Made by a program: the position numbers and the translations under genes | Shown here: positions 1-64,000 of the stretch, in pieces | Position numbering within the stretch: position 1 is the first letter of the stretch | How the letters are laid out: each line of letters opens with the position of its first letter | Virus record (IMG/VR): IMGVR_UViG_3300033066_001908 | Direction: 5' to 3' (one strand) | DNA: 64,000 nucleotides | Source: a virus | Taxonomy: Duplodnaviria > Heunggongvirae > Uroviricota > Caudoviricetes | The notes under the pieces: model-generated | What the model saw: the letters and a program-made list of their open reading frames with translations, nothing else | Told to the model about the DNA's origin: nothing | The model's database searches: none

Positions 1-882
1 GACCCCAAGACCCTCACGACATAGGACAGGTTTACCGCAAGCAATGCCTTCAATCAGCGTCTGGCCGAAGGATTCCTGCTTGGATCCAGTGAAGATCAGG
101 TCGGCGCCAGCGTATACGTCACCCACGTTCTCAATTGGAGCGTGGAAGAAGACGCGCTCGTTACCTTTCATTTCTTCCACCAGCCAGTTCGCCGGTGAAC
201 CAGTCGTGTCGGCGCCGTACATGACGCCCAAGTGGTGATAATCGGTCGTTCGCAGCACATAGGGTAACAGACCTGGGCACTTCTCGGGTGTGTGTCGATC
301 GAGACACGCCGTAACAAAATGCCCAGACCCAGCGCGCCAGAACTTTCGCACATTGTCCCGTCCCGCAGGAGAAGCGCAACGGTCCCAGGACAAACCTGAG
401 TGGATTACCGTTGGTTCCAGACCCACACGACGGAATGGTTCTGCCGCAGCTTCAGAGACAGCTGCGGTTGCTGCCAACTGTTTGGTCGTCCCGTTGCCTG
501 GATACCACCAGGTTGAATGGGAAACCAGAACAACCGGAATGCCCTTCTTGTGGAACCAGTCGAGATGCTGATCCAATTCCCAAGCGATCACGACATCGGG
601 ATTGTCTAGCGCGCGGAAGGCATCTTCCGGCTGGAAGTGTGTTGTAACCACATCAGCTACATCAAAAGCGGCCGACCAGGACGCTGCGTACCAGCAATGA
701 AGTGGCATCAGTCGCCCGAGTCTCGCCGCACAACTCGGATCGATGGCTCGCGGACCTGTGATCAGCGCACCACACCAGGTGATACGCTGAACTTCTGTGT
801 TGGCCGCCAGGTCACGAATCCAATGAAAGACCCCGTTCTGTACAAGATTGGGGGTCACGAAGGCCACTTTAAGTGGTCGCAT
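1..882 (-). CDS. Glycosyltransferase family 4 (GT-B fold); 3' end runs off window edge (partial)
   Basis: Manual minus-strand translation from ATG at 882 (SD-like AAAGG 6 nt upstream): MRPLKVAFVTPNLVQNGVFHW... ...FTGSKQESFGQTLIEGIACGKPVLCREGLGV. This is the classic GT4 C-terminal E..FG..IEA.ACG.PV motif. It is absent from the ORF track because there is no stop codon inside the window. Confidence 0.6.
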   Translation of the reverse strand, partial: MRPLKVAFVTPNLVQNGVFHWIRDLAANTEVQRITWCGALITGPRAIDPSCAARLGRLMPLHCWYAASWSAAFDVADVVTTHFQPEDAFRALDNPDVVIAWELDQHLDWFHKKGIPVVLVSHSTWWYPGNGTTKQLAATAAVSEAAAEPFRRVGLEPTVIHSGLSWDRCASPAGRDNVRKFWRAGSGHFVTACLDRHTPEKCPGLLPYVLRTTDYHHLGVMYGADTTGSPANWLVEEMKGNERVFFHAPIENVGDVYAGADLIFTGSKQESFGQTLIEGIACGKPVLCREGLGV

Positions 883-883
883 G

Positions 884-1096
884 TCAGCCTTTCAAGAAGC
901 GCCAGAGGCCGTAGATTGCAAGACCCCAAACAGCCAGACAGAACAGTCCACAGCAGATCCAGAACCCAACCACCACGTACGGATTTGCCGGCACGTAGTC
1001 AGGATCTTCAAACTTGTTCCGCGGAACACGAACTACCATTGCGATACTCCTATGGTCCCATTCGTTCTCGATCACACGCTTCTTTGATTTCAGCAA
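884..1096 (-). CDS. Small protein with C-terminal hydrophobic helix (hypothetical)
   Basis: 70-aa ORF with C-terminal VVVGFWICCGLFCLAVWGLAIYGLW. The track start is TTG. Its stop abuts the GT4 start (TGAcATG). Confidence 0.3.
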   Translation of the reverse strand: MLKSKKRVIENEWDHRSIAMVVRVPRNKFEDPDYVPANPYVVVGFWICCGLFCLAVWGLAIYGLWRFLKG

Positions 1097-1778
1097 AGGC
1101 TTCCATCACTAATGGGCGTAACGCCAACTTCCGTGTTGGATCTTCGTTATAAACCCGTAATGCTGAGGCGTTCTTGTCGTTGAATTCCTGCACTGCAGCG
1201 CGCAAGCTCTCTGGGATATCCAGACGTTCGTCCATGCCCTCGTAGCCATCTTCGGTCAATCGCTCGATCGCGTTGTCGATGTCCAGCAGTTTTAACTCTT
1301 CCTTGCAGCAAAAAGCAAACTCGGGGATCCGTTCGGGATCGAACTTCCCTTCACTGTCGAAATAGTCATCGCTGTCCACGATCGAATCGACCAAATGGTT
1401 GATGTCCGAGTGGTAATGATCCCCGTAGTCACCACTGGGTCCGTTTTCACAATAGACTGGCCCCTCGTAGTCGGTGACCAGGGTGGCCTTCTCGATCTGC
1501 CGCTGTAGTCGTTCGGCCTGTTGCTGCCGGTAATGCTCGCTATCACAATCACCACACATGCCGGTGTTACGGAACGTCCTGTCCAGGATCTCTTTTCCAC
1601 ATTGCGGACAGATAGGTGTTTTACAACAGGCCTCCGCACCTTCCTTGGTGTTCAGCGGTTCGTCTTCCTTCATGCGTCCATATGGACCCAATGGGAGAAC
1701 ACGAATCTTGCGACACTTGCCGCAGCACCACACTCCGGTGGGCTTGCCGTTTTCATTGAACAGTTCGAATGCGTCCAT
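1050..1778 (-). CDS. Cys-rich zinc-ribbon protein (hypothetical)
   Basis: 242-aa ORF with multiple CxxC pairs (CCGKCRK, CPQCGK, CGDCDSEH) and an acidic C-terminal half. Confidence 0.5.
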   Translation of the reverse strand: MDAFELFNENGKPTGVWCCGKCRKIRVLPLGPYGRMKEDEPLNTKEGAEACCKTPICPQCGKEILDRTFRNTGMCGDCDSEHYRQQQAERLQRQIEKATLVTDYEGPVYCENGPSGDYGDHYHSDINHLVDSIVDSDDYFDSEGKFDPERIPEFAFCCKEELKLLDIDNAIERLTEDGYEGMDERLDIPESLRAAVQEFNDKNASALRVYNEDPTRKLALRPLVMEAFAEIKEACDRERMGP

Positions 1779-2888
1779 TTACAAAACTTTCACGGCACCG
1801 GAGAAGCCTTGCTCTTCGTAAGTCATCAACTCCGGGTGCTCTTTGGTGTATTGTTCGTGGAATGCCTCCCAGGCCTTCCACAGATCTTGTGTTGCCAACA
1901 TGTAGGACATTCGTGGACGTTCCCCTTTAACTTCGTCAAATGAAGCCTCATAGGAGCCGCCCATCTGCCCGCCGATCGATGCCACATGAATCGATTTGCC
2001 ATCAGGACCATCATTAGACACGTCCACGATGCAGTCTGCAAACTTGAACTTCATAAAGCCCTTTGACATGCCGGGCCGCATCTCGATTCGGATCGGTACA
2101 CGCAGCTCGCCCACGATATCGCCGTAGGTTGGACCGCCGTCCGGTTCTTTCGGGACGTTGGCGTGGAACTCGTTATCTGTGCCTTCCTGCCGGCGCTTCT
2201 CGCGGAGTGCTTCACGTTCTGCCTTCTGGCGTTTGCGGCTTAGTTCCTCGGCCGACTCTTCGATCTCCTGCATTAGGATGACATCGTCAATGTCCGGAAC
2301 ATCCTCAACAGGTTCTTCAGGAAGTTCTTCTTCCGGTTCTTCCTCTGGCTCATCGCACCCAAGCATCTTGTTGCGTAAACGTCGATGACTCAGGGAGATC
2401 TCTTCTTGGGCCTCGATCAATGCAGTGAGTTCTGGCGTCTCTTCCGGCGCAGCGGTCATACCAAGCCAGGCCCGGACCTTGACCCAGAACTGCTCATCTG
2501 AATAGTCCCAGGTCACCACGTTCTGCGGATTAGGCGGCTCGTCAGCATCGTCACGTTCGCCAGCCGGCATAGCGTCATAAATGGCGTTCTTATACCAGGA
2601 CTCAGTATGTTTGGACCACAAGACAAACAATGTGCTCGGGCGGTTGTTGATCAGCTTCATCAGCTCGTGTCCGCAACGCTCAGCACCTTGTCCGAAGCCT
2701 ACGCCCAAGCCGCCGAAATCAGTCACCAAGACAGCCGTGCGTTTCATGGTCTCCAGATGGCGTACATCGTGTTCGATGAACTCGCACTCAGCACCGCAGT
2801 TCTTTAGGAATTCGACTTTAACGTCTGCGATTTCCTGCTCTTGGCTTGTCATCATGCTGGCATCGTCCAGCGCAATCGTGATCCGCAT
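1779..2888 (-). CDS. Hypothetical protein with acidic Glu/Pro-rich linker
   Basis: 369-aa ORF. The N-terminal ~150 aa are globular (AVLVTDFGGLGVGFGQGAERCGHE), followed by an EPEEEPEEELPEEPVED linker and a C-terminal domain. Confidence 0.5.
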   Translation of the reverse strand: MRITIALDDASMMTSQEQEIADVKVEFLKNCGAECEFIEHDVRHLETMKRTAVLVTDFGGLGVGFGQGAERCGHELMKLINNRPSTLFVLWSKHTESWYKNAIYDAMPAGERDDADEPPNPQNVVTWDYSDEQFWVKVRAWLGMTAAPEETPELTALIEAQEEISLSHRRLRNKMLGCDEPEEEPEEELPEEPVEDVPDIDDVILMQEIEESAEELSRKRQKAEREALREKRRQEGTDNEFHANVPKEPDGGPTYGDIVGELRVPIRIEMRPGMSKGFMKFKFADCIVDVSNDGPDGKSIHVASIGGQMGGSYEASFDEVKGERPRMSYMLATQDLWKAWEAFHEQYTKEHPELMTYEEQGFSGAVKVL

Positions 2889-2904
2889 AACAGACTCCAG
2901 AAAC

Positions 2905-2930
2905 GAAAAAAGCCAGGCTTTCGCCTGGCT
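2905..2930 (-). terminator. Rho-independent terminator after the Gly-rich protein gene
   Basis: Perfect hairpin AGCCAGGC-TTTC-GCCTGGCT (2911-2930). The plus-strand A5 run at 2906-2910 gives a U-tract on the minus transcript. Confidence 0.55.
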
Positions 2931-2948
2931 TGTTGGTTGAAAGATGAT

Positions 2949-4832
2949 TTAGAACTCACCGCCGCCACCGGAACTACCTTGATCAGACCATTCCGGTTTC
3001 GCTGTTGGTGCCGCACCATTCATGTGACCTGTCAACGCTGGCACGCTCTTGTCGAATGCACCCTGGTACATGTACGGGATCTGTGCCCGCAACGCCTGAA
3101 TGGCCTGCAGCGGGTTCTTATTATAATCGCCAATAAACTTCTGCAGTTGTTCCGGCGATGCGTAATTTGCCAACAGTTGCACATTCTGATCTGGGATCTG
3201 CATCAGCGATTGCTTCATGGCTGCGATGCCTTCAGGCGTCGTAGCCGTTTGAGCGTAGTGCTGAGCCATCGTACCAGCGCCAGCCGGCTGACTATTGACA
3301 ACCGGAATCGAGCCTGGTTGTGCGTTTGGCTTCGGCGCGTTGATCACATCTGACAAAGGCTGTCCTTGGCTTTGAACGCCAAACATACCGCCAATTGCTT
3401 TACCCATTCCGGTATCACCAAACATACCTGCACCAGCCGCAGCCATTGCGCCACCGCCAAGCATTGCCAGCCAGGAACCAATGCCGCCCCCAGTCATGGC
3501 ACTGTACATACCGCCGAGAGCCAGCGTGCCACCGATCAGCAGCGTACCGGCCTCGACAGGATTCGAAGCGGCCCAGTTACCGAGTGCCTGCATCCAGTCG
3601 CCAGGCCCTTTGACCTCGCCGCTTTGAATCAGATGCTGCGCCAACTCTTGGCCGCCTTTACCCTGGAAGAGCTTCTGTGCCGTGTCGGGTGTGATCCCGT
3701 TCTGTTGAATGCTCTGCAGTGTCTGTTGCGCGTCGGCAATCAGTTCATCCAGTGCGACACCCTTTTCAGCTGCTGTAAAAGCGGCCCGTTGCATCAATAC
3801 CGTCTTCGCTGATTGCAGATCCACCGGTTTACCCGATTGGGCCTGTGCCATCAGATCCGCTTCCGCTTTTTCCATATGCGGTTGGAACATTCGGCGCGAT
3901 TCAGGATCCGCCAGCTGCTGGGCCATCTGGGTTGGCTCAGTTGAGTTGACCTGCGGAGTGTAGTTACCAAGCGTACCTTCGATCGAAGCCGGGTCAGCCT
4001 TCATGGCACCGGCTTGATTGCGAAAGTCTTGGTACAGCTTATCCCGTTGAGCTTGAACGGCTTGCCCATAACGACCACCAGAGGCCTGGTTGTCTTGCCA
4101 TTGTGTACGCATTTGGTTGACTTCGTGCATACCCTGATCGAACTGACTCTGCAGATCGTTGAAGTTGTTCACGTTCGGCTGAATCTGTTGCTTAAACGTT
4201 GGACCTCCGGCGCCGAAGGCCTGCTGCCCACGTTGCACAAGGCCGCCGGCGGCCCCACCAAGCGACGGCATACCAACTTGAGTCATCGTCGCACTGGTCA
4301 GTGGTGTGGCCAGAGAACCGCCGAAGCCGCCCCTGAGCCCGCCAGATCGCGCGCCTTGGAAGCCCGAGAGAGCCCCCAGACCGCCTTCCGTGACCGCACC
4401 AGAAATACCGCCTTCCTGATAACCGTGCATCGCACCAAGCCCACCGCCAAGTGCGGCAGATCCGGCCTGCAGACGCCCAGGCGTCACGGTACTTTTCAAA
4501 CCGCCAGCAGCGCGACTGAGCAAACCGGGCGCACCAGCAGCGGCAGAAGGTGCCGCAGTGGGCGCCGCTTTGGCGCCCATGCCAAACAAACTCTTACCGG
4601 CACCCCACAGTTTTGGGCCAACAGCTTTCAATCCTTGGCCCACTGCACCCCAGAAAGCGGTCTTCTGGAACTCCACAAGTTCTTCCCGCACAGCAGGAAA
4701 TGTCGCAGCGGCACGCTTAAGGCAGCCAAATGCCGCTTCATCGTCCAAACCCTGATCCAGACACGCCTGCCCGAATCCGGACAGAAATGGACGTTCGGCA
4801 GCGCACAGACGTTGAACGAAATCGGTAGACAT
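2949..4832 (-). CDS. Gly/Ala/Gln-rich low-complexity protein with glycine-zipper runs; possibly virion-associated or membrane-active
   Basis: 627-aa ORF. It has long GxxxG/GGxGG tracts (GGLGAMHGYQEGGISGAVTEGGLGALSGFQGARSGGLRGGFGG; GGMYSAMTGGGIGSWLAMLGGGAMAAAGAGMFGDTGMGKAIGGMFG) and a Q-rich central region. No catalytic motif was seen. It is followed by a strong terminator. Confidence 0.5.
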   Translation of the reverse strand: MSTDFVQRLCAAERPFLSGFGQACLDQGLDDEAAFGCLKRAAATFPAVREELVEFQKTAFWGAVGQGLKAVGPKLWGAGKSLFGMGAKAAPTAAPSAAAGAPGLLSRAAGGLKSTVTPGRLQAGSAALGGGLGAMHGYQEGGISGAVTEGGLGALSGFQGARSGGLRGGFGGSLATPLTSATMTQVGMPSLGGAAGGLVQRGQQAFGAGGPTFKQQIQPNVNNFNDLQSQFDQGMHEVNQMRTQWQDNQASGGRYGQAVQAQRDKLYQDFRNQAGAMKADPASIEGTLGNYTPQVNSTEPTQMAQQLADPESRRMFQPHMEKAEADLMAQAQSGKPVDLQSAKTVLMQRAAFTAAEKGVALDELIADAQQTLQSIQQNGITPDTAQKLFQGKGGQELAQHLIQSGEVKGPGDWMQALGNWAASNPVEAGTLLIGGTLALGGMYSAMTGGGIGSWLAMLGGGAMAAAGAGMFGDTGMGKAIGGMFGVQSQGQPLSDVINAPKPNAQPGSIPVVNSQPAGAGTMAQHYAQTATTPEGIAAMKQSLMQIPDQNVQLLANYASPEQLQKFIGDYNKNPLQAIQALRAQIPYMYQGAFDKSVPALTGHMNGAAPTAKPEWSDQGSSGGGGEF

Positions 4833-4855
4833 AGTGACCCTCCTGGTCGCGGAGT

Positions 4856-6529
4856 CTACTCATCTATTGCCAGTAGCTGCAAGCCGTTTCGGAGACGAAC
4901 TGCTCGTCGACCGAAGCCAACTGGCAGTGCCGCACGACGTTCCACTGGTGGGAAAATCCGGACACGTCCGGACATTGGCACTTCTGCCTGTGTGAGTTCT
5001 CCGACACCCTGCAGGATTCCTTCCGCGTCAAAACTAACCGTGACAAAGCGGTCGTCTGGATTTCGTGAACTCAAGTAGATCCAGGTCAACGGCTCATCTA
5101 AATTGCCCCAAACCTCACCTATCTGCGGTCCGGTCGGATCCCAGATCACGTGTTCGCGTTCTGGGAACACAGGAAATTCTTCGTGCTCCCCGCCGGCTGA
5201 GGTCACCTGATCATCCGGTAGCGCTCGCTCCCAGGCGGCCACTGTTACCAGTGCGCACACGCACCAACGCGCTTGTTCCCGATAATCGGGATTGACCCCA
5301 AGCAGTCCAAAAGGCACATCATTCGCAATGGTATGTAACAGCGCGCTGGGTATGTCCCGCCGAGAACCATTTTCGTCAATATACGCGCCACGCAAGTCCG
5401 CGTTCTCATCAATAAGCGACCAACGTGTATCAGCAAGTGCTAAGCTCATAGTCAGACTCATTTGATCGGCCGTGATGTCGTAACCGTATCCGGGCTGATT
5501 CTCCGCTGACTGCATATGCGCCTGGATACGTTGCGCGTAATCGATCTGGCCAGCCAGGATGTCCACGTCCATCAGGGAAGTAACCTCCGGCCTTGGTGGA
5601 ATGTCTCCCAGCATCGCGTGCTCGATGACAGTGTGCATCGAGACAAATGTACGTGAACTGTTATCGTGAAACACAGTCAGACTTGGTTCGTTCTGCACAG
5701 CTGTCACGGCGCCGTGGGCAGCTCGACGGCACAAATCAAACGCCGCATACTCCGGCAGCTCCGGAATGTCGCGCATCAATCGTGAAAACGAATTACACAA
5801 GGCCTGCCACAAAATGATACCGATGTGCATGCGGCGGCTCTCAGCGGTAGTGCCTGGCGAGACAACCGCACCGCTATAGATCCGCTGATATTGCTGGGTC
5901 AGTGTGACCAATTCGGAGCGGAAAATTGCAGAGAACCCCGAGTACCGATAACGATCAATGTTTGACATCGGCACAGTGTATGTCATTCCAGGGAATAACT
6001 TTCCGACCACATCGTTCGTGATGATCGTGATTGAATCATGATCGGTGTGATAGATCCGCATGGCTTGCGCCAACAGACACCATGTCGCGTCGGAGAACTG
6101 CTGCTCTGTCACCTCCGGGTTTGGCATATTGTTAGGAAGCACGACGTTTTGCACCGTCTCCATGATCCATCGCTTGTACTCATAAAACAGTTCTGGCGTG
6201 TAAAGGTCTTCACCGGAATTGTTCCGCGAGATCAGGGTGTCGCGAGCGTTCGCCGCGATAGGCTTCAGGGTGCCAACCCAGAAGTCACAAACCGTAGCGG
6301 TTGTCGCTGAATACTGCTGTGCTAATTGCGATGTGTAGTCCGGGATATTGTCAGTCAGGATACCGTCAAACCAACGTGCTGGACGTCGCGGATTCAATTG
6401 AGTGCGGTTCGGATGTTGGCTGCTTGATCGCCCTGTACGAACACCCATGTTGTATGGCGAACGTGATTCATTCAGCTGCGCCCAGGCTCCGTAAATCCTG
6501 TTCCGTACTGTTCTGGTACCATTGGTCAT
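4856..6529 (-). CDS. Hypothetical protein (557 aa)
   Basis: Long clean ORF. The first start overlaps the upstream gene by 62 nt; an internal ATG at 6448 (MGVRTGRSS) would remove the overlap. Confidence 0.5.
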   Translation of the reverse strand: MTNGTRTVRNRIYGAWAQLNESRSPYNMGVRTGRSSSQHPNRTQLNPRRPARWFDGILTDNIPDYTSQLAQQYSATTATVCDFWVGTLKPIAANARDTLISRNNSGEDLYTPELFYEYKRWIMETVQNVVLPNNMPNPEVTEQQFSDATWCLLAQAMRIYHTDHDSITIITNDVVGKLFPGMTYTVPMSNIDRYRYSGFSAIFRSELVTLTQQYQRIYSGAVVSPGTTAESRRMHIGIILWQALCNSFSRLMRDIPELPEYAAFDLCRRAAHGAVTAVQNEPSLTVFHDNSSRTFVSMHTVIEHAMLGDIPPRPEVTSLMDVDILAGQIDYAQRIQAHMQSAENQPGYGYDITADQMSLTMSLALADTRWSLIDENADLRGAYIDENGSRRDIPSALLHTIANDVPFGLLGVNPDYREQARWCVCALVTVAAWERALPDDQVTSAGGEHEEFPVFPEREHVIWDPTGPQIGEVWGNLDEPLTWIYLSSRNPDDRFVTVSFDAEGILQGVGELTQAEVPMSGRVRIFPPVERRAALPVGFGRRAVRLRNGLQLLAIDE

Positions 6530-7517
6530 CTGTTACCTCGTGTTCCTGTTGCCGCAAACGCAACGCCCTCCGGTTGCGTTGAACTGGTGGCGCTTGGGTG
6601 ATTTCGTTTATCGAGCGGATGTTTAACCGGGCCAACTCGGCACCGGGCTGCTCAGGATGTCGGTACACAAGCTCCCACCCATCGTCCAGGATCTTGTTCC
6701 TGAACTCCATTGTGTTGAAACTTTTTGGGTATTCGTCCTGGTAATCGCCGAATTCGACATGATCAGTAGCCCAGAACATGACAACATGCCAGTCATGCGG
6801 ATCCGTCGCGTTACCCCAGACGTCGCTGGGAAGTGGCTTCAACTCCAGCAACTTCGCCTGGTATGGTGTCGGTTCCACGGTGCTTGGCTGCGTACCAGGT
6901 GGAGGGTCATAGAGTAAGCCAGCAAAGCTCACCGCGTGTCCTCCTGTTTGTTCAACTGGTTGTGCTACGTCTGACATCATCTGCGCGCCGCGAACGGCAA
7001 ACTCCAAAGCGTCTTCTTCGTCATAGTCGCGAGGCCGCACGGGCGACTCCCGCTCAGCACGGCGCTGCTCACCGGCAGTCATTGGCCGATCAGGTTCTGG
7101 TCGCCACGGTTCGTTCATGTGCTCGGCCACAAAGACATCTTCCGCGCGACGCGGCTGTGATACAACGACCGGAAAACCAACCAATAGCGCGCTCTGAACC
7201 TCTTCAAAACTGTCCAACTGACGACAGATAGCTCGCGGTGAACGCTCTGTATTCGGACCCCAACTGTTGATTAGATGATGCCCGAGTACCGAGCCGTCTG
7301 TGTTGTGGACCGGAACTGATGTACCAAGAATTTCTCGCGGTACACCCAAACCAGCAGCCAACCGCTGCATGAGACTTTCCTGCATGCTTCGAAAGTCATG
7401 CCGGAGGCGGCGCGCTTCCAGTTGTGGCATTTCGCGAATAGACCGGTCCAGCAGTTCACGACTGAAATAGCCCACGTTGTCTTGAGTAATGCCCGTGTAA
7501 CTCAACGGGTTTGTCAT
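6468..7517 (-). CDS. Hypothetical protein (349 aa)
   Basis: Long ORF in the same orientation as its neighbours. No recognisable motif. Confidence 0.5.
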   Translation of the reverse strand: MTNPLSYTGITQDNVGYFSRELLDRSIREMPQLEARRLRHDFRSMQESLMQRLAAGLGVPREILGTSVPVHNTDGSVLGHHLINSWGPNTERSPRAICRQLDSFEEVQSALLVGFPVVVSQPRRAEDVFVAEHMNEPWRPEPDRPMTAGEQRRAERESPVRPRDYDEEDALEFAVRGAQMMSDVAQPVEQTGGHAVSFAGLLYDPPPGTQPSTVEPTPYQAKLLELKPLPSDVWGNATDPHDWHVVMFWATDHVEFGDYQDEYPKSFNTMEFRNKILDDGWELVYRHPEQPGAELARLNIRSINEITQAPPVQRNRRALRLRQQEHEVTDDQWYQNSTEQDLRSLGAAE

Positions 7518-7525
7518 CGTGTCAC

Positions 7526-7909
7526 CTAAACCGTCTGTAAGTTCTTGCTTCGCAGTTCATCAGCTAGGGTCAACATCGTAGCCATACTGCGATTGTTGTC
7601 GTCCGCCCACGCAATGATCTTCTGTGCCAACCCGACATAAGCATCGCCGGTGTCATAGAAGAAGCGGGTCTCATTGTATTCGGTATCACCTGGAACATCC
7701 ACCAGGAAGCCTGGAATGCCCTCAGCGTATTCGCCCTGGATTGGCAATTCTTCGTTTGCCTTTACCGCTTCAAATCGAAAGTGATCCATCCACTTCCGAA
7801 AACGATCAGTCTGCATGGCGGCTAAACAGGCATCCTTCTGTGTCGGCGCCTCTACATCATTAAACTTCTGTCGAATCTCTGCATAGACATGAACGTTAAA
7901 TAATGCCAT
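7526..7909 (-). CDS. Hypothetical protein (127 aa)
   Basis: ORF tightly packed between neighbours with a 14-nt overlap downstream. Confidence 0.45.
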   Translation of the reverse strand: MALFNVHVYAEIRQKFNDVEAPTQKDACLAAMQTDRFRKWMDHFRFEAVKANEELPIQGEYAEGIPGFLVDVPGDTEYNETRFFYDTGDAYVGLAQKIIAWADDNNRSMATMLTLADELRSKNLQTV

Positions 7910-8327
7910 CAGGAATGTCCTTGATCACGCGACCACCGATAAACAGCAGCCAGCGCATTGGATTGTTACCTAAGAAACTCGGATCAGGTGCGTATGGATC
8001 ATGAATGTAGTCAACCATCCAAGACCCTGATTCGCGGGTACGGCCGATAACGGCATGCTGTACTTCTGGAAACCGTGGACTCTGCCCACTAACAATGCAG
8101 AGCATGTGACTCGGCAATGTGATGCACCCTTCAGTGCCGTCCACTCTGGCGTCGATGTACCAGAGGCCCTGGTCCTTCAGCCACTTGTCCATGTCCTGCG
8201 GGTACGTGTCGAACTTCATCATGAAGTGCGGCACATCCTCTAGTGGCTTCTCCAATAATGAGGCCAGGCAGGCTTGAAAACAATTACCACCCGTAGGTGT
8301 AAAGTCTGTTTGATCAATAAACCACAT
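7896..8327 (-). CDS. Putative papain-like cysteine peptidase (C39-like)
   Basis: N-terminal GGNCFQACLASLL resembles the C39 catalytic Cys region (xCGxACLxM). C-terminal HAVIG...(16 aa)...DP resembles the C39 His...DP arrangement. A GAGGGA SD lies upstream of the ATG. Confidence 0.45.
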   Translation of the reverse strand: MWFIDQTDFTPTGGNCFQACLASLLEKPLEDVPHFMMKFDTYPQDMDKWLKDQGLWYIDARVDGTEGCITLPSHMLCIVSGQSPRFPEVQHAVIGRTRESGSWMVDYIHDPYAPDPSFLGNNPMRWLLFIGGRVIKDIPDGII

Positions 8328-8344
8328 GAGTCCCTCAAAACAAA

Positions 8345-8368
8345 TCGGCCACCAAAAGGTGGCCGATC
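8345..8368 (-). terminator. Stem-loop terminator/attenuator immediately upstream of the peptidase gene
   Basis: Perfect 10-bp stem ATCGGCCACC-AAAA-GGTGGCCGAT. On the minus strand it is followed by TTTGTTTT and then the SD and ATG of 7896..8327. Confidence 0.45.
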
Positions 8369-8608
8369 GTTACGAACGAGTTAGGATCCGAAGGCCACGT
8401 ACGCCCAAGGCATGTGGCTGATCGGCGTCAGGATCATCCGACTGCCCAGGATCACAATGTGCTTAATGCACTAGCGCTGTTCGTGAGTGCTGACGCGAAG
8501 TCAGGCGACTCAAGCGCGTGGGTGAGTGATCAAAGATCAAGTTGGAATCACCAACGCCTCTGTACCAGATGAACCACAGGCCTGCGAGATCGCATTTTCA
8601 GCCGACAA

Positions 8609-9151
8609 TCATTTGTGGTTTTTGTGCGGGCAAACACCGCCGTTAAGACTCCGGCCGCAGTTACAGTTAAAGCACAACAAGGCGAATCCGTCTCGTGGAA
8701 ATCCGTGCTTGCGTAACCACCTGTAGAAATTGCCGTTGATGCTTTTCCGATGTGTCGCACCGCCGCCATTCGTATGATCGATTGTCAGAAACATAGGCGT
8801 GGTTTCACCGCAACATTCACACTTACCGCCATACGCTGCAATGACGGCTTCTTTTAAGCGATCAATTGACTTTCGAGAATTTACATAACAGGTTTCGCAT
8901 TTCGACCCACGGCTCAAAGGCTTGCCACAGTGTCCGCACACGCCGACTTGACGACGTACGGCAGCTTTCTTTCGCCAACGAGTCTTTTGTACCTCACGAC
9001 AATGTGCACACATAACGAAACCATCAGTTGGTACCCTCCCGCACTTACAGAGTCCGGCGGCTTTCCGCGCTGCCGTAAGTTTATTTCGACTTTGGCGCAG
9101 ACTTTCACGTCGATGTTCAGTACGGGTAGTTGCCATAAACGTGTTCCTCAA
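8609..9151 (-). CDS. HNH endonuclease (zinc-ribbon His-Me finger)
   Basis: CGHCGK...CETC...CECCGE...LTIDHTNGGG...N...LLCFNCN. This is an HNH core (DH...N...N) flanked by CxxC pairs. Confidence 0.6.
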   Translation of the reverse strand: MRNTFMATTRTEHRRESLRQSRNKLTAARKAAGLCKCGRVPTDGFVMCAHCREVQKTRWRKKAAVRRQVGVCGHCGKPLSRGSKCETCYVNSRKSIDRLKEAVIAAYGGKCECCGETTPMFLTIDHTNGGGATHRKSINGNFYRWLRKHGFPRDGFALLCFNCNCGRSLNGGVCPHKNHK

Positions 9152-9834
9152 TACCCGTGTTGGAGGAAGAAGTCAGCCAGTTTTTCAACAGCGTCACACC
9201 ATTCCAGCACGCGCTTTTTGGAGACGTTGTCCGATTCAAGCACGAAGAGCAGAGGCCGCTGATCGAACCAGTCGGAATAGCAGATGCGATCCCAGTACAG
9301 CACACAGGATTTTTTGAGGAATTCCCCAATCATATTCAGCCGCAGGCAGTTTACGCCTTGCAAGATCTGGTTCATCCGGTCGCCAAGGATCTCCGGGGCC
9401 AGGTAGCCACGATCATGCAGCCACTCGGGCACCCGCCGAAGCATTGTCGCACCGGCAATACAAACCTCGCACTTGCAGACATTGTCGTGTCCGCTGGGCG
9501 TCAGGCGCCGCTTGCTTCGGACCGTGACCCACTGGGTACCGTCGTAGACCACATCGTCATTGGCCAGCACAGTACGCACGTCGCCAATGATTTGCTTCAT
9601 AAACTCTGACGGGATACTGGAAAGTTCTTCGAACGTCTTCAGAACCTTCGGTTGAAATTCCTTGATCGCAGGATTGGGTTGCCAGTCTTCCCGCGTGATC
9701 ATGTTGAAGTCCTTCGGATGACAGGTCTTTTTAGCGGAATTGGTTGATAAGGCTCTGTCCAGTCGCCAGCTCGTACCTCGTCCCAGGTGATATCGTCTGT
9801 GTCCTTCTCTTCGCCGTTTTCGTCCCACGGCCAA
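9148..9834 (-). CDS. Hypothetical protein (228 aa)
   Basis: ORF overlapping the HNH gene start by 4 nt (coupled). No motif recognised. Confidence 0.45.
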   Translation of the reverse strand: MAVGRKRRREGHRRYHLGRGTSWRLDRALSTNSAKKTCHPKDFNMITREDWQPNPAIKEFQPKVLKTFEELSSIPSEFMKQIIGDVRTVLANDDVVYDGTQWVTVRSKRRLTPSGHDNVCKCEVCIAGATMLRRVPEWLHDRGYLAPEILGDRMNQILQGVNCLRLNMIGEFLKKSCVLYWDRICYSDWFDQRPLLFVLESDNVSKKRVLEWCDAVEKLADFFLQHGY

Positions 9835-10166
9835 GGATACTCTGGATCGTAGAAGATATTGTCGAACGGCAGCTGCATCTCGCTTGGTGTCTGTTCTTGA
9901 TAAAACAGGTCGTTCAAAAACCGGCAGTAAGCCTGCGCATCTTCCAGCTTATCGTATACGACATGCTGCAGCAGGACGCCTTCGTTGGCCCAGGTGACCT
10001 CGTCGTTTGAATCCCAGTCTGGAGATCCAACCACCCACTGCGATGGCAACTCTTCCACCACGGGGTGTTCAAATACAGGGACGCCTGGCGGTGCAGCTTC
10101 CAGCTCTGGTGCTGTTAGAAATCTGCCCTGTCGCCAAATCAGCAACCCAGGTCTAGTTTTCGACAT
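9699..10166 (-). CDS. Hypothetical acidic Trp-rich protein (155 aa)
   Basis: ORF. Start uncertain because of a 136-nt overlap with the upstream ORF. Confidence 0.4.
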   Translation of the reverse strand: MSKTRPGLLIWRQGRFLTAPELEAAPPGVPVFEHPVVEELPSQWVVGSPDWDSNDEVTWANEGVLLQHVVYDKLEDAQAYCRFLNDLFYQEQTPSEMQLPFDNIFYDPEYPWPWDENGEEKDTDDITWDEVRAGDWTEPYQPIPLKRPVIRRTST

Positions 10167-10169
10167 AGT

Positions 10170-10316
10170 TACTCCGGTTTAGAAGAACCAGGGGAAAAAC
10201 GGCGCGAACTTAATGTAAACGCCCACAGCGTGTAAAAGCTTCCAGGTGAGTTTGCAGCACTCCCAGCACTCGCTCTTAAAGAATTCCCAAGTCCATTCTT
10301 GCTCTTCTGGGTACAT
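10170..10316 (-). CDS. Small Trp/Cys/Phe-rich ORF (48 aa), translationally coupled
   Basis: Manual translation gives MYPEEQEWTWEFFKSECWECCKLTWKLLHAVGVYIKFAPFFPWFF. There is a GGAGGA SD. The ATG overlaps the stop of the upstream gene as TAATG. It is below the 60-aa track cutoff. Confidence 0.3.
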
Positions 10317-10678
10317 TATTCCTCCGTGACGTGTCGTCCAGATCGTAGTCGAACAGCCCGATGATGCCGGGTGGAGACCTTTGGCGCAACCTTCTTGTTG
10401 TGCAGGCTCCCAAAGTCATCAAGATATGGAATTTCAAAACTGGCTGCCAGACGACGTCCAGCTTGTTCAGCTTCCTCCTTGGTATTGAACACTTCAGTGG
10501 ACACCTTGGAGTTCTTCCAGATTTCGTGTCCTTTGCCGCCTTTGGTGATGTGTTTAATGAAAATGCTGGCTTTGTACCGCTCAACATCCGGGTTCCCACC
10601 GAAGCCCTTTTTGAATTCACCAACGTGTGCGGCCACGCAGCCCTGCTTCAGTTCTTCAACTGTTGGGTCAGCTGCCAT
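10316..10678 (-). CDS. Hypothetical protein (120 aa)
   Basis: ORF. Its upstream region carries a variant of the conserved AT-rich motif. Confidence 0.45.
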   Translation of the reverse strand: MAADPTVEELKQGCVAAHVGEFKKGFGGNPDVERYKASIFIKHITKGGKGHEIWKNSKVSTEVFNTKEEAEQAGRRLAASFEIPYLDDFGSLHNKKVAPKVSTRHHRAVRLRSGRHVTEE

Positions 10679-10795
10679 GTTGCCCTTTCCACAAATTTAT
10701 TAGAGCCAATAAGATCGGCCTGTTGAGTTTTCTTTTTGGCCCGGCTATCTTCAAGCCGAGCACGAGGCACCATTTTATCATGAATAGGGACGTTC

Positions 10796-11791
10796 ATGCG
10801 CGAAGTTCGCAATATCCCACAGGGACAAGCTGGTCGGCAAATCTATCGACGCAGTGGGCCAATTCGCCGGCATCCTGAGACGGATCTCAAGAGGCCCGCA
10901 ACAGAATTCTTGACCAACGTCATCAACAACACTGTCCGGTTGGACTTGCCACATGGCTGTTTCAATGCCGGTATGGTAGCCGCCAAGGATGGTGACGGCT
11001 TCATTATGGTCTTTCGGCCGAACGAGTTTGCTTTCTCAATCTGTCGTTTGGACAGGAACTACAAGATCATCACGCCACCGTGTGATCTGGGAATCACAAA
11101 CTGTGCGGATCCCCGCTTAATCTGGCTGGCTGATGGCCGTCTGATGATGATCTACTCGTCATACAACGATGATCCACTGGACCCAGTGGAGTGCATGCGC
11201 GGCGCGATCCTGCTGGATCCAGACGTGCATCCCACTTTGTTCCTGGCGCCTGTGCGGGCGTTTCGGATCAGCCCGCCATCGCCGGAGCGGCAGAAAAACT
11301 GGATGCCGTTCCTGTTCGAGGAAAAGCTCCATCTCATCTCCAGCGTGCGTCCGCACACAATCTGGACCTGGGACAAGCCAGGTAAGGTCGCCGACAAGGC
11401 GTACGAAACCGACTACATCTCACCCTGGTTCTGTCCGGAATTCTTCCGCGGCAACACCAATGCGGTCCAGTTGGCTGATGGCAATTATCTTGGCACGTTC
11501 CACACTGTCATGCGGGAACGTGAGATGCACTTTTACGATAACGGTTGTTATGTCTTCGAAGGCAAGCCGCCGTTCAAAGTGTTGCGTTGTTCGCGCCGCT
11601 GCTATTTGCCCGCTGAGGGCGCCTGCGAACCGCACTACCGAAAACAGTATCGCATCACTGTCTGTTTCCCGGTTGGAATGGTCCGTGATGGCGAAAAGCT
11701 GTTGATCTCTTACGGTGACAACGATTCTTCGGTTAAGATCGGCGAGACGACTGTCGAGCAAATGCTTTCAACCACAATGCCAGTTTACTAG
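10796..11791 (+). CDS. GH130-family-like beta-propeller protein (DUF377-like; glycoside phosphorylase/transferase-like)
   Basis: CFNAGMVAAKDGDGFIMVFRPNE, ADPRLIWLADGRLMMIY, RQKNWMPFLFEEKLHLISSVRP and C-terminal ISYGDNDSSVKIGETTVEQM resemble the GH130 fNpg, DPR, KNxxLFPEK and YGAAD blocks. The N-terminal 50 aa are Arg-rich, so the start is uncertain. Confidence 0.45.
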   Translation: MREVRNIPQGQAGRQIYRRSGPIRRHPETDLKRPATEFLTNVINNTVRLDLPHGCFNAGMVAAKDGDGFIMVFRPNEFAFSICRLDRNYKIITPPCDLGITNCADPRLIWLADGRLMMIYSSYNDDPLDPVECMRGAILLDPDVHPTLFLAPVRAFRISPPSPERQKNWMPFLFEEKLHLISSVRPHTIWTWDKPGKVADKAYETDYISPWFCPEFFRGNTNAVQLADGNYLGTFHTVMREREMHFYDNGCYVFEGKPPFKVLRCSRRCYLPAEGACEPHYRKQYRITVCFPVGMVRDGEKLLISYGDNDSSVKIGETTVEQMLSTTMPVY

Positions 11792-11798
11792 GAACGCC

Positions 11799-12347
11799 AT
11801 GCCCGTTTACATGAATGTGAAACCAATCACGTACTATCCGGACAAGGAACTTGTTGCCCGGAAGTTGTTTGAAGGAATCGAATTTACGTCGATCCTGGAT
11901 GTCGGTGCCGGACACGGCGGGGTGTTTGATCTGGATCGTTGGGAGCGTGATCCCAAGGTGACCCGCAAGGAAGCCTGCGACCTCTTCTGGATTCGGACGA
12001 TGCCCGAAGGCTGGATCACCCGGTTGGAAGTCGATGCTTGTGAACTCGACAAGCACTACCAACCGAACTCGTTTGACTTTGTGCAGTGCTGCGAAGTCCT
12101 GGAACACATCCCGGACAACAAGCGGGCACTCGAGCAGCTCGTGAAGGTGGCCAAGAAGGCTGTGTTCATCACCAGCGCAGACGAGATGCACCATATCGGA
12201 CCTGAGCAGGAAGCCATCGAGAAGTTTAACAAGCATCAGGCCTATGTGGGTCAACCGAAGATCAAAGATCTCGAAGACCTTGGCTTCGAAGTCCGTGTGA
12301 CCGACGACGCAATGCGTCAGATTGTCGCCTGGTTGATCAAAAAGTAG
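11799..12347 (+). CDS. Class I SAM-dependent methyltransferase
   Basis: Motif I ILDVGAGHGGVF and post-I/II FDFVQCCEVLEHIPD. Start taken at the ATG after the upstream stop. Confidence 0.55.
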   Translation: MPVYMNVKPITYYPDKELVARKLFEGIEFTSILDVGAGHGGVFDLDRWERDPKVTRKEACDLFWIRTMPEGWITRLEVDACELDKHYQPNSFDFVQCCEVLEHIPDNKRALEQLVKVAKKAVFITSADEMHHIGPEQEAIEKFNKHQAYVGQPKIKDLEDLGFEVRVTDDAMRQIVAWLIKK

Positions 12348-12353
12348 ATCATT

Positions 12354-12941
12354 ATGCGCTGCGTGTATAGAATTATTGAAACTACAACCGGTAAATTTTA
12401 CATCGGTAGTACGGCAAACACCCAAACACGTTGGGCTTGGCATCGTACTACGTTGCACCGGGGCACGCATCACTCGAAACATCTCCAACGGGCTTGGAAC
12501 AAATACGGAGCCGACGCCTTTCGCTTTGAATCTGTTGAAGATTGCACCAACTGCGATGACGCCCAGCTACTGGCTAGAGAACAGGCTTGGTTAGACAAAA
12601 CAGAATGTTGGCGACGGGCGTTTGGTTTTAACATTTCCAAAAGTGCCGATGCGCCATGGCGAGGACGTAAACATTCAACCGAGACACGGGCCAAGATGTC
12701 AAAAACACGACAAGGTCGTGTGGTCTCAGAAGAAACAAAGCGCAAAATTGCCCAAAGTTTGAGTGGACGTAAACGACCAACTGAAGTGGTCGAGAAAATG
12801 CGGGCAAGTCTGCAGGGTCGAAAACTCACAGAAGAACACAAAGCCAACATCGGGCGTAGTGGGTTAGGTCGAGTCGTAACAGAAGCCACAAGAAATAAAA
12901 TTGCGGCTGCACGTCGCGGACAGAAAGCAGTCAATGCCTGA
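12354..12941 (+). CDS. GIY-YIG homing endonuclease with NUMOD3-like repeats (I-TevI-like)
   Basis: N-terminal VYRIIETTTGKFYIGST...R...N.. is the GIY-YIG core. Three HSTETRAKMSKTRQGR / SEETKRKIAQSLSGRK / TEEHKANIGRSGLGR repeats are NUMOD3-like DNA-binding motifs. It sits freestanding between the MTase and GT genes. Confidence 0.75.
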   Translation: MRCVYRIIETTTGKFYIGSTANTQTRWAWHRTTLHRGTHHSKHLQRAWNKYGADAFRFESVEDCTNCDDAQLLAREQAWLDKTECWRRAFGFNISKSADAPWRGRKHSTETRAKMSKTRQGRVVSEETKRKIAQSLSGRKRPTEVVEKMRASLQGRKLTEEHKANIGRSGLGRVVTEATRNKIAAARRGQKAVNA

Positions 12942-13995
12942 TATTTCGTTGCTGATTCACACCGCGTCAACCGACAACTTCATGGCTGGACAAGGAATTC
13001 CGAGCTACTTTGTCGCGTTGATCGAAAACCTTAACCAGCAGAAGCATGACAGCTTCGAGCTGGTCTATACCGATACGTTCCACGAAGAGAATCGTGCCAC
13101 GTTCCACTGGGTCATCAAGACTGCCAAGTTCCCAGTGAAGCATGTCGCGATTCATCGTGAACACCGATACTGGTTCGACCAGGGGTTGTGCTATATCAGC
13201 GCGGCGAAGAATACCGGAATCCTTTACGCGGATGGGGAGCTGTGCATCACTTGTGACGACGCGGAGTTCTTCCCAGACCAGTTGTTCAAACAATACTGGT
13301 GGCACTATAAGAACCAGGGCCGCTACATGCACGCGCTTCACAAGCGGATGAAGCGGATTGATGTCGAGAACAACGTCCCCAAGATGCCGATCTCAGGCGA
13401 CTTCTACGTCAATGACCACAGGTGGGACCGGTTGCATGGTCGTCCGTGCAATGTACACCGCTACGGCACCCTGCTGTTCGCCGGCACGTCCTTCTCTCTG
13501 GAAGATGCCTTGCAGCTCAATGGCTTCAACGAGCGTATGGACGGCTGCAAGGGGCTGGAAGACTGCGATTTCGGCTGTCGGATGCACTGGCTCGGCCGAT
13601 CGTTCGCGGTCGACCGTGACGGCTGGCTGGCTATCGTGGATCATCCGAACTACAGTGACATCGTTGAGACCGGACCTGACGGCCAACAGCACGCGATGCC
13701 ACTTGTGACACGTAAAAAAATCGACAACTTGATTGCCGTGGAAAACCACGGCATGCTGCGGTGCGGTGTTGAGATTCCTGAGCCGCGGGCAAACTGCCAG
13801 CCGCTCGGCAAGGCGCACTGGGACATCATTCAACGAGAGACGTTGAAGTACCGGGGCTTTGATCCACTCGCACCCGAAAACGCCGACAAGTTGGAAATCT
13901 GGAAGCAAACTCCTATGTTCGATCTGCGTAAGCAGCGCGAAGAACTCCGTCACTCTCCTGAATGGGCTGTACTCAATGTCAAACGCTCAACTTGA
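12934..13995 (+). CDS. Putative GT-A fold glycosyltransferase
   Basis: Start taken at MPDISLLIHTAS, which overlaps the GIY-YIG stop. N-terminal ISLLIHTAS and the later GELCITCDDAEF (DxD-like) fit a GT-A nucleotide-sugar transferase. Family unclear. Confidence 0.4.
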   Translation: MPDISLLIHTASTDNFMAGQGIPSYFVALIENLNQQKHDSFELVYTDTFHEENRATFHWVIKTAKFPVKHVAIHREHRYWFDQGLCYISAAKNTGILYADGELCITCDDAEFFPDQLFKQYWWHYKNQGRYMHALHKRMKRIDVENNVPKMPISGDFYVNDHRWDRLHGRPCNVHRYGTLLFAGTSFSLEDALQLNGFNERMDGCKGLEDCDFGCRMHWLGRSFAVDRDGWLAIVDHPNYSDIVETGPDGQQHAMPLVTRKKIDNLIAVENHGMLRCGVEIPEPRANCQPLGKAHWDIIQRETLKYRGFDPLAPENADKLEIWKQTPMFDLRKQREELRHSPEWAVLNVKRST

Positions 13996-14620
13996 AGCAC
14001 TCATGCTCGACGTTCGTCGAGTGTTGCCAACTCTTGAAGGTTGGTGCAAACCGGAAAAGGCAGAAATGCTCTGCAAATTCATCCTGGCTGATCGACCTGA
14101 ACTGGTCGTTGAACTGGGCGTGTTTGGCGGCAGCAGCTTTGTCCCGCAACTGATGGCACTTCGGGTCAACGGCACGGGACACGGCCACGGGATTGACCCG
14201 TGGTCTGTTGATGCCGCCCTGGAGGAAATGAAACTCGATGCCAACAAGGACTGGTGGGGCTCGCTGGACCTGCAGGCAGTCTACAACCGGCTGGTCGACC
14301 ATCTGAACGCCAACGGCTTGGCCTCGTATGCTTCACTCCACCAGGCTAAAGCGGAAGACATGGTCGACAGTTTCGGCGATCAGTCAATTGGCTTGCTGCA
14401 CATCGACGGTAACCACGGAGAAGAGCATTCCTATGCGGATGCCACGCTCTGGTTCCCGAAGGTCAAGGACAATGGCCTGATTTGCTTTGATGATATCTGG
14501 TGGACTGAAGGCGGAACCGATCCAACCACACGCCGGGCACTGCTGTTCTTGTTGGAACGCTGCACCCGGGTGGATTTGGTTGGTGACTGTATGCTGCTGC
14601 GGAAGAATCCCACAGCCTAA
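13976..14620 (+). CDS. Class I SAM-dependent methyltransferase (Methyltransf_24-like, sugar O-MTase-like)
   Basis: LVVELGVFGGSS (motif I) and LLHIDGNHGEEHSYADATLWFPKVKDNGLICFDD match the (F/L)xDGxHxYE..d..pGGvi.fDD pattern of Methyltransf_24. Start taken at the internal ATG (MSNAQLE) at 13976. Confidence 0.6.
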   Translation: MSNAQLEALMLDVRRVLPTLEGWCKPEKAEMLCKFILADRPELVVELGVFGGSSFVPQLMALRVNGTGHGHGIDPWSVDAALEEMKLDANKDWWGSLDLQAVYNRLVDHLNANGLASYASLHQAKAEDMVDSFGDQSIGLLHIDGNHGEEHSYADATLWFPKVKDNGLICFDDIWWTEGGTDPTTRRALLFLLERCTRVDLVGDCMLLRKNPTA

Positions 14621-14922
14621 GTTGCCTGTTCTACAAACACATATTCGATCGCTGACCACCGGAAACCATAGACACGTTTACCGTGGAGCTTGCTCCGAAA
14701 GTATTCGATGTGGTAGTCACCAGCCATCGTGAGACCCTGTTTGTAGTGCCCCTCGTAACCGAGGCCCGCTTCAACAGTAAACAGGGAATCACGATCGACA
14801 TGCTTTAGAAACGTCCGGCGGCTGATCGCGATCCGATCATTGATCAGATCAGACAAGCCGCCTTCTTCATCTACGTCGTCTTCGGGCCAGTTGACACAGT
14901 TGCGGTAGAATCCATAGGACAT
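14617..14922 (-). CDS. Hypothetical protein (101 aa)
   Basis: ORF convergent with the plus-strand island; three reading frames overlap in this area. Confidence 0.35.
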   Translation of the reverse strand: MSYGFYRNCVNWPEDDVDEEGGLSDLINDRIAISRRTFLKHVDRDSLFTVEAGLGYEGHYKQGLTMAGDYHIEYFRSKLHGKRVYGFRWSAIEYVFVEQAT

Positions 14923-15155
14923 TCGTCGGCCAGTTCACTTTTGAAGTTGTCTTCGGACATGCGGATGTGCTGCTCAAAGTCGAGCCCGTGCGCATGCGCC
15001 CAGTGCCGCAGGTCAGTCATCAGATCCTGCAGCGTTTCGTCTCTTGCGAGGCTTTGGTGCTGCTCGTAGTGTGGCAGCAGCTCTTCGATCCGTGATACGC
15101 GGTCCTGATTCGTCGGTTCCGTCACCGGCGGAAAGGGGCTCTTCGTCATCATCAT
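14871..15155 (-). CDS. Hypothetical protein (94 aa)
   Basis: ORF. Its ATGATGATG start arises inside the acidic GATGATGAT run of the overlapping frame (see findings). Confidence 0.35.
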   Translation of the reverse strand: MMMTKSPFPPVTEPTNQDRVSRIEELLPHYEQHQSLARDETLQDLMTDLRHWAHAHGLDFEQHIRMSEDNFKSELADECPMDSTATVSTGPKTT

Positions 15156-15420
15156 CCTCTTCTTCAGCTTCGCGGATCTCTGTGATCTTGGCTGACATCT
15201 GATCAGCCAGGTCTTGGTAGTGCGCCCGCTTTTGTTCCAGGTTCTGCAGCCACTCCTTCCGATTGAAGGTGTCGTAGTCTTCCTGGGACAGGATCAGGAC
15301 GTCTCGCCATGGCTGATGCCAACGCCAACCGCCGGGGCCTGGTTGGAGCTGACACTTCTTGCGTGCCAGGTAACAGATCAGTGCCACGGGTAGCAATTTC
15401 AAAATTTGCTGGAACATCAA
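15013..15420 (-). CDS. Hypothetical protein with acidic tract (135 aa)
   Basis: ORF. Its Arg/Ala-rich C-terminal tail overlaps 14871..15155 by 143 nt. Confidence 0.35.
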   Translation of the reverse strand: MMFQQILKLLPVALICYLARKKCQLQPGPGGWRWHQPWRDVLILSQEDYDTFNRKEWLQNLEQKRAHYQDLADQMSAKITEIREAEEEDDDDEEPLSAGDGTDESGPRITDRRAAATLRAAPKPRKRRNAAGSDD

Positions 15421-16004
15421 GTCCTCGCGGGTTTACGTTTTGGATTGGTCGCCTTTTCGAAAGTAAGATCCGAGATTCGGATACAGCCCTTTGGCTTCGT
15501 GTCGTTGCTGATCGTCAGATAGGCCACGTCGCCGACCCAGGTGACACCCGGCCGCGTGATCCCGAAGCCGCCATTAGAGAAGGTGATCGAGCGGTGCATA
15601 CCGATCAGCTGCATGACGTCGTCGATCGCTGTGTCCTGCAGGGCGTCCCAGCGTTCGCAGAGTTCGCTCTTCTTCTTCGCGCGGGGCCGGTATCCGTTGT
15701 CGATGTTCTTGGCGTGACACCAGACGGTCATGTCTGGCGGCGTTTTGAATATCAACGCCTTTAGAACAGTAGTACCGCCCCAGTCCGAGTAAACGAAATC
15801 CTTCGGATCCGCGCCCATCTCCTTTGCAAACTTGCGGATGTTCTTGAACAACTTCGCGCGCCGGTCCAACAACACCTTGATGTCGGCTGACATCTTGGCG
15901 TTGGCTTTCCAATAGGTCTTGGTTTCAGACATGCTTCTTCTCAGGTGGAAGTGGTGGTTTACACAACCGCCGCTCACTCGGGACCGTAGCCAGGTTGATC
16001 GCAT
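15417..16004 (-). CDS. Hypothetical protein (start probably internal, MSETKTYW at 15933)
   Basis: ORF with a basic N-terminus. No motif recognised. Confidence 0.45.
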   Translation of the reverse strand: MRSTWLRSRVSGGCVNHHFHLRRSMSETKTYWKANAKMSADIKVLLDRRAKLFKNIRKFAKEMGADPKDFVYSDWGGTTVLKALIFKTPPDMTVWCHAKNIDNGYRPRAKKKSELCERWDALQDTAIDDVMQLIGMHRSITFSNGGFGITRPGVTWVGDVAYLTISNDTKPKGCIRISDLTFEKATNPKRKPART

Positions 16005-16332
16005 TCATGAGATGCTTCACCAACGACTCCATCCCGGCCGGCGGTAGCGGTGTCTTGCGATTTAGAAACATGGCTACGTGCTTACACGCGCCCAGCAGGT
16101 CCGGCGCCGCAGCGAGCAGTTGGGCATCGGCCCAGGCCTGCTCGTCTGTCCCGCCGGTCAGATTCTCAGTCAGCACCATTGCGACCTGCGGCCCGGCAGT
16201 GCCGTCCGGGGCCTCAAGATAGATGCCGACACCCATAGCGTCTTCGAAGAGCCGCAACTGGCCCTCCGAACGTAAAGTTTTACCGGCCATCGCGGCACTC
16301 CTAGTTTGGTCGGAAATCAGATTCCCAATCAT
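15925..16332 (-). CDS. Hypothetical protein
   Basis: ORF. Probable start MAGKTLRS at about 16290. Confidence 0.4.
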   Translation of the reverse strand: MIGNLISDQTRSAAMAGKTLRSEGQLRLFEDAMGVGIYLEAPDGTAGPQVAMVLTENLTGGTDEQAWADAQLLAAAPDLLGACKHVAMFLNRKTPLPPAGMESLVKHLMNAINLATVPSERRLCKPPLPPEKKHV

Positions 16333-16675
16333 GGTCGTCCATCAGGCTCTCGTAAGCCGCGTCCTGTTCTTCTTGTTCCAGGGCGAGCCGCTGTTCTTCT
16401 TCCTCGCGGAAGTAGTCATCAAACAGACCCGCTTCGCATTCTTCGCGATAGAGATCCTCCGACAACTGCTCCATCTCCGTGAGCCATGGCGGATCCAACC
16501 GTTCGATTTCGAAGGTCTGGTGTTCAACGCGCGTCAGAGCGCGATGTCGCAATCGTTCACTCTTTCGAGTAAACCGTTTCGTCTCGGCGCCGACCTGCAT
16601 CAACGCGAACTTTGCTCCGCGCTTTGGCCCATACTCATAACCAGCACCCTTGTTTCCACGTTTCGATCGCGACAT
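16301..16675 (-). CDS. Hypothetical basic/acidic protein (124 aa)
   Basis: ORF with a basic N-terminus (MSRSKRGNKGAGYEYGPKRGAK) and an acidic C-terminus. Confidence 0.45.
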   Translation of the reverse strand: MSRSKRGNKGAGYEYGPKRGAKFALMQVGAETKRFTRKSERLRHRALTRVEHQTFEIERLDPPWLTEMEQLSEDLYREECEAGLFDDYFREEEEQRLALEQEEQDAAYESLMDDHDWESDFRPN

Positions 16676-16684
16676 GTCCGCTTC

Positions 16685-17092
16685 CTAGTCAGGGAGTTGC
16701 TCAGCCGGTTCACCTGAACCGGGGATCAAAAAGACTGGCAGATTCTGTTTGGTCGACACTTCGTTGAACTTGTTCGTCACGTACTGGCCGAGATCGATCC
16801 CGGCCCGTTGGGCTGCCAGGTCACAGTAACAGACCGTGTCAGCCAACTCTTTTCCAATAGCATCGCGCGCGGCGGCCCGACCTTCTTCCGTGTCCGGGAA
16901 ATCCCCACGCTCGATCTTCTTTGCGAAGTTTGCTGATTCGCCGGCCTCGCCGCACAACGCGTTTGTCCATTGGCTGAGCAGCCAATGGAAGACCCCACCG
17001 GTGGGATGGGCCAGGCCGCCTTGTTTGTTTTTGAACAAGCCTACGCGCTTGGAGTTCGCTTTGCGAAGCTCTTCGAATGTCAATGAAGCCAC
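16685..17092 (-). CDS. mazG: MazG-like nucleotide pyrophosphohydrolase (all-alpha NTP-PPase)
   Basis: LCGEAGESANFAKKIERGD and IGKELADTVCYCDLAAQRAGIDLGQYVTNKFNE match the MazG EExGEL...K...ELGDVLxYLxxLA..xGIDL pattern. GTG start. Confidence 0.6.
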   Translation of the reverse strand: MASLTFEELRKANSKRVGLFKNKQGGLAHPTGGVFHWLLSQWTNALCGEAGESANFAKKIERGDFPDTEEGRAAARDAIGKELADTVCYCDLAAQRAGIDLGQYVTNKFNEVSTKQNLPVFLIPGSGEPAEQLPD

Positions 17093-17250
17093 AATGTGTT
17101 CCTATGTAATCAGATCCCAACAGTTCTTCTTCGGTCGCGATGCCATACACAGCACGTACGACCCACCAGGTACCTTTAACGCGAATGTGTTTGCCTGGCA
17201 CTGCGAACTGGTCTGGAATCCAGCACGTAGTCATCACGATGGCATCGCCC

Positions 17251-17598
17251 TCAGGTCGATGAATGTGACACTGCCGGTAATTCTGCGTCATCTTCGTCCT
17301 CTTCGTCTTCGTCTTCTGCGAGTCCAGCGTCTTCGTTTGAGACCCACATCCAGCACTGGACGTATGCGCCAGGATCGCTGCCTTCGGAAACCACAGTCGA
17401 GAGGCTGTCTACATCGATGTCTTCGCCACCCATGCCTTCAGCAGCGTTAATGTAGGCCTGCTCGGTCTCAGTATAGGTTTCAAACGGCAAATTTGACATC
17501 GCACCGCGCACAGCAGTCTCCAGCTCAATCAACTCCGCGCGAGTCAGCTCCTTGGCTCGATCATTGAAGATCTCCAACACCGTTTTCTTTTTGGCCAT
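17251..17598 (-). CDS. Hypothetical highly acidic protein (115 aa)
   Basis: ORF MAKKKTVLEIF... with a C-terminal EDEDEEDEDDAE tract. Confidence 0.45.
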   Translation of the reverse strand: MAKKKTVLEIFNDRAKELTRAELIELETAVRGAMSNLPFETYTETEQAYINAAEGMGGEDIDVDSLSTVVSEGSDPGAYVQCWMWVSNEDAGLAEDEDEEDEDDAELPAVSHSST

Positions 17599-17640
17599 GA
17601 CTTACCCAAATACGGGACAAGAATTCAAAACTCAACGACG

Positions 17641-17668
17641 AGGCCCCCAGTGTGAACCAGGGGCCTCG
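17641..17668. terminator. GC-rich stem-loop (possible terminator)
   Basis: GAGGCCCC-(12 nt)-GGGGCCTC inverted repeat with an 8-bp stem. Confidence 0.3.
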
Positions 17669-17944
17669 TGTTGAGCATCGTCGCACGCCGGGTGTCCTTC
17701 ATGTGTTGCGGGATTCCGCCGAAGCGGACAGGCAGACACGCCATGGAGCCATCGGGGCGACGAATTAGGTGGGTCCGGCGGAATCGCACCCAGCTCGGGT
17801 ACGATCCGAACGAACATTCGCGTTTTGCGAGCGATGTAGTCGTCGGTCATGCAACCTCCGACATGCGAGCCAATCAGCAGTGGCGCCAATTGGCGTACCG
17901 TGATTCACAGGACCACCTCCTTTCTTTGCGCATCGCGCAAAAGA

Positions 17945-18046
17945 CTAGAAGCTGGGACGCAGCCAAAGAAACAGGAGCGCCGCGTACAAGCAAAGCATCA
18001 GCAAGCAGTAGTTCGGCCAACTGATCAGCTGTTTTGATTCATCCAT
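17945..18046 (-). CDS. Small hydrophobic peptide (33 aa) with strong SD
   Basis: Manual translation gives MDESKQLISWPNYCLLMLCLYAALLFLWLRPSF. A perfect AGGAGG lies 7 nt upstream of the ATG. Below the track cutoff. Confidence 0.4.
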   Translation of the reverse strand: MDESKQLISWPNYCLLMLCLYAALLFLWLRPSF

Positions 18047-18175
18047 CGGTATTGCCTCCTGGTGGGAACGCTACCCGACGATCAAAGACGGAGGCAAGAG
18101 GGATCCTGGAATTTTTTCTCGCAGTCCTGCGATGCTGTAGTGAAAACAGGGGTATTTTCCTTACAGCATGCTGCA

Positions 18176-18586
18176 TCAAAAGCCGAGATTCATACCGGCA
18201 GTAATTACGTCACGCCGACCAAGCCATCGCAAAACTTTGGTGTGTGCGAAACGCATAAACACGCCATCAGACACCCTGGTCGCTTCCACAACGTGTCGCT
18301 TGGTCGGGTTCAACCCTTCCAGTCGAAAATCTTCACCCTGCACAGAGAAGATCGCGCCAAGATCGCTCAAATCGAAACCATACTCCATGTGCAGCGATTC
18401 CCAAGCCTCAGCTGAACTTTCAAACGTGGTCGCCCGACCACAACTCGTTCCAGCCGATTTAATACGATACGCCACTGTCGTCTCTTCGCCAAAGACACGA
18501 GCAGGTCGTACTTTCACCTCAACATCAACCGCGTCACCAATGTTCTGCGTTACCGCATTCCATTCGCGTTGTCTCAAACCAAACAT
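18176..18586 (-). CDS. Hypothetical protein (136 aa)
   Basis: ORF on the dominant strand. The overlapping plus-strand ORFs are considered shadows. Confidence 0.4.
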   Translation of the reverse strand: MFGLRQREWNAVTQNIGDAVDVEVKVRPARVFGEETTVAYRIKSAGTSCGRATTFESSAEAWESLHMEYGFDLSDLGAIFSVQGEDFRLEGLNPTKRHVVEATRVSDGVFMRFAHTKVLRWLGRRDVITAGMNLGF

Positions 18587-18629
18587 GATTCACCGCCCTA
18601 CCAGGTATCAAAATGATCAGGTAGCTCGG

Positions 18630-19250
18630 TCAACTGACCGGAACGCCAAACTCGGCATGAAATGCCTTTACGACACGATCTTGCCACTTGTGGTACCGGG
18701 CCTCGTTCTGCGCTTCGCCCATCCCCTTGTGCGGTCTGGGCGCCCGCCGATCGTGCGACGGCATGTGCTCCGCAGCCCATGCGGTCAGATCAAAATGCTG
18801 CCGGTCGCCGTCGATCACATGTTCACCAAGGAACTCACCATCAGTCGTGGTACGATAGAGCACACCAAAGGCACCCTCGGGGAAGAGGGTCTGCACGTCC
18901 AGGTTCCGATAAGACGCCAACGGAATCACGATCGAAAAGTCAGCCTTCACGACCGTGGGTTTGCTCGTCAATCGAACACCGTCTTCATCGGTAAAGAATC
19001 CATCATCATCGACCCAGTCTTCGTCCTGAAGCTCTTCGAGTACCTTGTCAAAGGTCTCTTGATCTGGGTACACAATCGCGCCTTGTTGGGTGTAATACTT
19101 TCCCATTATTTGCCTGTCGATGTTCCGTCTGTGTTGTGGTCGGCATCCTGGCCGATAATCGCTGGATCCACCAGCGTACAAGTCAATTCTTTCAACTCGC
19201 GGTCGCAATACCATTTGTGACTGAGCGTCACGAAGTTTTGCCCAATCCAT
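18630..19250 (-). CDS. Hypothetical protein (start probably internal)
   Basis: ORF. Likely start MGKYYTQQG. Confidence 0.45.
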   Translation of the reverse strand: MDWAKLRDAQSQMVLRPRVERIDLYAGGSSDYRPGCRPQHRRNIDRQIMGKYYTQQGAIVYPDQETFDKVLEELQDEDWVDDDGFFTDEDGVRLTSKPTVVKADFSIVIPLASYRNLDVQTLFPEGAFGVLYRTTTDGEFLGEHVIDGDRQHFDLTAWAAEHMPSHDRRAPRPHKGMGEAQNEARYHKWQDRVVKAFHAEFGVPVS

Positions 19251-19393
19251 TCTGGGTAGTAACGCTTGATCGGAGGTGTCTCCAAAACAATCGCGTCACT
19301 GTTAATCGGAACAAACATCGTCCACATACGCCCGTCTTGCGGGTGCCGGTACCGAACCCGAAAACAGATCACCTGTTTGGCTTCTTGAGCCAT
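19106..19393 (-). CDS. Hypothetical protein (95 aa)
   Basis: ORF. Confidence 0.4.
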   Translation of the reverse strand: MAQEAKQVICFRVRYRHPQDGRMWTMFVPINSDAIVLETPPIKRYYPEWIGQNFVTLSHKWYCDRELKELTCTLVDPAIIGQDADHNTDGTSTGK

Positions 19394-19402
19394 GGCGCTC
19401 TC

Positions 19403-19792
19403 CTAAATGGCGGCGAACAATGCCACCGCGCGTTGCAACAACCGGAGATGCTCAATACGCAGCCGCATCTTCTTGGAAGGCGGCCCACTGACCATCAGCC
19501 AGTCCCAGAATTTTTTATGATACCAACTGAGGATCTTACGCTCAGCTTCGTCAAACTCTTTCAAATAGGCCCGCTTGCCACGCCCGCTTTTGGCGTGGTG
19601 CCAGCACTCAGCCAGAATTCTCCACTGCACCATTCGTTCGAAGAGCGGCATGGTGATGTAGATATGGACCTCGACCGGCGCATCGTTGAGCTGGTCGAGG
19701 TCTTCTGTTTCATCGATTTGGATCGCCTGGGTCTTCAACATTGATACCGTTCTCGCCGAATGAATTGATTTCGTGCGTGAAGTCCGCGACAC
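19403..19792 (-). CDS. Hypothetical protein (129 aa)
   Basis: ORF. Confidence 0.45.
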   Translation of the reverse strand: MSRTSRTKSIHSARTVSMLKTQAIQIDETEDLDQLNDAPVEVHIYITMPLFERMVQWRILAECWHHAKSGRGKRAYLKEFDEAERKILSWYHKKFWDWLMVSGPPSKKMRLRIEHLRLLQRAVALFAAI

Positions 19793-20549
19793 CGGTCACC
19801 TCATAGAGCACGTGCGTGCCTGCATGAAGACCAACCGGCCGCATGGTCACCTCAGTCATAATCAGTGTTTCTCCACCGATGGCATCTTCAACGAAGTCCT
19901 CCAGGCTGGTGAACTCGTTATTTTCATCCATTCGAGAGATCGGCACAGGGACCGCCACACGGATCCGATGCTTTTCGTCCCGAAGTGCCCTGATTTGTTC
20001 TTCCGTCTGCTCAGCCGTAATGATTGGATAGTCCAGCACTGGCATTGCCGGTGCTGACTCAACAAACACGACTTCCTTTTCAGGCGGCATCACGACACCC
20101 AACCAGGGCCAGTCGTACTCCAGCACATTTGACTTCGCTTCTTCACACTCGTCCGGATCCACATCCGCCAAATGTTCCAGATAGTCGTCCATCCCCTGGC
20201 TAGGTTCAAAGAACACGTGCGGCAGGTGATGTTGTACGCCTTCTTCACCAGGGCACATGCTTGCGGTCTGGGCGCCGCGTAACAGCGACATTAGCTCACG
20301 AGATCGCAACCGATAGGCTTCAACGTACTCGCCCAATTCTCGTTTGACCTCGTCGGTCACTGGTTCAACCGCGTTGTAGCCCAGCGCCTTCTGGAAGTAT
20401 GTGTCGCCAAATTCGTCCAACATGTCGATCACCGCCTGTAACGGCGCTGCCATTGGAGTCAGAATACTCCTGCGCATCTCGATCGCAATATTGCCGTGAT
20501 CAACTTCCAGTTCTTCCACTTCCTCATTCGTCGTGTTCTTGTCGTTCAT
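19710..20549 (-). CDS. Hypothetical acidic protein (279 aa)
   Basis: ORF. Confidence 0.5.
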   Translation of the reverse strand: MNDKNTTNEEVEELEVDHGNIAIEMRRSILTPMAAPLQAVIDMLDEFGDTYFQKALGYNAVEPVTDEVKRELGEYVEAYRLRSRELMSLLRGAQTASMCPGEEGVQHHLPHVFFEPSQGMDDYLEHLADVDPDECEEAKSNVLEYDWPWLGVVMPPEKEVVFVESAPAMPVLDYPIITAEQTEEQIRALRDEKHRIRVAVPVPISRMDENNEFTSLEDFVEDAIGGETLIMTEVTMRPVGLHAGTHVLYEVTGVADFTHEINSFGENGINVEDPGDPNR

Positions 20550-20655
20550 GCAAATGCCAACCTATATGCCAGTGTTGTGCCCGTATACGTTGAACCTGGC
20601 CACCCGGCCCGTTCTGATTAGAGTAGCCACCCTCGTACGGGCAGGCGCTTGTCGG

Positions 20656-20675
20656 AAGCCCGGCTGCCCGGGCTG
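20656..20675. terminator. GC-rich hairpin, AGCCCGG...CCGGGCT family
   Basis: AGCCCGG-CTGC-CCGGGCT. The same hairpin family is seen at 30077 and 56744. The plus strand downstream is CCCTTCATTTC. Confidence 0.3.
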
Positions 20676-20684
20676 CGTATCCCT

Positions 20685-21104
20685 TCATTTCGATGGCGTG
20701 CATGAGACTTGCCCAGCTTTTGCGGCGGCTCGCGCGGCTTTTGCTCTTGTGGCTATCTCGCCTTTGTCCCATCCTGCCCCCAATGCTCGGGTGATACCCG
20801 CTTTGTGTAGTTCGACCGCCCGGCAGCCGGCCAGAGTCGCGTGGAAATACTGATCACGCCCCTCATTGAGCACCGACCCTTTAGTCACAAGCCCGAGCTT
20901 CTCCATCTCGAGCATGTCACCATGGTCTTTGGATCCAATACCGGCACAGAAGTGGTTGCGATACCCCTTCTGCTTTTTCTTCCGGTCAAATCCCGCACCG
21001 AGCATGTGCCGTAAGTGGTCGTAGTAAACCGGTTTTGCGCCTGGTACTGTGGTCATTTTCTTGTTTTGCTCCATTTTCCCGTTCCGGATTGTTTCCAGAA
21101 ACAT
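20685..21104 (-). CDS. Hypothetical protein (139 aa)
   Basis: ORF. Confidence 0.45.
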   Translation of the reverse strand: MFLETIRNGKMEQNKKMTTVPGAKPVYYDHLRHMLGAGFDRKKKQKGYRNHFCAGIGSKDHGDMLEMEKLGLVTKGSVLNEGRDQYFHATLAGCRAVELHKAGITRALGAGWDKGEIATRAKAARAAAKAGQVSCTPSK

Positions 21105-21166
21105 GCACTTTACACGTTTCCATGAAAAACATAAATATGGTTACTTTTGGAAACAAGGAAGTAGCC

Positions 21167-21604
21167 ATGCCGTGGTCAATCTATCAAATCGAATGCCTGG
21201 AAACTGGACAGATCTATATCGGGCAAACCAAGTACCGCATGCCGTTCAGCCGCTTGGCTGATCACGTATCGACGTTACGAAACCAGAAGAGTCCACACCC
21301 AAAACTTCAACAAGTTTGGAATGAATACCCAACTCTGGTCTTCTGGCAATTCCGCGTGTTAGATGATGAAATCGAATCCCAACGTACGGCAGACCGTCGC
21401 GAAGCCTATTTCACACTGCAAGTTCCTGAAGACAAGCGCCTGAATGAAGTCTCACGTGTGCGGTCAACTGTTGAGAAATATCTTGAAGTTGAACAACTAT
21501 GTGCTCAAGGCCTGCTTTACCGTGAAGTTAGTCAACGTACGGGTGTCTCGCTGGGACAGATCTCTAAGATTCGGAAAAAGGTTCGAGACGGTCTTTTTGA
21601 ATGA
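21167..21604 (+). CDS. GIY-YIG endonuclease with C-terminal HTH
   Basis: Start at ATG 21167 with an AGGAAG SD. SIYQIECLETGQIYIGQTK...R...H is the GIY-YIG core. C-terminal LYREVSQRTGVSLGQISKIRKK is HTH-like. Confidence 0.65.
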   Translation: MPWSIYQIECLETGQIYIGQTKYRMPFSRLADHVSTLRNQKSPHPKLQQVWNEYPTLVFWQFRVLDDEIESQRTADRREAYFTLQVPEDKRLNEVSRVRSTVEKYLEVEQLCAQGLLYREVSQRTGVSLGQISKIRKKVRDGLFE

Positions 21605-22246
21605 CGGCAGCCACCCAACGACATTCAAACGCACCACAGTACGCTGACACGGCCGCGGAATCTCGAAAGATTCATGCAGCATGGTCATTGCGCTGCCCGC
21701 ATACACAGAGCCGGGCCACATTGGCACAGCAATCAAATTGCCCATGTCCAGGTTGTCGAACGAACCATCTTTGTTCGGCAACGCGTTATACGTTCCATTG
21801 TAGGCCATCGCGCCAAATACACTGGAAGCCAACAGGAGACTTTGACGCCAGGGCTTTCGGCCGGGGATCTGATCATCATCCCCGATGTCTGGATCGACCT
21901 CTGGTGCTTCAGTTTCTTCTGGTTCCTGCTCTGGCCTATCGCGGTGGCGACCAGGTCGTGTTGTCCTATGCTCCCCGTGCATCTTCTCATCAGCGAGCCA
22001 GATGCCATCAATGTGGATGCCTGGTCGTCGATGCGACTGACCAGCAGGCACAACGGCCTGATCAACCATCAGATAGATCGAATGCTCGGTGTTAATCCCA
22101 TAGAGCATTTGGTCGACTGTTGGTTGCCACCGGGCCAGGTCGGATGGCAGCCCGTCTGCTTGTTTGAACTCTCGCATGTAGATCCGTTCGCCGGTAAATT
22201 CCGGGAATTCGACCTCACCACGCTCTTGGACATAGCTTGTCCGCAC
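21497..22246 (-). CDS. Hypothetical protein (249 aa)
   Basis: ORF. Its 3' end overlaps the convergent GIY-YIG gene by about 108 nt. Confidence 0.4.
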   Translation of the reverse strand: MRTSYVQERGEVEFPEFTGERIYMREFKQADGLPSDLARWQPTVDQMLYGINTEHSIYLMVDQAVVPAGQSHRRPGIHIDGIWLADEKMHGEHRTTRPGRHRDRPEQEPEETEAPEVDPDIGDDDQIPGRKPWRQSLLLASSVFGAMAYNGTYNALPNKDGSFDNLDMGNLIAVPMWPGSVYAGSAMTMLHESFEIPRPCQRTVVRLNVVGWLPSFKKTVSNLFPNLRDLSQRDTRTLTNFTVKQALST

Positions 22247-22254
22247 GTGACCTC

Positions 22255-22584
22255 CTACTTATTAACGGGGATCTTCTCGCCACACTCGGGACACATGACC
22301 TGGTGTGGTCGTGCAATCTTGAGACCGAGTTGGTTCATAATGAAAATTGTATGAAAGGCCTCGCCGTCAGGCGACCCCTTAGCAAACTCAACGGCGACCC
22401 GCTTGATTGTGTCAAGCAGGTCGACATCTGAGAGTTTTCGCCAATTCTCTTTTAATACAACCAGCGTAGCAGCTGGCGAGAGACTGGTGAGATCGATCAT
22501 TGGAGGATCGTCGTACCCAGCGGAACAACCCCGCCGGTCGGGAACTTCAAGAAGCGCCGCGCGCGGGACTCGGGAATGTCCCAT
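22255..22584 (-). CDS. Hypothetical protein
   Basis: ORF with a C-terminal CPECGEK zinc-ribbon-like pair. Confidence 0.35.
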   Translation of the reverse strand: MGHSRVPRAALLEVPDRRGCSAGYDDPPMIDLTSLSPAATLVVLKENWRKLSDVDLLDTIKRVAVEFAKGSPDGEAFHTIFIMNQLGLKIARPHQVMCPECGEKIPVNK

Positions 22585-23306
22585 TCGACAGCGATCAAGC
22601 CGTCAGTATTCCCAGGGGCTCCGGTAACCGCTGCTGCTACTGCGTTGATAACACCCATCGCGCTGACAGTGAAGCCAGCTTGAGGCGGCGCCAACACCTG
22701 CACGGTCGGATGGTCAGCCAGGGTCTGATTACAAGGCACCCGAATCCCAAACAACATCGAGATTGCCGCTGGGTCAGCTGCGAGCGCAGAGTTCAAAGCG
22801 TCGATGATCAGACCCACCAACGCTGGTGATTGCTCAGGACAGGTCTTCGCCTCTTCGAGCTGGACACTCTCGTATGGTTGCACGCCATCCGCGCCACAAC
22901 GACCGCATACCGAAGACTGAACCGCGGGCAGAATCTCGTTCCAGCGCTCACCGCAGGTCGAGCAACAGAACTTGAGTTGATACCCAGTAACGATCGGCAT
23001 GACCTCTCGCAGTTCACCTGTTGCGAAGAACTCGCTCACAGGCGTCGGCGGGATGTTGCTAATCCCCTCGTCTTCTTCAAGGATGGAATCGGGGATCGTG
23101 AAGCACCCGGGGCCATCGCCAAACGGGTTCACGAACTCGACTTCCATTGCGTCTGGTACACCGTCCTGATGCGGATACACATGGACGATCGTCCCGATCT
23201 CACCTGGCTGCAGAACTTTCGTGCTGCCAGTGTCCGCCTCCGGACAAAACTCTGCCTTCAGGCGAACAACCTTCAATTCATCAATGCGCTGGTTCGTAGG
23301 GGTCAT
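22497..23306 (-). CDS. Hypothetical protein (269 aa), Cys-rich central region
   Basis: ORF with a central CCSTCGERW...CGRCGADG. Confidence 0.45.
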   Translation of the reverse strand: MTPTNQRIDELKVVRLKAEFCPEADTGSTKVLQPGEIGTIVHVYPHQDGVPDAMEVEFVNPFGDGPGCFTIPDSILEEDEGISNIPPTPVSEFFATGELREVMPIVTGYQLKFCCSTCGERWNEILPAVQSSVCGRCGADGVQPYESVQLEEAKTCPEQSPALVGLIIDALNSALAADPAAISMLFGIRVPCNQTLADHPTVQVLAPPQAGFTVSAMGVINAVAAAVTGAPGNTDGLIAVEWDIPESRARRFLKFPTGGVVPLGTTILQ

Positions 23307-23401
23307 GCTGTCCTCTCAATAACATCAAAATGGCGTCGGCGTCCTCCGGTTGGCTGTCCCGATCCAGTGATTCAGAACGCCCGTAAACTTCCACAGTCCA
23401 G

Positions 23402-23798
23402 TCAGTACCATTCGGAGAGATACGACAAAAACCCGCTCCACGCACGGGATGCCTGCTCGCGGAATGAAGACTTGCCACATCCCTGTGCGTGATCTTGTTC
23501 TGTTTCGGAAACAGGATCGCCACTGGTGGCCCGTCCGGCTGATTGTTCGTCCCCCGGATACTGGGATGGACAATGATGTACTTCAGATCCAGCATTTGCA
23601 ATCTCCAGAGCAAGTTTCGTCGCACAGCCGCGACAGAAACATTTTTGTGGTTGGTTCAGTTCAATGGACTTATGCCACTGTCGAAAAGGAACGAGGCGCT
23701 TGCCGCACTTGTAACAGTACCGAACGTGGATCGGGACACCGACATTGATGAACCCGGCCGCGACAAGTCGTCGTTCAATTTCTGTAACTGGCATCATC
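23402..23798 (-). CDS. Zinc-ribbon protein (hypothetical)
   Basis: Start taken at MMPVTEIE with a perfect AGGAGG SD. Contains CYKCGK...CFCRGC pairs. Confidence 0.45.
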
Positions 23799-24192
23799 GC
23801 CTCCTGCCTTGTATCGCTTGGATCAACTCCGAGCGGGGTTCTGGGTTGTCGGCGTTCCAGGCCTGGATGGCCCTCAATCGCGTGATCCCATGATACTTGA
23901 GGGCCTTCTTGCAGGCTACAGTGCATACGGCTACACAAGAGCCAGGTACGCCACTTTCAGTGTCAGAACACACTTGCGGCCGTTTGCCGCAGTGTTTGCA
24001 CTTGTTCCCCTCGTCGCGGATCTCCCGCAGCGCTGGAACCAGATCGACCAGGTCGTTCAAGATCCAGGAGTTCACCCACAGTTCGTAACTCGAACTGAAG
24101 CCAGGGTTGTCCTGAATGAAAGCTGGTCCGGACTTTATTAGCTCAAATAATTTCTTAGCACGATCCCTCTTCGTGTCCGACACCTTCGGCAT
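23794..24192 (-). CDS. Hypothetical Cys-rich protein (132 aa)
   Basis: ORF with CKHCGK...C...CVAVCTVAC. A variant of the AT-rich motif lies inside its 5' coding region. Confidence 0.4.
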   Translation of the reverse strand: MPKVSDTKRDRAKKLFELIKSGPAFIQDNPGFSSSYELWVNSWILNDLVDLVPALREIRDEGNKCKHCGKRPQVCSDTESGVPGSCVAVCTVACKKALKYHGITRLRAIQAWNADNPEPRSELIQAIQGRRR

Positions 24193-24564
24193 TGGTCACC
24201 TTGTCCTCAGGGACCAGGACGTGCTTAACGCCGTCCTGGTCAATCATGAATGTTCGGATGCGACCCATCGCAGCATAGAACTCCGGCGGGTGTTCCTCGT
24301 CGCCGTGCAGATCCCAGATCCAGGCGTGAGCCCACTCATGAATCAACCATTCGTAGAGGTTTGCGATGTTGTTCTTGAGTGAGAGTCGAATGATGAATGA
24401 CTTGCCGGAGCGCGACGTGGCGCAGTCTCCGTGCAAGTCATCCTCGTGCATGTACCGAATGTAGAACCGCTTCGTCAGCGGGAAATGTTTGATGAGGTAC
24501 GGCAGCCAGTTCTTAACCGCGGCGATCTTTTCTTCGTCGGTTTCGTACTTTTTCCGGGACATGG
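24155..24564 (-). CDS. Putative HExxH zinc metallopeptidase-like protein (SprT/DUF45-like)
   Basis: Start taken at MSRKKYETDEE. LIHEWAHAWIWDLHGDEEHPPEF contains HExxH plus downstream His/Glu candidates. Confidence 0.4.
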
Positions 24565-24800
24565 GCGATCTCCTGACGGAGTGCCGTGACGGCACGCTCG
24601 ATGATGTACCGGCCATGACGACGAGCGTCCCGGGCCGTTTCCTCGAGCATGCTATCAAAAAACGGCTGATACACCTGATGGGTCAGAATGTTCTCAGCCA
24701 TAACTCCCGGAAACCCATATTCGACAAGGTTTTTAACCCCTGCGGCGATAAGCTGTTGCCGAATCTCTGCGTCTGTTACCAACAGTTTTTTTGCAGGCAC
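24513..24800 (-). CDS. Hypothetical protein (95 aa)
   Basis: ORF. Confidence 0.3.
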   Translation of the reverse strand: MPAKKLLVTDAEIRQQLIAAGVKNLVEYGFPGVMAENILTHQVYQPFFDSMLEETARDARRHGRYIIERAVTALRQEIAHVPEKVRNRRRKDRRG

Positions 24801-24908
24801 AATTCTCCTGGAACTTTCGCGAAATTTTCGGCAGCTTTTGCCGATTCGATTGTCAGGGATAAAAACACCTGCAGATCGTGAGATCTGCAGGCATTTCTAT
24901 CCATCGGA

Positions 24909-26552
24909 TCAATCCCAGCGATCGATCTTGTAATCGGACACCAGCCCGCGCGCGGTGACACGCACGAACAGGTTCCAGTTGTCACTGCTGCTGCACATGA
25001 TCAGCCCCGCAGCATGGTCTTCCTTGAGGCCTTCCAGGGTATTAGCTCGGGAATAGGACTCAATCACGCTTCGGACGCCGTGGAACTCGTTCCGCAGCAC
25101 TGTGGGGAAGAGACACAGACTCGGACTCCTGGTCTCTTTGGCACCCTTCAGGATGAAGATCGCACGACGGCCCTGGTGTGAGCAATCGTCTTCATTTCGC
25201 CAGGCATACGGACCCAGGCAGATCGCATCAACTTCGACGTAATCACCGCCCCGCAGGGACATCTGGTACGCCGGAGCCCCCGTGGGCCACAGATACCACG
25301 ACACCGGGTTACGGAACTCTTCCGTGTCCCACTGGATAATTGGCGGCGCGGCAGGATCCACAGCAGTCACCAAAGCCCCATAGCAGGAACTGCTGTGAGG
25401 CGCCAGCACTTCGATCTTATCAGCGTTCTCAAGTGCCGTTTGGCGGAACTTGACCCACGTGATCGTCTGTGCAGGCATCTTGATGTCCTGCGGAGTCTGT
25501 GGGGTCACGCGGGCGCCCTTCGGCTTAACATCACCAAACACACCCGTACCGGTCGCCTGGGGCGATTCCCGGCCAGGCCGGGGCACCCAGAGGGCCTGGA
25601 TGTCGGACAGTCGGGCAAACCGCCGCTTGAGCGAACCAGCGGCCCCCAGCTTCTCCACGACGTTTTCCGCCTGCTTGATCGTCCCGGCAGACGGCGCCAC
25701 CTGCGGACGCTGATACTGCAACGGGTGCATCTTCTCCGCAAACCGCTTCGCGATCGCGTTGAAATCCATCCCCGCAAGAATGTCTTCCAACAAGGTGCCG
25801 ATCATCGATGACCGCGGGTGACAGAAGCCGTCCGGAGCCAGCGCGATCGCGTACCAGACCACATTGGCCCTGTGTTTACCGTCCGCAGCTTCATACAGCC
25901 GTTTCAGTTCCAGCAGCCACGTCGCTTGGCCCAGCACCTTCTCACCACAATAGAGCGCGTCCGCTTCCAGGATCTTCACAGCCTGTTCGAGCTGTGGGAT
26001 CGAGAACTCTGACAACGCCAGCATCATGTTCTTGTGGTCTTCCTTCTTGGCCGCCGCGACCTGGAAGGGAGATAGGATTGCGTGTTTGTACATCCGACCA
26101 CCCGTTGCAGGGTACCGAATGGACAGGTGATGCCACGGACCAGTGACTGGCTCGCCGCAGACGTCCTTCTCGGGAACGAACACACCCGTCACCTTGGCCT
26201 TGCGGATTGCAGTGATCAGAGCCTGGACCGGAGCACAAAGTTCAGGCGGCGCGTCTTCCATGTCCCAAAGGACCGGAGAGGCGCATCCTTCATTGTCCAA
26301 AACAACCAAACCCGCAAACCGTTCAATGAACCGGCGGCAGGCATGACAGTTGTGATGTTGTCGTCGATCTTCCGGCAACCAGGACAGGTATTTGCCCCAG
26401 AGATCTTCGACATCAGTCGTGAACATCGGCAGCGTGGCTTGTTCCGTATTGGTCATGAATCGTCGCTGCACATTCGCGAGGTACATGTCGTACTCGCGAT
26501 CACTGCCCACTGCTGCTGCCGGTTGCGCTGGGACTGTTGCTCGTCTCGCCAT
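24909..26552 (-). CDS. Large conserved-looking hypothetical protein (~547 aa from MARRATVPAQ)
   Basis: Long clean ORF with a HHNCHACRRF Cys/His cluster near the N-terminus. No family recognised. Confidence 0.5.
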   Translation of the reverse strand: MARRATVPAQPAAAVGSDREYDMYLANVQRRFMTNTEQATLPMFTTDVEDLWGKYLSWLPEDRRQHHNCHACRRFIERFAGLVVLDNEGCASPVLWDMEDAPPELCAPVQALITAIRKAKVTGVFVPEKDVCGEPVTGPWHHLSIRYPATGGRMYKHAILSPFQVAAAKKEDHKNMMLALSEFSIPQLEQAVKILEADALYCGEKVLGQATWLLELKRLYEAADGKHRANVVWYAIALAPDGFCHPRSSMIGTLLEDILAGMDFNAIAKRFAEKMHPLQYQRPQVAPSAGTIKQAENVVEKLGAAGSLKRRFARLSDIQALWVPRPGRESPQATGTGVFGDVKPKGARVTPQTPQDIKMPAQTITWVKFRQTALENADKIEVLAPHSSSCYGALVTAVDPAAPPIIQWDTEEFRNPVSWYLWPTGAPAYQMSLRGGDYVEVDAICLGPYAWRNEDDCSHQGRRAIFILKGAKETRSPSLCLFPTVLRNEFHGVRSVIESYSRANTLEGLKEDHAAGLIMCSSSDNWNLFVRVTARGLVSDYKIDRWD

Positions 26553-26943
26553 TTTGTTCTTCCTTTTTGGTGTCGGCCGTCTCGGGCCAAGGGATACAAA
26601 CAGGTTCGTGGCGCGGATCTTTGCAGACCAAGCACACAAACACGCGTCCAGTTTGGACGAACTCATTGCCTTCTTCACTACCGATCCAGCTAGTATATCC
26701 GTTCAGTTTCCAACGGAAACCAACGATCCAGCCCTTAAACTGTGGGACGTCCTTCGGACGCCACTCATATTGATGCCGGTTATTCCGCCATCGAGTGCTT
26801 TCGTCTTCACCTTCACGCGGCACATACACACGCTCCATGATCTGCGTGCATTTTACCCACTTGCCCATCACAGCCCGCTGAGCTTCGACACTCAGCGGGG
26901 CTTTCATCTTCTTCCGAATCACGGGAGCCATCAGCAGGTCCAT
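26500..26943 (-). CDS. Hypothetical protein (147 aa)
   Basis: ORF with a CLVCKDPRHEPVC pair. Confidence 0.4.
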   Translation of the reverse strand: MDLLMAPVIRKKMKAPLSVEAQRAVMGKWVKCTQIMERVYVPREGEDESTRWRNNRHQYEWRPKDVPQFKGWIVGFRWKLNGYTSWIGSEEGNEFVQTGRVFVCLVCKDPRHEPVCIPWPETADTKKEEQNGETSNSPSATGSSSGQ

Positions 26944-27416
26944 TCGTCCGTGTCGATTTCGACAGCCTTCCAGCCTGGTCGGACGAAGACCTTCTTGCCG
27001 TCCGCTGTCTCCAGGCGATGTGTACCCGAAGCCCGCACTTCAAGGCGAACCACGTTCTCGTAGGTCAAGTTGCCTTCACCTTCCGGGTACACGTAGGTAC
27101 GTGACCGTTCAGGCGGATTCAACTCAGTCCAGTTAATCCCAGGGCCAGGGCTCGTCAGCTCTCGGATGACAAGCTGGTTGCCATCGTGGAGGTGATACTC
27201 CGTCGTCTGTCCGGGGCCAAGCAGGCGTTCCGGCGCCGCCGCTTTGCTTTGTTCGATGACTCGAACGCTGTGGCTGTTCTCTTGGCCGGGTTGAGAGTCG
27301 TTGCGGATAATGACACGTGTAGTCATGGCTTTCCTTTCTGGGGAGTTGTTGAACAGAATCGCACGTCGGACTCGGACCGACACCTTCAGGCGACACTGAT
27401 GGTCACTCAAGCCCAT
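26931..27416 (-). CDS. Hypothetical protein (start maybe MTTRVIIRND at 27326)
   Basis: ORF. Confidence 0.4.
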   Translation of the reverse strand: MGLSDHQCRLKVSVRVRRAILFNNSPERKAMTTRVIIRNDSQPGQENSHSVRVIEQSKAAAPERLLGPGQTTEYHLHDGNQLVIRELTSPGPGINWTELNPPERSRTYVYPEGEGNLTYENVVRLEVRASGTHRLETADGKKVFVRPGWKAVEIDTDEWTC

Positions 27417-27807
27417 TGACGTCGTTGGTCCTGTTGTGCCCGCGGCCGGGAATTCCCAGCCCTTACACCACTGCGATTACCAGAACAGTTCTGGATGTCA
27501 GCCTAATACCCTAAGCTGGGTCAGCTTCTTTATGTGCCACTCCTGGGAGGGCTGCGCCTACGAAAGCGGCGCCTTTCAAAATTAGCTGGTGGGATCGGGA
27601 TGATCAGTGCCCGTCCTTGTGGGTGGGCAGCTTTAACTACCATAGCTCGATCGTAGTTGCACCGGTCGACGGCTCCGTGGTGCGAACTGAGGTTTATCTA
27701 CCGGAGCCCAAGAGGTCATGCGCGAGTGCAGGTTCGACGGCTCAGCTGTGATCAAGAGCCTCCACCACAAACCGCAAAAGATCACTTCAAACATTCAGTT
27801 TTCCAGT

Positions 27808-28197
27808 TTACGAGTGAACGACATGCGTCTGTCTTTTACTCGGGTCCGCGCCTTCGACTTGATCGAAGGCGGCCTCGAAAGCTGTCTCTGTGAACACGTG
27901 CAGGCTACCATCGTGCAGTTCGACAATCCAGTCACCCGGACAGACGACTTGAACACCCTGCGGACCTTTCAACAAACCCAACACGGCCCAGTCCCAGTAT
28001 GGCTCCTGTTTGGAACAACCGGACGTGCCAAGCAACTCCGCGATCTCACCGTAACTGGTACGTTGAACCGCTGAGTGATCGTGGCAAGCTGCTGTCAGTT
28101 TAGGTCGGACACACGGCTTTCCTGGTGCCGTGTTATCCATGCGCGGAACATTCCAACGCGTGGCCTTCACGTAGGAGTTCTTCAGTCGATAGATCAT
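27808..28197 (-). CDS. AP2-domain-like DNA-binding protein; possible HNH/AP2-type homing endonuclease remnant
   Basis: C-terminal GDWIVELHDGSLHVFTETAFEAAFDQ fits the AP2 pattern GkWvAeI...lGtFdTaEEAArAYD. The N-terminal part contains CHDHS. It is flanked by a 390-nt non-coding gap. Confidence 0.35.
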   Translation of the reverse strand: MIYRLKNSYVKATRWNVPRMDNTAPGKPCVRPKLTAACHDHSAVQRTSYGEIAELLGTSGCSKQEPYWDWAVLGLLKGPQGVQVVCPGDWIVELHDGSLHVFTETAFEAAFDQVEGADPSKRQTHVVHS

Positions 28198-28208
28198 GAC
28201 GACCTGTT

Positions 28209-28607
28209 CTAGCTTGTGGGTTTTTCCCGCGGGCCATAACCAAAGTCCCGCAACTTACCGCACAGCGTGCGGAGCGCAATCCCGAGAGCGCGACTCATCT
28301 CGGTGCGGTTGCCTTTGTAGCGGTTGTACGCGATCAGAATCAACTCGCGTTCCATTTTCTTCACGTCGAGATCCACCGGTTGAACCGGCACACGATCATT
28401 CCACTTCACCAACGCGGCATCCGGAGTATCACCGGACACGTGTGGGTTTACCTGGCAATTCACATTCACACAAGCAACCGCCTGCCCACCTGGCGTGTCA
28501 GCCAATTGCGGACGAATTACCGGTTGTGAACCGCACCAGGGGCACGGAAATGCTTGTGCGATAGGAAGTAATGGCAGATTTTCAGTGGTCATGTGCGCAG
28601 ATTCCAT
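28209..28607 (-). CDS. Zinc-ribbon plus Fis-type HTH DNA-binding protein
   Basis: N-terminal CPWCGS...C...C and C-terminal ILIAYNRYKGNRTEMSRALGIALRTLCGKLRDFG, a Fis-family HTH. Confidence 0.5.
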   Translation of the reverse strand: MESAHMTTENLPLLPIAQAFPCPWCGSQPVIRPQLADTPGGQAVACVNVNCQVNPHVSGDTPDAALVKWNDRVPVQPVDLDVKKMERELILIAYNRYKGNRTEMSRALGIALRTLCGKLRDFGYGPREKPTS

Positions 28608-28650
28608 TCTGGGTTGTGGGCGGTATCCTTACCATCCATACGCACGTACT

Positions 28651-28905
28651 CTAACTGCTGGTCTCCGGAGCGACAAGATTATTAGTGGCAAGGGCTTGCT
28701 GCTTCTCTCGCTCCATTTTCTCCAAGACATCTTGCACGAAAACCAGCAGACCGCCCGGCACGAACACCGGCTTGGTGTTGGCCGCCCGCACGGCAGCCTC
28801 TAACAGCGCCGGCAACCAGGTTGTCGGCGAATCCAAGATCGCCTGACGCAACGGCTCAAAACTAAGTAGCCGCTCGTCGGTCGCATTCGTATTGTCCGTC
28901 GACAT
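28651..28905 (-). CDS. Hypothetical protein (84 aa)
   Basis: ORF. Confidence 0.35.
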   Translation of the reverse strand: MSTDNTNATDERLLSFEPLRQAILDSPTTWLPALLEAAVRAANTKPVFVPGGLLVFVQDVLEKMEREKQQALATNNLVAPETSS

Positions 28906-29455
28906 ACGGTCCTCTCGCTTTCACCAGGCGACCCTTGTCTTCCTCAACCTCTTCCAAGGTGGAATACCGATAGGGTCGATTGCGTTCATTGTCGGCCACG
29001 CGGCCATGCGGCATCTCGAGTGCCCAGGGGCCTTTATAATTCTCCGCTCGCGGTGCGTTGAGTGCCGCCAACGGCATGCAGTTCACTGTGCAGGCCTCAT
29101 ACGGGATCGCGAAGTACCCGTCACCCAGGTCATGACGATGCACGATCATCTTGACCTCCGGCCTGCCGTATTTCTGCTCTTCACCCAGAAACTCAGTGAG
29201 CTTGATGATCAACTCTTGAACTTCGTCCCGATCGAGCAGCGCACAGACATGGTAGTCATTCCGATGCTCCTCCGCTGGGATGAAACTGATCTCCACACCA
29301 TCGGCGAATGGGTCACCGCGGTTGCTGTATCGGATCTCGACCTTATCGCCTTCGCGATCGCTGAATGCTAAAGGCTTCACTTTGCGATTCACTTGCACTT
29401 TCAAAATACCCCTTCGCGCGCCGATATGCTGTGATGTAACCCAGCATCCAGGCAC
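28862..29455 (-). CDS. Hypothetical protein
   Basis: ORF. Start uncertain. Confidence 0.4.
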   Translation of the reverse strand: MPGCWVTSQHIGARRGILKVQVNRKVKPLAFSDREGDKVEIRYSNRGDPFADGVEISFIPAEEHRNDYHVCALLDRDEVQELIIKLTEFLGEEQKYGRPEVKMIVHRHDLGDGYFAIPYEACTVNCMPLAALNAPRAENYKGPWALEMPHGRVADNERNRPYRYSTLEEVEEDKGRLVKARGPYVDGQYECDRRAAT

Positions 29456-29792
29456 TCGCCTCTTTATTCCGGCTCCAAGGCCAGCGCCCAGAGTCCACCA
29501 TCACGGTTCCGTCGCCAACCGAACACCAGATAGTATTCAGGTTGACGTGAAACACGAGCGCCATGTTCTCATGATCCAACTCCACCTTATGGCAGGTGGT
29601 CAGTGTCATGTGTCTGCCCGTACGGTACTTCTCCGTTTTGATCGTGATCCGTTCCGCTTCCAACGTCGCAGCCAGCTTTTGTTGCCGCTCGTAGGGCACG
29701 TGCATGAGCATTTTGTCCTGCCTTAATACCGGCCAGCAGGCCGTAAAAGAATGCCAGCACCATCCGAGCGGGCACCATGGTCGTACCCTCAC
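29343..29792 (-). CDS. Hypothetical protein
   Basis: ORF overlapping its neighbours. Start maybe MLMHVPYE. Confidence 0.3.
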   Translation of the reverse strand: MRVRPWCPLGWCWHSFTACWPVLRQDKMLMHVPYERQQKLAATLEAERITIKTEKYRTGRHMTLTTCHKVELDHENMALVFHVNLNTIWCSVGDGTVMVDSGRWPWSRNKEASAWMLGYITAYRRAKGYFESASESQSEAFSIQRSRRR

Positions 29793-30078
29793 CTTCCTCG
29801 GACTCGAAATTGATCACCTGGTACTCGATGCCACCAATCCCGACACAGACACGATATGCGTACTGGAAAGTGTGAACGCGACGAAACCAGACTCGCTTAC
29901 TCCGTGTGATCTCATACTCGTCAACAACCCAGTCTTCCTGGGTCAGCTTTCTCGCGTCAGCCAACAGGCTGTTAATCTCAGCGTGATTTGTCGGCGGTCG
30001 CTCGTCCGGCGACCGATAGGTTGTCATTGGCATATCGTCCCAGCCTCCGGTAATTGGCGGTCCCACGTTAATCTCCAA
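29587..30078 (-). CDS. Hypothetical protein
   Basis: ORF. Probable start MPMTTYRS. Confidence 0.35.
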   Translation of the reverse strand: MEINVGPPITGGWDDMPMTTYRSPDERPPTNHAEINSLLADARKLTQEDWVVDEYEITRSKRVWFRRVHTFQYAYRVCVGIGGIEYQVINFESEEGEGTTMVPARMVLAFFYGLLAGIKAGQNAHARALRAATKAGCDVGSGTDHDQNGEVPYGQTHDTDHLP

Positions 30079-30098
30079 ATGAAGAGAGCCCGGCTTCG
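30077..30098 (-). terminator. GC-rich hairpin terminator (GAGCCCGGC-TTCG-GCCGGGCTC)
   Basis: Perfect 9-bp stem. The minus strand downstream is TCTTCATTT. Same hairpin family as 20656 and 56744. Confidence 0.4.
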
Positions 30099-30119
30099 GC
30101 CGGGCTCATTTGCGATAGA

Positions 30120-30161
30120 CAACCAAAAATGGTTGTTTCCGTGTAAACAACCAAAAATGGT
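30120..30161. repeat. Two copies of the palindromic 14-mer AACCAAAAATGGTT
   Basis: AACCAAAAATGGTT at about 30120 and about 30148, each a perfect AACCA/TGGTT inverted repeat. They lie between a gene stop and the hairpin. Confidence 0.4.
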
Positions 30162-30165
30162 TATC

Positions 30166-30708
30166 TCAGCGGTTGTAGCCCTGCCCAACGTAACCGTACC
30201 CGATGTACGGGTTTGTCCAGTTGCTGGGGCCGTAGCCACTGTAATACTGGTTCCCGATGTAACTGTACCCGCCGTACCCGGCATTCGGCCAGTAGTAGCC
30301 AAAGCCGCCACCCTCGCCCAAGCCATAGCGATTCTGCAGGTAGTAGGCCTGGTTGTTTCCAAGTTGCTGCCGGGCCAACCTACCTTGAAATTTCACGAGT
30401 TCAGCTTGTCGTTTGTACTCACGCTCAGCGGCGTTTTTCCACATCAACTGTTGACGTTCAGCCTCGATTTCGTACTGACGCTGCTCTGGCGACATCCACA
30501 CGCCTGTTGGCCGACTGTTCCATTGCGTTCTGTTGAGAACCTTTGGCTCGGTAGACCGAATCGAATCCGGTTGCGCCAGATGGTTCGGAACGCCAAACTG
30601 CTGCGCCGGCGGGTTTGGAATTGGAGCCTGTTGCGCGTAAGCCAGATTACCGAAGATCACACATGCGATCACGACGATCAAAAAGCTGCTGTAATGTTTT
30701 CTGGTCAT
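30166..30708 (-). CDS. Secreted Gly/Tyr-rich protein (signal peptide)
   Basis: Start taken at MTRKHYSSFLIVVIACVIFGNLAYA|QQAP, a signal peptide. The C-terminus is YGLGEGGGFGYYWPNAGYGGYSYIGNQYYSGYGPSNWTNPYIGYGYVGQGY. Confidence 0.5.
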   Translation of the reverse strand: MTRKHYSSFLIVVIACVIFGNLAYAQQAPIPNPPAQQFGVPNHLAQPDSIRSTEPKVLNRTQWNSRPTGVWMSPEQRQYEIEAERQQLMWKNAAEREYKRQAELVKFQGRLARQQLGNNQAYYLQNRYGLGEGGGFGYYWPNAGYGGYSYIGNQYYSGYGPSNWTNPYIGYGYVGQGYNR

Positions 30709-30745
30709 GGGTCGAATTCCTTCAAGAGTCAAAGCTGGCCTCCAC

Positions 30746-31531
30746 TCACGGCGAGTGGATGGCCTCATTGTAGCAAGGCTCGCACAACTGCGGGTGCGTC
30801 GGCCCCGAGGGCCTAGTCAAACAATTCACACAAGTAGCCCGCCATTGCTCGCTTTCATCGACACGGTGGGACCGGCCGGTCCACTCGGTCAGGAACTCCG
30901 CAAGGAATTCCTCCATGAACTTGTGCCGCGAGATGGCCATCGCGCGACCAGTATTGGTCTGCATCCTGTCCTTGAGCAAAAGCAGCTTCTCGTAGAAGTG
31001 CCCAATGCTGGACGACGTCGACACCTTGTAGGTACCGAACTTCGCTGTCATGTCCGGCTTCTCAGTCAGGTCAAACATCTTGCGATGATTGGCCCCGCCG
31101 AAAGCAAAGCATCGACCGATCCCAATGGCGCCCATCGCATCGAGGCGATCGGCGTCCATCACACACTTGCCTTCCAAACCAACCGGCTTGTCGTCCTGAC
31201 CAGGCCCTTTGTAAGAAATCGACTCGCAGATGTCTGAAATGAAGTCGATGTCCTTCCGGGACAGGCTGTTCGTCAGGTAGTGCCCATTCATGGCCAACCA
31301 CCCGGTGACCATCAGAGGTCCGTCCGTGTGGTTCTTGTGGAACTTGTAATCCCCGATGTCATGCAGCAACGCTGCCAGTTCCACAATGTCCAACCTGGCT
31401 CCTTCCGCTTCGGCGATCTGCAACGCGTTCCTGCGTACCCGATCGGTGTGATCCCAATCGTGTGCGCTGTCCTTGTCCGCGAAAAACTTCTTCGCGAACT
31501 CTTCCAACTTCGGTACCAACCAGTGTGCCAT
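30746..31531 (-). CDS. HD-domain phosphohydrolase with C-terminal zinc ribbon
   Basis: HDWDHTDRV...LLHDIGD...DADRLDAMGAIG matches the HD superfamily H..HD...D pattern. C-terminal CVNC...CEPC. Confidence 0.65.
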   Translation of the reverse strand: MAHWLVPKLEEFAKKFFADKDSAHDWDHTDRVRRNALQIAEAEGARLDIVELAALLHDIGDYKFHKNHTDGPLMVTGWLAMNGHYLTNSLSRKDIDFISDICESISYKGPGQDDKPVGLEGKCVMDADRLDAMGAIGIGRCFAFGGANHRKMFDLTEKPDMTAKFGTYKVSTSSSIGHFYEKLLLLKDRMQTNTGRAMAISRHKFMEEFLAEFLTEWTGRSHRVDESEQWRATCVNCLTRPSGPTHPQLCEPCYNEAIHSP

Positions 31532-31582
31532 GTGATGTCCTCATAAGAGCTAACAGCTAACCCACATGTATACTTGACGCAT

Positions 31583-32341
31583 TTACGTCGTTGCTTTAGG
31601 CAAGCTGGCTCGCCAGGCTTCGAAGATCGCGAGATTGGCTTCCATAAACGGCCGGAAGGCTGCCATCGCGGCCTTGGCTTCTTCAGCCGTAATCGTGAAC
31701 TTGCAATCGGGACAACACCAGCCTTCGTAGACAGCAGTGTCATAAACCGTGTCGGATGGATTCAATGCACCACACTTCGGACAGTTGCCATCATGCAGCG
31801 CCCGCACAACCCGATGCAACGCACGCGCCGTATCCGGAGCCAGCGACACGTCACTGTTAAGTGGCACAGGACCAATACCCAGCTCAGAAAAAATCTTCCC
31901 GTCTTCCTCGTCCATGATTTCCTGAATTGGATGCACGTGAGGTTTATGCGGAATCGCCGTGGACTCCAACAACTGCCGATACTTCTCGCCTGTTTCGGCC
32001 CTGAGCCACGGCATCAGTTGTGCGATCTTGTGTGACAGGCAAGTTGTGTTGACGCAGTCCGAAACATACTCGCGCCCACCTTCAGTTCGCACGATCGATC
32101 GCGCGGTACCACACAACAGACATGTCCCGGCCGGCGCCTGGTCAAACTTCGTTGCCAACGCCGAAAGCAACGTCCGATGTGCATCAAACTGCTCGCGAAG
32201 GGTGTCGTAATCCGGACAACGCATGTACTTGTTACACGCTCCATCGCCGTTGGCCCCCACATACCGCACCGGTTTCCCACAACCACAAACGTTGCCGGTC
32301 TGCGTAATGGCTGGCCCCGGTGCCTGAACTGCTTGATTCAT
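31583..32341 (-). CDS. Cys-rich hypothetical protein (252 aa)
   Basis: ORF with many CxxC pairs (CGCGK, CLLCG, CPKCG, CPDCK). Confidence 0.45.
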   Translation of the reverse strand: MNQAVQAPGPAITQTGNVCGCGKPVRYVGANGDGACNKYMRCPDYDTLREQFDAHRTLLSALATKFDQAPAGTCLLCGTARSIVRTEGGREYVSDCVNTTCLSHKIAQLMPWLRAETGEKYRQLLESTAIPHKPHVHPIQEIMDEEDGKIFSELGIGPVPLNSDVSLAPDTARALHRVVRALHDGNCPKCGALNPSDTVYDTAVYEGWCCPDCKFTITAEEAKAAMAAFRPFMEANLAIFEAWRASLPKATT

Positions 32342-32367
32342 TGATTTTCTCCGTTAAACTCGAACAC

Positions 32368-33579
32368 ATGAACACAATCCTGCAAGCCTACGCACGCTAC
32401 TGCAACTTTCAACGTCCACCGGTCAACCCGATACGGGCCGTACAGGCTGAACGTTGGCTGGCCGGTGCGCTGCTGTTCGAGTTTCCGAACAGCATGGAGC
32501 AGTATACGAAACTGACACAGGACATGCTGAAGATCCGTGCCGAGGTCATTGGTAGCATAGACCCTGAGGGATTTCAACAATTCCGCACTTCAGGCACGAT
32601 GTCAGGGACACCGCGCACGTACCGCTTCGGCCCGAACGCGCAGCGTTGGATTGGTACAGTCTGGCAGCACTTCACCCGCGTGTTCAACCCGCGCACGATC
32701 GTTCGTCTGCGATTGAATGGCCTCAATGACAATGAGCTGACCTGTGAACGAAATAACGAAGGTCTGTACCAGTACGAAGCCCGCTGCGGAGTCTTGAACA
32801 AACAACGCACGGAAGCCTTAGTGATCATGCTGAGCGAAATGCTGATCGCACATCCACAGTTGACCTTGTACACGACACCAGACGCTTACCTGTACTTGAA
32901 TCAACATCTCGGCTTCAAATACTTCGCACTGCTGAACAAGGACAAAGTCAACTACCTGTCCGGACTGTGGGAGCCGTTCTTCAAACGTGACGAGCTTCGG
33001 GCAAACGGCGTTTGGTTTGGCAACATCATGATCGACTGGACAACAGGTGTGAACTTTTTCACCTGCTCTGCCAGCAAACAACACACACTTCCGATCTTCG
33101 CGTTGACCGACCAGGGGCCAACCAACCTGTTGAACCTGGCGCCAGATCAACCACAAAATGCCAGCGACAGGGAAACCTTCACCGCATTAAATGTCGTGAA
33201 GTGCGCATGCGGACAGTACCGCCTGGCCTTCAAGCATCTACCACATCCAGAAAGCGCGATGCGTCAGTTGGACGGCACGCCCGTCTACGATCCAGGCCTT
33301 GTGGAAAAACTTCGAGGACACTACCGGCACATGCAGTTCCGGCAATCCGGAAACGTAGTCACCATCGGGCATCTGACCGAAGATGGCTCGTTTCCGGACA
33401 AGGACATGCTGACCGATTACTTTCAAACACGCGGCTTCGAAGTCAACTACGAGATCTCCACCGCACCGTTTGTCTGCGGCAAGCGACCCGTCTTTCTCAA
33501 GACGACAGCTTCCGTTGAATCAGCTCCAGGTACCTTGGTGTTGCCGGACCAGTCAACAAGTCCCGTGGTTGTCCGATAG
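32368..33579 (+). CDS. Putative adenylate-forming enzyme-like protein (ANL/PaaK/GH3-like)
   Basis: Start taken at MNTILQAYAR. FRTSGTMSGTPRTY loosely resembles the (S/T)SGTTGxPK AMP-binding motif. Weak call. Confidence 0.3.
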   Translation: MNTILQAYARYCNFQRPPVNPIRAVQAERWLAGALLFEFPNSMEQYTKLTQDMLKIRAEVIGSIDPEGFQQFRTSGTMSGTPRTYRFGPNAQRWIGTVWQHFTRVFNPRTIVRLRLNGLNDNELTCERNNEGLYQYEARCGVLNKQRTEALVIMLSEMLIAHPQLTLYTTPDAYLYLNQHLGFKYFALLNKDKVNYLSGLWEPFFKRDELRANGVWFGNIMIDWTTGVNFFTCSASKQHTLPIFALTDQGPTNLLNLAPDQPQNASDRETFTALNVVKCACGQYRLAFKHLPHPESAMRQLDGTPVYDPGLVEKLRGHYRHMQFRQSGNVVTIGHLTEDGSFPDKDMLTDYFQTRGFEVNYEISTAPFVCGKRPVFLKTTASVESAPGTLVLPDQSTSPVVVR

Positions 33580-34507
33580 GCGCTGTTGAGAAGCCTCGCG
33601 ACAGAATGTCCAACTCCTTGTACAACGCGCGCGCCGAAGCCACATGGGTAATTGCCCGCCGTAGATCTGTATTCGGCTCAGCGATTGGTGTGATGTACTC
33701 AGAAAAACTAATTGCCGGCACACCTACCACAGCGGCCTCGTATAGGGCTAATGAATCACAACCAATCACGACAGAGCAGGTTGCCAGATCGTGGCCGATC
33801 TGCGCTGTACCCGATCGGACGTGTGCCCGGCGGCCTGCATCTGGCCTTGCGGCGATCTCCCGCAACCATGTCTCGATGTTAGATCGCAAGTCACGCGGAT
33901 GTTTGCGAATGGCCAGATGGGCACCCAAGTTTGTCTCCATGTATTTGAACAGCAGGTGCGCTACGCCGTAGGTCTGCTCAGTTGCCTGATCGGCCAGCAG
34001 CATCACGAACTCACCAGAGCCCTTGTACTTCCACCCGTCCATCCAGTCGAAGCAAGGCGAGCCGAGAATGTAAATGCGGTTGGCGTTCACTCCGAGTGTC
34101 TGCAGGACGTGCTCACCACGTGAAGAAGCCACGATGTAATCTTCCTCTGGCTCGTTTATCAGAAAACCTAACGTGGCCGGTTCCTTGAACTCGGTCATGA
34201 CCGGAATGTAGTTTAACCGCGGAATGTTGGACGCTTTGAAGGCCTGCAGGGTTGCCCTGGCATTTGGCCCGTCGACCGCGATCAAACCAAAATCAGGATG
34301 GAATTGTTCCAAGATCTGCAGCACACCACGTAACCAACCAGAGCCCGGCAGGATGTAATAAGTTCGGACCATGTCAGGATACGGTCGCGCGCAACCTTCG
34401 GGTACGAGTAGTCGAACGTCATGCCCGGCCCTCGACAATTGCTCGTAAAGCGGCAAAAATGTTTGCATCTCGCCGGGATAGAACCCGGTCATCAGGATTT
34501 TCGACAT
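33497..34507 (-). CDS. Putative GT-B fold glycosyltransferase-like protein
   Basis: N-terminal KILMTGFYPGEMQTFLPLYEQLSRAGHDVRLL and C-terminal DLATCSVVIGCDSLALYEAAVVGVPAISF resemble the GT-B N- and C-domain signatures (MurG/UDP-glycosyltransferase-like). Confidence 0.4.
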   Translation of the reverse strand: MSKILMTGFYPGEMQTFLPLYEQLSRAGHDVRLLVPEGCARPYPDMVRTYYILPGSGWLRGVLQILEQFHPDFGLIAVDGPNARATLQAFKASNIPRLNYIPVMTEFKEPATLGFLINEPEEDYIVASSRGEHVLQTLGVNANRIYILGSPCFDWMDGWKYKGSGEFVMLLADQATEQTYGVAHLLFKYMETNLGAHLAIRKHPRDLRSNIETWLREIAARPDAGRRAHVRSGTAQIGHDLATCSVVIGCDSLALYEAAVVGVPAISFSEYITPIAEPNTDLRRAITHVASARALYKELDILSRGFSTAPIGQPRDLLTGPATPRYLELIQRKLSS

Positions 34508-34528
34508 TCAAGACTCCAAGGGACTGAC

Positions 34529-35308
34529 ATGATTCCACACATCGCGCACTTCATTTGGTTGTACGAGGATCCGCCGGACTGGGTGAATCAAAACATTGCT
34601 CAGTTTAGGAAGCATCACCCGCACTGGACAACGGTCCTGTGGCGTAACACCCCGGCTGACTTTCCAGGCGACCTGCAAAACTTAATGCGCGAGTTGCCTT
34701 TCTTGTCCAGCAAGTCAGATATCCTGCGATACTGGCTTTTGGAAAAGTACGGCGGCATCTACTTCGACTGTGACAACTTTGTGCTCAAGAGCTTTGAACC
34801 GTTGTGCGAACACGCATTCTTCACGGCACCATACTACGAACGGTTCATTGCCTGCGGATTGATGGGCAGCGAACCACACTCGTATCCGGCACAAAAGATC
34901 GTCGCAATGTGCCGGTTGTTGGCTGGTGAAAATCCTGTCCAACGTGACAGGAAGACTTTCGGTCCCGACCTGCTGACCCCATTGTGTTACGGGCTGCGGG
35001 ATTGCACGCTGTTGCCGCAGCATTACTTCTACACGTTGCCAACCCGGCCCGACGCACAGACTTTCTGGCTTTCCAATCAGGCCGGCCGCGATATCATCAT
35101 GGACCGAATTAAAGACCGGTTTGTGGATGGTGTCACGCCGTACTCAGTTCACCTGTGGGGCGTCAACGAATCCAGCACACGTCGCGAAGAAAGCCTGCCC
35201 GATGATGCGCGTGATTGTATCGTTCAAAGATGCTTCCCCCTGGTTAGCACGATGTCTGGACAGCTTATTGACTCAGACGTACCAGTCCTGGACATGCCAC
35301 GTCGCTGA
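34529..35308 (+). CDS. GT32-family glycosyltransferase (Gly_transf_sug, DXD motif region)
   Basis: MIPHIAHFIW...SDILRYWLLEKYGGIYFDCD is the hallmark of the PF04488 sugar-binding region. There is an AAGGGA SD. The 3' end overlaps the next GT2 gene by 107 nt. Confidence 0.65.
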   Translation: MIPHIAHFIWLYEDPPDWVNQNIAQFRKHHPHWTTVLWRNTPADFPGDLQNLMRELPFLSSKSDILRYWLLEKYGGIYFDCDNFVLKSFEPLCEHAFFTAPYYERFIACGLMGSEPHSYPAQKIVAMCRLLAGENPVQRDRKTFGPDLLTPLCYGLRDCTLLPQHYFYTLPTRPDAQTFWLSNQAGRDIIMDRIKDRFVDGVTPYSVHLWGVNESSTRREESLPDDARDCIVQRCFPLVSTMSGQLIDSDVPVLDMPRR

Positions 35309-35924
35309 CGACTGCTCGACGGACAACTCGCTTGACATAATCTATGACACGATTAAACGTGATCGTCGATTTTATGTCAGTCAGAACTCGATGCGGCTCT
35401 TCCAGTTAGGGACGTACCAACGCCTTTTGACTGACACAACATGGCATAAGAATGACATTGTTGTGTCAGTCGACGGCGACGACTGGTTGCCGGATCCTGG
35501 CGTCCTGCAGCGTGTGGCTGACGCCTACGCCGATGGAAAGACCTGGATCACGTACGGAAGCCACAAACGCTCCAACGGCCGCAAACTCATCACAGAGCCC
35601 CTGGAAGACGCCACAAAGATCCGCCAGGAAGCCTGGAAGACTTCCCACCTGCGAACCTGGAAGGTCGGCCTGTGGCGTCGGATCCGCCCAGAATCGCTCC
35701 TGGGACCAGATGGTCAGACGTTCCGGTGTGCCGGCGACGTCGCCTGGATGTTCCCCATGATCGAAATGGCAGGGAACGAGCACTCGAAGCACCTGCCTGA
35801 GTGCAATTACGTGTACAACGTCGACAATCCCACCAGGTGCGGCAACACACGGCGGGAAGAACAGTTCGCCAACGCGCGATGGCTCCGTAAGCAGGAGCCA
35901 TACGCGCAGTTGGAAAAGCTCTAA
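35202..35924 (+). CDS. GT2-family glycosyltransferase
   Basis: MMRVIVSFKDASPWLARCLDSLLTQTYQSWTCHVADDCSTDNS and VSVDGDDWL (DxD) form a classic GT2 N-terminal signature. Confidence 0.65.
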   Translation: MMRVIVSFKDASPWLARCLDSLLTQTYQSWTCHVADDCSTDNSLDIIYDTIKRDRRFYVSQNSMRLFQLGTYQRLLTDTTWHKNDIVVSVDGDDWLPDPGVLQRVADAYADGKTWITYGSHKRSNGRKLITEPLEDATKIRQEAWKTSHLRTWKVGLWRRIRPESLLGPDGQTFRCAGDVAWMFPMIEMAGNEHSKHLPECNYVYNVDNPTRCGNTRREEQFANARWLRKQEPYAQLEKL

Positions 35925-36072
35925 TCGTGCGGTGGAATCAACTCCACTGTCTCGCCCGTCCACAGTGAATAAATCACCATGTAGGCAAGATACCCCAGCG
36001 GAATCGCATACACGGCACAGATCGCAACAGCAACCTGGCAACCAAAACCCGGGTATGGGTACTCTTTCTCGC

Positions 36073-36702
36073 TCATCGATAGTTGACTTTCATGTCCAGG
36101 AGCTTCGGCAGATGGAGGTTATTCGCCTTGACCTTGTCCGGAGCGAACTTCATCTGCCCGTCGCCAAACCGTTTATCGTACTTGTCCGTTTTGGACATCG
36201 GATCGCAGCCGATCATAACCAGCTTCTTAGCGCCCATCAGGTACGCCAGATGGATCGCAGTGGTTGCCGACCCGAAACCGGCTAACGATCGATTGAAAGC
36301 GCGGCACACAGATGGATCACGAAGCCAACTGTGGTTATTGAAGAAGTCCTCCGAAAGCACTTCATCGTCTGCCTGACAGTCGCACTCCATGTACGAACCG
36401 TATGGTTCAAACCTGGAGTGCATGTGTCCGTGGTAATCCGCACCTTCCTCAAACCGCATGGTTCTAATGAACACGGTCAACAAATCCGGCATGTCGAGGA
36501 ACTGACTGATGTGGTGCGTCACGAAGTATCGCTGCGTTGAGAGCATCGCGTACTTGGACACTTTCCAGGCCTGGTTGATAAAGAAAATTGGGCCGAAAAC
36601 CGAGCCCAACTGCAGGTAGTCAAACTTGGTTGGACCGCTGCCAACGATTACCGCTTCGTCAACATCAGTCGGGAGATCACGAAGATAATGTGTCCTGGGC
36701 AT
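36073..36702 (-). CDS. DUF115/MptE-like (Maf-like) putative glycosyl/nonulosonate transferase
   Basis: AVIVGSGPTKFDY and GSATTAIHLAYLMGAKKLVMIGCD match the DUF115 GSGPSL and C-terminal G.D signature. The ATG overlaps the upstream stop as TAATG. Confidence 0.4.
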   Translation of the reverse strand: MPRTHYLRDLPTDVDEAVIVGSGPTKFDYLQLGSVFGPIFFINQAWKVSKYAMLSTQRYFVTHHISQFLDMPDLLTVFIRTMRFEEGADYHGHMHSRFEPYGSYMECDCQADDEVLSEDFFNNHSWLRDPSVCRAFNRSLAGFGSATTAIHLAYLMGAKKLVMIGCDPMSKTDKYDKRFGDGQMKFAPDKVKANNLHLPKLLDMKVNYR

Positions 36703-37706
36703 TATGTTGTTGTCATCCTTTTGAGCATCCACTCAGGCGTGCAGCGTCGATCGTTCAACAACTGCTCGTATCGAATCGTCCACTCTGTTGGAATATCCAT
36801 AGGCAGCTGTGCCGGTACCCGCAGCATATGAAACACGCGAGCCACGCGGCGTACCGCCCGGTCGTAGAACTCGTCCGGAAAGTACATGTAGGCAATCCGC
36901 AGCTCGTTCATGGTCGAGCCTGGGTACTGCGGCCAGTCCGCCTGCATCAACGGCAACCTGGGGATAATGTCGGGCGCCCGGTTCGGTGCCGTGTAGTGCC
37001 AACAGTTTAGCTCGCTGAGCAGCTTCACACGGTGACCCATCGACCAGGCGTGACAACAAAACTCCGAATCCTGTGCAGATCCGAAACCCAGCAATCCCTG
37101 GTCAAAGCCACCAATGTCGTCGAAGACAGCCCGGCGGACCGACATGCCGCACGCAGACACGTACGGTAGCTCCCAAAGCCCCAGACCATTCAAACCTGAC
37201 CCAGGATAATCCCGGATTGCTTTTGTGGTACCTGGGGCGTCCTTGTCGAACATCCAGCCATAGCGGATGTCATCCACACCCGCACTGAACGCGTTGCAAG
37301 GCCGCTCGGTTGCCCGAGCCTGAAACATCTCATAGTTTGAGACCATTTGAGTCGTGCAGCCGAAGACCGCTTCTGAATCCTCCGCATAAGCCGCGCGCAG
37401 TACAGAGATCACATTTGGATCAAAGCAGGCATGTGCGTCAATGAAGATCAGGTACTCACCGCTGGACTGGGATACCCCGGCATTGGCCGCCCGTGCAGCA
37501 CCATGCCGTTCAAGCAACTGAATGTACCGCACGCCTGGGTTATGTTGCACCCAAGTCATGACCGGAATCTCAGAGTCGTCATCAACCACAATGACTTCGC
37601 CGTTGTAGTTACTTGCTAACCTGGCTAAATGGTTAAGGGTCGGCACCAGCGCCGGCCCTTCGTTTCTTGCTGTCACGATGATCGAGAACTCAGGTGTCCT
37701 GGCCAT
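36702..37706 (-). CDS. GT2-family glycosyltransferase (GT27/ppGalNAc-T-like catalytic domain)
   Basis: Start MARTPEFSIIVTARNEG with a GGAGGA SD. EVIVVDDDS and LIFIDAHA (DxH) are present. Confidence 0.65.
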   Translation of the reverse strand: MARTPEFSIIVTARNEGPALVPTLNHLARLASNYNGEVIVVDDDSEIPVMTWVQHNPGVRYIQLLERHGAARAANAGVSQSSGEYLIFIDAHACFDPNVISVLRAAYAEDSEAVFGCTTQMVSNYEMFQARATERPCNAFSAGVDDIRYGWMFDKDAPGTTKAIRDYPGSGLNGLGLWELPYVSACGMSVRRAVFDDIGGFDQGLLGFGSAQDSEFCCHAWSMGHRVKLLSELNCWHYTAPNRAPDIIPRLPLMQADWPQYPGSTMNELRIAYMYFPDEFYDRAVRRVARVFHMLRVPAQLPMDIPTEWTIRYEQLLNDRRCTPEWMLKRMTTT

Positions 37707-38394
37707 CCATTTCCTCCAAGCGTTCAATCGTCGCACGGAACACTTCGTCCGAGTCGTCCGATCGAACTTGATAACGCGGCAAGCAATGTGGATCGTAGAA
37801 GCGACGAACCGTACCAAGCTCAGTTGTCACCAGAGATTCATACCCAGCGTTCTCGACTTCATACCGAATGTCATTGTCGGTGTCTCCGTACGGTGGCGCG
37901 AAGTGCGCTGGCCATCTGCCGGTAGCCTTGTACAAATCCACCATACTGAAGTAGACCTGACGTTTCAAATCGCTGGTCGACTGCCTAAGCATGGAAGCGT
38001 GCCGCATGGCATGGCTTCCAATCTCATGGCCACGCACGGCCAGCTGTCGCACCTGGCTTTGCGGCATAAACTTTGAGTACCGCTCATTCTTCGGGATCTC
38101 GGGCAACCAGAGTCCTGGACACACATAGAAGATCGCAGGTGCTTTGAACTTCACCAGGATAGGCAGACCAAAATCCCAGGCGCCGGCCCGTTGATCGTCA
38201 AAGGACAATACCACGAGCTTCTTGATATGAATCGCAGCAACAGCCTGCTGACAGCGCAACAGTCCCGTCGTCATCGAAACAAACTCATATCCTCGATCTT
38301 TCAGAAAACCCAGATGCCCTTCAAAGCGATCGGGGTGCAGTGTCCAGGCGTTACGTTGGCTCGGATCGAGGTCGTGGTAGCCAAGGATGATCAT
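37690..38394 (-). CDS. Polysaccharide deacetylase (CE4/NodB family)
   Basis: VVLSFDDQRAGAW (motif 1) and GHEIGSHAMRH (motif 2). Confidence 0.6.
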   Translation of the reverse strand: MIILGYHDLDPSQRNAWTLHPDRFEGHLGFLKDRGYEFVSMTTGLLRCQQAVAAIHIKKLVVLSFDDQRAGAWDFGLPILVKFKAPAIFYVCPGLWLPEIPKNERYSKFMPQSQVRQLAVRGHEIGSHAMRHASMLRQSTSDLKRQVYFSMVDLYKATGRWPAHFAPPYGDTDNDIRYEVENAGYESLVTTELGTVRRFYDPHCLPRYQVRSDDSDEVFRATIERLEEMDGQDT

Positions 38395-38410
38395 GAGGCC
38401 TCCAAACGAA

Positions 38411-38438
38411 AATGGGGTGGTCCACAGACCACCCCATT
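38411..38438 (-). terminator. Rho-independent terminator
   Basis: AATGGGGTGGTC-CACA-GACCACCCCATT with a perfect 12-bp stem. The minus strand downstream is TTCGTTT, followed by a GGAGG SD and the deacetylase ATG. Confidence 0.5.
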
Positions 38439-38458
38439 TTTATTAGAAACAATAAATT
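38439..38458. promoter_or_regulatory. Conserved AT-rich palindromic 20-mer, copy A (TTTATTAGAAACAATAAA)
   Basis: It lies directly after the stop of 38460..39005 and directly before the terminator hairpin. Near-identical copies are at 46132 and 56770. Confidence 0.35.
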
Positions 38459-38459
38459 G

Positions 38460-39005
38460 TTAAACAGCGGAGAACAACCGACCGAGATATTTGGTTGCAT
38501 CTTCGTAGGAATAAGCGTGGATCAAACCGTGCTCCTTTGTCACAGTCTCCTCTGGTAAGATTTCCATCGGTGTCTTCTTCAAGATCACGTCGGTCCAGGT
38601 GATCTGAATGACGCGCTTTCGCCAACCGATCGTAAGCGGCCCAATCGGCGTTTCTTCAAAAGACAACCACGGCTTGTGCCAGCAACAGTATCGAGAGCAG
38701 TACGTGTTGGGTACTTCCTTCGGTGCTGTAACGACCTTATTGTCAAGCAGACACTGGCGTAAGTTTGCCAACACAAGCACGCGTTTGTTTTGCATTTCCG
38801 GATCCCGACTCACCCGCAACCTGAAGATCTCATCAATGATGTTGTCGATTGCATCACTGACGATATAGCCTTCTTCTTTGGTCAACTGACGTGATGTCGT
38901 AACAGCAACCCCTAACGAATCCGGACCACTGAGAATCTGCTTTGCGCCAGCATGAATCCAGTTTGTTGTGTCCATTTTCAACCTTAGACAGCAAGCTCCG
39001 CACAT
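38460..39005 (-). CDS. Hypothetical protein (start probably MDTTNWI)
   Basis: ORF. Confidence 0.4.
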   Translation of the reverse strand: MCGACCLRLKMDTTNWIHAGAKQILSGPDSLGVAVTTSRQLTKEEGYIVSDAIDNIIDEIFRLRVSRDPEMQNKRVLVLANLRQCLLDNKVVTAPKEVPNTYCSRYCCWHKPWLSFEETPIGPLTIGWRKRVIQITWTDVILKKTPMEILPEETVTKEHGLIHAYSYEDATKYLGRLFSAV

Positions 39006-39334
39006 TCGCCCGCGAGCTTCGGCATCGCGATCTCGCGTTCATACTCACTGAACGTCGCCAACACGCGGCGCATTTCAGCCAGAGAAGTGAACGTGGCTAC
39101 CAGAGAGTAGCACGGACGATTCAAATAATTACCGGGGTGTTCGCATCGCATAATGGCTGGGGCTCGATGCTTCCCAACCCACCCCTCGTACCAAGAAACA
39201 CCATCACTCTTTCTATAACTCGGTGGTAACAAATCGTACAGGACGGCCAATTCATAGTCATCCCGTGGTACCGCCGGGTCCATCAAGCGCTCTACGAAAG
39301 CGCTCACGTTGGTGTTCAAGTAGTTTCCAGACAT
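38984..39334 (-). CDS. Hypothetical protein (116 aa)
   Basis: ORF. Confidence 0.4.
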   Translation of the reverse strand: MSGNYLNTNVSAFVERLMDPAVPRDDYELAVLYDLLPPSYRKSDGVSWYEGWVGKHRAPAIMRCEHPGNYLNRPCYSLVATFTSLAEMRRVLATFSEYEREIAMPKLAGECAELAV

Positions 39335-39354
39335 TCAGTTGCTCCAGATTTGGC

Positions 39355-39669
39355 TTAGACGTGTGAACTGGCTTCCCGCGTTGTAGAGTATGTCCGCTGC
39401 GCGAACATGCGGTCAGCTCTTTCTCGCCGCAATTTATGCGCCAACTCCCAGGCTTCATCCGAGAAGGTCACCCATGCGGATCCGTCCCGGTTGTGGTGTT
39501 GGATAACGATACGACCAAAGTCGAGGAACTTTTCCTCCTTCATTTGGTCAATCCAAAGTCGATCACTGGCGTTCAGATGTGCCCCGTTCACACGTCCTGC
39601 AAAGTCAACAAGACGGGTTTCAAGGTACAGCAGAGTTGTCTGCTGATCCTTCGTTAGTTCTTTCGGCAT
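39355..39669 (-). CDS. Hypothetical protein (104 aa)
   Basis: ORF. Confidence 0.4.
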   Translation of the reverse strand: MPKELTKDQQTTLLYLETRLVDFAGRVNGAHLNASDRLWIDQMKEEKFLDFGRIVIQHHNRDGSAWVTFSDEAWELAHKLRRERADRMFAQRTYSTTREASSHV

Positions 39670-39701
39670 TTCGGTTTTCTAAAATTAAAACCGGAGGTTC
39701 G

Positions 39702-40520
39702 TCAGCAATCGCGATCCTGACTGCCATCACTGTACACATACTGGCGCCAAGGGATAAATTTCCCACGCACCCAAAAGCCCCATTCCCGTTTGAGCGGCCA
39801 CACAAAGGCCAAAGTCCAACAGGTCTCACCTGGGAAAAGCGTCAGGCGATGTCGATGCTCGGCAGGGAATGATCGCAGCCAAGGCGCTGTATACGTCTTC
39901 CTATCAACCAACACGGTCGATTTCCCGCCATGGGCATCCACATGCGGCGTCTCTTCCACATACCGACCCCAGAGGCCCAGTGTGGTAAACTTCCTGGGGT
40001 GATCGTGAAGATCCCGGGCACCATCGTCTCCGACAAAGTGATGCACGTACAACGAACAACCAAGCCGGACAGACTTGAACAAAGTCCACCGAAACATGTA
40101 AGGCGGACAATGGTCACCCGACTTGATCTCTTCCAATTTGAAAAAGGTATCGATCAGGTTCCTGAGCGACCAGAAATTCAAGTTGATCTGCCGCTTCCAT
40201 TCATCGGTCAGAATCCGCAGCTCGTCCTGCGTGGCCAAATCGGGTTCGGTCCGATTGTCCTGGTCATACCCAACCTTAGGCAGACAAAACCCGTGTTTGA
40301 CCAAATCCGCGTGATTGGTCAAACCGAGACTCTGCATCGCCACCGTCAACAGAGTTTCTGAGGTACATGGATATTCCGCATAATCAGCGTACACGTAGTT
40401 CAATACGCTGCAGTTCCACATATCCAGCTCGTCGAGCTTAACCTTCTTCCGCCAGTCCTTTGGACCTTTCGCGTCCAGGAGCTTGATGCCCTTTCGGACA
40501 CGTGTCGCTGTCGACTTCAT
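39702..40520 (-). CDS. Hypothetical Trp-rich protein (272 aa)
   Basis: ORF. Confidence 0.45.
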   Translation of the reverse strand: MKSTATRVRKGIKLLDAKGPKDWRKKVKLDELDMWNCSVLNYVYADYAEYPCTSETLLTVAMQSLGLTNHADLVKHGFCLPKVGYDQDNRTEPDLATQDELRILTDEWKRQINLNFWSLRNLIDTFFKLEEIKSGDHCPPYMFRWTLFKSVRLGCSLYVHHFVGDDGARDLHDHPRKFTTLGLWGRYVEETPHVDAHGGKSTVLVDRKTYTAPWLRSFPAEHRHRLTLFPGETCWTLAFVWPLKREWGFWVRGKFIPWRQYVYSDGSQDRDC

Positions 40521-40643
40521 TCAACTTCCCCTCTTGCTAACCTCAGGGCCTTTCGAGCCAGCTCACACGCATCCTCATCGTACTGCCGGGCGTCTTCCGG
40601 AGCCTGAATCTCCATCCAGTTCGTCAGACTATCATAAACGGCC

Positions 40644-40970
40644 TCAAGGGCCGTCACCAGTATTCGGATCTTGCGTCCCGCTGACGGGCGCTTCCTGACT
40701 GATTTGTGGGCCATCTTGCTTCCAATGAAAGAATGCCTTCACCTTTTTGAACTCGTCCTCAACCGCCAAAAAATCAGCCTTGAGCTTCAGATACTCAGTT
40801 CTGATTACCTGAGCGTCAGCTTCCACCACATGGACCACAGTGTCCAGCTTCTCAACAACCTTGGCCACCTCTTCAAGCTTGGCCCCCACGTCACAAGCCA
40901 CCAGGAGTAAAACCCCAGCAGCCACCCATCCTAAGCACCCGCTGCCTGAAAATCCATTTTCTGTCGACAT
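40644..40970 (-). CDS. Membrane-anchored coiled-coil protein (hypothetical)
   Basis: N-terminal hydrophobic helix GWVAAGVLLLVACDV followed by coiled-coil-like KLEEVAKVVEKLDTVVHVVEADAQV. Confidence 0.35.
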   Translation of the reverse strand: MSTENGFSGSGCLGWVAAGVLLLVACDVGAKLEEVAKVVEKLDTVVHVVEADAQVIRTEYLKLKADFLAVEDEFKKVKAFFHWKQDGPQISQEAPVSGTQDPNTGDGP

Positions 40971-41238
40971 GGTTTGGCCCGATTGAAAAAGTAACCTTGC
41001 TCACTGAGATACGCTTCGGCCGCCTGGCAGCTTGAGAACTGCTGCAAGGCTGTGCCGTTGCGAAATGTAAGCCATGGCCGCGATGGTGACCAGAGCGGGT
41101 CGTATTCGACCCGCGCCCGGCCACATTGCGATCGTCTGTTGTAGAACAAGGGGATCAACCCCTTGGGAAAACGATCAAGCGGGATCTCGATAGGTCGACC
41201 CCGCATGATCGCATCACAATACTTTGTGAACTGCACAG

Positions 41239-41814
41239 TTACAGCCCTGCATTTCCTGCAAGCCCGACCATACGTCCGCTACGCCGTGGCGCAGCAGTCG
41301 CGCGGCGCCGAGGTGGCGCTTTCGGTTGTCGGACCATGTTCCTGGCCAGTTCGACATTGTCCTGCGCCCACGTCTGGAAGAGCAGCTCACTGGTCGAACC
41401 GCGTGTCGGACCGATGTTGTCCGGTTCACGATACCAGGTACCACGGTAACAGAACTGCCACCCGTAGACCGGTGCCTTGGTCCTGCGGACCTCGCCGATA
41501 ACGATCCCACCAGCGATCACCCGGAAGCGATCCAGATGCTTTTCGTGCGTCAAATACGGCACGACAAAAATCTCCGGCTGCCGAACGACCGTGATCGGAC
41601 GTGCGTCACGCGGCGGCGTTGTCACACCAGCCGGTACGGCGTTCACGATCAGGTTGATCTGCCGTTCGATCTTCTCATGCTCCACACAAGCGTCAATCGT
41701 CATTGTGGTCTTGTCCGTAAACGTAATTGTCACGGTTCCCTCGTGCGCTGATTCGATCTTCTTGATCGTCTTACCTACAAACCGACGCAAGTTCTGCCCA
41801 GCGAAATACCCCAT
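41239..41814 (-). CDS. Hypothetical protein (191 aa)
   Basis: ORF. A 243-nt gap with inverted repeats lies upstream. Confidence 0.45.
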   Translation of the reverse strand: MGYFAGQNLRRFVGKTIKKIESAHEGTVTITFTDKTTMTIDACVEHEKIERQINLIVNAVPAGVTTPPRDARPITVVRQPEIFVVPYLTHEKHLDRFRVIAGGIVIGEVRRTKAPVYGWQFCYRGTWYREPDNIGPTRGSTSELLFQTWAQDNVELARNMVRQPKAPPRRRATAAPRRSGRMVGLAGNAGL

Positions 41815-42057
41815 TCGATTAACCCTTTTTTGTTATACAGAAAAGAAGCGGCCCTGACCTTGCCGGGTTCCCACCGGTCACCCGCTGGTCCAAACAGCAT
41901 TGGGCAGGGCCATTTAAGTCCCATCAATCAGAACCGCCTCTGCCGCGGCTGATTGGGGCAGCCGCGTTCGTGACAAGCAACACCGTTGATCACCAGGGCT
42001 TGACACTGCGAACATGCTACACGAATCGTTTTCTCGCCGCGAGTCTTACTCGAGCGA

Positions 42058-42369
42058 TCAAACCCCCGATCCTTCAAGCGTTCGACTTGCTGGGACGACG
42101 TCATGGCAATCTGCCTTTCCGCAGTAGGGGCACTGACCCGAGGCTCGCGGGATCACGAGGCCACAGCCAGTGCCGCACTGTTTGACTTCAGGAAGTGCAA
42201 AGTGAATCCCACGGCGCCCGTAGGATCTGTTGTAGTTGTCAGTCGGCTTGACGCCACAAAACTCCAGGCAATCGTGACAGATCCCAAACCCCGTGTCGCG
42301 GTTCCACCATTGCCGACCAATGGTGGAGTTTCCGCAACAACAGCAGGTCAAACGGCAACGATTACTCAT
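42058..42369 (-). CDS. Cys-rich zinc-ribbon protein (103 aa)
   Basis: CRLTCCCCGNSTIG...CHDC...CGTGCG...CPYCGKADC. Confidence 0.4.
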   Translation of the reverse strand: MSNRCRLTCCCCGNSTIGRQWWNRDTGFGICHDCLEFCGVKPTDNYNRSYGRRGIHFALPEVKQCGTGCGLVIPRASGQCPYCGKADCHDVVPASRTLEGSGV

Positions 42370-43199
42370 TTGAACTGGGACAATAGAACAGCGAACTGAT
42401 CCGCCAACTGGATCTCTTTATCATTCAAATTGGCATCTTCCATTTCGAAAATCGCCAGTTCCTGTTGCTCTTTCTTCTCCTGCAGCTTCTGGATCTGTTT
42501 GTCAGCTTCGACAATTTGCTCACGCAGCGCAGCGATTTGCTTGATACGGTCCTCACGACGAGTCAGCGCAGCACGCAGCTTGTCCAAGGCCGCCAACGGA
42601 TTGGACGCAGATGTGTCAGACACCGGCGGCGGGGCAGTGATGACAGGTTTGATAGTTTCTGCCACGGGTTCCTCTTGCTTCATAAAGTCTGGGACCGGCA
42701 ACGGCGAATCACCAGGTTCGCTGTTCAATGACTCGCCACCATCCTCGACAAACTCGGGACCGAGGTACGCTTCCAACATCTGCCGGACGAAGTCGAAGTC
42801 CACGGATCCGTTGACAGGCATCAACGCATAATCCCAGACTGAATCGTTCCCGGTACACTTCACCCGTATTCTGATCTCACGACCTTGGCCTGGTCGTAAG
42901 CACATGGTGTCGTTCTTACCGGACTTCCAGCGCTGCTTGTCCTTGGGATTGATCGTGAAATCCCCTTTGTCGATATGAGCCCGCATCAGTGTCGCCTGGA
43001 CGATCTCAGCCGCGCGCTTATGCGAGCGACTCGCCACACTGTCAAAACAACGCTGACCGGTATGCACGGTAACTGTTGTCATTGCACCTCCGTTAGACCT
43101 CTGGATCGGCGCAGTCCAGGAGCACCACGGTGTCCCAGTCAAACGCCTCAAAAATCTCTTTAAGCCCGAAAGCCAACGCATGAAAGTCATCCTCGTCAA
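42366..43199 (-). CDS. Hypothetical protein with C-terminal coiled coil
   Basis: ORF. Probable start MTTVTVHTG at about 43082. C-terminal REQIVEADKQIQKLQEKKEQQELAIFEME. Confidence 0.45.
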   Translation of the reverse strand: MTRMTFMRWLSGLKRFLRRLTGTPWCSWTAPIQRSNGGAMTTVTVHTGQRCFDSVASRSHKRAAEIVQATLMRAHIDKGDFTINPKDKQRWKSGKNDTMCLRPGQGREIRIRVKCTGNDSVWDYALMPVNGSVDFDFVRQMLEAYLGPEFVEDGGESLNSEPGDSPLPVPDFMKQEEPVAETIKPVITAPPPVSDTSASNPLAALDKLRAALTRREDRIKQIAALREQIVEADKQIQKLQEKKEQQELAIFEMEDANLNDKEIQLADQFAVLLSQFK

Positions 43200-43586
43200 T
43201 GACTTGCGCGATCCGCTCGTAACCCTCTTGCTCAGCTAGAGCGATCCCGATTGATTCGTAATGATCGCCTTCCTGGACGGAATCCGCCGGGACACGGCAC
43301 CGGACTGGCACCAAAGTCGGAACTCCGTTCGAGTCCCGACAGCACACGACCGCCCGCATGGTTCGGATGTTGGACATTCAATTTCTCCAAAATGGTCTTC
43401 GCGATGTAGAACGGCGAAGTCCATCGACCTTCCTCTTCTTCAAACTCAACACTGACCACACCTTCCTCGTGAAAGGTGTCCAAGACCCCCGAGGCCTTGA
43501 AGATGACAGTGCCAGTGGAAATCTGAAACAGCAGCGTTTGTTGATCTTCAAAGTTTGCCGCGTCACGATAGACGACAACAAAGTCT

Positions 43587-44468
43587 TCAGGCCGGAAGCT
43601 CACCCGCGTGTGCCCTATGAAACATCTGATGCTCTTGAATCGCATCCGCTGGCGGCCGATCAATCGAATCAGATTCGTAACCACAAACACCCATGGGTGA
43701 CGTCCACCGCACATTGGTTGAATCGGGCGACAGCGACACTGTCCACCCAGCCTTGAGCATGATCAGGGCGTGCTGCCTGAGGTGCAGATCGATCTCAGGT
43801 TGGGTCAGTGGTGCGTCGATCGACGCCAGCACAGACTTCACCTGATCGTAAAGCGTTCTGGGGATATTCCCAGCGATCCAGTAGCTGTCTTCCTGAGCTG
43901 GATCAACACTCTTGTTTGCCTCCGTGTCTTCGATCTTTTCGATCTCATACACCAAACGCTCCAGGCATTCCCGGACAGCCTTGTCGCGGCTGATCCCAAT
44001 CGCCCGCAAACATCCCTCACCAGTGCTGAGAGTTTTGGCATTGTGCAGGGCATCCTGCGCTACACGCCGGATAAAGTTCTTGGCACCATTGGTGCCGTGA
44101 ACAGCCTCGTAGCTCACCGGCGTAGGATCCTTCGGCCCCCAGGTCTGCCCTGTGGGCGGCAGAACCCAACCCGCAACTGTCATCAGCGCGGTCTGCATCT
44201 CTTCGATCGCCTGTGTCCGGTAATCCGGAACGGGTTTCAAATGGTACTCGTGAAGCCGATAATCAGCGGTCGGGTTGGTACAGGTGCCTCGCGACAGCAC
44301 CTGCATGACAACAATCCCGGTTGCCAACTCTTCATCAATACCATCATGAGCTTCTCGATTTACGACTTGGAGTTCGGTCTCCGCGTGACTTTGAGCTTCG
44401 GCCAGCGTCTCGAAGAACCAAAGTTCTGTGTCGACGTGGGTCACGAAGTTTTTTGTTTGTTTAACCAC
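43587..44468 (-). CDS. Hypothetical protein (293 aa)
   Basis: ORF. Confidence 0.45.
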   Translation of the reverse strand: MVKQTKNFVTHVDTELWFFETLAEAQSHAETELQVVNREAHDGIDEELATGIVVMQVLSRGTCTNPTADYRLHEYHLKPVPDYRTQAIEEMQTALMTVAGWVLPPTGQTWGPKDPTPVSYEAVHGTNGAKNFIRRVAQDALHNAKTLSTGEGCLRAIGISRDKAVRECLERLVYEIEKIEDTEANKSVDPAQEDSYWIAGNIPRTLYDQVKSVLASIDAPLTQPEIDLHLRQHALIMLKAGWTVSLSPDSTNVRWTSPMGVCGYESDSIDRPPADAIQEHQMFHRAHAGELPA

Positions 44469-45162
44469 TATGAGTCAACCGATCTTTATGATTGTGATAG
44501 AACGCCTCCTGGCACTCGTGACAAGCACACTTCTCTGGATGAGTACCGTACTTGTCCACGTTCGGGTACCAGTCGACGCGGTGATACAACTTCAGCATTC
44601 TGCTGGGTGCGTAGTTCTGAAACGCTTCACGCCGGAGCGTCATCAGATAGCTGGCGCGTACTGTCTTTCCCAATCGAACTTGGCTTTCGCTGGAGTTCTT
44701 GGCCGCCGGACAGCACTGGCTCTCCTGATAACACTCAGCCCGCTCACAATACTTGCAAACAGGCACAAAGTAGTCCCGGATGTAACCCTTCGGCGGACGC
44801 GGTCCAGTGAGGGCCGCAAAACCCTGCTGCCAGTCAAGCAGAGTGATGCGCCAGTAACACCAGGCCGCCAGGGCGTCCAGGTGTAGTGCGATAAAGACCG
44901 CAATCCTGGCCGCCACCCCGATTGGCCAGCCCCAGTAGATCCAGAGCTTTCCTGGGTAGAACTTCCGCCGCGAGTGCATAAAGATCAGGATGCCCAAAAT
45001 CCAGATCAGAAACAAAGTCCAACACATGTGGCCTCCTAACTGACAACAATATCCGGCAACATCGCGCAGTTGCGCCACCCCGGTACCTTCATGTCCGGCA
45101 CAACCGAAAAGCGCATGCACATAAAGCCCTTGCACCAGTTCGATGCAACAACCGTACGGCAC
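44461..45162 (-). CDS. Membrane protein with Cys-rich C-terminus (hypothetical)
   Basis: Hydrophobic stretches MCWTLFLIWILGILIF and IGVAARIAVFIAL. C-terminal CKYCERAECYQESQCC...CACHEC. Confidence 0.4.
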   Translation of the reverse strand: MPYGCCIELVQGLYVHALFGCAGHEGTGVAQLRDVAGYCCQLGGHMCWTLFLIWILGILIFMHSRRKFYPGKLWIYWGWPIGVAARIAVFIALHLDALAAWCYWRITLLDWQQGFAALTGPRPPKGYIRDYFVPVCKYCERAECYQESQCCPAAKNSSESQVRLGKTVRASYLMTLRREAFQNYAPSRMLKLYHRVDWYPNVDKYGTHPEKCACHECQEAFYHNHKDRLTHSG

Positions 45163-45329
45163 TCGACGTCAGTCGGTTTCAGCTCTGGAAAGTCCTTCTT
45201 GGCTTCTGCAAGCATCTGAAGGTACGCATCCATCGAACAACTCGAATCGTTCTTGAGCAGAAACGCGTTACCATACTTGGTACTGACGTCGGACCATGAG
45301 TGCGTGACGATGAACTTGTGAAAAGCCAT
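45036..45329 (-). CDS. Hypothetical protein (97 aa)
   Basis: ORF. Confidence 0.35.
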   Translation of the reverse strand: MAFHKFIVTHSWSDVSTKYGNAFLLKNDSSCSMDAYLQMLAEAKKDFPELKPTDVECRTVVASNWCKGFMCMRFSVVPDMKVPGWRNCAMLPDIVVS

Positions 45330-45336
45330 AACGCCC

Positions 45337-45609
45337 TCAGCTCTTGCGGACGATCACTTCACCTTCAAAGGACACTTCGCCAATGGCTTCCATGTCTTGC
45401 GCGTCAAACCCACCATCCGTCAAGATCTGGTCCCGTTGTTCCACCGACTGCACGCCGGCCATGCTAGCTGTAGGCCAGACATTCAACTTCACGAACGTCT
45501 CCGCGGCCTTGCGGCGGTTCTCCCGCTTGATATTCGCCGGCACCTGAACAGTCACATGTCCGCGAATCGTCACAGGCACCCTGATTGCAAACGCATCCTT
45601 CTTCGCCAT
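45337..45609 (-). CDS. Hypothetical protein (90 aa)
   Basis: ORF. Confidence 0.4.
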   Translation of the reverse strand: MAKKDAFAIRVPVTIRGHVTVQVPANIKRENRRKAAETFVKLNVWPTASMAGVQSVEQRDQILTDGGFDAQDMEAIGEVSFEGEVIVRKS

Positions 45610-46085
45610 TACTCTTCCCCAAATTGATTTTCAGCAATCCCGACAAGCGTGTCGTTCTTACCCAGATTCAATTCATCCAACGCCCACTGCGTCAGACAAC
45701 CAACCGCCGCGGCCCGCGAGTCCTCAAGCCACTCGTCGACCTTGCGTTCCATAAGCTGCCGAATGGCTTCCTTCCGATCGGCCGCGAGGGCTTCCCGGAA
45801 TGACTGCTCGTTCTCGAAGATATCGATCGGCAACCTGGGCTTCAGCAACCAGGTCTTGATGTCTGGCCGTTTCAGAAAGAAGCCGAGATCCGTCTTGTCA
45901 TCGACAAACTGAATCCCGCCCTCATGATCTGACCAGACGCTATCAACCGCAATGATGCTTCCGGCCGGGATCTTTGAGCCCCCGGCTTCCTCAGTGGCAC
46001 TGACAGGACCGTACATACCGTTCCTGCCAGTCCACAAGTCCTTCTTCAACACATAGAAGTCGCCGTTTTGAATCTGTCGCGTCAT
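45609..46085 (-). CDS. Hypothetical protein (158 aa)
   Basis: ORF. Start/stop overlap with the downstream gene. Confidence 0.45.
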   Translation of the reverse strand: MTRQIQNGDFYVLKKDLWTGRNGMYGPVSATEEAGGSKIPAGSIIAVDSVWSDHEGGIQFVDDKTDLGFFLKRPDIKTWLLKPRLPIDIFENEQSFREALAADRKEAIRQLMERKVDEWLEDSRAAAVGCLTQWALDELNLGKNDTLVGIAENQFGEE

Positions 46086-46131
46086 GTTTTCACCGGTAAA
46101 CGTTCGTTAAAGACGTGCATACTCCCACAAC

Positions 46132-46152
46132 CTTATTAGAAACAATAAACTC
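46132..46152. promoter_or_regulatory. Conserved AT-rich palindromic 20-mer, copy B (CTTATTAGAAACAATAAACTC)
   Basis: Intergenic, 15 nt after the stop of 46168..46395 and 46 nt before the ATG of 45609..46085. Confidence 0.35.
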
Positions 46153-46167
46153 ACGCTGAGCGGGTCA

Positions 46168-46395
46168 TCATCGCCCAAACATCACGAGAATCGACAGCCA
46201 CTGCGCGACCAGAAAACAGAGCGGGCAGCCAATGACCATCATGATAAAACCGTACGAGCCTGCGCTAGGGCCTTTGCCGTCACAGATGTGCCTGAGGTAG
46301 GCATACCAAAGCAGCGCGGCCACCCACCCAACGATGGTCGAGATGAGGAACATCGTGTTTACCGACAGAACAGCCAACATAAGAACCCCAGACAT
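46168..46395 (-). CDS. Small two-TM membrane protein (75 aa)
   Basis: MSGVLMLAVLSVNTMFLISTIVGWVAALLWYAY ... FIMMVIGCPLCFLVAQWLSILVMFG, two hydrophobic helices. Confidence 0.4.
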   Translation of the reverse strand: MSGVLMLAVLSVNTMFLISTIVGWVAALLWYAYLRHICDGKGPSAGSYGFIMMVIGCPLCFLVAQWLSILVMFGR

Positions 46396-46565
46396 GCAAA
46401 TAGAAATGCCACCACAAAAGGAAAACAGCCGCGGCGTCTACCGACACGCTGCAGCTGTTCAAACATAACCCGCTCACGCTCCATCTTCATGAGTGTAGCG
46501 GCTGTGCCAGGACAGGCCGCCCGGTGTGGGCGGCCGTAGCACCAGATGTATTCGCGTTGATCCAT
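46359..46565 (-). CDS. Small protein with C-terminal TM helix (68 aa)
   Basis: The ATG overlaps the SPFH gene stop (TAATG). C-terminal FPFVVAFLFACLGFLCWLF. Confidence 0.35.
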   Translation of the reverse strand: MDQREYIWCYGRPHRAACPGTAATLMKMERERVMFEQLQRVGRRRGCFPFVVAFLFACLGFLCWLFCR

Positions 46566-47464
46566 TACTTCTTTTCGTCCAGGTCATTCATGTTAATGAG
46601 CGGGACGGAGTTCCCAGTGAACTTCGGCAAAGCCCCATTCCACTTCTGAGTCATCAGGTAGTGAGTCAATGCCGGCGTCACTGATTCTGCCAGGATCTTA
46701 TTGCCCTGTGCCTTCAGCTCGATCTGTTTCAATTCCGCTTCAGCTTCGATGATCACGTTACGGGCGCGCCCTTTGGCATTCTCGGTTTCCTGATCGGCCT
46801 CGGCTTTCGACTGGGCCACCTTGTTCTGCGCCTGGATCGCAAGCTGTTGAGCCGTAATGGTCGCGTCGATACTGGCCTGAATCTTTTGCTCAGGTCTTGG
46901 TGCCGAGGCGAACGACAGCATGTGGATCACGATACCGTATTCCGCCATCTGTTTATTCAGCTCAGCTTTGGCCTTGTCGAGCATATCGCTCTTGCCTTCA
47001 CCAAGAATGGCCATCGTGTCCATCTTTTCGGCTTCACGTGCCAGCGCCTCCCGCACATGGTTACGCAACCATTGGTGGGAAATGTTGTCGATGTCACGCC
47101 GCAACTTATCGAACAGCACCGGCACCTTCTCGTCCTGGATCTCATACGTCAGCCCCACATCGACATTGATCTGCGCCCCCTTCGAGCTGGAGATCATGAT
47201 GGACTCGTCGACCGGGTTGCCCTTCGCGTCCTTGCTTTCCTTGCCCCAGAGCACGTTCTGCTCGAAGACAGGAAATTCGTGAATCGATTCGAACAGTGGA
47301 TTGTACCAGGCTCGGCCAACACCAATTGGCTTCGGATCGATGCCCTTGTGCTTACCGCTGGCATTCACACGCACACCGACATTACCTGAATCGATCCACT
47401 GGTAAGTACAACCGGTGAACAGCAGGCAAACCGTCGCAACAATCAACAGAGGGATACGCTTCAC
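46565..47464 (-). CDS. SPFH/Band-7 (prohibitin/HflK-like) domain lipoprotein
   Basis: Start taken at GTG 47464 (GGAGAG SD, overlaps the upstream stop as GTGA). Lipobox LLFTGC. The SPFH-type core runs from GNVGVRVNASG to the long Ala/Gln/Lys-rich coiled coil AQQLAIQAQNKVAQSKAEADQETENAKGRARNVIIEAEAELKQIELKAQGNKI. Confidence 0.65.
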   Translation of the reverse strand: MKRIPLLIVATVCLLFTGCTYQWIDSGNVGVRVNASGKHKGIDPKPIGVGRAWYNPLFESIHEFPVFEQNVLWGKESKDAKGNPVDESIMISSSKGAQINVDVGLTYEIQDEKVPVLFDKLRRDIDNISHQWLRNHVREALAREAEKMDTMAILGEGKSDMLDKAKAELNKQMAEYGIVIHMLSFASAPRPEQKIQASIDATITAQQLAIQAQNKVAQSKAEADQETENAKGRARNVIIEAEAELKQIELKAQGNKILAESVTPALTHYLMTQKWNGALPKFTGNSVPLINMNDLDEKK

Positions 47465-47658
47465 TTGACTCTCCAAATCCAACGAAACACGTGATAGCCG
47501 CAGACCACAAGGACTACGACTCCGACACAACCGAACCTGAACTCGACGTCCGAGTCAGAATTCAAAAGCTCAACCATCGTCGACCAGACAATCATGAAAA
47601 GGACTGCCGCAATCGCCGACTCAACAATCCGAACCGAAATTGGATACTTGTTCTTCAC
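47461..47658 (-). CDS. Small membrane protein upstream of SPFH gene (possible NfeD-like partner)
   Basis: 65 aa with two hydrophobic segments (AIAAVLFMIVWSTMV; CVGVVVLVVCGYHVF). It is translationally coupled on both sides (ATGA/GTGA). Confidence 0.4.
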   Translation of the reverse strand: MKNKYPISVRIVESAIAAVLFMIVWSTMVELLNSDSDVEFRFGCVGVVVLVVCGYHVFRWIWRVK

Positions 47659-48491
47659 TCGTCTGCCTCAACTTCCCTACGAGGTCGCAACTGGATCGCC
47701 CGGCCAGCCATAGGGCTTGGACGCGGATCGGGCTGCTCGGCCCGGCTGCATTCACTTTCAACAATATGGTCAAAGATCTGCTGCCAGGGAATATCGCGGT
47801 GCCTCGCCATCCTGGAAGTTTGCGCGTCAGTCAGGGTGAACAGGATGCACCGGTCATTGAAGTATGTAACGGGTAAAGCGTCCCTGTGGATCAATTCCCC
47901 GCGATCATTCTCGATCGTGACCGACTCAGACCCATCCGGATTCGTGATATACGACGTAACGCGGCCTCGCTGAACGAGATCAGGCGTTTCGATACCTGCT
48001 TCGTACTGTGGCGTCTGGCTATTGTCGTGGATTGGCACATCCACCGGATCGCCGTTATACGACATGACCCGGCGTGTTTGAGGCTCGGACAGACCCAGGT
48101 TCGCCCGCGCGATCGCCGGATTTGTAAGATCCGCCAGATTAGCTGTCGCGGTAAGTACAGTTCCTGCCTCTTGAGCTTGTCGCAACTCTCGGACCTCAGT
48201 GGCCAAGGCCTCAATCCGATTCAGCATCTCGCGGGTCAGATCCACGCCGCCACTAACAAGCTCGCCGGCTCGGTATGTCCCCGCTTGGCGAATTGCAGGC
48301 CCTTGCTGGGCCTGCAACATCTCCTGCGTGCGGGAATGTCGTTCATCGTCCGCCCGCCGCGCGGCAATTTGGGCAGCCTGTTCCTGCTGACATTGCTGCA
48401 GCCAATTCCGAAACTGATTCCCGGACGGTGCTCTTGGTGGGACAATCCCACTAACAGGCCGGGGCGGGTCATCATTCTTCCAGAAAGCCAT
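47655..48491 (-). CDS. Hypothetical protein with tail-fibre-like ARANLGL motif
   Basis: TATANLADLTNPAIARANLGL resembles the conserved N-terminal motif of phage tail-fibre proteins. The remainder is unassigned. Confidence 0.4.
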   Translation of the reverse strand: MAFWKNDDPPRPVSGIVPPRAPSGNQFRNWLQQCQQEQAAQIAARRADDERHSRTQEMLQAQQGPAIRQAGTYRAGELVSGGVDLTREMLNRIEALATEVRELRQAQEAGTVLTATANLADLTNPAIARANLGLSEPQTRRVMSYNGDPVDVPIHDNSQTPQYEAGIETPDLVQRGRVTSYITNPDGSESVTIENDRGELIHRDALPVTYFNDRCILFTLTDAQTSRMARHRDIPWQQIFDHIVESECSRAEQPDPRPSPMAGRAIQLRPRREVEADE

Positions 48492-48499
48492 ACGACCTC

Positions 48500-48778
48500 C
48501 TAACAGGTCACAACACGAGTGGTACGAAGCACCACACAGCGTTTGCCAATGCGCGAGGCCACTTCTTCAGCCTTCGCAACCATTTGCTCCCGAAAGGCCA
48601 TGGCCACCGGGTACAAAGCCTCGAACCGGGAAAACTGTTCGCGAAGTACACGCTCAGCAATAACCGGATCAAACTTCATCAAATCTGCGACAGGCGGACC
48701 CTTCTCATAGTGAACGCCGTCATTGCTCGGACAAGCCATCATTGACCTTTCTCTTCCATCAGCTCGGCTCCGGCACAC
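48500..48778 (-). CDS. Hypothetical protein
   Basis: ORF. Probable start MMACPSNDG. Confidence 0.35.
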   Translation of the reverse strand: MCRSRADGRERSMMACPSNDGVHYEKGPPVADLMKFDPVIAERVLREQFSRFEALYPVAMAFREQMVAKAEEVASRIGKRCVVLRTTRVVTC

Positions 48779-49179
48779 ATGTACCAGAGCTTTGCTGAAG
48801 CTCTGTTAGGGTGCAGATTCTCGTCCAAAACCTTACAACAGATCGCGACCGCGATCAGGACCGGACACTCGTGCTGGTCCTTGATCACGTCCTCGATAAT
48901 CGGTTTCAGCTCCGACATCTGCTGCAGATACTCACTGGTATGCGTACCTGCCATGAGCACCTTTTTCACATGAAACATCTTAGCTCGAAGAGCTTCAAGT
49001 TTCACGCTAATGCGACGGGTCTCTTCCGGGGTCGCCATTTGGGCGCCGGCTGCGGTTCCTCCCGCTGTTCCTGCAATTTGAGCCGGCGCGGTTTGACCGT
49101 CTTGAATGACGTGCGAACTGCCAACCGGTCCAGGATCTTCTTGATGTGTTTGGGATCCGTTTTCAGACAAAACGCACAC
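48739..49179 (-). CDS. Hypothetical protein
   Basis: ORF. Probable start MATPEETRR at about 49038. Confidence 0.35.
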   Translation of the reverse strand: MCVLSENGSQTHQEDPGPVGSSHVIQDGQTAPAQIAGTAGGTAAGAQMATPEETRRISVKLEALRAKMFHVKKVLMAGTHTSEYLQQMSELKPIIEDVIKDQHECPVLIAVAICCKVLDENLHPNRASAKLWYMCAGAELMEEKGQ

Positions 49180-49640
49180 TCCATGTCATTGCAGTACGGT
49201 TTACCGATCTCATTGGGTAACGGGTCCAGCCCGACCTGGTGAGCCTCCCAACCCTTCTCTTTCATAGCGGTAACCATTTCTTTCGGCAACCGATCGAGAA
49301 AGCCAATCGAACAACGATCAGCAACCGCGAACAGTTCAGGGCCGCAAATGTCACCGTGCCACCACTTCTGATACTTGACTTTGAAGTCCGCCTCAGCTTC
49401 ACGCCAATCCTTCTTGTGCGCGTTGACATAGTCATAATTGGCCAGAATTTCCGGAGCCAATTCAGTCGGACCACGCGGAGGGCTTGCAATAGGATCGGGC
49501 ACAGGACGCAGTGGTGTTGGCAACTTGGCTCGGTACTCTGCGTCTTTTTCACGCAGCCACGCATCTTCCTGCTCAGGCGCCACGCCTTCCGCGTAGATCA
49601 AGGTCGTCATAGCGAACAGTAGAGCTAAGACAGTCTTCAT
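49002..49640 (-). CDS. Secreted protein (signal peptide), hypothetical
   Basis: MKTVLALLFAMTTLIYA|EGVAPEQE signal peptide, with conserved Cys in the mature part. Confidence 0.5.
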   Translation of the reverse strand: MKTVLALLFAMTTLIYAEGVAPEQEDAWLREKDAEYRAKLPTPLRPVPDPIASPPRGPTELAPEILANYDYVNAHKKDWREAEADFKVKYQKWWHGDICGPELFAVADRCSIGFLDRLPKEMVTAMKEKGWEAHQVGLDPLPNEIGKPYCNDMECAFCLKTDPKHIKKILDRLAVRTSFKTVKPRRLKLQEQREEPQPAPKWRPRKRPVALA

Positions 49641-49661
49641 GGGTCGAATCCTTTCGAAACT

Positions 49662-50339
49662 TTATTGGGAGCAATACATTTTCTCTGTGATGGCATCCCG
49701 CGTTCGCAGCGCACTGGGGAATAGTCGCTGCACGCAGGCATAAAACCCGTCCATCCCGGGTTTCCGGTCCCAGATGAAATGCCCAATACAGGCATCCGTC
49801 TGATCCCAGGTCTGGTCACCGTCAGCAACCATGTGGTTGTACACATCCGGGTACTCACACACAGTGGGTTTAACCGAAGCAACCGCACGGGCCAAGGACA
49901 GCTGATCAATGTGCTTGAACTTGGTCCACTCTTCATGCCACCTGTTGAACAGGTAATCGGCCGCATGGCCTGCATGCCACATGAAGATGCCGCCATTGTA
50001 CTGGACAGCATCTCTACCCAGCAATTCCACCGTATAATTACGCTCGTCTGGATAAGCGTGATCACAGCGCTCCACGGTCGGAGTCCGGTCCTTGCGGAAA
50101 CTGAAAGTCGCATCCTGCAAGTAGTTCCAGATATCGTCGATTGGTTTCACGACGAGCGTATCACAATCCAGATACAAGGTCTTTGAGAACTGTGAGCACA
50201 TGTTCAACATCGTTTTGAGCGAACGGGATGCTGCTTTATCGTTCAGACCTTTTGCATTGTAGATCTTCGACACGTAACCGATTGTGATGTTGAACTCGGG
50301 CACAAGATCCACCGTATGCGCCACCGGTTCAGTGGTCAC
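49662..50339 (-). CDS. GT8-like glycosyltransferase (nucleotide-diphospho-sugar transferase)
   Basis: KTLYLDCDTLVVKPIDDIWNY matches the GT8 vlYLDaDiivrgdl.eLw DxD block. GTG start directly abutted by tandem repeats. Confidence 0.5.
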   Translation of the reverse strand: MTTEPVAHTVDLVPEFNITIGYVSKIYNAKGLNDKAASRSLKTMLNMCSQFSKTLYLDCDTLVVKPIDDIWNYLQDATFSFRKDRTPTVERCDHAYPDERNYTVELLGRDAVQYNGGIFMWHAGHAADYLFNRWHEEWTKFKHIDQLSLARAVASVKPTVCEYPDVYNHMVADGDQTWDQTDACIGHFIWDRKPGMDGFYACVQRLFPSALRTRDAITEKMYCSQ

Positions 50340-50340
50340 G

Positions 50341-50385
50341 ATGTGAATCGGATCGCAGGTGAATCGGATCGCAGGTGAATCGCCG
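50341..50385. repeat. Tandem direct repeat, 16-bp unit GTGAATCGGATCGCAG x2 plus a partial third
   Basis: GTGAATCGGATCGCAG GTGAATCGGATCGCAG GTGAATCGCCGAG, located 1 nt upstream of the GTG start of the GT8-like gene. Confidence 0.5.
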
Positions 50386-50459
50386 AGCCACCAGGGCCGA
50401 CGTCAGAGCTGCTTCGAGATGCGGTCGCCCAACAGCGCTGTAAATGATTCCTTGCGACA

Positions 50460-50705
50460 TTAGAACTCCGACTCCTGCACAATTTTGCACTCGTCCATAA
50501 GGGCCTGCGCGTGCGCCATCGTGATCTCATCCGGATTATCGCAGGTCGCCGCCAGCTCACTGACATGCTCGTCTATATCGTTAAGGTCAGTGGCTTCCTT
50601 GAGCCCACACACTGCCTCGACTGCCAGATCCAGAACATCGCAGGCCTGCCAGTAAGCCTCTTTCGCGCGAACTGCATCCTGAAGTGCTTTCAGTACGTCG
50701 TCCAT
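50460..50705 (-). CDS. Small acidic protein (81 aa)
   Basis: ORF. Confidence 0.35.
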   Translation of the reverse strand: MDDVLKALQDAVRAKEAYWQACDVLDLAVEAVCGLKEATDLNDIDEHVSELAATCDNPDEITMAHAQALMDECKIVQESEF

Positions 50706-50718
50706 CAGTCACCTCAAC

Positions 50719-51039
50719 TTATTGTGAATCAACCACACGCCCAGGGCTACAAGTCCTAACATCACGATCACCACCCACATCGGTCACTTCCTTTCGCTCC
50801 GGGATCACACGTGGCGGTAGACCTTCCAATTCCAGAAGGCGGCCATCGAGATGGACAAAGAGCTTCATAAACGTGTCACGATGCTGCTCTAACTCTTCAA
50901 CTCGTTGCCGCAACACATGCAGCTCCGTCATCGGAATGCAGGGCTCGGCCACTGCATACTCGTACCGGGGCGAAGTCACATACACCAGGCCAACGCCCAG
51001 CAAAATCCCAATCACAAAAACACTTGCAAGCGATCGCAT
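50719..51039 (-). CDS. Membrane-anchored coiled-coil protein (hypothetical)
   Basis: N-terminal TM SVFVIGILLGVGLVYV followed by TELHVLRQRVEELEQHRDTFMKLFVHLDGRLLELE. Confidence 0.4.
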   Translation of the reverse strand: MRSLASVFVIGILLGVGLVYVTSPRYEYAVAEPCIPMTELHVLRQRVEELEQHRDTFMKLFVHLDGRLLELEGLPPRVIPERKEVTDVGGDRDVRTCSPGRVVDSQ

Positions 51040-51047
51040 AGGGCACC

Positions 51048-51776
51048 TTATTTGCCTGACTCTTTATCGGGCCAGAGGGTTACGGAAAAGTAGGGATTGG
51101 GTTGTGCCGGTTGACCCATCACAGGCGCCCTGGGCCGCGGTTCACCATGCAGGCACCCGCAAGCCATTCCTAACTGCCACAACACACACGGAAGACTGAT
51201 CTGGTCCCGAACACTCCACTGCAGGATGTATTCGCGCCAGAGCGAGTTCAACGCTGCCATCTGTGGCGTATGCTGACGAATCACACAAGCCGTCCCGTAC
51301 AAACCATTCTGATCGGCGTAACCCAGGCTCTTAAAGAACGCGAGCATACCATTGATCAGGTCTGGATCATCCAACTTCTGATCAATGCACGCCTGCGCTT
51401 CCTCAGCAACCGTTCGACGCCGAGGGTGCCTGAAACAAGTGATGTCGTGATAGTTCGTAAAGTTCACCAGCTCGTAGAAGTCCACGATCGGAGTGTGGGT
51501 CGCATCGAACCAGATCGACCGAGTCGCTTCCGGAAACAGGATCTCCGGACTCAGCTTGATCAATCGTGCCGCGCGTCGAGGCGTTGACGCAATATCCTCC
51601 CAGTTGATGCGCGACACATGCCGCCAGCATGATGGGTACGGACCTTCTCGATCCGTGACCAATACGGTCTTGATGTGGTGCTGTGGGATGTCCCAGCTCT
51701 GGATCGGCTCACTGCCGCCGAAGTTCGCTGAGTAGGCCACAGTACCCGCCCCGCCAATCAAACCAGTTAAGCCCAT
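51048..51776 (-). CDS. Putative DUF616-like (TOD1/MUCI70-like) glycosyltransferase
   Basis: Start taken at MGLTGLI (ATG 51776). VAYSANFGGSEP...IKTVLVTD, RRAARLIKLSPEILFPEATRSIWFDATH and FRHPRRRTVAEEA resemble the DUF616 YaaIfGnYD / RrnaKipKllpHrlFP..rySiWiD / h.eR..eE blocks. Confidence 0.4.
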   Translation of the reverse strand: MGLTGLIGGAGTVAYSANFGGSEPIQSWDIPQHHIKTVLVTDREGPYPSCWRHVSRINWEDIASTPRRAARLIKLSPEILFPEATRSIWFDATHTPIVDFYELVNFTNYHDITCFRHPRRRTVAEEAQACIDQKLDDPDLINGMLAFFKSLGYADQNGLYGTACVIRQHTPQMAALNSLWREYILQWSVRDQISLPCVLWQLGMACGCLHGEPRPRAPVMGQPAQPNPYFSVTLWPDKESGK

Positions 51777-53179
51777 TGTCGCGTCCAATCCGTGTGTTGA
51801 TGTTTCACATGCTTCCAGACGCGACTCGCCGTCCGGATCTCCAAGGCCTTCTTCGCGAAGAACCGATCCACTGCTGCCACAACACCGAAGCGACTGTCCG
51901 GATGTTGCACAACGTAGTCATGGCCGAACAGCAAGCCACCTTCTCGCACCTTCGGGTACCAGGCCTGTAAGTCCGCTGTCACTTCAGCATCCAGATGACC
52001 GGCATCCAGGAACACGGCCGCGAAGTATCCATCAGGAAACAACGAAGCCGCCTGCACAGAGGTCATCCGGATTGGGAAGATCCTGCCAGGCAGATCCGAC
52101 ATGTTCTGCAGGAACTTCTGGTAGAGCTTGTCTGGGCCGCCCGCATCCGCCAACGCGGTCCCCAACGAGCTGCCACCGAACCAGGTGTCGATGCAGAACA
52201 GTGGATTAGTCTTCCCGCGCAGCTTCAACTCCGTCGCCAGATAATGGGCCGAAGCGCCCAACCAACAGCCCACCTCGGCGATTGGCTCTCCGTCTGGAAC
52301 ATCTGCTGCAGCACCCGAGTACGGCCCCTGGAAGTCGAAGAACCCGGGAATCGTCTTCCACTTGGTGTTGAACGGCGTGAAGGCATTCGAGGGACGTGGC
52401 TCACAGAGCTTCGTAATCATGGCCTGCAGGGCCTCTTGCCGCAGCTGATTGCGCAGCTCGCCATTCGTTTCCGTCTCTTCCATCGCTGGGTCACAGCTCA
52501 GATGTTGGACCACACCGGCATTCTCACATCGCCCAGGCGTCGTGATCTCTGCGTGGTTGCCACGCTCCATCGAGTACCCGAGTTGGGCACACAGCTTGAG
52601 CTTCTCACCGGCGCCGAAGGGCAGTGTCGGATCGAACCGCAGCTTAGAGTCCTTGTGAAAGGCCAACATGGGCTCATTCGGGACACCGACTGGTTGAATC
52701 GCACCGTCGCCCAGCACGATTGCCCGCACGCTGGGAATCCCCAGCTCTGTGAACTTCGTTTGCTTCGCGACAGCCACAAACTTCTGGTAGTTCTCCGAAT
52801 CGAACAGGCAATCACCATCCAGGACGATCGTCCAGTCGTAACCGCGAGCCTGCCCATCCTCGATCGCCCAGTTGCGCACAGCGTTGATATTGATCGCTGC
52901 GCAAACCTGCTCAGGAAACGTCTTCGCGTTCCGCACAGCGTTCAAATCAACCGGAATCACAACATAATGGGCAGCAAACCGATCCAGCTCCTGTTGGATC
53001 TTACGCCGCACGGAGTGTTCAACGATGCGGTTCAGAATCCAGTGCTCCGTTGGTGTCGCCACCTCAGGCGGATCCTGATCAAAAATCCGGCTGATCGTAC
53101 GCAGCCTGGCATCCGGCAAGTCGCGCGGCGGCAATTCAGAACCGACAATGCGATAGATCCCGATTTTCGGGTCAGCCAT
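51767..53179 (-). CDS. Two-domain protein: N-terminal glycosyltransferase-like domain fused to a C-terminal Methyltransf_24 SAM methyltransferase
   Basis: The N-terminal half has GYDWTIVLDGDCLFD (DxD-like). The C-terminal half has IAEVGCWLGASAHYLA (motif I) and AVFLDAGHLDAEVTADLQAWYPKVREGGLLFGHDY (FxDGxH...GG...HDY). Confidence 0.55.
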   Translation of the reverse strand: MADPKIGIYRIVGSELPPRDLPDARLRTISRIFDQDPPEVATPTEHWILNRIVEHSVRRKIQQELDRFAAHYVVIPVDLNAVRNAKTFPEQVCAAININAVRNWAIEDGQARGYDWTIVLDGDCLFDSENYQKFVAVAKQTKFTELGIPSVRAIVLGDGAIQPVGVPNEPMLAFHKDSKLRFDPTLPFGAGEKLKLCAQLGYSMERGNHAEITTPGRCENAGVVQHLSCDPAMEETETNGELRNQLRQEALQAMITKLCEPRPSNAFTPFNTKWKTIPGFFDFQGPYSGAAADVPDGEPIAEVGCWLGASAHYLATELKLRGKTNPLFCIDTWFGGSSLGTALADAGGPDKLYQKFLQNMSDLPGRIFPIRMTSVQAASLFPDGYFAAVFLDAGHLDAEVTADLQAWYPKVREGGLLFGHDYVVQHPDSRFGVVAAVDRFFAKKALEIRTASRVWKHVKHQHTDWTRQWA

Positions 53180-53190
53180 GTTGCTTCTTT

Positions 53191-54084
53191 CTAAATACTG
53201 AAACCTTGCAGATCCAACACGCCCGAGCGGGTGACATTGGGACCATCTGGATAGTAAGCCGCACGGCCCTCAAGGCCGATCGACAGGCTTTGTTGGTGTC
53301 GCATAGTTCGGATCAGTGAGTTCGTGCCGCCCAGTGACCCGATGAACACGTCAGCCAGCATGCAGCTCTTCATCGCGGTGAAGACCCCAGGATATTCATC
53401 ATCAATGACATGGATGTCAAACGCTTTCCAGTCACTATGGTGGTACAGTTCGCGTGGACCCTGCGTGAACAGGACCGGTCGCGTTTTGTGCAGCCCAAAA
53501 CGCTTCTTGACCGCGTCCCAGGCGCTGAAGAAGTACGCGTCTGGCGTTTCCCAAGATGGTCCGAGCTTGTCACTGGTGCCTGGCGTCCTGCGGTAACACA
53601 CCACATGCGGACCAGGCGCGTCCTCCCAGATTGTTGGAATCATGTGGAAGAACCGTGACTGAAACATCTCCTGCTGGAAGAACTGTGCGGTCTGGGTAAA
53701 CGTCCCGCCAGGCCAGTGATAGCCTTCCCACCAGCCCAAACCCCAGTCCGCACACAGCAACAGCCAATCATCAGGCGTCTCAGCCACCAGCCGTTTGATA
53801 TCCGGGTAAGCTACTGACTGCACGAGTCGGTCAGGTGGCAACGGTCGATACAGCTTTAACGTGATCGACTTGTGTTGTTGCGAAGACACTCGAGGAATAT
53901 CAGCAAACTCGCCCAGGAAGCCATTCCACCCAGCTGCCGCGTCATTAAACGCTGGCCCGTCAACTAGATCGGTGTGCAGGTACTGTCCGCGCTCGGACAT
54001 AAAAGCCAGATGCCTTGCTGCAAACAGGTGCGAGAACTGGTGCCCCACACGCCCTATTGTTGGCCAGCCACCTACATAAAACAT
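53191..54084 (-). CDS. Hypothetical protein, possibly glycosyltransferase-like
   Basis: 297-aa ORF inside the carbohydrate-enzyme cluster. No clear motif. Confidence 0.35.
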   Translation of the reverse strand: MFYVGGWPTIGRVGHQFSHLFAARHLAFMSERGQYLHTDLVDGPAFNDAAAGWNGFLGEFADIPRVSSQQHKSITLKLYRPLPPDRLVQSVAYPDIKRLVAETPDDWLLLCADWGLGWWEGYHWPGGTFTQTAQFFQQEMFQSRFFHMIPTIWEDAPGPHVVCYRRTPGTSDKLGPSWETPDAYFFSAWDAVKKRFGLHKTRPVLFTQGPRELYHHSDWKAFDIHVIDDEYPGVFTAMKSCMLADVFIGSLGGTNSLIRTMRHQQSLSIGLEGRAAYYPDGPNVTRSGVLDLQGFSI

Positions 54085-54094
54085 CGCGAACTCG

Positions 54095-54937
54095 CTACTT
54101 AGAACTGTCCTGTACAGGCGGACGCCTGGTATTCTTGGGGCTCAGGAAGCCCTGCGTATCGTCGAACTTACCCGTCCAAGGTGGTTCGATCAGGCAGCGC
54201 AACATGTCTGCATCCGTCTTGCTGTACGAGATCGCGGCTTGCGCCGCCCAACTCGCATAGCTCTTTTGCTGCGCAGGGTCACGCCAGCACATCCAACCCG
54301 GCGTGAACTTGTAGTAGGCCATCAGTCGGTTGTTGAGCACAGTACGCTGACCAGTGTCCCCATGCACCAGCGATTCGCTGAAGAAGATCAAGTCACCAGG
54401 TTCAAGCTTCGGCACAACCACTGCTGGGTGATTGAGGTTCTGGTTGAACATCTTCAGGTAGATCTCCTTGCCGTCCGCGCGATCAAAGGCCTTGTGCGAC
54501 CCAGGCAGGTAGCAGAAGCCACCCGTCTGGTCGTCTTGCCCTGTCAGACAGATACCCACGGACAACTGACCCACCAAACCCACACGACCGCCGGTGTTGT
54601 GGTAAAAGCATGAACTCTGACTGCTATCCGGCCCGCCGTGAAGCTGTGCCGGCGCCTGGGACTGTTTGGATCCCGAGACACCAAAGGCATGATCCAACCG
54701 CGTGTAATCACCACACATCTGGATTGCTGGTTGAATCAGCACCGGCCGAATCAACCAATCCCAAAACAACGTGCCCAGATTCAGGGTTGGAAACTTCCAA
54801 ACGCCGCGATCGATGTGATTGGAGATCTCAGCCTTTGCCTTAGCGATCTCCACTGCCGGAATCGCCTGCTTTCGGATCAATACCCCTGCGGTGTCAAAGA
54901 TATACTGCTCAAGCGGATCCATTTGACCTGGCTGCAT
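54095..54937 (-). CDS. Phytanoyl-CoA dioxygenase (PhyH) family Fe(II)/2-oxoglutarate oxygenase
   Basis: Start taken at ATG 54937 (MQPGQMD) with an AAGGA SD. LHGGPD (HxD-like), GGFCYLPGSHK and DLIFFSESLVHGDTG (distal His) fit the PhyH family. Confidence 0.55.
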   Translation of the reverse strand: MQPGQMDPLEQYIFDTAGVLIRKQAIPAVEIAKAKAEISNHIDRGVWKFPTLNLGTLFWDWLIRPVLIQPAIQMCGDYTRLDHAFGVSGSKQSQAPAQLHGGPDSSQSSCFYHNTGGRVGLVGQLSVGICLTGQDDQTGGFCYLPGSHKAFDRADGKEIYLKMFNQNLNHPAVVVPKLEPGDLIFFSESLVHGDTGQRTVLNNRLMAYYKFTPGWMCWRDPAQQKSYASWAAQAAISYSKTDADMLRCLIEPPWTGKFDDTQGFLSPKNTRRPPVQDSSK

Positions 54938-55592
54938 AGAACGCGTCCTTAAAAGAGACAAACTGACAATCTTTGGCCATCAGTGCATCGTACATGGCCA
55001 GAATCCGCTGTAGATCACCGGGCTTCTGGAACTCATACGTGTGCCCCCAGAGCATCGCCACAGGAATCGTCTTGCTTTGGTTCAGCAACCGCTCAACCAA
55101 ATTCTCGGTGCCCCAATGCGCTGTTGGCCAGATGCGAAGCGGATCAGTCCACGAATTCGGCGTCCACATCCAATCCTTGGAGTATGGCGGCAGCGAACGT
55201 GCGCCAGCGTAATATTTGGCGGCGAACTTGACCACATCCGCATTGGTCTGACCAAACGGGTAGCACAGCATCAGCACTGGCTTACCGAACCATTCCTGCA
55301 GGCGATACTGGGACTTCGACAGTTGCTCATCCAACATGTAGCCAGGGAGCTTGGTGAAGTCCGGATGCGTCCAACCGTGTGACACGATGTCGTGTGGCTC
55401 GTAGTGACACAAGTCGCTGTGACTGATCAGCTTCCCGTAATACGGATCTTTGGGGTGGTTCGGCTCTCGGACGTCAGGCTTGTACCGACCTGGCGACAGC
55501 GCGAAGGACGCGATGATGCCGCGATCGTTCAAGGCCTCGATCAAAGGCAGGTCACTCTCAAGCCCGTCATCCCACATGGTACAAATCTTCAT
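54909..55592 (-). CDS. Polysaccharide deacetylase (CE4/NodB family)
   Basis: MKICTMWDDGLESD (TFDDG-like motif 1) and VSHGWTHPD (H..H motif 2). ATGA overlap with the sulfotransferase stop. Confidence 0.6.
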   Translation of the reverse strand: MKICTMWDDGLESDLPLIEALNDRGIIASFALSPGRYKPDVREPNHPKDPYYGKLISHSDLCHYEPHDIVSHGWTHPDFTKLPGYMLDEQLSKSQYRLQEWFGKPVLMLCYPFGQTNADVVKFAAKYYAGARSLPPYSKDWMWTPNSWTDPLRIWPTAHWGTENLVERLLNQSKTIPVAMLWGHTYEFQKPGDLQRILAMYDALMAKDCQFVSFKDAFYAARSNGSA

Positions 55593-56251
55593 GTACTGAA
55601 CTTTCGTACGCGCACATGCGCGACTGAGTTAATGATTTGCTCGTGGCTGGTGACACCCAGCATGTTTGCCAGCTTACTGGCCACGGCGAATGGCGTGATC
55701 ACCAAATCCTCGTAGTTGATTGAAACACTCGGCAGGTCGCCGTGCAGCCGGCGCATCAGGGACCATTGATCGAGTTGTACGTCAACCACCTGCTGTTGAA
55801 ACGTCATCGTTTCGCCATCCCTTACCTGCAGGGACTTGACGATCGCGTGGGGCGCCCGGCTCATCCAAACGATCAAGGGCTCGATACCCAGCTCGGCCAA
55901 CGTCTTGATCCCAAAGTCCATGACAAATGGGAACCGCGGATCTTTGAAGCCCCAGTGGCCCAGCGAAGCGCGGTTCCGTTCTTGTGCCAGATCGGCCCAC
56001 TGCTGGGCCAGCACGTCTGTGATCACCGGCCTGGGGAAACGCCAGGCATCGTTGATGAATCCACCCTGGCCATCGTACTCATTGAACATCTGACGATGCA
56101 GATGAACAAACCGTTGGTCTTCCCAGACTTCGTCAACGGTTTTGTTCGTCTGTTCTGCGACACCCATGTCGACGCCAAGGTTATTCAACAGTTGAGCTAA
56201 GCAGGTAGTGCCGCTCCGATGACAACCCACCACGATCACGGTTTCGAACAT
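55589..56251 (-). CDS. PAPS-dependent sulfotransferase (Sulfotransfer_1/3-like)
   Basis: N-terminal VIVVGCHRSGTTCLAQLL is the 5'-PSB P-loop (RSGTT). A downstream R/S-containing 3'-PB-like region is also present. Confidence 0.65.
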   Translation of the reverse strand: MFETVIVVGCHRSGTTCLAQLLNNLGVDMGVAEQTNKTVDEVWEDQRFVHLHRQMFNEYDGQGGFINDAWRFPRPVITDVLAQQWADLAQERNRASLGHWGFKDPRFPFVMDFGIKTLAELGIEPLIVWMSRAPHAIVKSLQVRDGETMTFQQQVVDVQLDQWSLMRRLHGDLPSVSINYEDLVITPFAVASKLANMLGVTSHEQIINSVAHVRVRKFST

Positions 56252-56717
56252 ATTTCCGCTCTTCCTCCACTGCTAGTCCGAGCAAGCGTTCGACATCACT
56301 CGGAGTGCAGGTCAGTTTTGCTTGGTTCAGGTAGTACGGCATGTCCTTGTTGTCCAGCCTGATGTTGGGCACCGTGGCTTCGTACAGGACATCCAGCACG
56401 GCGATCTTATGTCGTTGGTCGACGGCAAGCAACTTAGCGCCGGTTTCCACGTCATTAACTTTGACAGAACAGACCTGATAGCCGTCATCCGTGATCATGC
56501 AGTGAACGAAGTCGCTATTGATCACAACCACCTCACGGTACTGGCCATCGTGCTCGTAGATCATGTTGATGCCGGGAACAATCACATCGCCGAGTGAATA
56601 CACTTCGGCCATTGGTTCAGCGATTTGCACAGTGTGGCCTTTGGTAACAAAGATCTCGATCGACGGTGTGGCAAAACACAAACCGGCTAGACAAACGAAA
56701 ACGAGCAGAAATTTCAT
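56181..56717 (-). CDS. Secreted protein (signal peptide), hypothetical
   Basis: Start taken at MKFLLVFVCLAGLCFA|TPSIE. The 3' end overlaps the sulfotransferase start by about 70 nt in another frame. Confidence 0.45.
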   Translation of the reverse strand: MKFLLVFVCLAGLCFATPSIEIFVTKGHTVQIAEPMAEVYSLGDVIVPGINMIYEHDGQYREVVVINSDFVHCMITDDGYQVCSVKVNDVETGAKLLAVDQRHKIAVLDVLYEATVPNIRLDNKDMPYYLNQAKLTCTPSDVERLLGLAVEEERKYVRNRDRGGLSSERHYLLSSTVE

Positions 56718-56743
56718 GGTTTTCTCCAGGGTGGAAATGACAA

Positions 56744-56763
56744 GAGCCCGGTTGCCCGGGCTC
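56744..56763 (-). terminator. GC-rich hairpin terminator (GAGCCCGG-TTGC-CCGGGCTC)
   Basis: Perfect 8-bp stem, and the minus strand downstream is TTGTCATTTCC. It sits between the stop of 56790..57287 and the next start. Confidence 0.5.
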
Positions 56764-56769
56764 CTGAAT

Positions 56770-56790
56770 CTTATTAGGAACAATAAACTC
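56770..56790. promoter_or_regulatory. Conserved AT-rich palindromic 20-mer, copy C (CTTATTAGGAACAATAAACTC)
   Basis: It abuts the TAG stop of 56790..57287 and is followed by the terminator hairpin. Same arrangement as copy A. Confidence 0.35.
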
Positions 56791-57287
56791 TACGCACCGA
56801 TCTGCGCGTTCTTGTTCGCGGAAGCCGCATCGAAGGCAGAGGCATAGTGAACTTTGATCTGCACATCGGCGTTTGGCAGGTAGTTGTGCGAACGTGCGAT
56901 CGCACAAGCAACTGTCGCAGTCTTGGCCAGCACGGTGTTGGAAAGCAGGCTGTTGCCGCCGTCCTGGGCCGGCGCCAGCATGTCTCCCACCTGGAAGGCA
57001 GATGCCACGCAGCCGGTTTGCCACAGCGACATGGGACTGGTATCCACTTCGATCGCCGTATCTGCGGAGTCACCCGCAAAGTGCTGCGACACTGCCACAC
57101 CCAGAAACTTGGCCGCGAAGGCCGCCTGTGTGGTTGCCAGGTCTGTGGTCCATGTAAACGCATTCGCAGGTTTGCACTGGCCGGTTGCAGTGTCCAACCA
57201 GACCAAATCACCCACCTTGATCGCCGTAGATGACGCGACGGGGACAGTGTGGATGCTTTGCTCGCCACCTTTGTATACGTTCGACAT
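56790..57287 (-). CDS. Small protein followed by strong terminator; possibly an abundant structural/decoration protein
   Basis: 165-aa ORF rich in Ala/Thr/Val (beta-rich composition). The motif plus terminator immediately downstream suggests a highly expressed gene. No family recognised. Confidence 0.4.
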   Translation of the reverse strand: MSNVYKGGEQSIHTVPVASSTAIKVGDLVWLDTATGQCKPANAFTWTTDLATTQAAFAAKFLGVAVSQHFAGDSADTAIEVDTSPMSLWQTGCVASAFQVGDMLAPAQDGGNSLLSNTVLAKTATVACAIARSHNYLPNADVQIKVHYASAFDAASANKNAQIGA

Positions 57288-57299
57288 AGTCCTGATTCC

Positions 57300-57674
57300 T
57301 TACGAGTTTGGGGGCTCGGCTCCGAAGCTGTGGATTGCGATTTCAGGCACGATCTTAATCGAGACGAGCACAAGCTGGCAAATCCAAAACTTGCTGGTTG
57401 CGGTCTGATCCGTTACAGATCGCCAGGCCTGGGGGGTTGAACCCTCCAAATACCACTCATCTTTCCTGGGTGCGCGGAAGATTTGGGTCTTTACCGCCAT
57501 CACCTTGAATTTCACCTCATCGGTTTCCTTCCAGGTATCAGGCTGCAGAATATGCAGCCTGATACCCTGAAAACCAAGACGGTCCAACTCTTCCCGGCTC
57601 GGCTGATCACCGATGGGATATAGGAGTTTGCGGTCAACGGACGTCCGCAAAGTCTCAGTGGACTCGATAATCAC
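57300..57674 (-). CDS. Hypothetical protein (124 aa)
   Basis: ORF. Confidence 0.4.
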   Translation of the reverse strand: MIIESTETLRTSVDRKLLYPIGDQPSREELDRLGFQGIRLHILQPDTWKETDEVKFKVMAVKTQIFRAPRKDEWYLEGSTPQAWRSVTDQTATSKFWICQLVLVSIKIVPEIAIHSFGAEPPNS

Positions 57675-57970
57675 GGCACCTCCCGCACAATCTTCGCTTT
57701 GCAGGTCTCATGGAAGCCATCAAGGAATAATTGAATGTCGTCTCGGTTTCCAGGCACCAATATCGAAGCCAGACGACATATCAAAACCCGGGCGTCGTCA
57801 GTATCCCAACTGTAGCTGAGCACCTGACTCGCAACCGGAAACCGCGTGCTGGTGAGCTTCACTTGACTGCCGATTGGCAGGATACCAGGCCAGCAATGAT
57901 CAATCGAACACTCCACCCTGTATTGACGATCTGCTGTTCCAATGGCGATCAGAAAACGGATCGCATCCAT
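57671..57970 (-). CDS. Hypothetical protein (99 aa)
   Basis: ORF. ATGA overlap with the downstream gene. Confidence 0.4.
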   Translation of the reverse strand: MDAIRFLIAIGTADRQYRVECSIDHCWPGILPIGSQVKLTSTRFPVASQVLSYSWDTDDARVLICRLASILVPGNRDDIQLFLDGFHETCKAKIVREVP

Positions 57971-57977
57971 AACATCC

Positions 57978-58469
57978 TCACTTCTTTGCTTTGGTTTCCA
58001 ACGCGTAAGCTTGCTGAATCATATTGGTGACCGCATCAGCCGGTAACCGCGATCGCACACTCTTGAGAACTGCCGACAATCCACTGGTATCGACAAACTC
58101 GAAACCTTGCGTGTCCCCATCGGCCAGCCAGATCCAAACTGTGCCATAGTCCGTGCCTTTAACGATCCAGAGCTTGAACTTGCACTGGTGCTTGCCTTGC
58201 TCAACTGTGATCTTGGGCCGCTTGCCGCTCTTGGTCTCAATCGTCAGATTGTCCGTCCGCAAGACGACCAACTTCTTCACAGTCTTGTCCGGAGCTGTCC
58301 ATTGTGTGCAGACTGCTCCGGAACCGAACAGCTCGACCGTGTACTGACCGTACCCAACGTCGTCCACTTGCGTGGCCTGTTCGTCGTCTCCGACATAAAC
58401 CTGCATGCCATCTCGGGCAAACGCCGTCGAACATACCAACACCATCGCGCAGATCAACCAAAGCTTCAT
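57978..58469 (-). CDS. Secreted protein (signal peptide), hypothetical
   Basis: Start taken at MKLWLICAMVLVCSTAFA|RDG. Confidence 0.45.
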   Translation of the reverse strand: MKLWLICAMVLVCSTAFARDGMQVYVGDDEQATQVDDVGYGQYTVELFGSGAVCTQWTAPDKTVKKLVVLRTDNLTIETKSGKRPKITVEQGKHQCKFKLWIVKGTDYGTVWIWLADGDTQGFEFVDTSGLSAVLKSVRSRLPADAVTNMIQQAYALETKAKK

Positions 58470-58576
58470 CGTACAAACTCCTTCAAACATCAAACAAACC
58501 CTTTTTTTTAGGTATCTCAACTGGCTTCTCAACCGGCCCTTGCTCTTTCAACAGCTTCTGCATCTCGTTCTGCAGG

Positions 58577-59275
58577 TCACGCGGCAGGAGCTTGTTCACT
58601 GCCAGGCTGCTCAGGTAGTTTAACCTCTTCTGCTGCTTTGGCGTCAACATCGACAGACTCCTTCATCCGAGCAATCCACTCTCGGTTCCGCTCAGGATCT
58701 CGCTGGATCCGCAGATTCACATCAGTTCTGATGTCTGAGACCGCGCGCGGCGTCTCCAGAAACGTAGCAATCTCCCAGATTGTGTTTACCGGTGACTCAC
58801 ACAAATCTTCGTACCAGACTGTCATCTTCGGACCATGGAACTCGCTCAAGCGGCCACGCCAGTAGCCTAACTCCGTTCCCAGTAGATGATACCGATACCT
58901 GATTTGCTTCCTGTCAAATGCCACTTCGGGTGCTGGGGTATCGCCTGCGCGCAACCTGAACTGCCGTGTTGTCCTGGCAACGTAAAGGCTGATCGCCTGC
59001 GCCATCAGATCTCGACGACGTAACCAGATCAGCTTCTGCGGTTGAAAGATGTTTCGCCACCGCTCGTCCGCCGCCTGCGTTAGTTTCATGCCAAATGGCA
59101 CATGGTCAGGTGTCTGAGCCCGTAATGTCTTGAGGAAATCCTGCATGTGCTGCGTTTCGAACGGACCATGATAGTGCAGCAACTGCTCGCCGGGCCGCCC
59201 CAACGCATTCAAGTGCAGCAGCTCTTCCAGGTAGGTCGAACCGCTGCGCAAACTGGTACAAACACCGTATTGCAT
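58577..59275 (-). CDS. Stf0-like sulfotransferase
   Basis: Start taken at ATG 59275 (MQYGVCTSLRSGSTYLEELL), which overlaps the upstream stop as ATGA. The RSGST P-loop near the N-terminus is typical of Stf0 (PF09037). Confidence 0.55.
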   Translation of the reverse strand: MQYGVCTSLRSGSTYLEELLHLNALGRPGEQLLHYHGPFETQHMQDFLKTLRAQTPDHVPFGMKLTQAADERWRNIFQPQKLIWLRRRDLMAQAISLYVARTTRQFRLRAGDTPAPEVAFDRKQIRYRYHLLGTELGYWRGRLSEFHGPKMTVWYEDLCESPVNTIWEIATFLETPRAVSDIRTDVNLRIQRDPERNREWIARMKESVDVDAKAAEEVKLPEQPGSEQAPAA

Positions 59276-59823
59276 CACCGTCTCCTGCAAACCCACAAGG
59301 AATCCGCCAGCTCAAGTGATTCCAACTGACCCGCCGCAATCAATTCACGTACGAACTTGGTCACGCCCGCACACGTGCCATCCGCACCTTCGACAGCGTC
59401 ATGAAAGGCCACAACAGCTTTAGTCATCAGGTTGGGCAGCAGATTCATATAATCGGCTGCCACACCTTCATAGCTGTGGTCCCCGTCAATGAAAGCCAAA
59501 TCGTAGAAGTGGTTGTAACGAACTGTTCGCGAATCAGCGACCAGCCGCTCAACGCCACGTGTGTTCAGATAATTCGAACAGTTCTCATTCTCACGTGTTG
59601 GGTCATTCTCCACGCTGGTGATCGGCACATGCGCATTCGCACCGGCCAGCAAGCAGGTCGACCCACCACGATAACGACCAATCTCCACAATGCCAAAGCG
59701 AGCCTGTTTGGCATAACGCCAGAGCAGGCCCGCCTCGCCAATGTTCAATCGGGCCAAGCCGCGACTGGTTGAGTCACTTGTGAACAACCAGAGCATGTCT
59801 GCCAGATCAGGCGTGTTTCCCAT
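59275..59823 (-). CDS. Class I SAM-dependent methyltransferase (Methyltransf_24-like)
   Basis: IVEIGRYRGGST (motif I) and LAFIDGDHSYEGVAADYMNLLPNLMTKAVVAFHD. Confidence 0.6.
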   Translation of the reverse strand: MGNTPDLADMLWLFTSDSTSRGLARLNIGEAGLLWRYAKQARFGIVEIGRYRGGSTCLLAGANAHVPITSVENDPTRENENCSNYLNTRGVERLVADSRTVRYNHFYDLAFIDGDHSYEGVAADYMNLLPNLMTKAVVAFHDAVEGADGTCAGVTKFVRELIAAGQLESLELADSLWVCRRR

Positions 59824-59830
59824 TGATCCC

Positions 59831-60223
59831 TCAATTCACACCGGTGCGCCAACAGTATTCCCGCAAATAATCTCTGACCGGACCAAGTTTATCACCAGTG
59901 GTGTTCTTGATCACGTTCACGACCTTATTGGCTGCCGTGGCTAGAACTTTGGCCGCCTGGCCCGCGCCCTTCTGCTTGTACAATTGCCAACCGACAATCG
60001 TAGTCGGCACCTTGACACCAGTCTTACCATTGACCACATCGGCCAACAGGCGCTGAAACACCACATCTGGCTCAGTGTCTTCGGCGCCGTGCTCGTGATA
60101 CAACGACTGGGCTGCTTCAAACGCTTCGATCGCTGCCTTCAGCTTGCCCAGCGGGCTCGTCGTGACTTTCGTTGCCATCAGTAACCGCATCCTCTCGAAC
60201 TTCGAGTGTTTGATCTGCGGCAT
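59831..60223 (-). CDS. Hypothetical protein
   Basis: ORF. Start uncertain; it overlaps 60117..60920. Confidence 0.35.
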   Translation of the reverse strand: MPQIKHSKFERMRLLMATKVTTSPLGKLKAAIEAFEAAQSLYHEHGAEDTEPDVVFQRLLADVVNGKTGVKVPTTIVGWQLYKQKGAGQAAKVLATAANKVVNVIKNTTGDKLGPVRDYLREYCWRTGVN

Positions 60224-60920
60224 CTCGCGGTTTCATGTCACCTGACCCAGTGTTGAACTGGAGGGCACCTTCCTCGTCCATGTTATAGACCAGAGGTGTC
60301 GCACGCTTATACCCGTAGGCACCGTACGTCGACCGCAAGATGTGCAGAAAATCAACTAAACACTGCTTGTAGTCGCGTTCCGCGAACACAAGCGCAAAGG
60401 CCTCGATCCACCGGCGATCAGAGATCACCCGCGTGAATGGTCGAACGCCCGCATAGCAGGGATTAAGATAGATCCCCATGACGTGCTCCCGCTTCAGCTC
60501 GCCACGAGTCAGGCCCGAATAAGCCATCAAGGCCTGCGGCTTAGGCAGCTCAACAAACTGGTTCCGCGCAATGGGAACAACTGCTGGCTCGTACAGCAGA
60601 TCTGTTGCCGGCGGGAACGTGGTCCAAGAATACCGCTGCGTCATCTGCAGCGTCTTGAGCATCCCATTCGCGAAGGCCTTGTAACCATACTTGGTCAAGG
60701 CGCCGAGGCAGCCAAACACCCAGTCTTCATCGGCCAGCACACGTTTGTGCATGCCGACCCCAGTCCACATCGGATGAATGGTCACGGCAACCGCTTCTTC
60801 CTGGCAGGTGGGATGATACGGATCCTTTGGCCACTTGACTGGCATGACCGGCATCTCCGCATCACGCTTCTTCTCGTACGCCTGTTTCTTCTTTAGCCGA
60901 GCCAATCTGCCACTCTTCAT
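60117..60920 (-). CDS. Hypothetical protein (267 aa)
   Basis: ORF with a basic N-terminus. Confidence 0.4.
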   Translation of the reverse strand: MKSGRLARLKKKQAYEKKRDAEMPVMPVKWPKDPYHPTCQEEAVAVTIHPMWTGVGMHKRVLADEDWVFGCLGALTKYGYKAFANGMLKTLQMTQRYSWTTFPPATDLLYEPAVVPIARNQFVELPKPQALMAYSGLTRGELKREHVMGIYLNPCYAGVRPFTRVISDRRWIEAFALVFAERDYKQCLVDFLHILRSTYGAYGYKRATPLVYNMDEEGALQFNTGSGDMKPRDAADQTLEVREDAVTDGNESHDEPAGQAEGSDRSV

Positions 60921-60921
60921 T

Positions 60922-61638
60922 TCAAACCTCTCCCAGAACTGAGACCGGGTTACGAGTAATCAACTTCACCTGTTGTGCATACACGACACCAGGCTCAGGC
61001 GCGTCCCAGCAGGCTTTACAAGCAGCCAGCTGCTTATCCATCAGATCGACAGCCTGTAGGATTTGATACCGCCGGCGCATCGTCTCATCGTAATACCGCT
61101 CCGCGTCGAGCATGTAAAACACCTGGGCCAACTGTACAGTTTTGGCCCAGGCATTGAACTCTTCAATCCGTTTGTTGATCTCGTGGATGATTTCCGTCTT
61201 ACGGACATCTTTGAGATTAGGATCTTTGATAGGCTCGCCACCACGCGTGCGCTGTAGTGCCAGAACTGTGCCGTCTGCCTTCGTGACCTCCCGCACGTCC
61301 CGAGTATGCCAAGACCAGTCCTTGATCTGTTTGTCGTAGATGTAGCCCGAGTCGCGCGGCGACTCTGTCTCCGTGCGGGCTCGCAACTGAATGAACACAC
61401 TCAGCGGCCCTTCAATGTGCGGATTCGTGACCACAGTCTCGAGTTCTACAGCCCAATGGTCCACACCACAATTCCCGACAGTCCCGCCAGGCCAAACGTA
61501 TTCTCCACCAGGAATCTGCATGACTTTATACAGATCGGCCAGTTGGTGCTCATCAGGTAATGATAGAAAAGGTGGAAAGACCTCTTCTGCTTGTTCTGCC
61601 ATTTCATTCTTCCTGTTCTTGGTCAACAGCCCAATCAA
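60922..61638 (-). CDS. Hypothetical protein (238 aa)
   Basis: ORF. Confidence 0.45.
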   Translation of the reverse strand: MIGLLTKNRKNEMAEQAEEVFPPFLSLPDEHQLADLYKVMQIPGGEYVWPGGTVGNCGVDHWAVELETVVTNPHIEGPLSVFIQLRARTETESPRDSGYIYDKQIKDWSWHTRDVREVTKADGTVLALQRTRGGEPIKDPNLKDVRKTEIIHEINKRIEEFNAWAKTVQLAQVFYMLDAERYYDETMRRRYQILQAVDLMDKQLAACKACWDAPEPGVVYAQQVKLITRNPVSVLGEV

Positions 61639-61837
61639 TCTCTACCGGCTCATCACGATAGACCTGCTGCATGGTTGTGGCCTTGAGATCGCGCCGTTGC
61701 ACGTCCTCAATGCAGCCATGACAGTAATACTTGCGTTTGAACACGGCACAATACTTGTGGCGCTCGGACTCCGGAACCGCCGGCGTACAAACTGCGCCGC
61801 AGTTCCCGCACTTTGCTGGTCTGTACTTTCCCATCAC
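61604..61837 (-). CDS. Zinc-ribbon protein (77 aa)
   Basis: CGNCGAVC...CHGC. Confidence 0.4.
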   Translation of the reverse strand: MMGKYRPAKCGNCGAVCTPAVPESERHKYCAVFKRKYYCHGCIEDVQRRDLKATTMQQVYRDEPVEIDWAVDQEQEE

Positions 61838-62181
61838 TTCAAGTCCACTTGTCGGATCGTGCCCACGAACTCATAGTTCCTGAACCAACCATCGAAACGC
61901 CACACGGTTCCCGGCTCACGACCTTGTTTCTGCAGAAACTCGATCAGGTAATCGAAGAACCACGGCGAAGATTCTAACTCCAAGCCCTTACGGCTTGTCA
62001 ACTCCCAGCCCAGCACGGTTGGATTCAACTCATCGTTGCCACAACACCCAAGAGCCCAAAGTACATGGCCATGGTACTTCACGTTCATCTTGGGTGCTAA
62101 GTGGCCCCACGTTTCAGCCAACACGGCTGCTCGGTAACGCGCCTCAACGGGCGCGAAGATCTCAGCCATGTAGTTAGCCAT
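61834..62181 (-). CDS. Hypothetical protein (115 aa)
   Basis: ORF. ATGA overlap downstream. Confidence 0.4.
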   Translation of the reverse strand: MANYMAEIFAPVEARYRAAVLAETWGHLAPKMNVKYHGHVLWALGCCGNDELNPTVLGWELTSRKGLELESSPWFFDYLIEFLQKQGREPGTVWRFDGWFRNYEFVGTIRQVDLK

Positions 62182-62355
62182 CGGTCACCTGCCGTTGTTT
62201 TCTGACCATAGATCAGTCCTTCTTGGGTCGCTTCGCACCCTGGCAACCGTGGTAGCCATGCTCCCACTGGCAATTTTTTGTTTTACAATAATGGCCGACA
62301 GCGTCTTTCGAGCGCCGCCGGCCACAGTATTTGCAATGAGTCGGACAGCCGCACT

Positions 62356-62823
62356 TCACGGTGAAGCTCCTTCGCGTAACGTACCGTCAGGATTCCGCAA
62401 TCGATACCACCAAAGGCCTCGGACACTGGCATCTCGCCGACGATCCACAATCCAACTGCCGAACTTCTCTTTCCGAAGATCCGTGATTCGCGCAGCGACA
62501 CTGCTGGTGTTGCTGTTACCAACACGCGCAGCGATGTCCGCCTGCGTGTGCCAATTGCCGTCACTCATCGCGTGAAACACCCGCCCGAGCGCTGTCTGCA
62601 GTCGATCGTGATCCTGGCTGGGATCGTAAGTTGCACCATCGAAGTGCTGGCCCTGTGCGGCATTGGCCTGTGCCCGCTCGATGTCCGTTTGATACATCGA
62701 GCGGGCGTTTCGCATCGCATCAGCCATTGTGTTCCAGGCCACTTGATCAGTAGATGCAGCATCCCACAAAGTCAAAAACATGTTCACAGCATCAATATAA
62801 GCTGTCTGAGTCTCATGTCGCAT
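62356..62823 (-). CDS. Hypothetical protein with possible winged-helix DNA-binding C-terminus
   Basis: ADIAARVGNSNTSSVAARITDLRKEKFGSWIVDRRR is HTH-like. Weak call. Confidence 0.35.
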   Translation of the reverse strand: MRHETQTAYIDAVNMFLTLWDAASTDQVAWNTMADAMRNARSMYQTDIERAQANAAQGQHFDGATYDPSQDHDRLQTALGRVFHAMSDGNWHTQADIAARVGNSNTSSVAARITDLRKEKFGSWIVDRRRDASVRGLWWYRLRNPDGTLREGASP

Positions 62824-63967
62824 TTGCAGTTTCTACTTTGAAAGGCAAGTCAGCACGCACCGTAATTGGCACGTACCAACGGATCTTCACCTTCTCACGA
62901 TTAGGCCCATACCGAACCGCGTGCGGGTGCCCACCACGAATGTGGGCATACTCCAATTCTCGACCGGTAGGCTCGCCCGTACCGGACTGTTTAACTCGTG
63001 GCCGATGGTCCAAGAACATCAAGTCCGTTCCGACGTTGTAGCCGACCTTACCTTTGCGTCGGGCACGCGCCGCATAGCCTTCACGTTTCTCGGGATCCTG
63101 TTCACGATCAAAATTGTACCTGTCCTTGTTCAGGACATCGGCCTCGCAGATCGTCGGGTTATCGGACAGGAACCCGATTGTCACCACGAGACGCAACAAA
63201 TTGCTGTAGAACTCTTTGTTGAGTCCAGAAATACCTTGGTCGCACTGCAGATAAAAACGATCGATTTCGTCCGCGAGTGAATCAGTGCCGTTCGTGCGTA
63301 AGATGCACGTCACAGGCGGCAACGGCATGTTAAGGCCCATCGCCAAACCTTCCGCGTAGACAATTTCCGCGTCTCCCCGGGCTGCGCCAAAACTTAAAAG
63401 CAAACGCCCATGATCCGGTTGATGCCAGGCCAGTAGCGTACTCACAGAAACAGGTTGTGCGTCTGTTAATTCGAAACTGTACTGTGAAGCCAAATGCTCG
63501 GCCATGTGCCGTGGATACGTGAGAATCTTGACGAAAGGCGGTAAGCGAATGTTCACAGCCTTATATTCATGCGGCATTTTGAACATAGCCGCTGGGATCT
63601 TACTCAAATCCGAGCGGCACAGTTTTTCCACCATTTCCGGATGCACGTTGTAATACGGCGAGCCGGCTTCCAGCCAAACACGTTCCATGGCTGTGATTAC
63701 TTTTAGTTCATCTAAAATGCGCGCCGAACGCGGATCAGTAACTATCCGCGCTTGCGAATGCAACAAATCTTCGAACTGATCAAAGGAAGCTCCCTTGCGA
63801 TCACCATCTGCACGCATCATGCTACGCACACGACCGTACATTGTGTGCCAGTCGAAAAACTTCGTCATTTGTACACGATCTCCCGTTTCTGTTCGGTCAT
63901 ATTTGGCATTGGAGCGAGCAGATAGATCGCGCCCCAACCGTGATAAACCTTCTGAAACCAGCCCCAT
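62813..63967 (-). CDS. Hypothetical protein (384 aa)
   Basis: Long clean ORF. A further minus-strand gene ends at about 63971 (TGA) and runs off the right edge. Confidence 0.5.
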   Translation of the reverse strand: MGLVSEGLSRLGRDLSARSNAKYDRTETGDRVQMTKFFDWHTMYGRVRSMMRADGDRKGASFDQFEDLLHSQARIVTDPRSARILDELKVITAMERVWLEAGSPYYNVHPEMVEKLCRSDLSKIPAAMFKMPHEYKAVNIRLPPFVKILTYPRHMAEHLASQYSFELTDAQPVSVSTLLAWHQPDHGRLLLSFGAARGDAEIVYAEGLAMGLNMPLPPVTCILRTNGTDSLADEIDRFYLQCDQGISGLNKEFYSNLLRLVVTIGFLSDNPTICEADVLNKDRYNFDREQDPEKREGYAARARRKGKVGYNVGTDLMFLDHRPRVKQSGTGEPTGRELEYAHIRGGHPHAVRYGPNREKVKIRWYVPITVRADLPFKVETANAT

Positions 63968-64000
63968 CGCATCAGATGGTGCTCGTGCTTACCCTCAGCG

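Follow-up and report, generated by a model that had tools for sequence, protein, structure and literature searches.

How did a compact block of five plus-strand genes come to lie among the mostly minus-strand genes of an uncultured phage, and what do its enzymes make? The block (10796-14620) lies in a 64,000-nt window, the whole stretch of viral DNA analysed here. The first-pass annotation had viewed it as a horizontally acquired, moron-like cassette, interrupting an otherwise minus-strand genome and itself invaded by a homing endonuclease. The plus strand also carries a Gly_transf_sug gene (34421-35308) and probably the ORF at 32320-33579, so the setting is less uniform than first described. 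The source is probably an uncultured phage lineage, judging from PHROG matches, gene architecture and relatives rather than hallmark genes. As argued below, we think it probable, though well short of certain, that the block is an operon native to this lineage whose soluble enzymes build a glycan in the cytoplasm, with virion proteins as the favoured acceptor and the endonuclease as a separate, recent arrival.

Five closely spaced genes

The genes, here called g1 to g5, all lie on the plus strand with intergenic gaps of 7, 6, -8 and -20 nt (g1/g2, g2/g3, g3/g4 and g4/g5, respectively). Their coordinates agree with those first given, and all five identities, including the GH130 and GT-A assignments, were borne out by Pfam matches and AlphaFold2 folds. 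The first gene, g1 (10796-11791, 331 aa), encodes a five-bladed beta-propeller of the GH130/GT108 fold. Its match to Pfam Glyco_hydro_130 (PF04041; 37 bits, cutoff 26) is confined to residues 221-325, in the C-terminal third of the protein; with the AlphaFold2 model (pLDDT 92.2), the top 42 Foldseek matches in the PDB were all GH130 or GT108 (best E=7e-11), at 11-18% identity to GH130 enzymes. Residues invariant across 51 g1 sequences (N57, R74, D105-P-R107, H236 and D310) align with GH130 motifs, and the phosphate-binding Arg of GH130 could not be placed on g1. Because the Ala that precedes the catalytic Asp matches no characterised GH130 specificity class, the sugar handled by g1, even mannose, is uncertain. 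No signal peptide or transmembrane segment was predicted, and g1 is predicted to be a cytoplasmic transferase or phosphorylase acting on a beta-mannosyl-type sugar, although it could also be hydrolytic. Mannosyltransferase activity is possible for GH130 enzymes (PMC12814180). Among viral structure predictions, the best matches of the g1 model were multidomain proteins from uncultured phages and giant viruses, several of them annotated with functions in glycan synthesis (LicD/FKTN, fucosyltransferase, pyruvyl transferase).

The second gene, g2 (11799-12347, 182 aa), encodes a small class I SAM methyltransferase matching both Methyltransf_11 (29.7 bits) and Methyltransf_23 (28.9 bits) above cutoff. 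The product of g4 (12934-13995, 353 aa), a glycosyltransferase of divergent GT-A (GT2-like) type that carries a helical domain at its C-terminus, scores only 13 bits against Pfam GT2, under the cutoff of 23; its AlphaFold2 model (pLDDT 94.6) has a GT-A fold, and Foldseek retrieved TarP from the PDB (E=5.6e-10), followed by K4CP, ppGalNAc-T2 and SpsA. A DDAE (DXD-type) motif (D108, D109, E111) is invariant in the g4 family, and the family profile aligns it to the DSDD of GT2 structure 5hea (E=0.0019). Finally, g5 (13976-14620, 214 aa) encodes a SAM methyltransferase of the Methyltransf_24 family (PF13578; 71.1 bits, cutoff 26.3), with weak similarity to SAM-dependent O-methyltransferases among PDB sequences.

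A core conserved among phage-like contigs

The order g1…g4-g5 was kept in all 16 compared loci carrying the three genes. These loci span 29-61% GC on contigs of up to 546 kb, and g4 identity across them is 53-68%. Between-locus distances of g1, g4 and g5 are correlated (Mantel r=0.44-0.76, p≤0.004; r=0.76, p=0.0005 for g4 and g5). The g5 gene always lies immediately 3' of g4, natural g4-g5 fusions exist (P0175, P0365 and P0368), and one protein (P0361) joins an N-terminal domain, g1 and g4. The g4 family is tight, with ~19 clusters above 200 bits among 1.84 billion representatives, and g4 serves as the module's signature gene. IMG/VR contributed 11 loci; tblastn found no match to g1 or g4 in 50,697 GenBank phage records, and 185,579 reference genomes gave only two trio hits, one on a contig of 123 kb that carries phage-type genes (L012), the other with proteins identical to those of a 546-kb jumbo-phage contig (L010). 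As far as these sequences go, the core appears restricted to phage-like contigs. Since it sits in very different phage backgrounds, it is mobile as a module on long evolutionary time scales, though not recently in this lineage.

The slot between g1 and g4 is variable. It holds g2 in some loci (L006, L012, L015/16, L017 and L018), lacks it in others (L004/5, L010 and L022-27), and may contain an HPAT-like protein O-glycosyltransferase or a GT2 with an epimerase. Every occupant is a glycan-tailoring enzyme, and g2, with 86% identity to its L006 counterpart, is an optional one.

A probable soluble glycan-building operon

The operon belongs to a larger, fully soluble glycan-synthesis gene set. A partial glycosyltransferase gene on the minus strand (1-882) had been linked to the block by functional theme; it encodes the N-terminal 294 residues of a protein of 1319 aa that has the domains GT4, GT4 and GT2 (75% identical to its L004 ortholog), which shares that theme and lies outside the operon. 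Further glycan genes in the window encode MT24, sulfotransferase, deacetylase, TOD1/MUCI70, Gly_transf_sug, GT2 and PhyH proteins, and in L004 this cluster adjoins the island. No transmembrane segment or signal peptide was predicted in g1-g5, the 1319-aa protein or the window GT2, and none of the window's predicted proteins has more than two hydrophobic segments.

Most likely, the four native genes (g1, g2, g4 and g5) build a methylated sugar chain. One could envision g4 attaching a sugar from a nucleotide-sugar donor with the help of its DXD metal site, and g1 attaching a beta-mannosyl-type residue from mannose-1-phosphate or GDP-mannose, as some GH130/GT108 enzymes do, or alternatively trimming such a residue. 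The product would be O-methylated by g5 and g2, and all steps would take place in the cytoplasm. We favor the phage's own virion proteins as the acceptor, in analogy with self-glycosylation by mycobacteriophages and giant viruses; as no structural gene was recognised across the whole window, the link to the virion is by analogy only.

The operon and the other glycan genes might instead remodel a glycan of the host envelope (LPS O-antigen, capsule or an exopolysaccharide precursor) at the inner membrane face, thereby blocking superinfection or keeping progeny from adsorbing to debris. Phage glycosyltransferase sets are usually suggested to act in this way (PMC12801897; PMC12619734), and such a role would agree with the best PDB match of g4 being TarP, which is prophage-encoded and glycosylates wall teichoic acid, with the match of one window GT2 to a GtrB-like PHROG, and with the sulfotransferase and deacetylase genes, which suit polysaccharide tailoring. 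However, we found neither a flippase, a polymerase or a ligase nor a polytopic membrane protein of the GtrA/GtrC type, the predicted proteins of the window have at most two hydrophobic segments, and its GT2 is devoid of the transmembrane helices of GtrB. Furthermore, the trio retains 53-68% identity among phages of 29-61% GC whose hosts' envelopes are probably very different, so that a phage-borne acceptor fits better. On balance, envelope remodelling seems unlikely, albeit worth keeping in mind.

A native operon and a foreign endonuclease

Could the entire five-gene block be a recently acquired cassette, betrayed by its orientation? The block does run opposite to most genes, the occurrence of the trio in unrelated phage backgrounds implies that it moved between lineages at some time, and a mobile endonuclease lies within it. 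Against this, codon usage (z = +0.6 to +1.2) and GC3 (0.645-0.70, versus 0.639±0.049 for the genome) of g1, g2, g4 and g5 are within the genome range, the dinucleotide signature distance of the island (0.028) is below the genome window mean (0.035), and the third-position GC skew of the four genes is equilibrated to the genome strand. In addition, the same left and right neighbours flank the block in four relatives (L004, L006, L014/L016), with flanking proteins at 31-57% identity. Island proteins are better conserved (57-86%), a gap for which recombinational exchange among relatives, and not just constraint, could also account.

The upstream region also bears the mark of this genome. The 117-nt divergent intergenic region, conserved as DNA in L004, L006 and L016, contains the near-palindrome TTATTAGAGCCAATAA (10697..10712), one copy of a recurrent and mostly intergenic motif, TTATTGGNNCCAATAA, found eight times with ≤3 mismatches where 1.2 copies were expected; none of 100 shuffles reached eight. 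The element may be a promoter or an operator. A candidate sigma-70-like promoter of the operon lies next to it on the plus strand (10723..10751; TTGAGT, 17 nt, TATCTT). It matches 8 of 12 consensus positions, under the threshold of the scan tool; GTTGAGTTTT is invariant, and TATC and the next T are conserved, in four relatives whose neighbour proteins are 32-45% identical.

The block of g1, g2, g4 and g5 is most likely a native, long-resident operon, and acquisition of the whole island on a recent time scale is largely refuted by composition, skew and conserved neighbours; we consider it very unlikely. The cassette proposal was to fall if the island proved identical in composition and conserved in position in all relatives and the GH130 call failed: the former was found, while the GH130 call held, the Pfam score exceeding its cutoff and the modelled fold agreeing.

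In contrast, g3 (12354-12941, 195 aa) is the foreign part of the block, a separate, recent insertion into the g2-g4 spacer. It encodes a GIY-YIG protein with three NUMOD3 repeats (Pfam), matches phrog_314 (E=3.7e-38) and aligns to the I-TevI catalytic domain (1mk0, E=3e-8) with catalytic residues retained. Its codon usage (z = -4.4) and its GC3 (0.415, lower than in all 45 reference genes) are outliers. In four relatives (L006, L015/L016 and L017), g4 comes straight after g2, the spacer between them measuring 0-6 nt and containing no endonuclease. This empty spacer and the outlier composition uphold the initial view of the endonuclease as an invader. No g3 homolog was found at any other compared locus, and the nearest one in databases is 43% identical. 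No intron was found around g3, and a free-standing homing endonuclease gene would have landed precisely in the g2-g4 spacer. The overlap with g4 had been read as one of start codons; it is the g3 stop codon that overlaps the g4 start, the two genes having 8 nt (ATGCCTGA) in common, and the operon was therefore left intact.

Other roles considered

Taken by itself, g1 might be a GH130 mannoside phosphorylase or hydrolase of catabolic function, serving as an auxiliary metabolic gene for harvesting host or environmental mannosides among unrelated neighbours. Its Pfam match and all its top PDB matches are to catabolic GH130 enzymes, and a cyanophage gene has been so annotated (PMC12801897). Yet g1 keeps its order relative to g4-g5 at every compared locus, forms one protein with g4 in P0361 and co-varies with both in its distances, while its identity to GH130 enzymes is low, the Ala before the catalytic Asp is unlike known classes (PMC7660257), and the structures it resembles among viruses are domains within multidomain biosynthetic proteins. 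We regard a catabolic g1 as highly improbable. Least credible of all is hypermodification of phage DNA with methylated sugars for restriction evasion: DNA glycosylation by phage glycosyltransferases is known (as cited in PMC12619734), the MT24 family bears the label "DNA methyltransferase" in PHROGs and the window encodes a Lar restriction-alleviation domain, but Pfam revealed no hydroxymethylase, thymidylate-synthase-like or other base-modification gene among the 78 window proteins (a further 20 kb of contig, partly seen, lies outside), and the sulfotransferase, deacetylase and sugar-nucleotide epimerase/aminotransferase neighbours point to glycan rather than base chemistry.

Comparison with known systems

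The glycan-building operon favored here and its endonuclease have partial counterparts elsewhere. Like the T-even Seg proteins and intron-encoded I-TevI, g3 combines a GIY-YIG domain, in which every catalytic residue aligns to I-TevI, and NUMOD3 repeats; and like the free-standing T-even endonucleases, it sits between two conserved, undisrupted genes, is present or absent among relatives and has a foreign composition. Unlike I-TevI, it lies outside any intron, is only 195 aa long and has no C-terminal helix-turn-helix domain; unlike the Seg proteins, it does not match SegE (E=0.063), and its database relatives are distant.

For g1, the comparison set comprises GH130 phosphorylases, dual-activity GH130 mannosyltransferase-phosphorylases and GT108 (PMC7660257, PMC4599007, PMC12814180). 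It shares with them the five-bladed propeller, the conserved Asn (FN motif), Arg and catalytic Asp in D-P-R, a His aligned to the phosphate-binding His and a C-terminal Asp, and, with GH130 phosphorylases, a predicted cytoplasmic location without signal peptide. It departs from them in its low identity, in Pfam coverage of its last third only, in the unmapped phosphate-binding Arg and in having Ala where Tyr or Glu sets linkage specificity in GH130; its genomic context is biosynthetic, unlike that of GH130 in polysaccharide-utilisation loci.

The mycobacterial methylmannose polysaccharide cluster (MeT1, MmpH, pMeT3 and ManT) makes a methylated mannose polymer (PMC9883506). It too has four cytoplasmic genes for one glycosyltransferase, two methyltransferases and one enzyme of a glycan-cleaving family. 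The protein families differ, ManT having a GT-B (GT4) fold and MmpH not being GH130, and the cluster is bacterial and chromosomal rather than phage-borne, so the analogy is of logic only.

Chlorovirus A064R is counted among the viral multidomain GT/methyltransferase proteins. Giant viruses have autonomous glycosylation machinery, with such proteins in chloroviruses and mimivirus (PMC4691112). As in these viruses, the glycosyltransferases here are virus-encoded, host-independent and soluble, are accompanied by sugar methyltransferases and include a multidomain protein, the three-domain 1319-aa enzyme. The best viral structural matches of the g1 model include Pithovirus, Indivirus, Solivirus and Satyrvirus proteins, three with glycan-synthesis domain annotations. 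Giant viruses infect eukaryotes, however, the similarity is structural only (12-20% identity), and the window enzymes are mostly encoded by separate genes in fixed order.

In the virion glycosylation operons of mycobacteriophage clusters O and F, tandem glycosyltransferase genes come after an O-methyltransferase gene (Freeman et al. 2023, in the summary given by PMC11600133). No sequence relationship to g1 or g4 was found (tblastn of the GenBank phage records), and no GH130-fold enzyme is reported there in that summary. As in g1-g5, soluble cytoplasmic glycosyltransferases and an O-methyltransferase are grouped in one small operon away from structural genes. The mycobacteriophage operons build glycans on phage proteins, which are the putative acceptor of the g1-g5 system as well.

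Gene content of the plus-strand block

The block occupies positions 10796-14620 and consists of five plus-strand genes with successive spacings of 7, 6, -8 and -20 nt; its 3' end overlaps the convergent gene by 4 nt. It lies in a genome of which the window is a piece, the full metagenomic contig measuring 83,989 bp (83,870 bp in the version from a second source). The five gene identities proposed in the first-pass annotation were borne out by Pfam matches and, for the weak calls g1 and g4, by predicted structures. Gene g1 (10796-11791 (+), 331 aa) scores above cutoff against Glyco_hydro_130 in its last third only; g2 (11799-12347 (+), 182 aa) matches both Methyltransf_11 and Methyltransf_23; g3 (12354-12941 (+), 195 aa) combines a GIY-YIG domain with three NUMOD3 repeats; g4 (12934-13995 (+), 353 aa) yields GT2 matches that are all sub-threshold; and g5 (13976-14620 (+), 214 aa) scores 71.1 bits against Methyltransf_24 (PF13578; cutoff 26.3). 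The partial GT4 gene at 1-882, tentatively assigned earlier to the same functional theme, does fit it: it encodes the N-terminal part of a 1319-aa product whose domains are GT4, GT4 and GT2. Two details had been misread. It is the stop codon of the endonuclease gene, not its start, that overlaps the glycosyltransferase start, and the rest of the genome is not entirely minus-strand, since the plus strand also bears a Gly_transf_sug glycosyltransferase gene (34421-35308 (+), DXD).

The latter gene and another, probable one at 32320-33579 (+) have native codon usage, and the Gly_transf_sug ortholog in the related locus L004 likewise lies on the plus strand. The endonuclease excepted, plus-strand genes with an assigned function are glycan enzymes in every case. 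Three shadow ORFs of 166-251 aa overlapping g2-g4 (11733-12488 (-), 12470-12970 (-) and 13393-13953 (-)) were rejected by homology and codon statistics. Codon statistics are poor for the first two, which owe their apparent conservation only to the real genes beneath; a gene caller based on ORF length or codon score prefers a shadow ORF over g2 and g3.

Ancestry of the block

The block had been viewed as a horizontally acquired, moron-like cassette, itself invaded by a homing endonuclease. For this lineage, the evidence overturns the first part of this proposal, read as a recent acquisition, and upholds the second. Homolog lookups returned four related contigs, all with the block in the same place, flanked on the left by the counterpart of a 120-aa gene (10316-10678) and on the right by orthologs of the genes just past 14620; identity to these relatives is 57-86% for the island proteins and 31-57% for the flanking ones. 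Judged against 45 minus-strand genes of at least 150 aa each, the synonymous codon usage of g1, g2, g4 and g5 is typical (z = +0.6 to +1.2), as is their GC3 (0.645-0.70 vs 0.639±0.049), and the dinucleotide signature of the island is nearer the genome mean than that of the average window of its size. Third-position GC skew on the coding strand is +0.11 in the reference genes and -0.02 to -0.11 in the island genes. This opposite sign indicates that near-neutral sites track the genome strand and not the coding one, the pattern expected of long residence in the present orientation. Only g3 is atypical: its codon usage (z = -4.4) and GC3 (0.415) are lower than in all 45 reference genes, its dinucleotide signature falls in the 97th percentile among windows of equal size, and it alone pairs atypical composition with absence from relatives at the same site, as expected of a moron. 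The island is thus not foreign in this lineage; the endonuclease alone is.

The state of the block in relatives delimits the insertion. Loci L004/L005 have g1-g4-g5, and L006, L015/L016 and L017 have g1-g2-g4(-g5); the full g1-g2-g3-g4-g5 arrangement occurs in the window only. The g2-g4 spacer measures 0-6 nt in L006, L015/L016 and L017, -1 nt in L012, and 586 nt in the window, where it is made up of a 6-nt spacer and g3 itself, the final 8 nt of which overlap g4. The endonuclease-free relatives called for earlier thus exist. No g3 homolog was found at any other compared locus, and the closest database relative is 43% identical. The GIY-YIG match (PF01541) scores 34.9 bits, and residues Y5, Y16, R26, H30, H40, E76 and N93 pair with those of I-TevI (1mk0/1ln0, E=3e-8), every catalytic position being retained. 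I-TevI, however, is intron-encoded and has a C-terminal helix-turn-helix; g3 is free-standing and possesses neither, its 195-aa product stopping after the third NUMOD3 repeat. Since no Rfam intron was detected at 9500-16000, the endonuclease is not intron-borne. A repeat search returned NUMOD3 repeats and chance pairs only, and no flanking direct repeats. By its sequence and context, g3 would be a textbook instance of a recent, free-standing homing endonuclease insertion. Such an insertion is an ordinary event, though unusually clean here, and it offers a datable case of intronless homing into an operon.

The region upstream of g1

The 117-nt intergenic region separating g1 from the 120-aa gene is about 70% identical between the window (10679-10795) and its relatives (L004 9881-10000, L006 3213-3320 and L016 2023-2143), and is thus more conserved than the adjacent 120-aa protein (32-45% identical). 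It includes the invariant runs GCCAATA and GTTGAGTTTT as well as the near-palindrome TTATTAGAGCCAATAA. The latter belongs to a 16-nt AT-rich motif of the TTATTAG-N3-CAATAA type, of which the window has 8 copies where 1.2 would be expected, most of them intergenic (10697, 24135, 38440, 46133, 56771, 49662, 3121 and 20926). Directly after two copies on the minus strand come a hairpin and a T-run. This near-palindrome may serve the phage as a promoter or operator element, and its presence together with the conserved upstream elements ties the operon into the regulatory pattern of the genome itself. A candidate sigma-70-like element, TTGAGT-17-TATCTT, is conserved and points toward g1, below the scan threshold; the scan for sigma-70 sites and terminators returned fewer sites than chance, none of them at operon ends, and no terminator at the 3' end of the block. 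Of two other explanations considered for the upstream conservation, a small ORF was rejected, being broken in L004 and showing substitutions that are not codon-like, and a structured leader found no support in an unremarkable RNA fold (z = -1.0). Rfam and tRNA scans of the region and of the window gave nothing.

A conserved trio with a variable slot

Homologs of g1 and g4 share contigs, and the order g1, g4, g5 on one strand is kept in 16/16 compared loci having all three genes. These loci range from 29 to 61% GC and lie on contigs of about 20-546 kb, with g4 identity of 53-68% throughout. Pairwise distances of the three genes are correlated (Mantel r=0.44-0.76, p≤0.004). Fusions also occur: the 900-aa protein P0361 joins a 234-aa N-terminal domain to g1 and g4, three proteins of 538-564 aa (P0175, P0365 and P0368) join g4 to g5, and P0364 (542 aa) joins a 200-aa uncharacterised domain to g4; Pfam gives no match for the extra N-terminal domains. 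These natural fusions are strong evidence that g1, g4 and g5 act together.

The gap between g1 and g4, in contrast to the conserved trio, is a slot of variable content. Depending on the locus, it is empty or holds g2, a hydroxyproline O-arabinosyltransferase-like protein, or a GT2 with a sugar-nucleotide epimerase. The arabinosyltransferase-like protein (286-290 aa; PF23452, 30.7 bits, cutoff 23.9) occupies the slot on two low-GC phage contigs (L019 5093-5953 and L028 5082-5954). This plant-type family is one of protein glycosyltransferases, and the match is a hint that proteins may be a target of the module. When the neighbourhoods of the trio were clustered in search of a conserved acceptor protein, only the trio and g2 recurred.

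The trio appears to be confined to phage-like contigs. Among 185,579 species-representative genomes, only two contigs carry the module, one of 123 kb labelled Aquaspirillum and another whose proteins are identical to those of a 546-kb jumbo-phage contig. IMG/VR gave nothing when scanned with g1 or g4 as single sequences, and its trio loci surfaced only with a family alignment as query. With a profile of the g4 family, a search through 1.84 billion representative proteins yielded no more than about 19 clusters scoring over 200 bits, the P0361 and g4-g5 fusions among them. Neither g1 nor g4 has a tblastn match in 50,697 GenBank phage records, and a DNA search of GenBank phages with the block and 25 kb of the window, in near and distant modes, was equally empty. 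The cyanophage 'MGP' gene (PMC12801897) is, by the same tblastn result, not detectably of the g1 family, provided that its phage is in the collection. We found no description of the trio in the literature.

Some carriers of the module have cellular labels. The 546-kb contig of L010/L011 (GCA_003352295.1), from a bin labelled Crenarchaeota archaeon, encodes a T4 gp13-like protein, Acb1 and an intein-containing protein; L030 (CALFYV010000090.1, 546 kb), labelled Bacteriovoracaceae, has g1, g4 and g5 proteins identical to those of L010; and the Aquaspirillum-labelled contig of L012/L029 (CAZWRK010000001.1, 123 kb) encodes Cpn10 and 2H-SAK. All appear to be mis-binned phage genomes, so that several public bins labelled archaeal or bacterial carry the module on phage-looking contigs. 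A 2H-SAK gene, at times beside a PAS-domain gene, lies a few kb from the trio on three otherwise different phage contigs, the window's own among them (L007 12158-12572, L012 16659-17816 and L031 15749-16321).

Predicted activities of the trio

The GH130 assignment of g1 withstood the HMM check proposed for it: PF04041 matches residues 221-325 with 37 bits (cutoff 26), a precomputed match to it is present on most homologs, and the fold and several active-site residues agree. In a Foldseek search with the AF2 model (pLDDT 92.2), the top 42 PDB matches are all GH130 or GT108 (best E=7e-11, TM about 0.6), and the model thus predicts the five-bladed beta-propeller fold of solved GH130 structures. 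GT108 comprises GDP-mannose-dependent mannosyltransferase/phosphorylases that have the GH130 fold; its Leishmania MTP structures (6q4z, 6q4x, 6q4w and 6q50) match more weakly than GH130, with E=4e-8 to 5e-7. Residues N57, R74, D105 and D310, invariant in 51 sequences, pair in HMMER alignments with the FN, YR, EDPR and CAD motifs of 4onz and 5ayd; in GH130 these positions include the catalytic proton-donor Asp (D104 in UhgbMP), an Asn of the -1 subsite and Arg/Asp contacts (PMC7660257, PMC4599007). GH130 phosphorylases have a phosphate-binding Arg/His pair, hydrolases a Glu pair. H236 aligns with the His of the RaMP2 YHG motif, the position of the phosphate-binding His. Sequence did not locate the phosphate-binding Arg, for which the invariant basic candidates are R165, K167 and R218. 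Linkage specificity in characterised GH130 enzymes is set by residue pairs beside the catalytic Asp (Y/R, E/K or E/R; PMC7660257). The residue preceding D105 in g1 is a nearly invariant Ala where characterised enzymes have Tyr or Glu, and g1 therefore fits no characterised specificity class. Some GH130 enzymes have mannosyltransferase as well as phosphorylase activity (PMC12814180). Among predicted viral structures, those that the g1 model matches best belong to multidomain proteins encoded by uncultured phages and by giant viruses, and several are annotated for glycan synthesis.

The AF2 model of g4 (pLDDT 94.6) likewise predicts a GT-A Rossmann-like fold, nearest to TarP, K4CP, ppGalNAc-T2 and SpsA, with matches to these and to RmlT at E=5.6e-10 to 1e-7; an additional helical domain follows at the C-terminus. 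Its D108, D109 and E111 (DDAE motif), invariant in 49 sequences, align to the DSDD (DXD) of the GT2 structure 5hea. The protein itself is below the Glycos_transf_2 cutoff (13.2 vs 23.3 bits), and PF00535 is carried by a minority of its homologs. The g5 sequence shows the glycine-rich SAM-binding-type motif ELGVFGGSS and also HIDGNH.

Other glycan genes and the rest of the window

Most further glycan genes of the window sit at 49.6-56.3 kb, where a second cluster (49662-56251 (-)) encodes Mannosyl_trans3-like and TOD1/MUCI70-like proteins, a PhyH oxygenase, a polysaccharide deacetylase, a sulfotransferase and a 470-aa Methyltransf_24 fusion. Orthologs of four of its genes directly adjoin the island in L004 (5279-8998), compared with a distance of about 35-40 kb in the window, so the genomes have been rearranged. 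No transmembrane segment or signal peptide is predicted in g1-g5, the 1319-aa glycosyltransferase or the window's other GT2. No predicted window protein exceeds two hydrophobic segments, so nothing resembling a flippase, a polymerase or GtrA/C can be seen.

Searches with Pfam, PHROGs and ARAGORN recognised no terminase, portal, capsid, DNA polymerase or tRNA gene in the 64-kb window, and no family at all matches the large ORFs at 1779-7517, which encode proteins of 349-627 aa. Either the structural and replication genes are very divergent or they lie in the 20 kb outside the window. The strongest tie of this genome to cultured phages is a 589-aa protein (24909-26678 (-); phrog_1735, E=8.5e-94). 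Its relatives, annotated as hypothetical in all cases, are spread over 533 GenBank phage records and many hosts, the best being from Rhizobium phages (42% identity).

Discussion

To our knowledge, virion glycosylation by phage-encoded enzymes has experimental support in few cases, chiefly mycobacteriophages. Such glycosylation influences how the immune system recognises the phage, and possibly host range. GH130-fold proteins, for their part, are commonly annotated as catabolic "auxiliary metabolic genes". The gene content described here points to another role, most probably in a soluble cytoplasmic pathway formed by g1, g2, g4 and g5 amid the other glycan genes. In it, g4 would draw on a nucleotide donor to transfer a sugar, g1 would add, or possibly trim, a beta-mannosyl-type residue, and g5 and g2 would carry out O-methylations.

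The main rival to a phage-borne acceptor is that these enzymes remodel a glycan of the host envelope. This is harder to reconcile with the similarity of the enzymes across phages whose hosts are necessarily different, of which a phage-borne acceptor is the best explanation. We infer, by analogy, that the acceptor may be carried by the phage, virion proteins being an example. Precedents exist in giant viruses (PMC4691112) and in mycobacteriophages (Freeman 2023, via PMC11600133).

Taking the phage-borne acceptor one step further, we tentatively raise the possibility, itself rather doubtful, that the trio is an undescribed phage-specific system in which a GH130-fold mannosyl-type transferase, a GT-A enzyme and an O-methyltransferase build a conserved methylated glycan on an acceptor encoded by the phage, for instance capsid or tail proteins, with the slot diversifying the product. 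Were this system real, bacterial viruses would have an equivalent of the autonomous glycosylation of giant viruses. The variable slot is in any case a natural instance of modular glycan diversification, and the trio a defined, portable target for gauging how prevalent self-glycosylation is in uncultured and jumbo phages. Viral GH130-fold proteins may be biosynthetic, which would alter the reading of such genes in viromes. Virus-encoded glycan synthesis as such is already known; what merits notice is the conserved trio with its slot and its fusions.

Follow-up and report, generated by a model that had tools for sequence, protein, structure and literature searches.

A 481-nt ORF-poor gap and a candidate small ORF between two gene blocks of a poorly annotated phage-like genome

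The described systems closest to the locus reported here are the spacers and unannotated small ORFs in the variable regions of tailed phages, the large phage-associated RNAs GOLLD and ROOL together with the group I and II introns, and the HNH-AP2 homing endonucleases of phages. The likeness to variable-region spacers lies in the position of the gap between co-directional blocks of small, coupled genes and in the differing gene content at this site among relatives, and the likeness to unannotated small ORFs in a candidate ORF with a Shine-Dalgarno-like site that was missed by gene callers; the gap differs from typical phage spacers in being long, in not being AT-rich, and in having no recognisable sigma-70 promoter or intrinsic terminator. 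As with GOLLD, ROOL and the introns, there are a few hundred non-coding nucleotides in a phage with a GC content like that of the surrounding genes, but the gap has no covariance-model match (E ≤ 10), no excess folding, no adjacent tRNA and no interrupted gene. The comparison with the homing endonucleases concerns the 129-aa protein encoded beside the gap, which is small, phage-encoded, and combines a short helix with a strand-rich core; there the resemblance ends, and the protein differs from the endonucleases in having no AP2 or HNH match in Pfam, in its motifs (LGTSGCS, PYWDW and CPGDWI), and in its weak structural neighbours, which are Tudor/SH3-like.

Genome context and extent of the gap

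The window, the whole 64,000-nt stretch of DNA that was analysed (IMG/VR record IMGVR_UViG_3300033066_001908), comes from a metagenomic contig of 84 kb, Logan SRR32380195_7381; a JGI sample also contains a copy of this contig (~83.9 kb). Nearly all of the genes are on the minus strand. The contig is phage-like and encodes Lar-like/HTH_8, PGDYG-related and DUF8224/phrog_1735 proteins, and for the majority of its large proteins neither Pfam nor PHROGs gives a match; a search of GenBank phages at the DNA level found none. When 13 large proteins of the window were scanned against Pfam and/or PHROGs, matches were obtained for only four, namely a methyltransferase domain, a PhyH-like dioxygenase, a GtrB-like protein and a phrog_200 lipoprotein. 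The whole contig is exceptionally poorly annotated, as is the lineage to which it belongs. The gap and the genes needed to describe its surroundings are as follows.

24909–26552, minus strand: DUF8224/phrog_1735 gene, encoding a 547-aa protein
26931–27326, minus strand: downstream gene, 131 aa, with an ATG start at 27326 preceded by AAGGAA
27327–27807: ORF-poor gap of 481 nt, left empty by the gene calls on the source contig
27808–28197, minus strand: upstream gene, 129 aa, a PGDYG-related phage hypothetical protein
28209–28607, minus strand: Lar-like/HTH_8 gene, two genes upstream of the gap (Pfam HTH_8, E = 1.6e-6; Lar_restr_allev, E = 1.9e-6; PHROG 599)

An earlier note on this DNA had described a region of about 390 nt without a credible ORF. 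The gap is real and no frame across it has coding signal, but the length given was too short: because the downstream gene starts at 27326 and not at 27416, the gap extends from 27327 to 27807 and is 481 nt long. The longer form of the downstream ORF, starting at 27416, was rejected, with the start at 27326 backed both by gene callers on the source contig and by a homologue (P0008) that is 68% identical and has the same MTTRV beginning; the gap boundaries therefore rest on two independent gene calls and one homologue. The GC content of the gap is about 0.55, the same as that of coding DNA, and varies between 0.535 and 0.585 across it.

The gap divides two blocks of closely coupled minus-strand genes. 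The upstream block includes the Lar/HTH_8 gene followed by the PGDYG-like gene, with 11 nt between these two, and the downstream block begins with the 131-aa gene and a 143-aa gene, which overlap each other, and continues to the DUF8224 gene. The genome had also been called otherwise tightly packed, which is only roughly true: the gap is the longest ORF-poor stretch nearby, but a comparable one of ~577 nt, with no long minus-strand ORF, is present at 17599–18175, where ORFs reach at most 85 aa on the minus strand and 118 aa on the plus. Inside this second stretch is a strong, GC-rich 14-bp hairpin, ACGAGGCCCCTGGT...GGGGGCCTCGT, on the minus strand at 17669–17638. A clean hairpin resembling an intrinsic terminator, GAGCCCGGCCGAAGCCGGGCTC, followed by a T-rich tail, is located between minus-strand genes at 30086–30107 (minus strand), and shows that canonical terminators are used elsewhere in the genome.

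The neighbouring genes have unusual features of their own. The 132-aa product of the gene at 28209–28607 has a Lar-like zinc ribbon (restriction alleviation) fused to a Fis-type HTH_8 domain, an unusual fusion whose pairing is also present in a close relative (see below), and its product may serve as a DNA-binding regulator or as an anti-restriction factor. The DUF8224/phrog_1735 protein has 42 relatives sharing 34–57% identity on IMG/VR contigs of up to ~245 kb, and none of these 42 loci has any other neighbouring gene in common with the window; it appears to be a conserved gene in highly variable surroundings.

The PGDYG-like neighbour and the variability of the locus

The ORF immediately upstream of the gap had been thought to carry an AP2-like motif of the kind found in HNH-AP2 homing endonucleases, an assignment that we abandon. 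In Pfam searches with hmmscan the 129-aa protein matches no family at E ≤ 0.1, and still none at E ≤ 1, and the AP2 family (PF00847) is not matched by any of six members of the protein's family at E ≤ 1. Neither HNH nor any other nuclease domain is found in it in Pfam or PHROGs, and there is no sequence match in the PDB. Three of the six aligned family members instead match PF14083 (PGDYG; best E = 4.8e-6), although the window protein itself does not at E ≤ 1. The motifs LGTSGCS, W..W and CPGDWI are invariant throughout the family, and PYWDW is also among its motifs. By sequence, the 129-aa protein is assigned to a phage hypothetical-protein family related to Pfam PGDYG. Using tblastn, members were found in Ralstonia phages Gervaise and Darius, Aeromonas phage 65 and Delftia phage PhiW-14, where they are always annotated as hypothetical; in Darius the gene is one of a closely packed series of small genes, and no gap adjoins it. 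A literature search on 'PGDYG' found no papers. An AlphaFold model of the protein (pLDDT 79) has no PDB match below E = 0.19, and its weak top fold neighbours are Tudor/SH3-like barrels, not AP2 domains.

Searches with both flanking proteins turned up a single close relative, a 5712-nt contig of ENA assembly ERZ1426824. Its gene order is an HTH_8 gene (134 aa), the homologue of the 129-aa protein (60% identity), an uncalled gap of 471 nt at 837–1307, a 108-aa gene, and the homologue of the 131-aa protein (68% identity), with the length and position of this gap read from the gene coordinates, not from DNA. The earlier note had allowed for an ordinary protein-coding gene spanning the interval in homologous genomes, with the window's copy being a pseudogene; going by those coordinates, the relative has the uncalled gap in that place. 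The extra 108-aa gene (1308–1634) is directly upstream of the 131-aa homologue, and there is no gene the size of DUF8224 downstream. Genes have been gained and lost right beside the gap.

More distant relatives of the PGDYG-like gene (L085, L086, L042 and L129) have no gap after it and carry different genes there, so that gene content varies in this part of the genome; the distant PGDYG and DUF8224 loci are not syntenic with the window. A second genome with the gap was found neither in IMG/VR, searched with both flanking proteins, both family alignments, and the Lar/HTH_8 and DUF8224 proteins, nor in JGI metagenomes searched with the PGDYG alignment, nor in GTDB genomes searched with the 131-aa family, nor in viral and genome collections searched with exact and degenerate DNA patterns of the conserved stretch described below.

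Coding potential and the conserved upstream end of the gap

Several lines of evidence speak to the coding potential of the gap. A codon-usage log-likelihood ratio (LLR) model, for which 20 long genes of the window served as the training set, is clearly positive in the flanking genes and reaches no positive value in the gap in any of the six frames. The period-3 power of 1.37 is within the range of shuffled sequences (95th percentile, 1.72). Reading any single stop codon as sense opens no frame across the gap, and all three stop codons are used by genes here. A PHROG scan of ten stop-free segments gave no match, and nothing was returned at E ≤ 10 when the six frames were concatenated and queried against 5.8 billion protein clusters. 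A match of 28 nt to a primase gene, present in two IMG/VR loci (L110 and L104), was considered as a clue to a pseudogene and rejected as chance, as only the hexapeptide ALIIPI is shared, with no extension. These analyses show the gap to be non-coding, apart possibly from one small ORF at its upstream end. The two features at issue there are listed below.

27763–27794, minus strand: conserved stretch of 32 nt, 29 of 32 positions (91%) identical to the related scaffold L003
27633–27794, minus strand: candidate small ORF (ORF1), 53 aa, encoding MFEVIFCGLWWRLLITA followed by a Ser/Pro/Arg-rich tail; the conserved 32 nt are its start

The DNA comparison was made with L003, a 504-nt scaffold of the ERZ1426824 phage that reaches 44 nt into the gap; beyond these 44 nt the two gaps are assumed to be homologous. 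Identity averages 65% over the alignment and 64% in the PGDYG-like gene, falling to 47% at the third codon positions of that gene. The 32-nt stretch is the best window of that length in the 504-nt alignment, and an identity of 29 in 32 has a binomial P of 0.001 at p = 0.654. The comparison shows the stretch from 27794 to 27763 to be under purifying selection.

The ATG of ORF1 is kept in L003, as is the Shine-Dalgarno-type sequence upstream of it (GGA in the window and AGGA in L003), and both are intact even though the 12–13-nt spacer upstream of the ORF has diverged and contains an indel that shifts the frame with respect to that of the upstream gene; the genome commonly has sites of the Shine-Dalgarno type. 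Over the 11 codons that could be compared, ten encode the same residue, and the three substitutions are at codon positions 3, 1 and 3, such that two are synonymous third-position changes and one replaces V with L. A share of two in three at third positions is not significant, having a probability of about 0.26 by chance. The codon LLR of ORF1 is neutral, at −0.015 per codon, which ranks it within the top 9% for ORFs of its size, with real genes at +0.11 to +0.23. No homologue was found among 1.84 billion representative proteins. The tail, rich in Ser, Pro and Arg, resembles untranslated GC-rich sequence, and the N-terminus is only borderline hydrophobic. ORF1 was skipped by the gene callers on the source contig, and the gap of the relative is likewise uncalled. 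We infer that the 32-nt element is probably the start of a translated small ORF missed by gene callers.

Folding, regulatory signals and alternative readings

The gap contains a number of repeats and potential hairpins, which had been taken to suggest a structured ncRNA.

27666–27682 and 27734–27750, plus strand: direct repeat, 10 nt exact (TCGACGGCTC at 27666 and 27734) and 82% identical over 17 nt
27671–27677 and 27702–27708: inverted repeat, GGCTCCG/CGGAGCC, with a 24-nt loop
27554–27572, plus strand: hairpin GCGCC...GGCGC
27513–27527, plus strand: hairpin AAGCTG-GGT-CAGCTT, followed by the T-rich CTTTATGTG on the same strand
27448–27457: short palindrome GGGAATTCCC
27480–27494: short palindrome CCAGAACAGTTCTGG
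two copies within the gap: short palindrome TGATCA

The direct repeat, the GCGCC...GGCGC hairpin and the AAGCTG-GGT-CAGCTT hairpin with its T-rich run were all found where the earlier note had placed them, and the 7-bp stem is likewise present, although its loop is 24 nt and not 23. However, when the gap is shuffled with its dinucleotides preserved, 7.2% of the shuffles contain an exact direct repeat of at least 10 nt and 99.6% an inverted repeat of at least 7 nt. Short hairpins with arms of at least 5, 6 and 7 nt number 6, 2 and 1, compared with shuffle means of 4.4, 1.1 and 0.26 (P = 0.28, 0.29 and 0.22, respectively), and these counts are the median of all 481-nt windows of the contig, half of which have as many. 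The T-rich tail after the hairpin at 27513–27527 is on the plus strand, where there is no gene for it to terminate. These repeats and hairpins are at chance level.

Folding and database searches gave no support to the structured-ncRNA reading. The predicted minimum free energy of the minus strand is −162.6 kcal/mol, compared with −162.9 for shuffles (z = +0.05), that of the plus strand has z = +0.28, and twelve sub-windows of ~100 nt range from z = −1.18 to +1.28 (|z| < 1.3); the structure prediction that had been proposed as a check thus gives energies equal to those of shuffled sequence on both strands. The covariance-model check was similarly negative, with no Rfam match at gathering thresholds in the whole window and none even at E ≤ 10 on either strand of 27200–28000, in a search that took in group I and II introns and large phage-associated RNAs (GOLLD and ROOL). 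A search for tRNA and tmRNA genes found none.

Regulatory signals were sought on the strand of the genes. Consensus-based scans, which non-consensus or phage-specific promoters would escape, found no sigma-70-like promoter on the minus strand in the gap and no minus-strand site anywhere in 26800–28400, nor is there a sigma-54 box in the gap. Over the larger region 16000–35999, sigma-70-like matches are fewer than in shuffled sequence (6 vs 10.1). The gap contains no intrinsic-terminator-like hairpin on the minus strand, in a scan that finds the GC-rich ones at 30107–30086 and 17669–17638. It has no AT-rich segment, and its GC content is not lowered, unlike that of typical promoter regions. An analysis of 7–9-nt word enrichment across intergenic regions found no shared motif beyond chance. 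The palindromes in the gap are at chance numbers, and its five GATC sites are not an enrichment over the contig mean of 4.3 per 481 nt. As to an iteron-type origin, there is a single two-copy imperfect repeat at chance level and no AT-rich unwinding segment, and no replication or packaging genes are located near the gap. The suggestion of a complex regulatory region is left standing by default: the gap is non-coding, lies at the junction of two gene blocks and recurs in a relative, but it carries no canonical signals.

We tentatively favour a reading in which the gap is an ordinary intergenic spacer, located where two gene blocks meet in a variable region and probably beginning with a small ORF that has escaped annotation; we give this reading somewhat less than an even chance of being correct. 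The spacer would be specific to its lineage and would lie in a block of small genes that varies in content, in a tailed-phage-like genome that is poorly characterised. Its upstream end, from 27794 downward, would most likely be an unannotated 53-codon ORF with its own ribosome-binding site, and the other ~300 nt would be untranslated DNA that, from its position, may hold a transcription start or regulatory signals for the downstream block. A point against a regulatory spacer is that 300–480 nt exceeds what such signals need. The position and near-identical length of the gap (481 nt, and 471 nt by gene coordinates) recur in two phages whose synonymous sites are near saturation, and this speaks for the competing proposal that the ~480-nt spacer is a lineage-specific functional element, either an ncRNA or a cis site, with the 32 nt being part of that element and not the start of a small ORF. 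We consider this proposal unlikely.

The particular forms that have to be weighed differ in what they explain. A DNA-level cis site, whether an array of operators for the Lar/HTH_8 protein, an origin or a packaging signal, would suit the nearby gene for a DNA-binding-type protein, the several short palindromes of the gap (among them GGGAATTCCC, CCAGAACAGTTCTGG and the two TGATCA copies) and the conservation of the 32-nt stretch, and yet palindromes and hairpins are at chance counts and GATC is not enriched, there is no iteron array because the gap has only two imperfect repeat copies, no segment is AT-rich, and replication and packaging genes are absent from the vicinity; such a site seems to us quite unlikely. 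A novel lineage-specific ncRNA or cis-acting RNA element, of which the conserved 32 nt would be the 5′ part, we regard as very unlikely, even though a relative with nearly saturated neutral sites shares the length and position of the gap, the GC content of the gap equals that of coding DNA instead of being AT-rich, and no frame has protein evidence. Set against this are the absence of any Rfam match even at E ≤ 10, fold energies like those of shuffles on both strands both globally and locally, typical hairpin counts, the lack of a promoter or terminator found flanking the gap, and the fit of the substitutions in the conserved 32 nt to codons.

Least probable of the readings considered is a decayed gene remnant, that is, either a pseudogene or a scar left by the loss of a moron (an accessory phage gene), of an intron or of a homing endonuclease. 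A GC content like that of coding DNA would agree with this, as would the variability of the locus, where the extra 108-aa gene of the relative adjoins the gap and distant relatives have different genes. However, six-frame searches found no similarity among 5.8 billion clusters (E ≤ 10), the relative's proteins included, there is no PHROG match and no period-3 signal, and neutral DNA should not hold 91% identity or the same length while third codon positions saturate. The intron or homing-endonuclease scar proposed by the earlier note fails in addition on the flanking genes, neither of which is split, both aligning end to end with their homologues, and on the lack of an intron-model match and of an HNH or AP2 domain.

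A false lead is thus removed, in that the locus has neither an AP2 homing endonuclease nor an intron scar and no structured RNA could be demonstrated in it, and the start of the 131-aa gene is corrected. Beyond this the locus is of modest value, offering a candidate small ORF missed by gene callers and a long spacer of normal GC content that seemingly persists in two diverged phages. If that persistence is true, the spacer would be a reasonable target in the search for a new phage regulatory RNA or cis element.

What the first reader, a model, noticed from the sequence alone, without database searches (positions are those of the whole stretch)
32368..38394. Second carbohydrate-enzyme cluster: adenylate-forming-like enzyme, GT-B, GT32, GT2, DUF115/Maf-like, ppGalNAc-T-like GT2 and CE4 deacetylase on alternating strands
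Seven consecutive genes have glycan-related motifs: GT32 HFIW...SDILRYWLLEKYGGIYFDCD; GT2 ADDCSTDNS/DGDD; GT2 with the DxH motif IFIDAH; DUF115 GSGP...MIGCD; CE4 SFDD/HEIGSH. The DUF115/Maf family transfers nonulosonic acids (pseudaminic/legionaminic acid) onto flagellins in bacteria. Its presence next to an adenylate-forming-like enzyme hints at activation and transfer of an unusual acidic sugar.
Basis: partly seen in the sequence, partly recalled or inferred. Interest (0 to 1): 0.6.

Follow-up and report, generated by a model that had tools for sequence, protein, structure and literature searches.

The report
Phage sugar-chain-building gene island
An uncultured, roughly 84-kb phage (probably of Planctomycetes) carries a compact island of eight genes for soluble sugar-chain-building enzymes; it is made of two conserved modules and includes two protein families no database names, but what it decorates is still unknown.

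Summary
The genes and motifs are real and at the stated coordinates. Pfam confirms GT32 (g3), two GT2 enzymes (g4, g6) and a CE4 deacetylase (g7). PDB sequence matches show g6 is closest to polypeptide GalNAc-transferases.

- **DUF115/Maf call (g5).** It is weak but reproducible. Seven of eight family members hit PF01973 below threshold. Two CstII-like motifs lie in the same order as in CstII. In two planctomycete genomes the homolog abuts a KdsB-like CMP-Kdo synthetase.
- **GT-B call (g2).** Unverified.

Synteny splits the island into two modules. CE4–GT2–g5 is also found in Planctomycetaceae chromosomes. ANL–GT32–GT2 is found in related phages. The proposed link between the ANL enzyme and acidic-sugar transfer is therefore not supported, and the window has no nonulosonic-acid or flagellin genes.

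All seven enzymes are predicted to be soluble, and no lipid-carrier or export genes were found. My best guess (about 0.4) is cytoplasmic glycosylation of a protein, probably a virion protein.

A side finding: most g1 relatives sit beside a radical SAM enzyme and a Cys-rich peptide, a RiPP-like trio.

The parts
32368..33579 (+). g1: 403-aa adenylate-forming (ANL) enzyme of PaaK-like fold, from a family no database names. It has invariant C233/H239/C279/C281 (putative Zn site), D267 and K372. Its 3' end overlaps g2 convergently by 83 nt.
   Evidence: - No Pfam, NCBIfam, PHROG or PDB sequence hit.
- 196 cluster representatives found.
- AF2 model: pLDDT 92.3, pTM 0.90.
- Foldseek top 34 hits are all ANL enzymes; BT_0428, ClxA and PaaK1 score E about 1e-7.
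- Residue conservation.
33497..34507 (-). g2: 336-aa soluble protein of unassigned family. There is a weak hint of a GT-B N-terminal domain. It is an optional member of the island.
   Evidence: - The only hit is Glyco_trans_4_4, E 0.029.
- No relatives in viral or metagenome contigs, phages or plasmids.
- A 341-aa gene sits at the same position in the P0005 contig.
- Absent from L013, L018 and L019.
34526..35308 (+). g3: GT32-type glycosyltransferase with a DxD motif (FDCD).
   Evidence: - PF04488, 6e-12, 46.5 bits.
- Orthologs in L013 (47%) and L019 (46%).
- Weak PDB similarities are to protein-glycosylating toxin GT domains and Och1.
35202..35924 (+). g4: small soluble GT2 glycosyltransferase (DGDD motif). 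It overlaps the g3 3' end by about 105 nt. Public gene calls of 177 and 218 aa look N-terminally truncated.
   Evidence: - PF00535, 5e-14.
- Orthologs align from residue 1-2: L013 59%, L018 63%, L001 50%.
- Best PDB match is GalT1 (5hea), 4.4e-6.
35921..36076 (-). orf51: 51-aa single-pass hydrophobic mini-protein. Its ATG overlaps the g5 stop codon (ATGA). It is the last gene of the g7-g6-g5 operon.
   Evidence: - Called in public assemblies.
- Sequence read directly.
- Hydropathy maximum 2.07.
- Weak BcsF-like hit, E 0.017.
36073..36702 (-). g5: 209-aa MptE-like/CstII-like (sialyltransferase-like) putative transferase that uses a CMP-activated ulosonic acid.
   Evidence: - PF01973, 3e-4, below cut-off.
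- 7 of 8 family members hit PF01973 and essentially nothing else.
- phrog_4603 sialyltransferase, 0.0067.
- hhalign against CstII 1ro7: E 0.0017 on the C-terminal motif.
- HMMER aligns the N-terminal GxGP...N motif; 16 of 2000 shuffles score as well.
- A KdsB-like gene is adjacent in L007 and L015.
36702..37706 (-). g6: soluble GT2 with a DxH motif (IFIDAH). Its closest solved relatives are polypeptide GalNAc-transferase catalytic domains. It has no lectin domain.
   Evidence: - PF00535, 9e-22.
- PDB 2d7i, 3.2e-7, over residues 27-265.
- Orthologs in L013 45%, L014 33%, L015 32%, L007 32%.
37690..38394 (-). g7: CE4 carbohydrate de-N-acetylase with no signal peptide. It is the first gene of the g7-g6-g5-orf51 operon and overlaps g6 by 17 nt.
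   Evidence: - PF01522, 1.2e-20.
- NCBIfam: PgaB, HfsH and NodB-type hits.
- PDB: CE4 deacetylases.
- Orthologs in L013 41%, L014 38%, L015 and L007 33%.
- No hydrophobic N-terminus.

Best explanation
The region is a glycan-assembly island in the roughly 84-kb genome of an uncultured phage whose host is probably a planctomycete. It is built from two modules that are inherited separately.

Module A is the operon g7-g6-g5-orf51. My inferred sequence of steps is:
- A ppGalNAc-T-like GT2 (g6) adds a HexNAc.
- A cytoplasmic CE4 enzyme (g7) removes its N-acetyl group.
- A sialyltransferase-like enzyme (g5) adds a CMP-activated ulosonic acid, most likely Kdo-type and supplied by the host.

Module B is g1, g3 and g4, with g2 as an optional extra.
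- GT32 and a small GT2 add further sugars.
- A PaaK-fold adenylate-forming ligase (g1) activates a carboxylate with ATP and joins it to the growing structure or to its acceptor.

All seven enzymes are predicted soluble, and there is no priming phosphoglycosyl transferase, flippase, polymerase or exporter. I therefore infer that assembly happens in the cytoplasm on a non-lipid acceptor, most likely a protein such as a virion component. This would resemble virion glycosylation in mycobacteriophages and giant viruses.

What is shown: gene content, the folds or families of g1, g3, g4, g6 and g7, the module structure, and predicted solubility.

What is inferred: the donor sugars, the order of steps, the substrate of g1, and the acceptor.
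For: - **Families and folds.**
- **Module A synteny.** It recurs in L007, L013, L014, L015 and the P0005 contig.
- **Module B synteny.** It recurs in L001, L013, L018 and L019.
- **Operon structure.** Start and stop codons overlap for g7/g6, g6/g5 and g5/orf51.
- **Donor clue for g5.** A KdsB-like gene (153 bits to CMP-Kdo synthetase models) converges on the g5 homolog in two planctomycete loci.
- **Solubility.** None of g1-g7 has a transmembrane segment or signal peptide.
- **No export machinery.** No Wzx, Wzy, ABC-transporter or phosphoglycosyl-transferase family appears in the Pfam hits precomputed for the called genes across about 73 kb of the contig.
- **Protein-acceptor hints.** The closest solved relatives act on proteins: ppGalNAc-Ts for g6, the Fap1-pathway GalT1 for g4, and toxin GT domains, weakly, for g3.
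- **g1 relatives.** Distant g1 relatives sit in peptide-modifying (RiPP-like) trios.
- **Phage context.** A phrog_1735 protein with homologs in 533 phage records, two independent assemblies of about 84 kb, and many small same-strand ORFs.
- **Known roles of phage GTs.** The three known roles, including virion glycosylation, are summarised in PMC12619734.
Against: - No acceptor was identified, and no Ser/Thr-rich protein stands out.
- No recognisable capsid, tail or portal gene was found by Pfam or PHROG in the parts of the contig examined, so a link to virion proteins is untested.
- Module A also lives in bacterial chromosomes, where a polysaccharide role is equally possible.
- The best NCBIfam hits for g7 and g6 include the polysaccharide pairs PgaB/PgaC and HfsH/HfsG.
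- The assignment of g5 is sub-threshold, and no structure could be predicted for it.
- The substrate of g1 is unknown.
- The similarities to protein-directed GTs are generic GT-A similarities.
Confidence: 0.4

Rival explanations
1. Host-surface remodelling. The island acts on host lipid-linked or nascent polysaccharide intermediates (LPS core or O-antigen, capsule, or a holdfast-type polymer) at the cytoplasmic face. This would alter the cell surface during infection or lysogeny, for example to exclude superinfecting phages. Export would rely on host priming enzymes and transporters.
For: - Module A occurs in Planctomycetaceae chromosomes next to a KdsB-like gene and other GTs such as TOD1_MUCI70.
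- g7 and g6 hit the cytoplasmic holdfast pair HfsH (7.9e-9) and HfsG (3.3e-6), and PgaB/PgaC.
- g6 hits the PHROG family 'GtrB-like O-antigen conversion'.
- orf51 provides a membrane anchor.
- Serotype conversion is a known role of phage GTs.
Against: - There is no integrase or lysogeny gene among the Pfam hits.
- There is no GtrA-type flippase and no membrane GT.
- The phage carries more than 15 glycan genes, far more than known seroconversion cassettes.
- All NCBIfam matches are far below the equivalog cut-offs.
Confidence: 0.27
2. DNA hypermodification. The glycosyltransferases build a glycan on hydroxymethylated bases of the phage DNA to evade restriction, and g1 and g7 tailor that glycan.
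For: - Soluble phage GT-A enzymes glycosylating 5hmC DNA are documented (bioRxiv 10.1101/2023.12.21.572611).
- In the related phages L018 and L019 a C5 DNA methylase lies directly upstream of the g1 homolog.
- The window also carries a PhyH-like dioxygenase and several methyltransferases elsewhere.
Against: - No 5mYOX/TET, thymidylate-synthase-like hydroxymethylase or C5-MT appears among the window's precomputed Pfam hits.
- The methylase of L018 has no counterpart in the window.
- Module A is chromosomal in planctomycetes beside KdsB.
- Seven or more tailoring enzymes exceed any DNA glycan described in that paper.
Confidence: 0.08
3. This is a flagellin- or pilin-type nonulosonic-acid glycosylation island in which the adenylate-forming enzyme activates an unusual acidic sugar that the Maf-like enzyme then transfers.
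For: - g1 has an ANL fold.
- g5 is weakly MptE-like.
- A NeuB fragment lies about 7 kb from the g5 homolog in L007.
Against: - g1 and g5 are in different modules and occur without each other.
- No flagellin, pilin or NeuB/PseI/LegI gene and no CMP-sugar synthetase is found in the window.
- The adjacent cytidylyltransferase in relatives is KdsB-like; its PseF score is only 33 bits.
- From general knowledge, ulosonic acids are activated as CMP-sugars by cytidylyltransferases, not by ANL enzymes.
Confidence: 0.05

Closest known systems
PaaK-type ANL adenylate-forming enzymes (PaaK1, BT_0428, HCL, NatL2, ClxA; McbA as a free-standing amide synthetase)
   Same: - Same two-domain fold and a similar size of about 400 aa.
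- A Ser/Thr/Gly-rich loop sits at the P-loop position.
- There is an invariant Asp (D267) and an invariant C-terminal Gly-Lys (K372).
   Different: - Only 11-14% identity, with no Pfam, NCBIfam or PDB profile match.
- hhalign against E. coli PaaK gives 0.5% probability.
- The P-loop is degenerate in g1 (TSGTMSGTPRT).
- Four invariant residues, C233, H239, C279 and C281, suggest a Zn site that I do not know from PaaK enzymes.
- The genomic partners are glycosyltransferases or radical SAM enzymes, not phenylacetate catabolism genes.
GT42 sialyltransferase CstII and the DUF115/Maf (MptE-like, PF01973) group
   Same: - g5 has an N-terminal hydrophobic strand followed by G-x-G-P-[ST], then an Asn about 22 residues later.
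- It also has a C-terminal G-S-x-T...G-x-D motif.
- Order and spacing match CstII.
- A CMP-ulosonate synthetase gene is adjacent in bacterial relatives.
   Different: - Scores are below every curated threshold.
- g5 is much shorter (209 aa) than Maf proteins.
- There is no flagellin context.
- The context points to Kdo-type rather than sialic or pseudaminic acid.
- The fold was not modelled.
Polypeptide GalNAc-transferases (GT27)
   Same: g6 aligns over the whole GT-A catalytic domain, including the DxH motif and the Gal/GalNAc-T-like motif region. Homologs carry a Glyco_transf_7C signal.
   Different: g6 has no ricin-type lectin domain and no membrane anchor, E-values are only about 1e-7, and the acceptor is unknown.
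Virus-encoded glycosylation of virion proteins (mycobacteriophage capsid and tail-tube glycosylation; chlorovirus and mimivirus glycan machinery)
   Same: The virus carries its own soluble GTs, without lipid-carrier or export genes, and in unusually large numbers. This role is cited in PMC12619734.
   Different: Glycosylated virion proteins are not demonstrated here. The enzyme set (CE4, sialyltransferase-like, ANL) differs from the two-to-four-GT cassettes I recall for mycobacteriophages.
GT2 plus CE4 pairs in polysaccharide or oligosaccharide synthesis (HfsG/HfsH of the Caulobacter holdfast, PgaC/PgaB, NodC/NodB)
   Same: An adjacent, co-transcribed GT2 and CE4. g7 lacks a signal peptide, like the cytoplasmic HfsH and NodB.
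   Different: g6 is a short soluble enzyme, not a membrane synthase. All scores are far below the equivalog cut-offs. An extra conserved sialyltransferase-like partner is present.

Membership tests
ANL adenylate-forming superfamily (g1) | Two-domain ANL fold: a large N-terminal domain plus a C-terminal domain of about 100 aa | tested here: met
ANL adenylate-forming superfamily (g1) | P-loop (A3) motif [ST][ST]G[ST][ST]GxPK | tested here: inconclusive
   g1 reads TSGTMSGTPRT. The family consensus is [ST][NS]G[ST][TS]xG. A few members are canonical, for example TSGSTGRPK. hhalign places the motif on the PaaK P-loop, but at 0.5% probability.
ANL adenylate-forming superfamily (g1) | Invariant catalytic Lys (A10) in the C-terminal domain, and a ribose-binding Asp (A7) | tested here: met
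   K372 is invariant in 120 of 120 sequences and preceded by Gly. D267 is conserved in 119 of 120. Equivalence to A10 and A7 is inferred from position, not from a residue-level superposition.
ANL adenylate-forming superfamily (g1) | Match to curated sequence models (Pfam AMP-binding, NCBIfam PaaK) | tested here: not met
   No hit for g1 or for any of 120 relatives. No PDB hit with either the sequence or the profile.
ANL adenylate-forming superfamily (g1) | ATP-dependent acyl-adenylate formation | not testable with these tools
   Requires an enzyme assay.
DUF115 / Maf / MptE-like, PF01973 (g5) | Pfam score above the gathering threshold | tested here: not met
   21 bits against 34.6, matching residues 149-177 only. 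Seven of eight relatives hit it, the best at E 4.9e-4.
DUF115 / Maf / MptE-like, PF01973 (g5) | Genomic association with flagellin or pilin genes and with nonulosonic acid (Pse/Leg/Neu) synthesis genes | tested here: not met
   None in the window or in the phage relatives. Bacterial relatives have a KdsB-like gene and only a NeuB fragment.
GT42 sialyltransferase, CstII-like (g5) | Sequence relationship covering both CMP-sugar-binding motifs | tested here: inconclusive
   hhalign E 0.0017, probability 15.7%, on the C-terminal motif. HMMER gives 4.0 bits on the N-terminal motif, and 16 of 2000 shuffles do as well. The CstII sequence used was verified against 1ro7.
GT42 sialyltransferase, CstII-like (g5) | Sialyltransferase-type fold and a catalytic base | not tested
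GT-B glycosyltransferases (g2) | Twin-Rossmann GT-B fold or a profile match | tested here: inconclusive
   Only Glyco_trans_4_4, E 0.029, 15 bits against 29.7, residues 17-72. No PDB hit. No homologs retrieved.
GT32 (g3) | Gly_transf_sug domain with a DxD motif | tested here: met
   PF04488, 46.5 bits against a cut-off of 23. FDCD is present.
GT2 (g4, g6) | Glycos_transf_2 domain with a DxD or DxH motif | tested here: met
   PF00535 at 52.9 and 78.2 bits against a cut-off of 23.3. DGDD and IFIDAH are present.
GT27 polypeptide GalNAc-transferase (g6) | Catalytic domain plus a C-terminal ricin-type lectin domain and a type II membrane anchor | tested here: not met
   Only the catalytic domain aligns. 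g6 is 334 aa with no further domain and no transmembrane segment. It works like the catalytic domain but is not filed as GT27.
CE4 carbohydrate esterase / de-N-acetylase (g7) | Polysacc_deac_1 domain with the Asp-Asp and His-x3-His metal motifs | tested here: met
   PF01522, 74.2 bits against 23.1. SFDD and HAMRH are present. The Arg of the usual RxPY motif is replaced (FAPPYG).
Wzx/Wzy- or ABC-dependent surface polysaccharide locus | Priming phosphoglycosyl transferase, flippase or ABC transporter, and polymerase | tested here: not met
   None among the Pfam hits precomputed for the called genes across about 73 kb of the contig. g1-g7 have no transmembrane segment.
Phage DNA glycan hypermodification cluster | GT adjacent to a 5mYOX/TET plus C5-MT pair, or to a thymidylate-synthase-like hydroxymethylase | tested here: not met
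   No such family is recorded in the window. A C5-MT lies next to the g1 homolog only in L018 and L019 and has no counterpart in the window.

The most novel reading that the evidence does not exclude
The island would be part of a virus-encoded, largely self-sufficient protein-glycosylation system in a phage of Planctomycetes. It would build an acidic, partly de-N-acetylated O-glycan on virion proteins.

Its ligase g1 would be a new Zn-binding branch of the ANL superfamily. That branch's ancestral job would be tailoring Cys-rich ribosomal peptides together with a radical SAM enzyme. In this phage lineage it would have been re-deployed, with D219 changed to N and the radical SAM partner and peptide lost, to modify a glycoprotein.
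Probability: 0.15. Interest if true: 0.75.

Novelty: new variant of a known kind. Interest (0 to 1): 0.5.

Why it matters
Phages are known to use glycosyltransferases in three ways: on their DNA, on the host surface, and on their own virions. The known cassettes are small. This phage devotes more than 15 genes in about 70 kb to glycan chemistry.

The island studied here combines enzyme types not previously described together in a phage: a ppGalNAc-T-like GT, a cytoplasmic CE4, a sialyltransferase-like enzyme and a PaaK-fold ligase. One module is shared with planctomycete chromosomes, which points to a host and to gene flow between host and phage.

Two components are families that no database recognises:
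- g1: at least 196 sequence clusters, all from metagenomes.
- g5: a small family.

Assigning a fold to g1 gives a concrete, testable biochemical hypothesis, namely ATP-dependent activation of a carboxylate. The link between g1's relatives and radical SAM enzymes plus Cys-rich peptides also flags a possible undescribed class of RiPP-like gene clusters.

Tried and rejected
- **Sequence-only identification of g1.** Pfam, PHROGs, NCBIfam, PDB phmmer, a 120-sequence profile against PDB, Pfam on all 120 relatives, and hhalign against E. coli PaaK all gave nothing usable.
- **First g1 structure model.** AlphaFold with a 3-sequence alignment gave pLDDT 45 and was discarded.
- **Deeper word-indexed homolog search.** Searching with the 120-sequence alignment returned only 4 proteins.
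- **afdb50 fold library.** It was unavailable. The viral fold library gave only two weak ANL-like hits.
- **g2.** No relatives in IMG/VR or JGI metagenome contigs. No tblastn hit in GenBank phages or PLSDB plasmids at E<=1.
- **g5.** No phage or plasmid hit. No hit from the family profile against PDB. hhalign in global mode misbehaved.
- **CE4-to-ANL hypothesis.** I considered that CE4 (g7) frees an amine which g1 then re-acylates, in the manner of NodB/NodA. I rejected this as the primary model because g1 occurs without any CE4, GT27-like or g5 gene in L001, L018 and L019.
- **Radical SAM partner or Cys-rich precursor for g1 in the window or its close relatives.** None found.
- **Ser/Thr-rich candidate acceptor protein in the window.** None found.
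- **Promoter and terminator scans.** Counts were at chance level.
- **Large upstream ORFs as structural proteins.** The 557-aa and 627-aa ORFs have no phage homolog.
- **Literature searches.** DUF115 with phage, CapK with PaaK and polysaccharide, and RiPP with radical SAM and PaaK all returned nothing.

Full report
**Observation**

The window is 52-57% GC with mostly minus-strand genes.

| Gene | Coordinates | Strand |
|---|---|---|
| g1 | 32368-33579 | + |
| g2 | 33497-34507 | - |
| g3 | 34526-35308 | + |
| g4 | 35202-35924 | + |
| g5 | 36073-36702 | - |
| g6 | 36702-37706 | - |
| g7 | 37690-38394 | - |

- An eighth gene was overlooked. It is a 51-aa hydrophobic ORF at 35921-36076 (-), and its ATG overlaps the g5 stop.
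- g7/g6 overlap by 17 nt, and g6/g5 share their junction base, so g7-g6-g5-orf51 reads as one translationally coupled operon.
- g1 and g2 converge and overlap by 83 nt.
- g4 overlaps the end of g3 by about 105 nt. Its orthologs align from residue 1-2, so the shorter public calls for g4 (177 and 218 aa) look truncated.
- All quoted motifs are present.

**Context**

The source contig is about 84 kb in two independent assemblies (83,870 and 83,989 bp). The evidence that it is a phage is as follows.

- It carries a phrog_1735/DUF8224 protein at 24909-26678 with homologs in 533 phage records.
- It carries an SPFH protein of phrog_200, a Lar-type protein, an AcrVA2-like protein and 2H-SAK.
- It has no tRNA and no DNA similarity to GenBank phages.
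- No canonical structural gene was recognised by Pfam or PHROGs. "Phage" is therefore well supported but not proven.

The contig is unusually rich in glycan genes. These include:

- a 1319-aa GT4/GT4/GT2 protein cut by the window start;
- a GH130-like gene with methyltransferases at about 10.8-14.6 kb;
- the island studied here;
- a third group at about 51-56.8 kb (TOD1_MUCI70, Methyltransf_24, PhyH-like, a second CE4);
- a sulfotransferase at about 58.6-59.3 kb.

**Labels that hold by sequence**

- g3 is GT32 (PF04488, 46.5 bits).
- g4 and g6 are GT2 (PF00535, 52.9 and 78.2 bits).
- g7 is CE4 (PF01522, 74.2 bits).
- The closest solved relatives of g6 are polypeptide GalNAc-transferases. The match to 2d7i has E 3.2e-7 over residues 27-265 and includes the DxH motif. 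Only the catalytic domain aligns; there is no lectin domain.
- The best solved relative of g4 is GalT1 of a serine-rich-adhesin glycosylation pathway (5hea, 4.4e-6).
- The weak PDB similarities of g3 are nearly all to protein-glycosylating toxin GT domains and Och1 (E 0.016-0.5, individually not significant).
- g7 matches CE4 de-N-acetylases.

**g1, the adenylate-forming call**

Every sequence-profile method failed. The word-indexed search found only three proteins. The exhaustive HMMER search with that alignment found 196 cluster representatives of about 350-400 aa.

- A 120-sequence alignment has five invariant residues: C233, H239, C279, C281 and K372. D267 is nearly invariant, and the loop [ST][NS]G[ST][TS]xG is conserved.
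- A few members carry a canonical ANL P-loop such as TSGSTGRPK.
- None of the 120 members hits any relevant Pfam family, and the profile hits nothing in the PDB.
- hhalign against E. coli PaaK lands on the P-loop, but with 0.5% probability.
- AlphaFold with three sequences was useless (pLDDT 45). With the 120-sequence alignment it gave pLDDT 92.3 and pTM 0.90.
- Foldseek against the PDB returned 34 hits with E<=0.001, all ANL enzymes. They were led by BT_0428, ClxA, PaaK1 and NatL2, with E about 1e-7 and TM about 0.5.

g1 is a distant PaaK-type ANL enzyme from a family that no database names. All members looked up are metagenomic and unnamed. The four invariant Cys/His residues suggest a structural Zn site, but I could not check the geometry.

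**g5, the DUF115/Maf call**

- The Pfam hit is sub-threshold: 21 bits against a cut-off of 34.6, covering only the C-terminal motif.
- It is nonetheless specific. Seven of the eight family members hit PF01973 and essentially nothing else.
- PHROGs gives a sialyltransferase family at E 0.0067.
- I compared the family with CstII, after verifying that the sequence I used is identical to 1ro7 chain A.
  - hhalign aligns GSATTAIH..G.K..v.IGCD with TSGVYMCAVAIALGYKEIYLSGID (E 0.0017, probability 15.7%).
  - HMMER independently aligns the N-terminal block, v-i-v-G-S-G-P-T ... f-f-I-N against VIIAGNGPS ... FRCN (4.0 bits; 16 of 2000 shuffles do as well).
- The two blocks lie in the same order in both proteins with closely similar spacing (coordinates). 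This is suggestive, not conclusive.

Genomic context adds weight. In a Planctomycetaceae MAG (L015, a 352-kb contig) and in a syntenic contig (L007), the g5 homolog is flanked by a convergent cytidylyltransferase. That gene scores 153 bits (L007) and 90 bits (the truncated L015 ORF) against CMP-Kdo synthetase models, and only 33-34 bits against PseF. I read g5 as a probable transferase of a CMP-activated ulosonic acid, Kdo-type rather than pseudaminic or legionaminic, with about 0.7 confidence.

**g2**

The only signal is Glyco_trans_4_4 at E 0.029. No relatives were found in four collections. A 341-aa gene occupies the same slot in the P0005 contig, but g2 is absent from L013, L018 and L019. 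It is a real gene of unassigned family.

**Module structure**

| Module | Genes | Where it recurs |
|---|---|---|
| A | g7-g6-g5 | P0005 contig, same order, g5 62% identical |
| A | g7-g6-g5 | L013 (41, 45, 53%) |
| A | g7-g6-g5 | L014 (38, 33, 42%) |
| A | g7-g6-g5 | Planctomycete loci L007 and L015 (about 33, 32, 41-43%) |
| B | g1 with g4 | L001 (36%, 50%) |
| B | g1 with g3 and g4 | L013 |
| B | g1 with a g4 ortholog | L018 (45%, 63%) |
| B | g1 with g3 and g4 orthologs | L019 |

- L001, L018 and L019 lack module A within reach. L007, L014 and L015 lack g1.
- L013 and L018 are related phages: they share the HD-domain and Lar-HTH genes that flank the island.
- The island is thus a conserved but shuffled pair of cassettes in one phage lineage.
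- Module A is shared with Planctomycetaceae, and so is TOD1_MUCI70. This is my basis for the host guess.

**Mechanism**

None of g1-g7 has a transmembrane segment or signal peptide; only orf51 is hydrophobic. No priming phosphoglycosyl transferase, flippase, polymerase or transporter family is recorded across about 73 kb of the contig. So the chemistry is cytoplasmic and the acceptor is either a soluble macromolecule or a host intermediate.

I favour a protein acceptor, probably a virion component (0.4), for three reasons:
- the closest relatives of g6, g4 and, weakly, g3 act on proteins;
- the gene investment resembles virus-encoded virion glycosylation;
- distant g1 relatives belong to peptide-modifying clusters (see below).

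The steps I propose are inferred, not shown:
- g6 adds a HexNAc.
- g7 de-N-acetylates it.
- g5 adds a Kdo-type ulosonic acid from a host CMP-sugar.
- g3 and g4 extend the glycan.
- g1 ligates a carboxylate.

The rivals are:
- remodelling of host surface polysaccharide on host lipid carriers (0.27; HfsH/HfsG- and PgaB/PgaC-type hits, and chromosomal copies of module A);
- glycan hypermodification of DNA (0.08; for the paradigm and for a C5 methylase beside the g1 homolog in L018/L019, but no hydroxymethylating enzyme found here);

**Side finding**

In all 11 loci of more distant g1 relatives (21-24% identity over full alignment; 23-31% in local alignments) that have enough flank, the ANL-like gene is adjacent to an orthologous radical SAM gene. 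These loci are L012, L020, L021, L024, L025, L027, L029, L030, L032, L034 and L037.

- In nine of them there is a 63-92-aa ORF with a leader-like F(M/F)TE(E/Q)E motif and a Cys-rich C-terminus. L012 has two tandem copies.
- This looks like a RiPP-type trio of precursor, radical SAM and ligase.
- I found no paper combining RiPP, radical SAM and PaaK.
- The window's clade (g1, L001, L018, P0012, P0014, P0016; 34-45% identical) is distinct. It has G-N instead of N/R-D at positions 218-219.
- That clade has no radical SAM gene and no such peptide, and in every member whose neighbourhood could be examined (window, L001, L013, L018, L019) it sits with glycosyltransferases instead.

**Verdict**

The ANL call is right at fold level, the DUF115 call is plausible but unproven, and the GT-B call is unverified. 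The functional narrative of acidic-sugar activation is not supported. The island is a new variant of a known kind, a virus-encoded glycan-assembly cassette. Two of its components are unannotated families, and its target is unknown.

Noticed in passing
L012 4000-6963; L020 6660-9062; L021, L024, L025, L027, L029, L030, L032, L034, L037 (for example L024 4998-7494): In 11 of 11 loci with enough flank, distant relatives of g1 lie next to an orthologous radical SAM gene. In 9 of them there is also a 63-92-aa ORF with a leader-like F(M/F)TE(E/Q)E motif and a Cys-rich C-terminus. This is a RiPP-like trio that I could not find described. The window's own clade lacks both partners.
   Followed up: partly
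window 1-882 (-), continuing beyond the window start: This is the 5' part of a 1319-aa gene with two GT4-type domains and one GT2-type domain, cut by the window edge.
   Followed up: no
window 10796-14620 (+): The first carbohydrate group on the plus strand: a GH130-like protein (PF04041, 2.5e-9), two methyltransferases, a GIY-YIG/NUMOD3 homing-endonuclease-like gene and a 353-aa unknown.
   Followed up: no
window about 51048-56783 (-) and 58577-59296 (-): A third glycan group: a TOD1_MUCI70-type GT, a 470-aa Methyltransf_24 protein (PHROG 'DNA methyltransferase'), a 297-aa unknown, a PhyH-like dioxygenase and a second CE4. Further on lie a sulfotransferase (PF09037) and another Methyltransf_24. 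The sulfotransferase has a 31%-identical copy inside the island of the related phage L013.
   Followed up: partly
L007 10001-11384 and L015 10001-11407: In two planctomycete loci the g5 homolog converges on, and in L007 overlaps, a divergent KdsB-like cytidylyltransferase. That gene scores 153 bits, below the subfamily cut-off of 193. It may activate a Kdo-like sugar distinct from the housekeeping one.
   Followed up: partly
L018 1838-3565 and L019 23-1750: In related phages a 575-aa C5 DNA methylase sits directly upstream of, and divergent from, the g1 homolog. In the window the same slot holds a 200-aa Gly/Tyr-rich protein, an HD-domain protein and a 252-aa Cys-rich protein.
   Followed up: partly
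window 31583-32341 (-): A 252-aa protein with several CxxC-type pairs lies 26 bp upstream of g1 and divergent from it. It has no family assignment.
   Followed up: no
window 24909-26678 (-): A large DUF8224/phrog_1735 protein of unknown function. It has 33-42%-identical homologs in 533 phage records from very different hosts, including Rhizobium, Brevibacillus, Vibrio, Pseudomonas and Salmonella.
   Followed up: no
window 62813-63967 (-) and 46565-47530 (-): An AcrVA2-like protein (PF26125, from precomputed hits) and an SPFH/Band 7 protein of phrog_200.
   Followed up: no
window 35202-35308 and 33497-33579: There are two unusual gene overlaps. g4 starts about 105 nt inside g3 in another frame, and public gene calls truncate it. 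g1 and g2 converge with an 83-nt overlap. The non-conserved, low-confidence tail of g1 (residues 389-403) lies within this overlap.
   Followed up: partly
L001 9654-14261: In another phage-like contig the g1 and g4 orthologs are flanked by a SprT-like HExxH protein, HAD_SAK_1 and a PolyA_pol/CCA-type nucleotidyltransferase. These are RNA-repair-type genes. The window's contig also has 2H-SAK outside the window.
   Followed up: no
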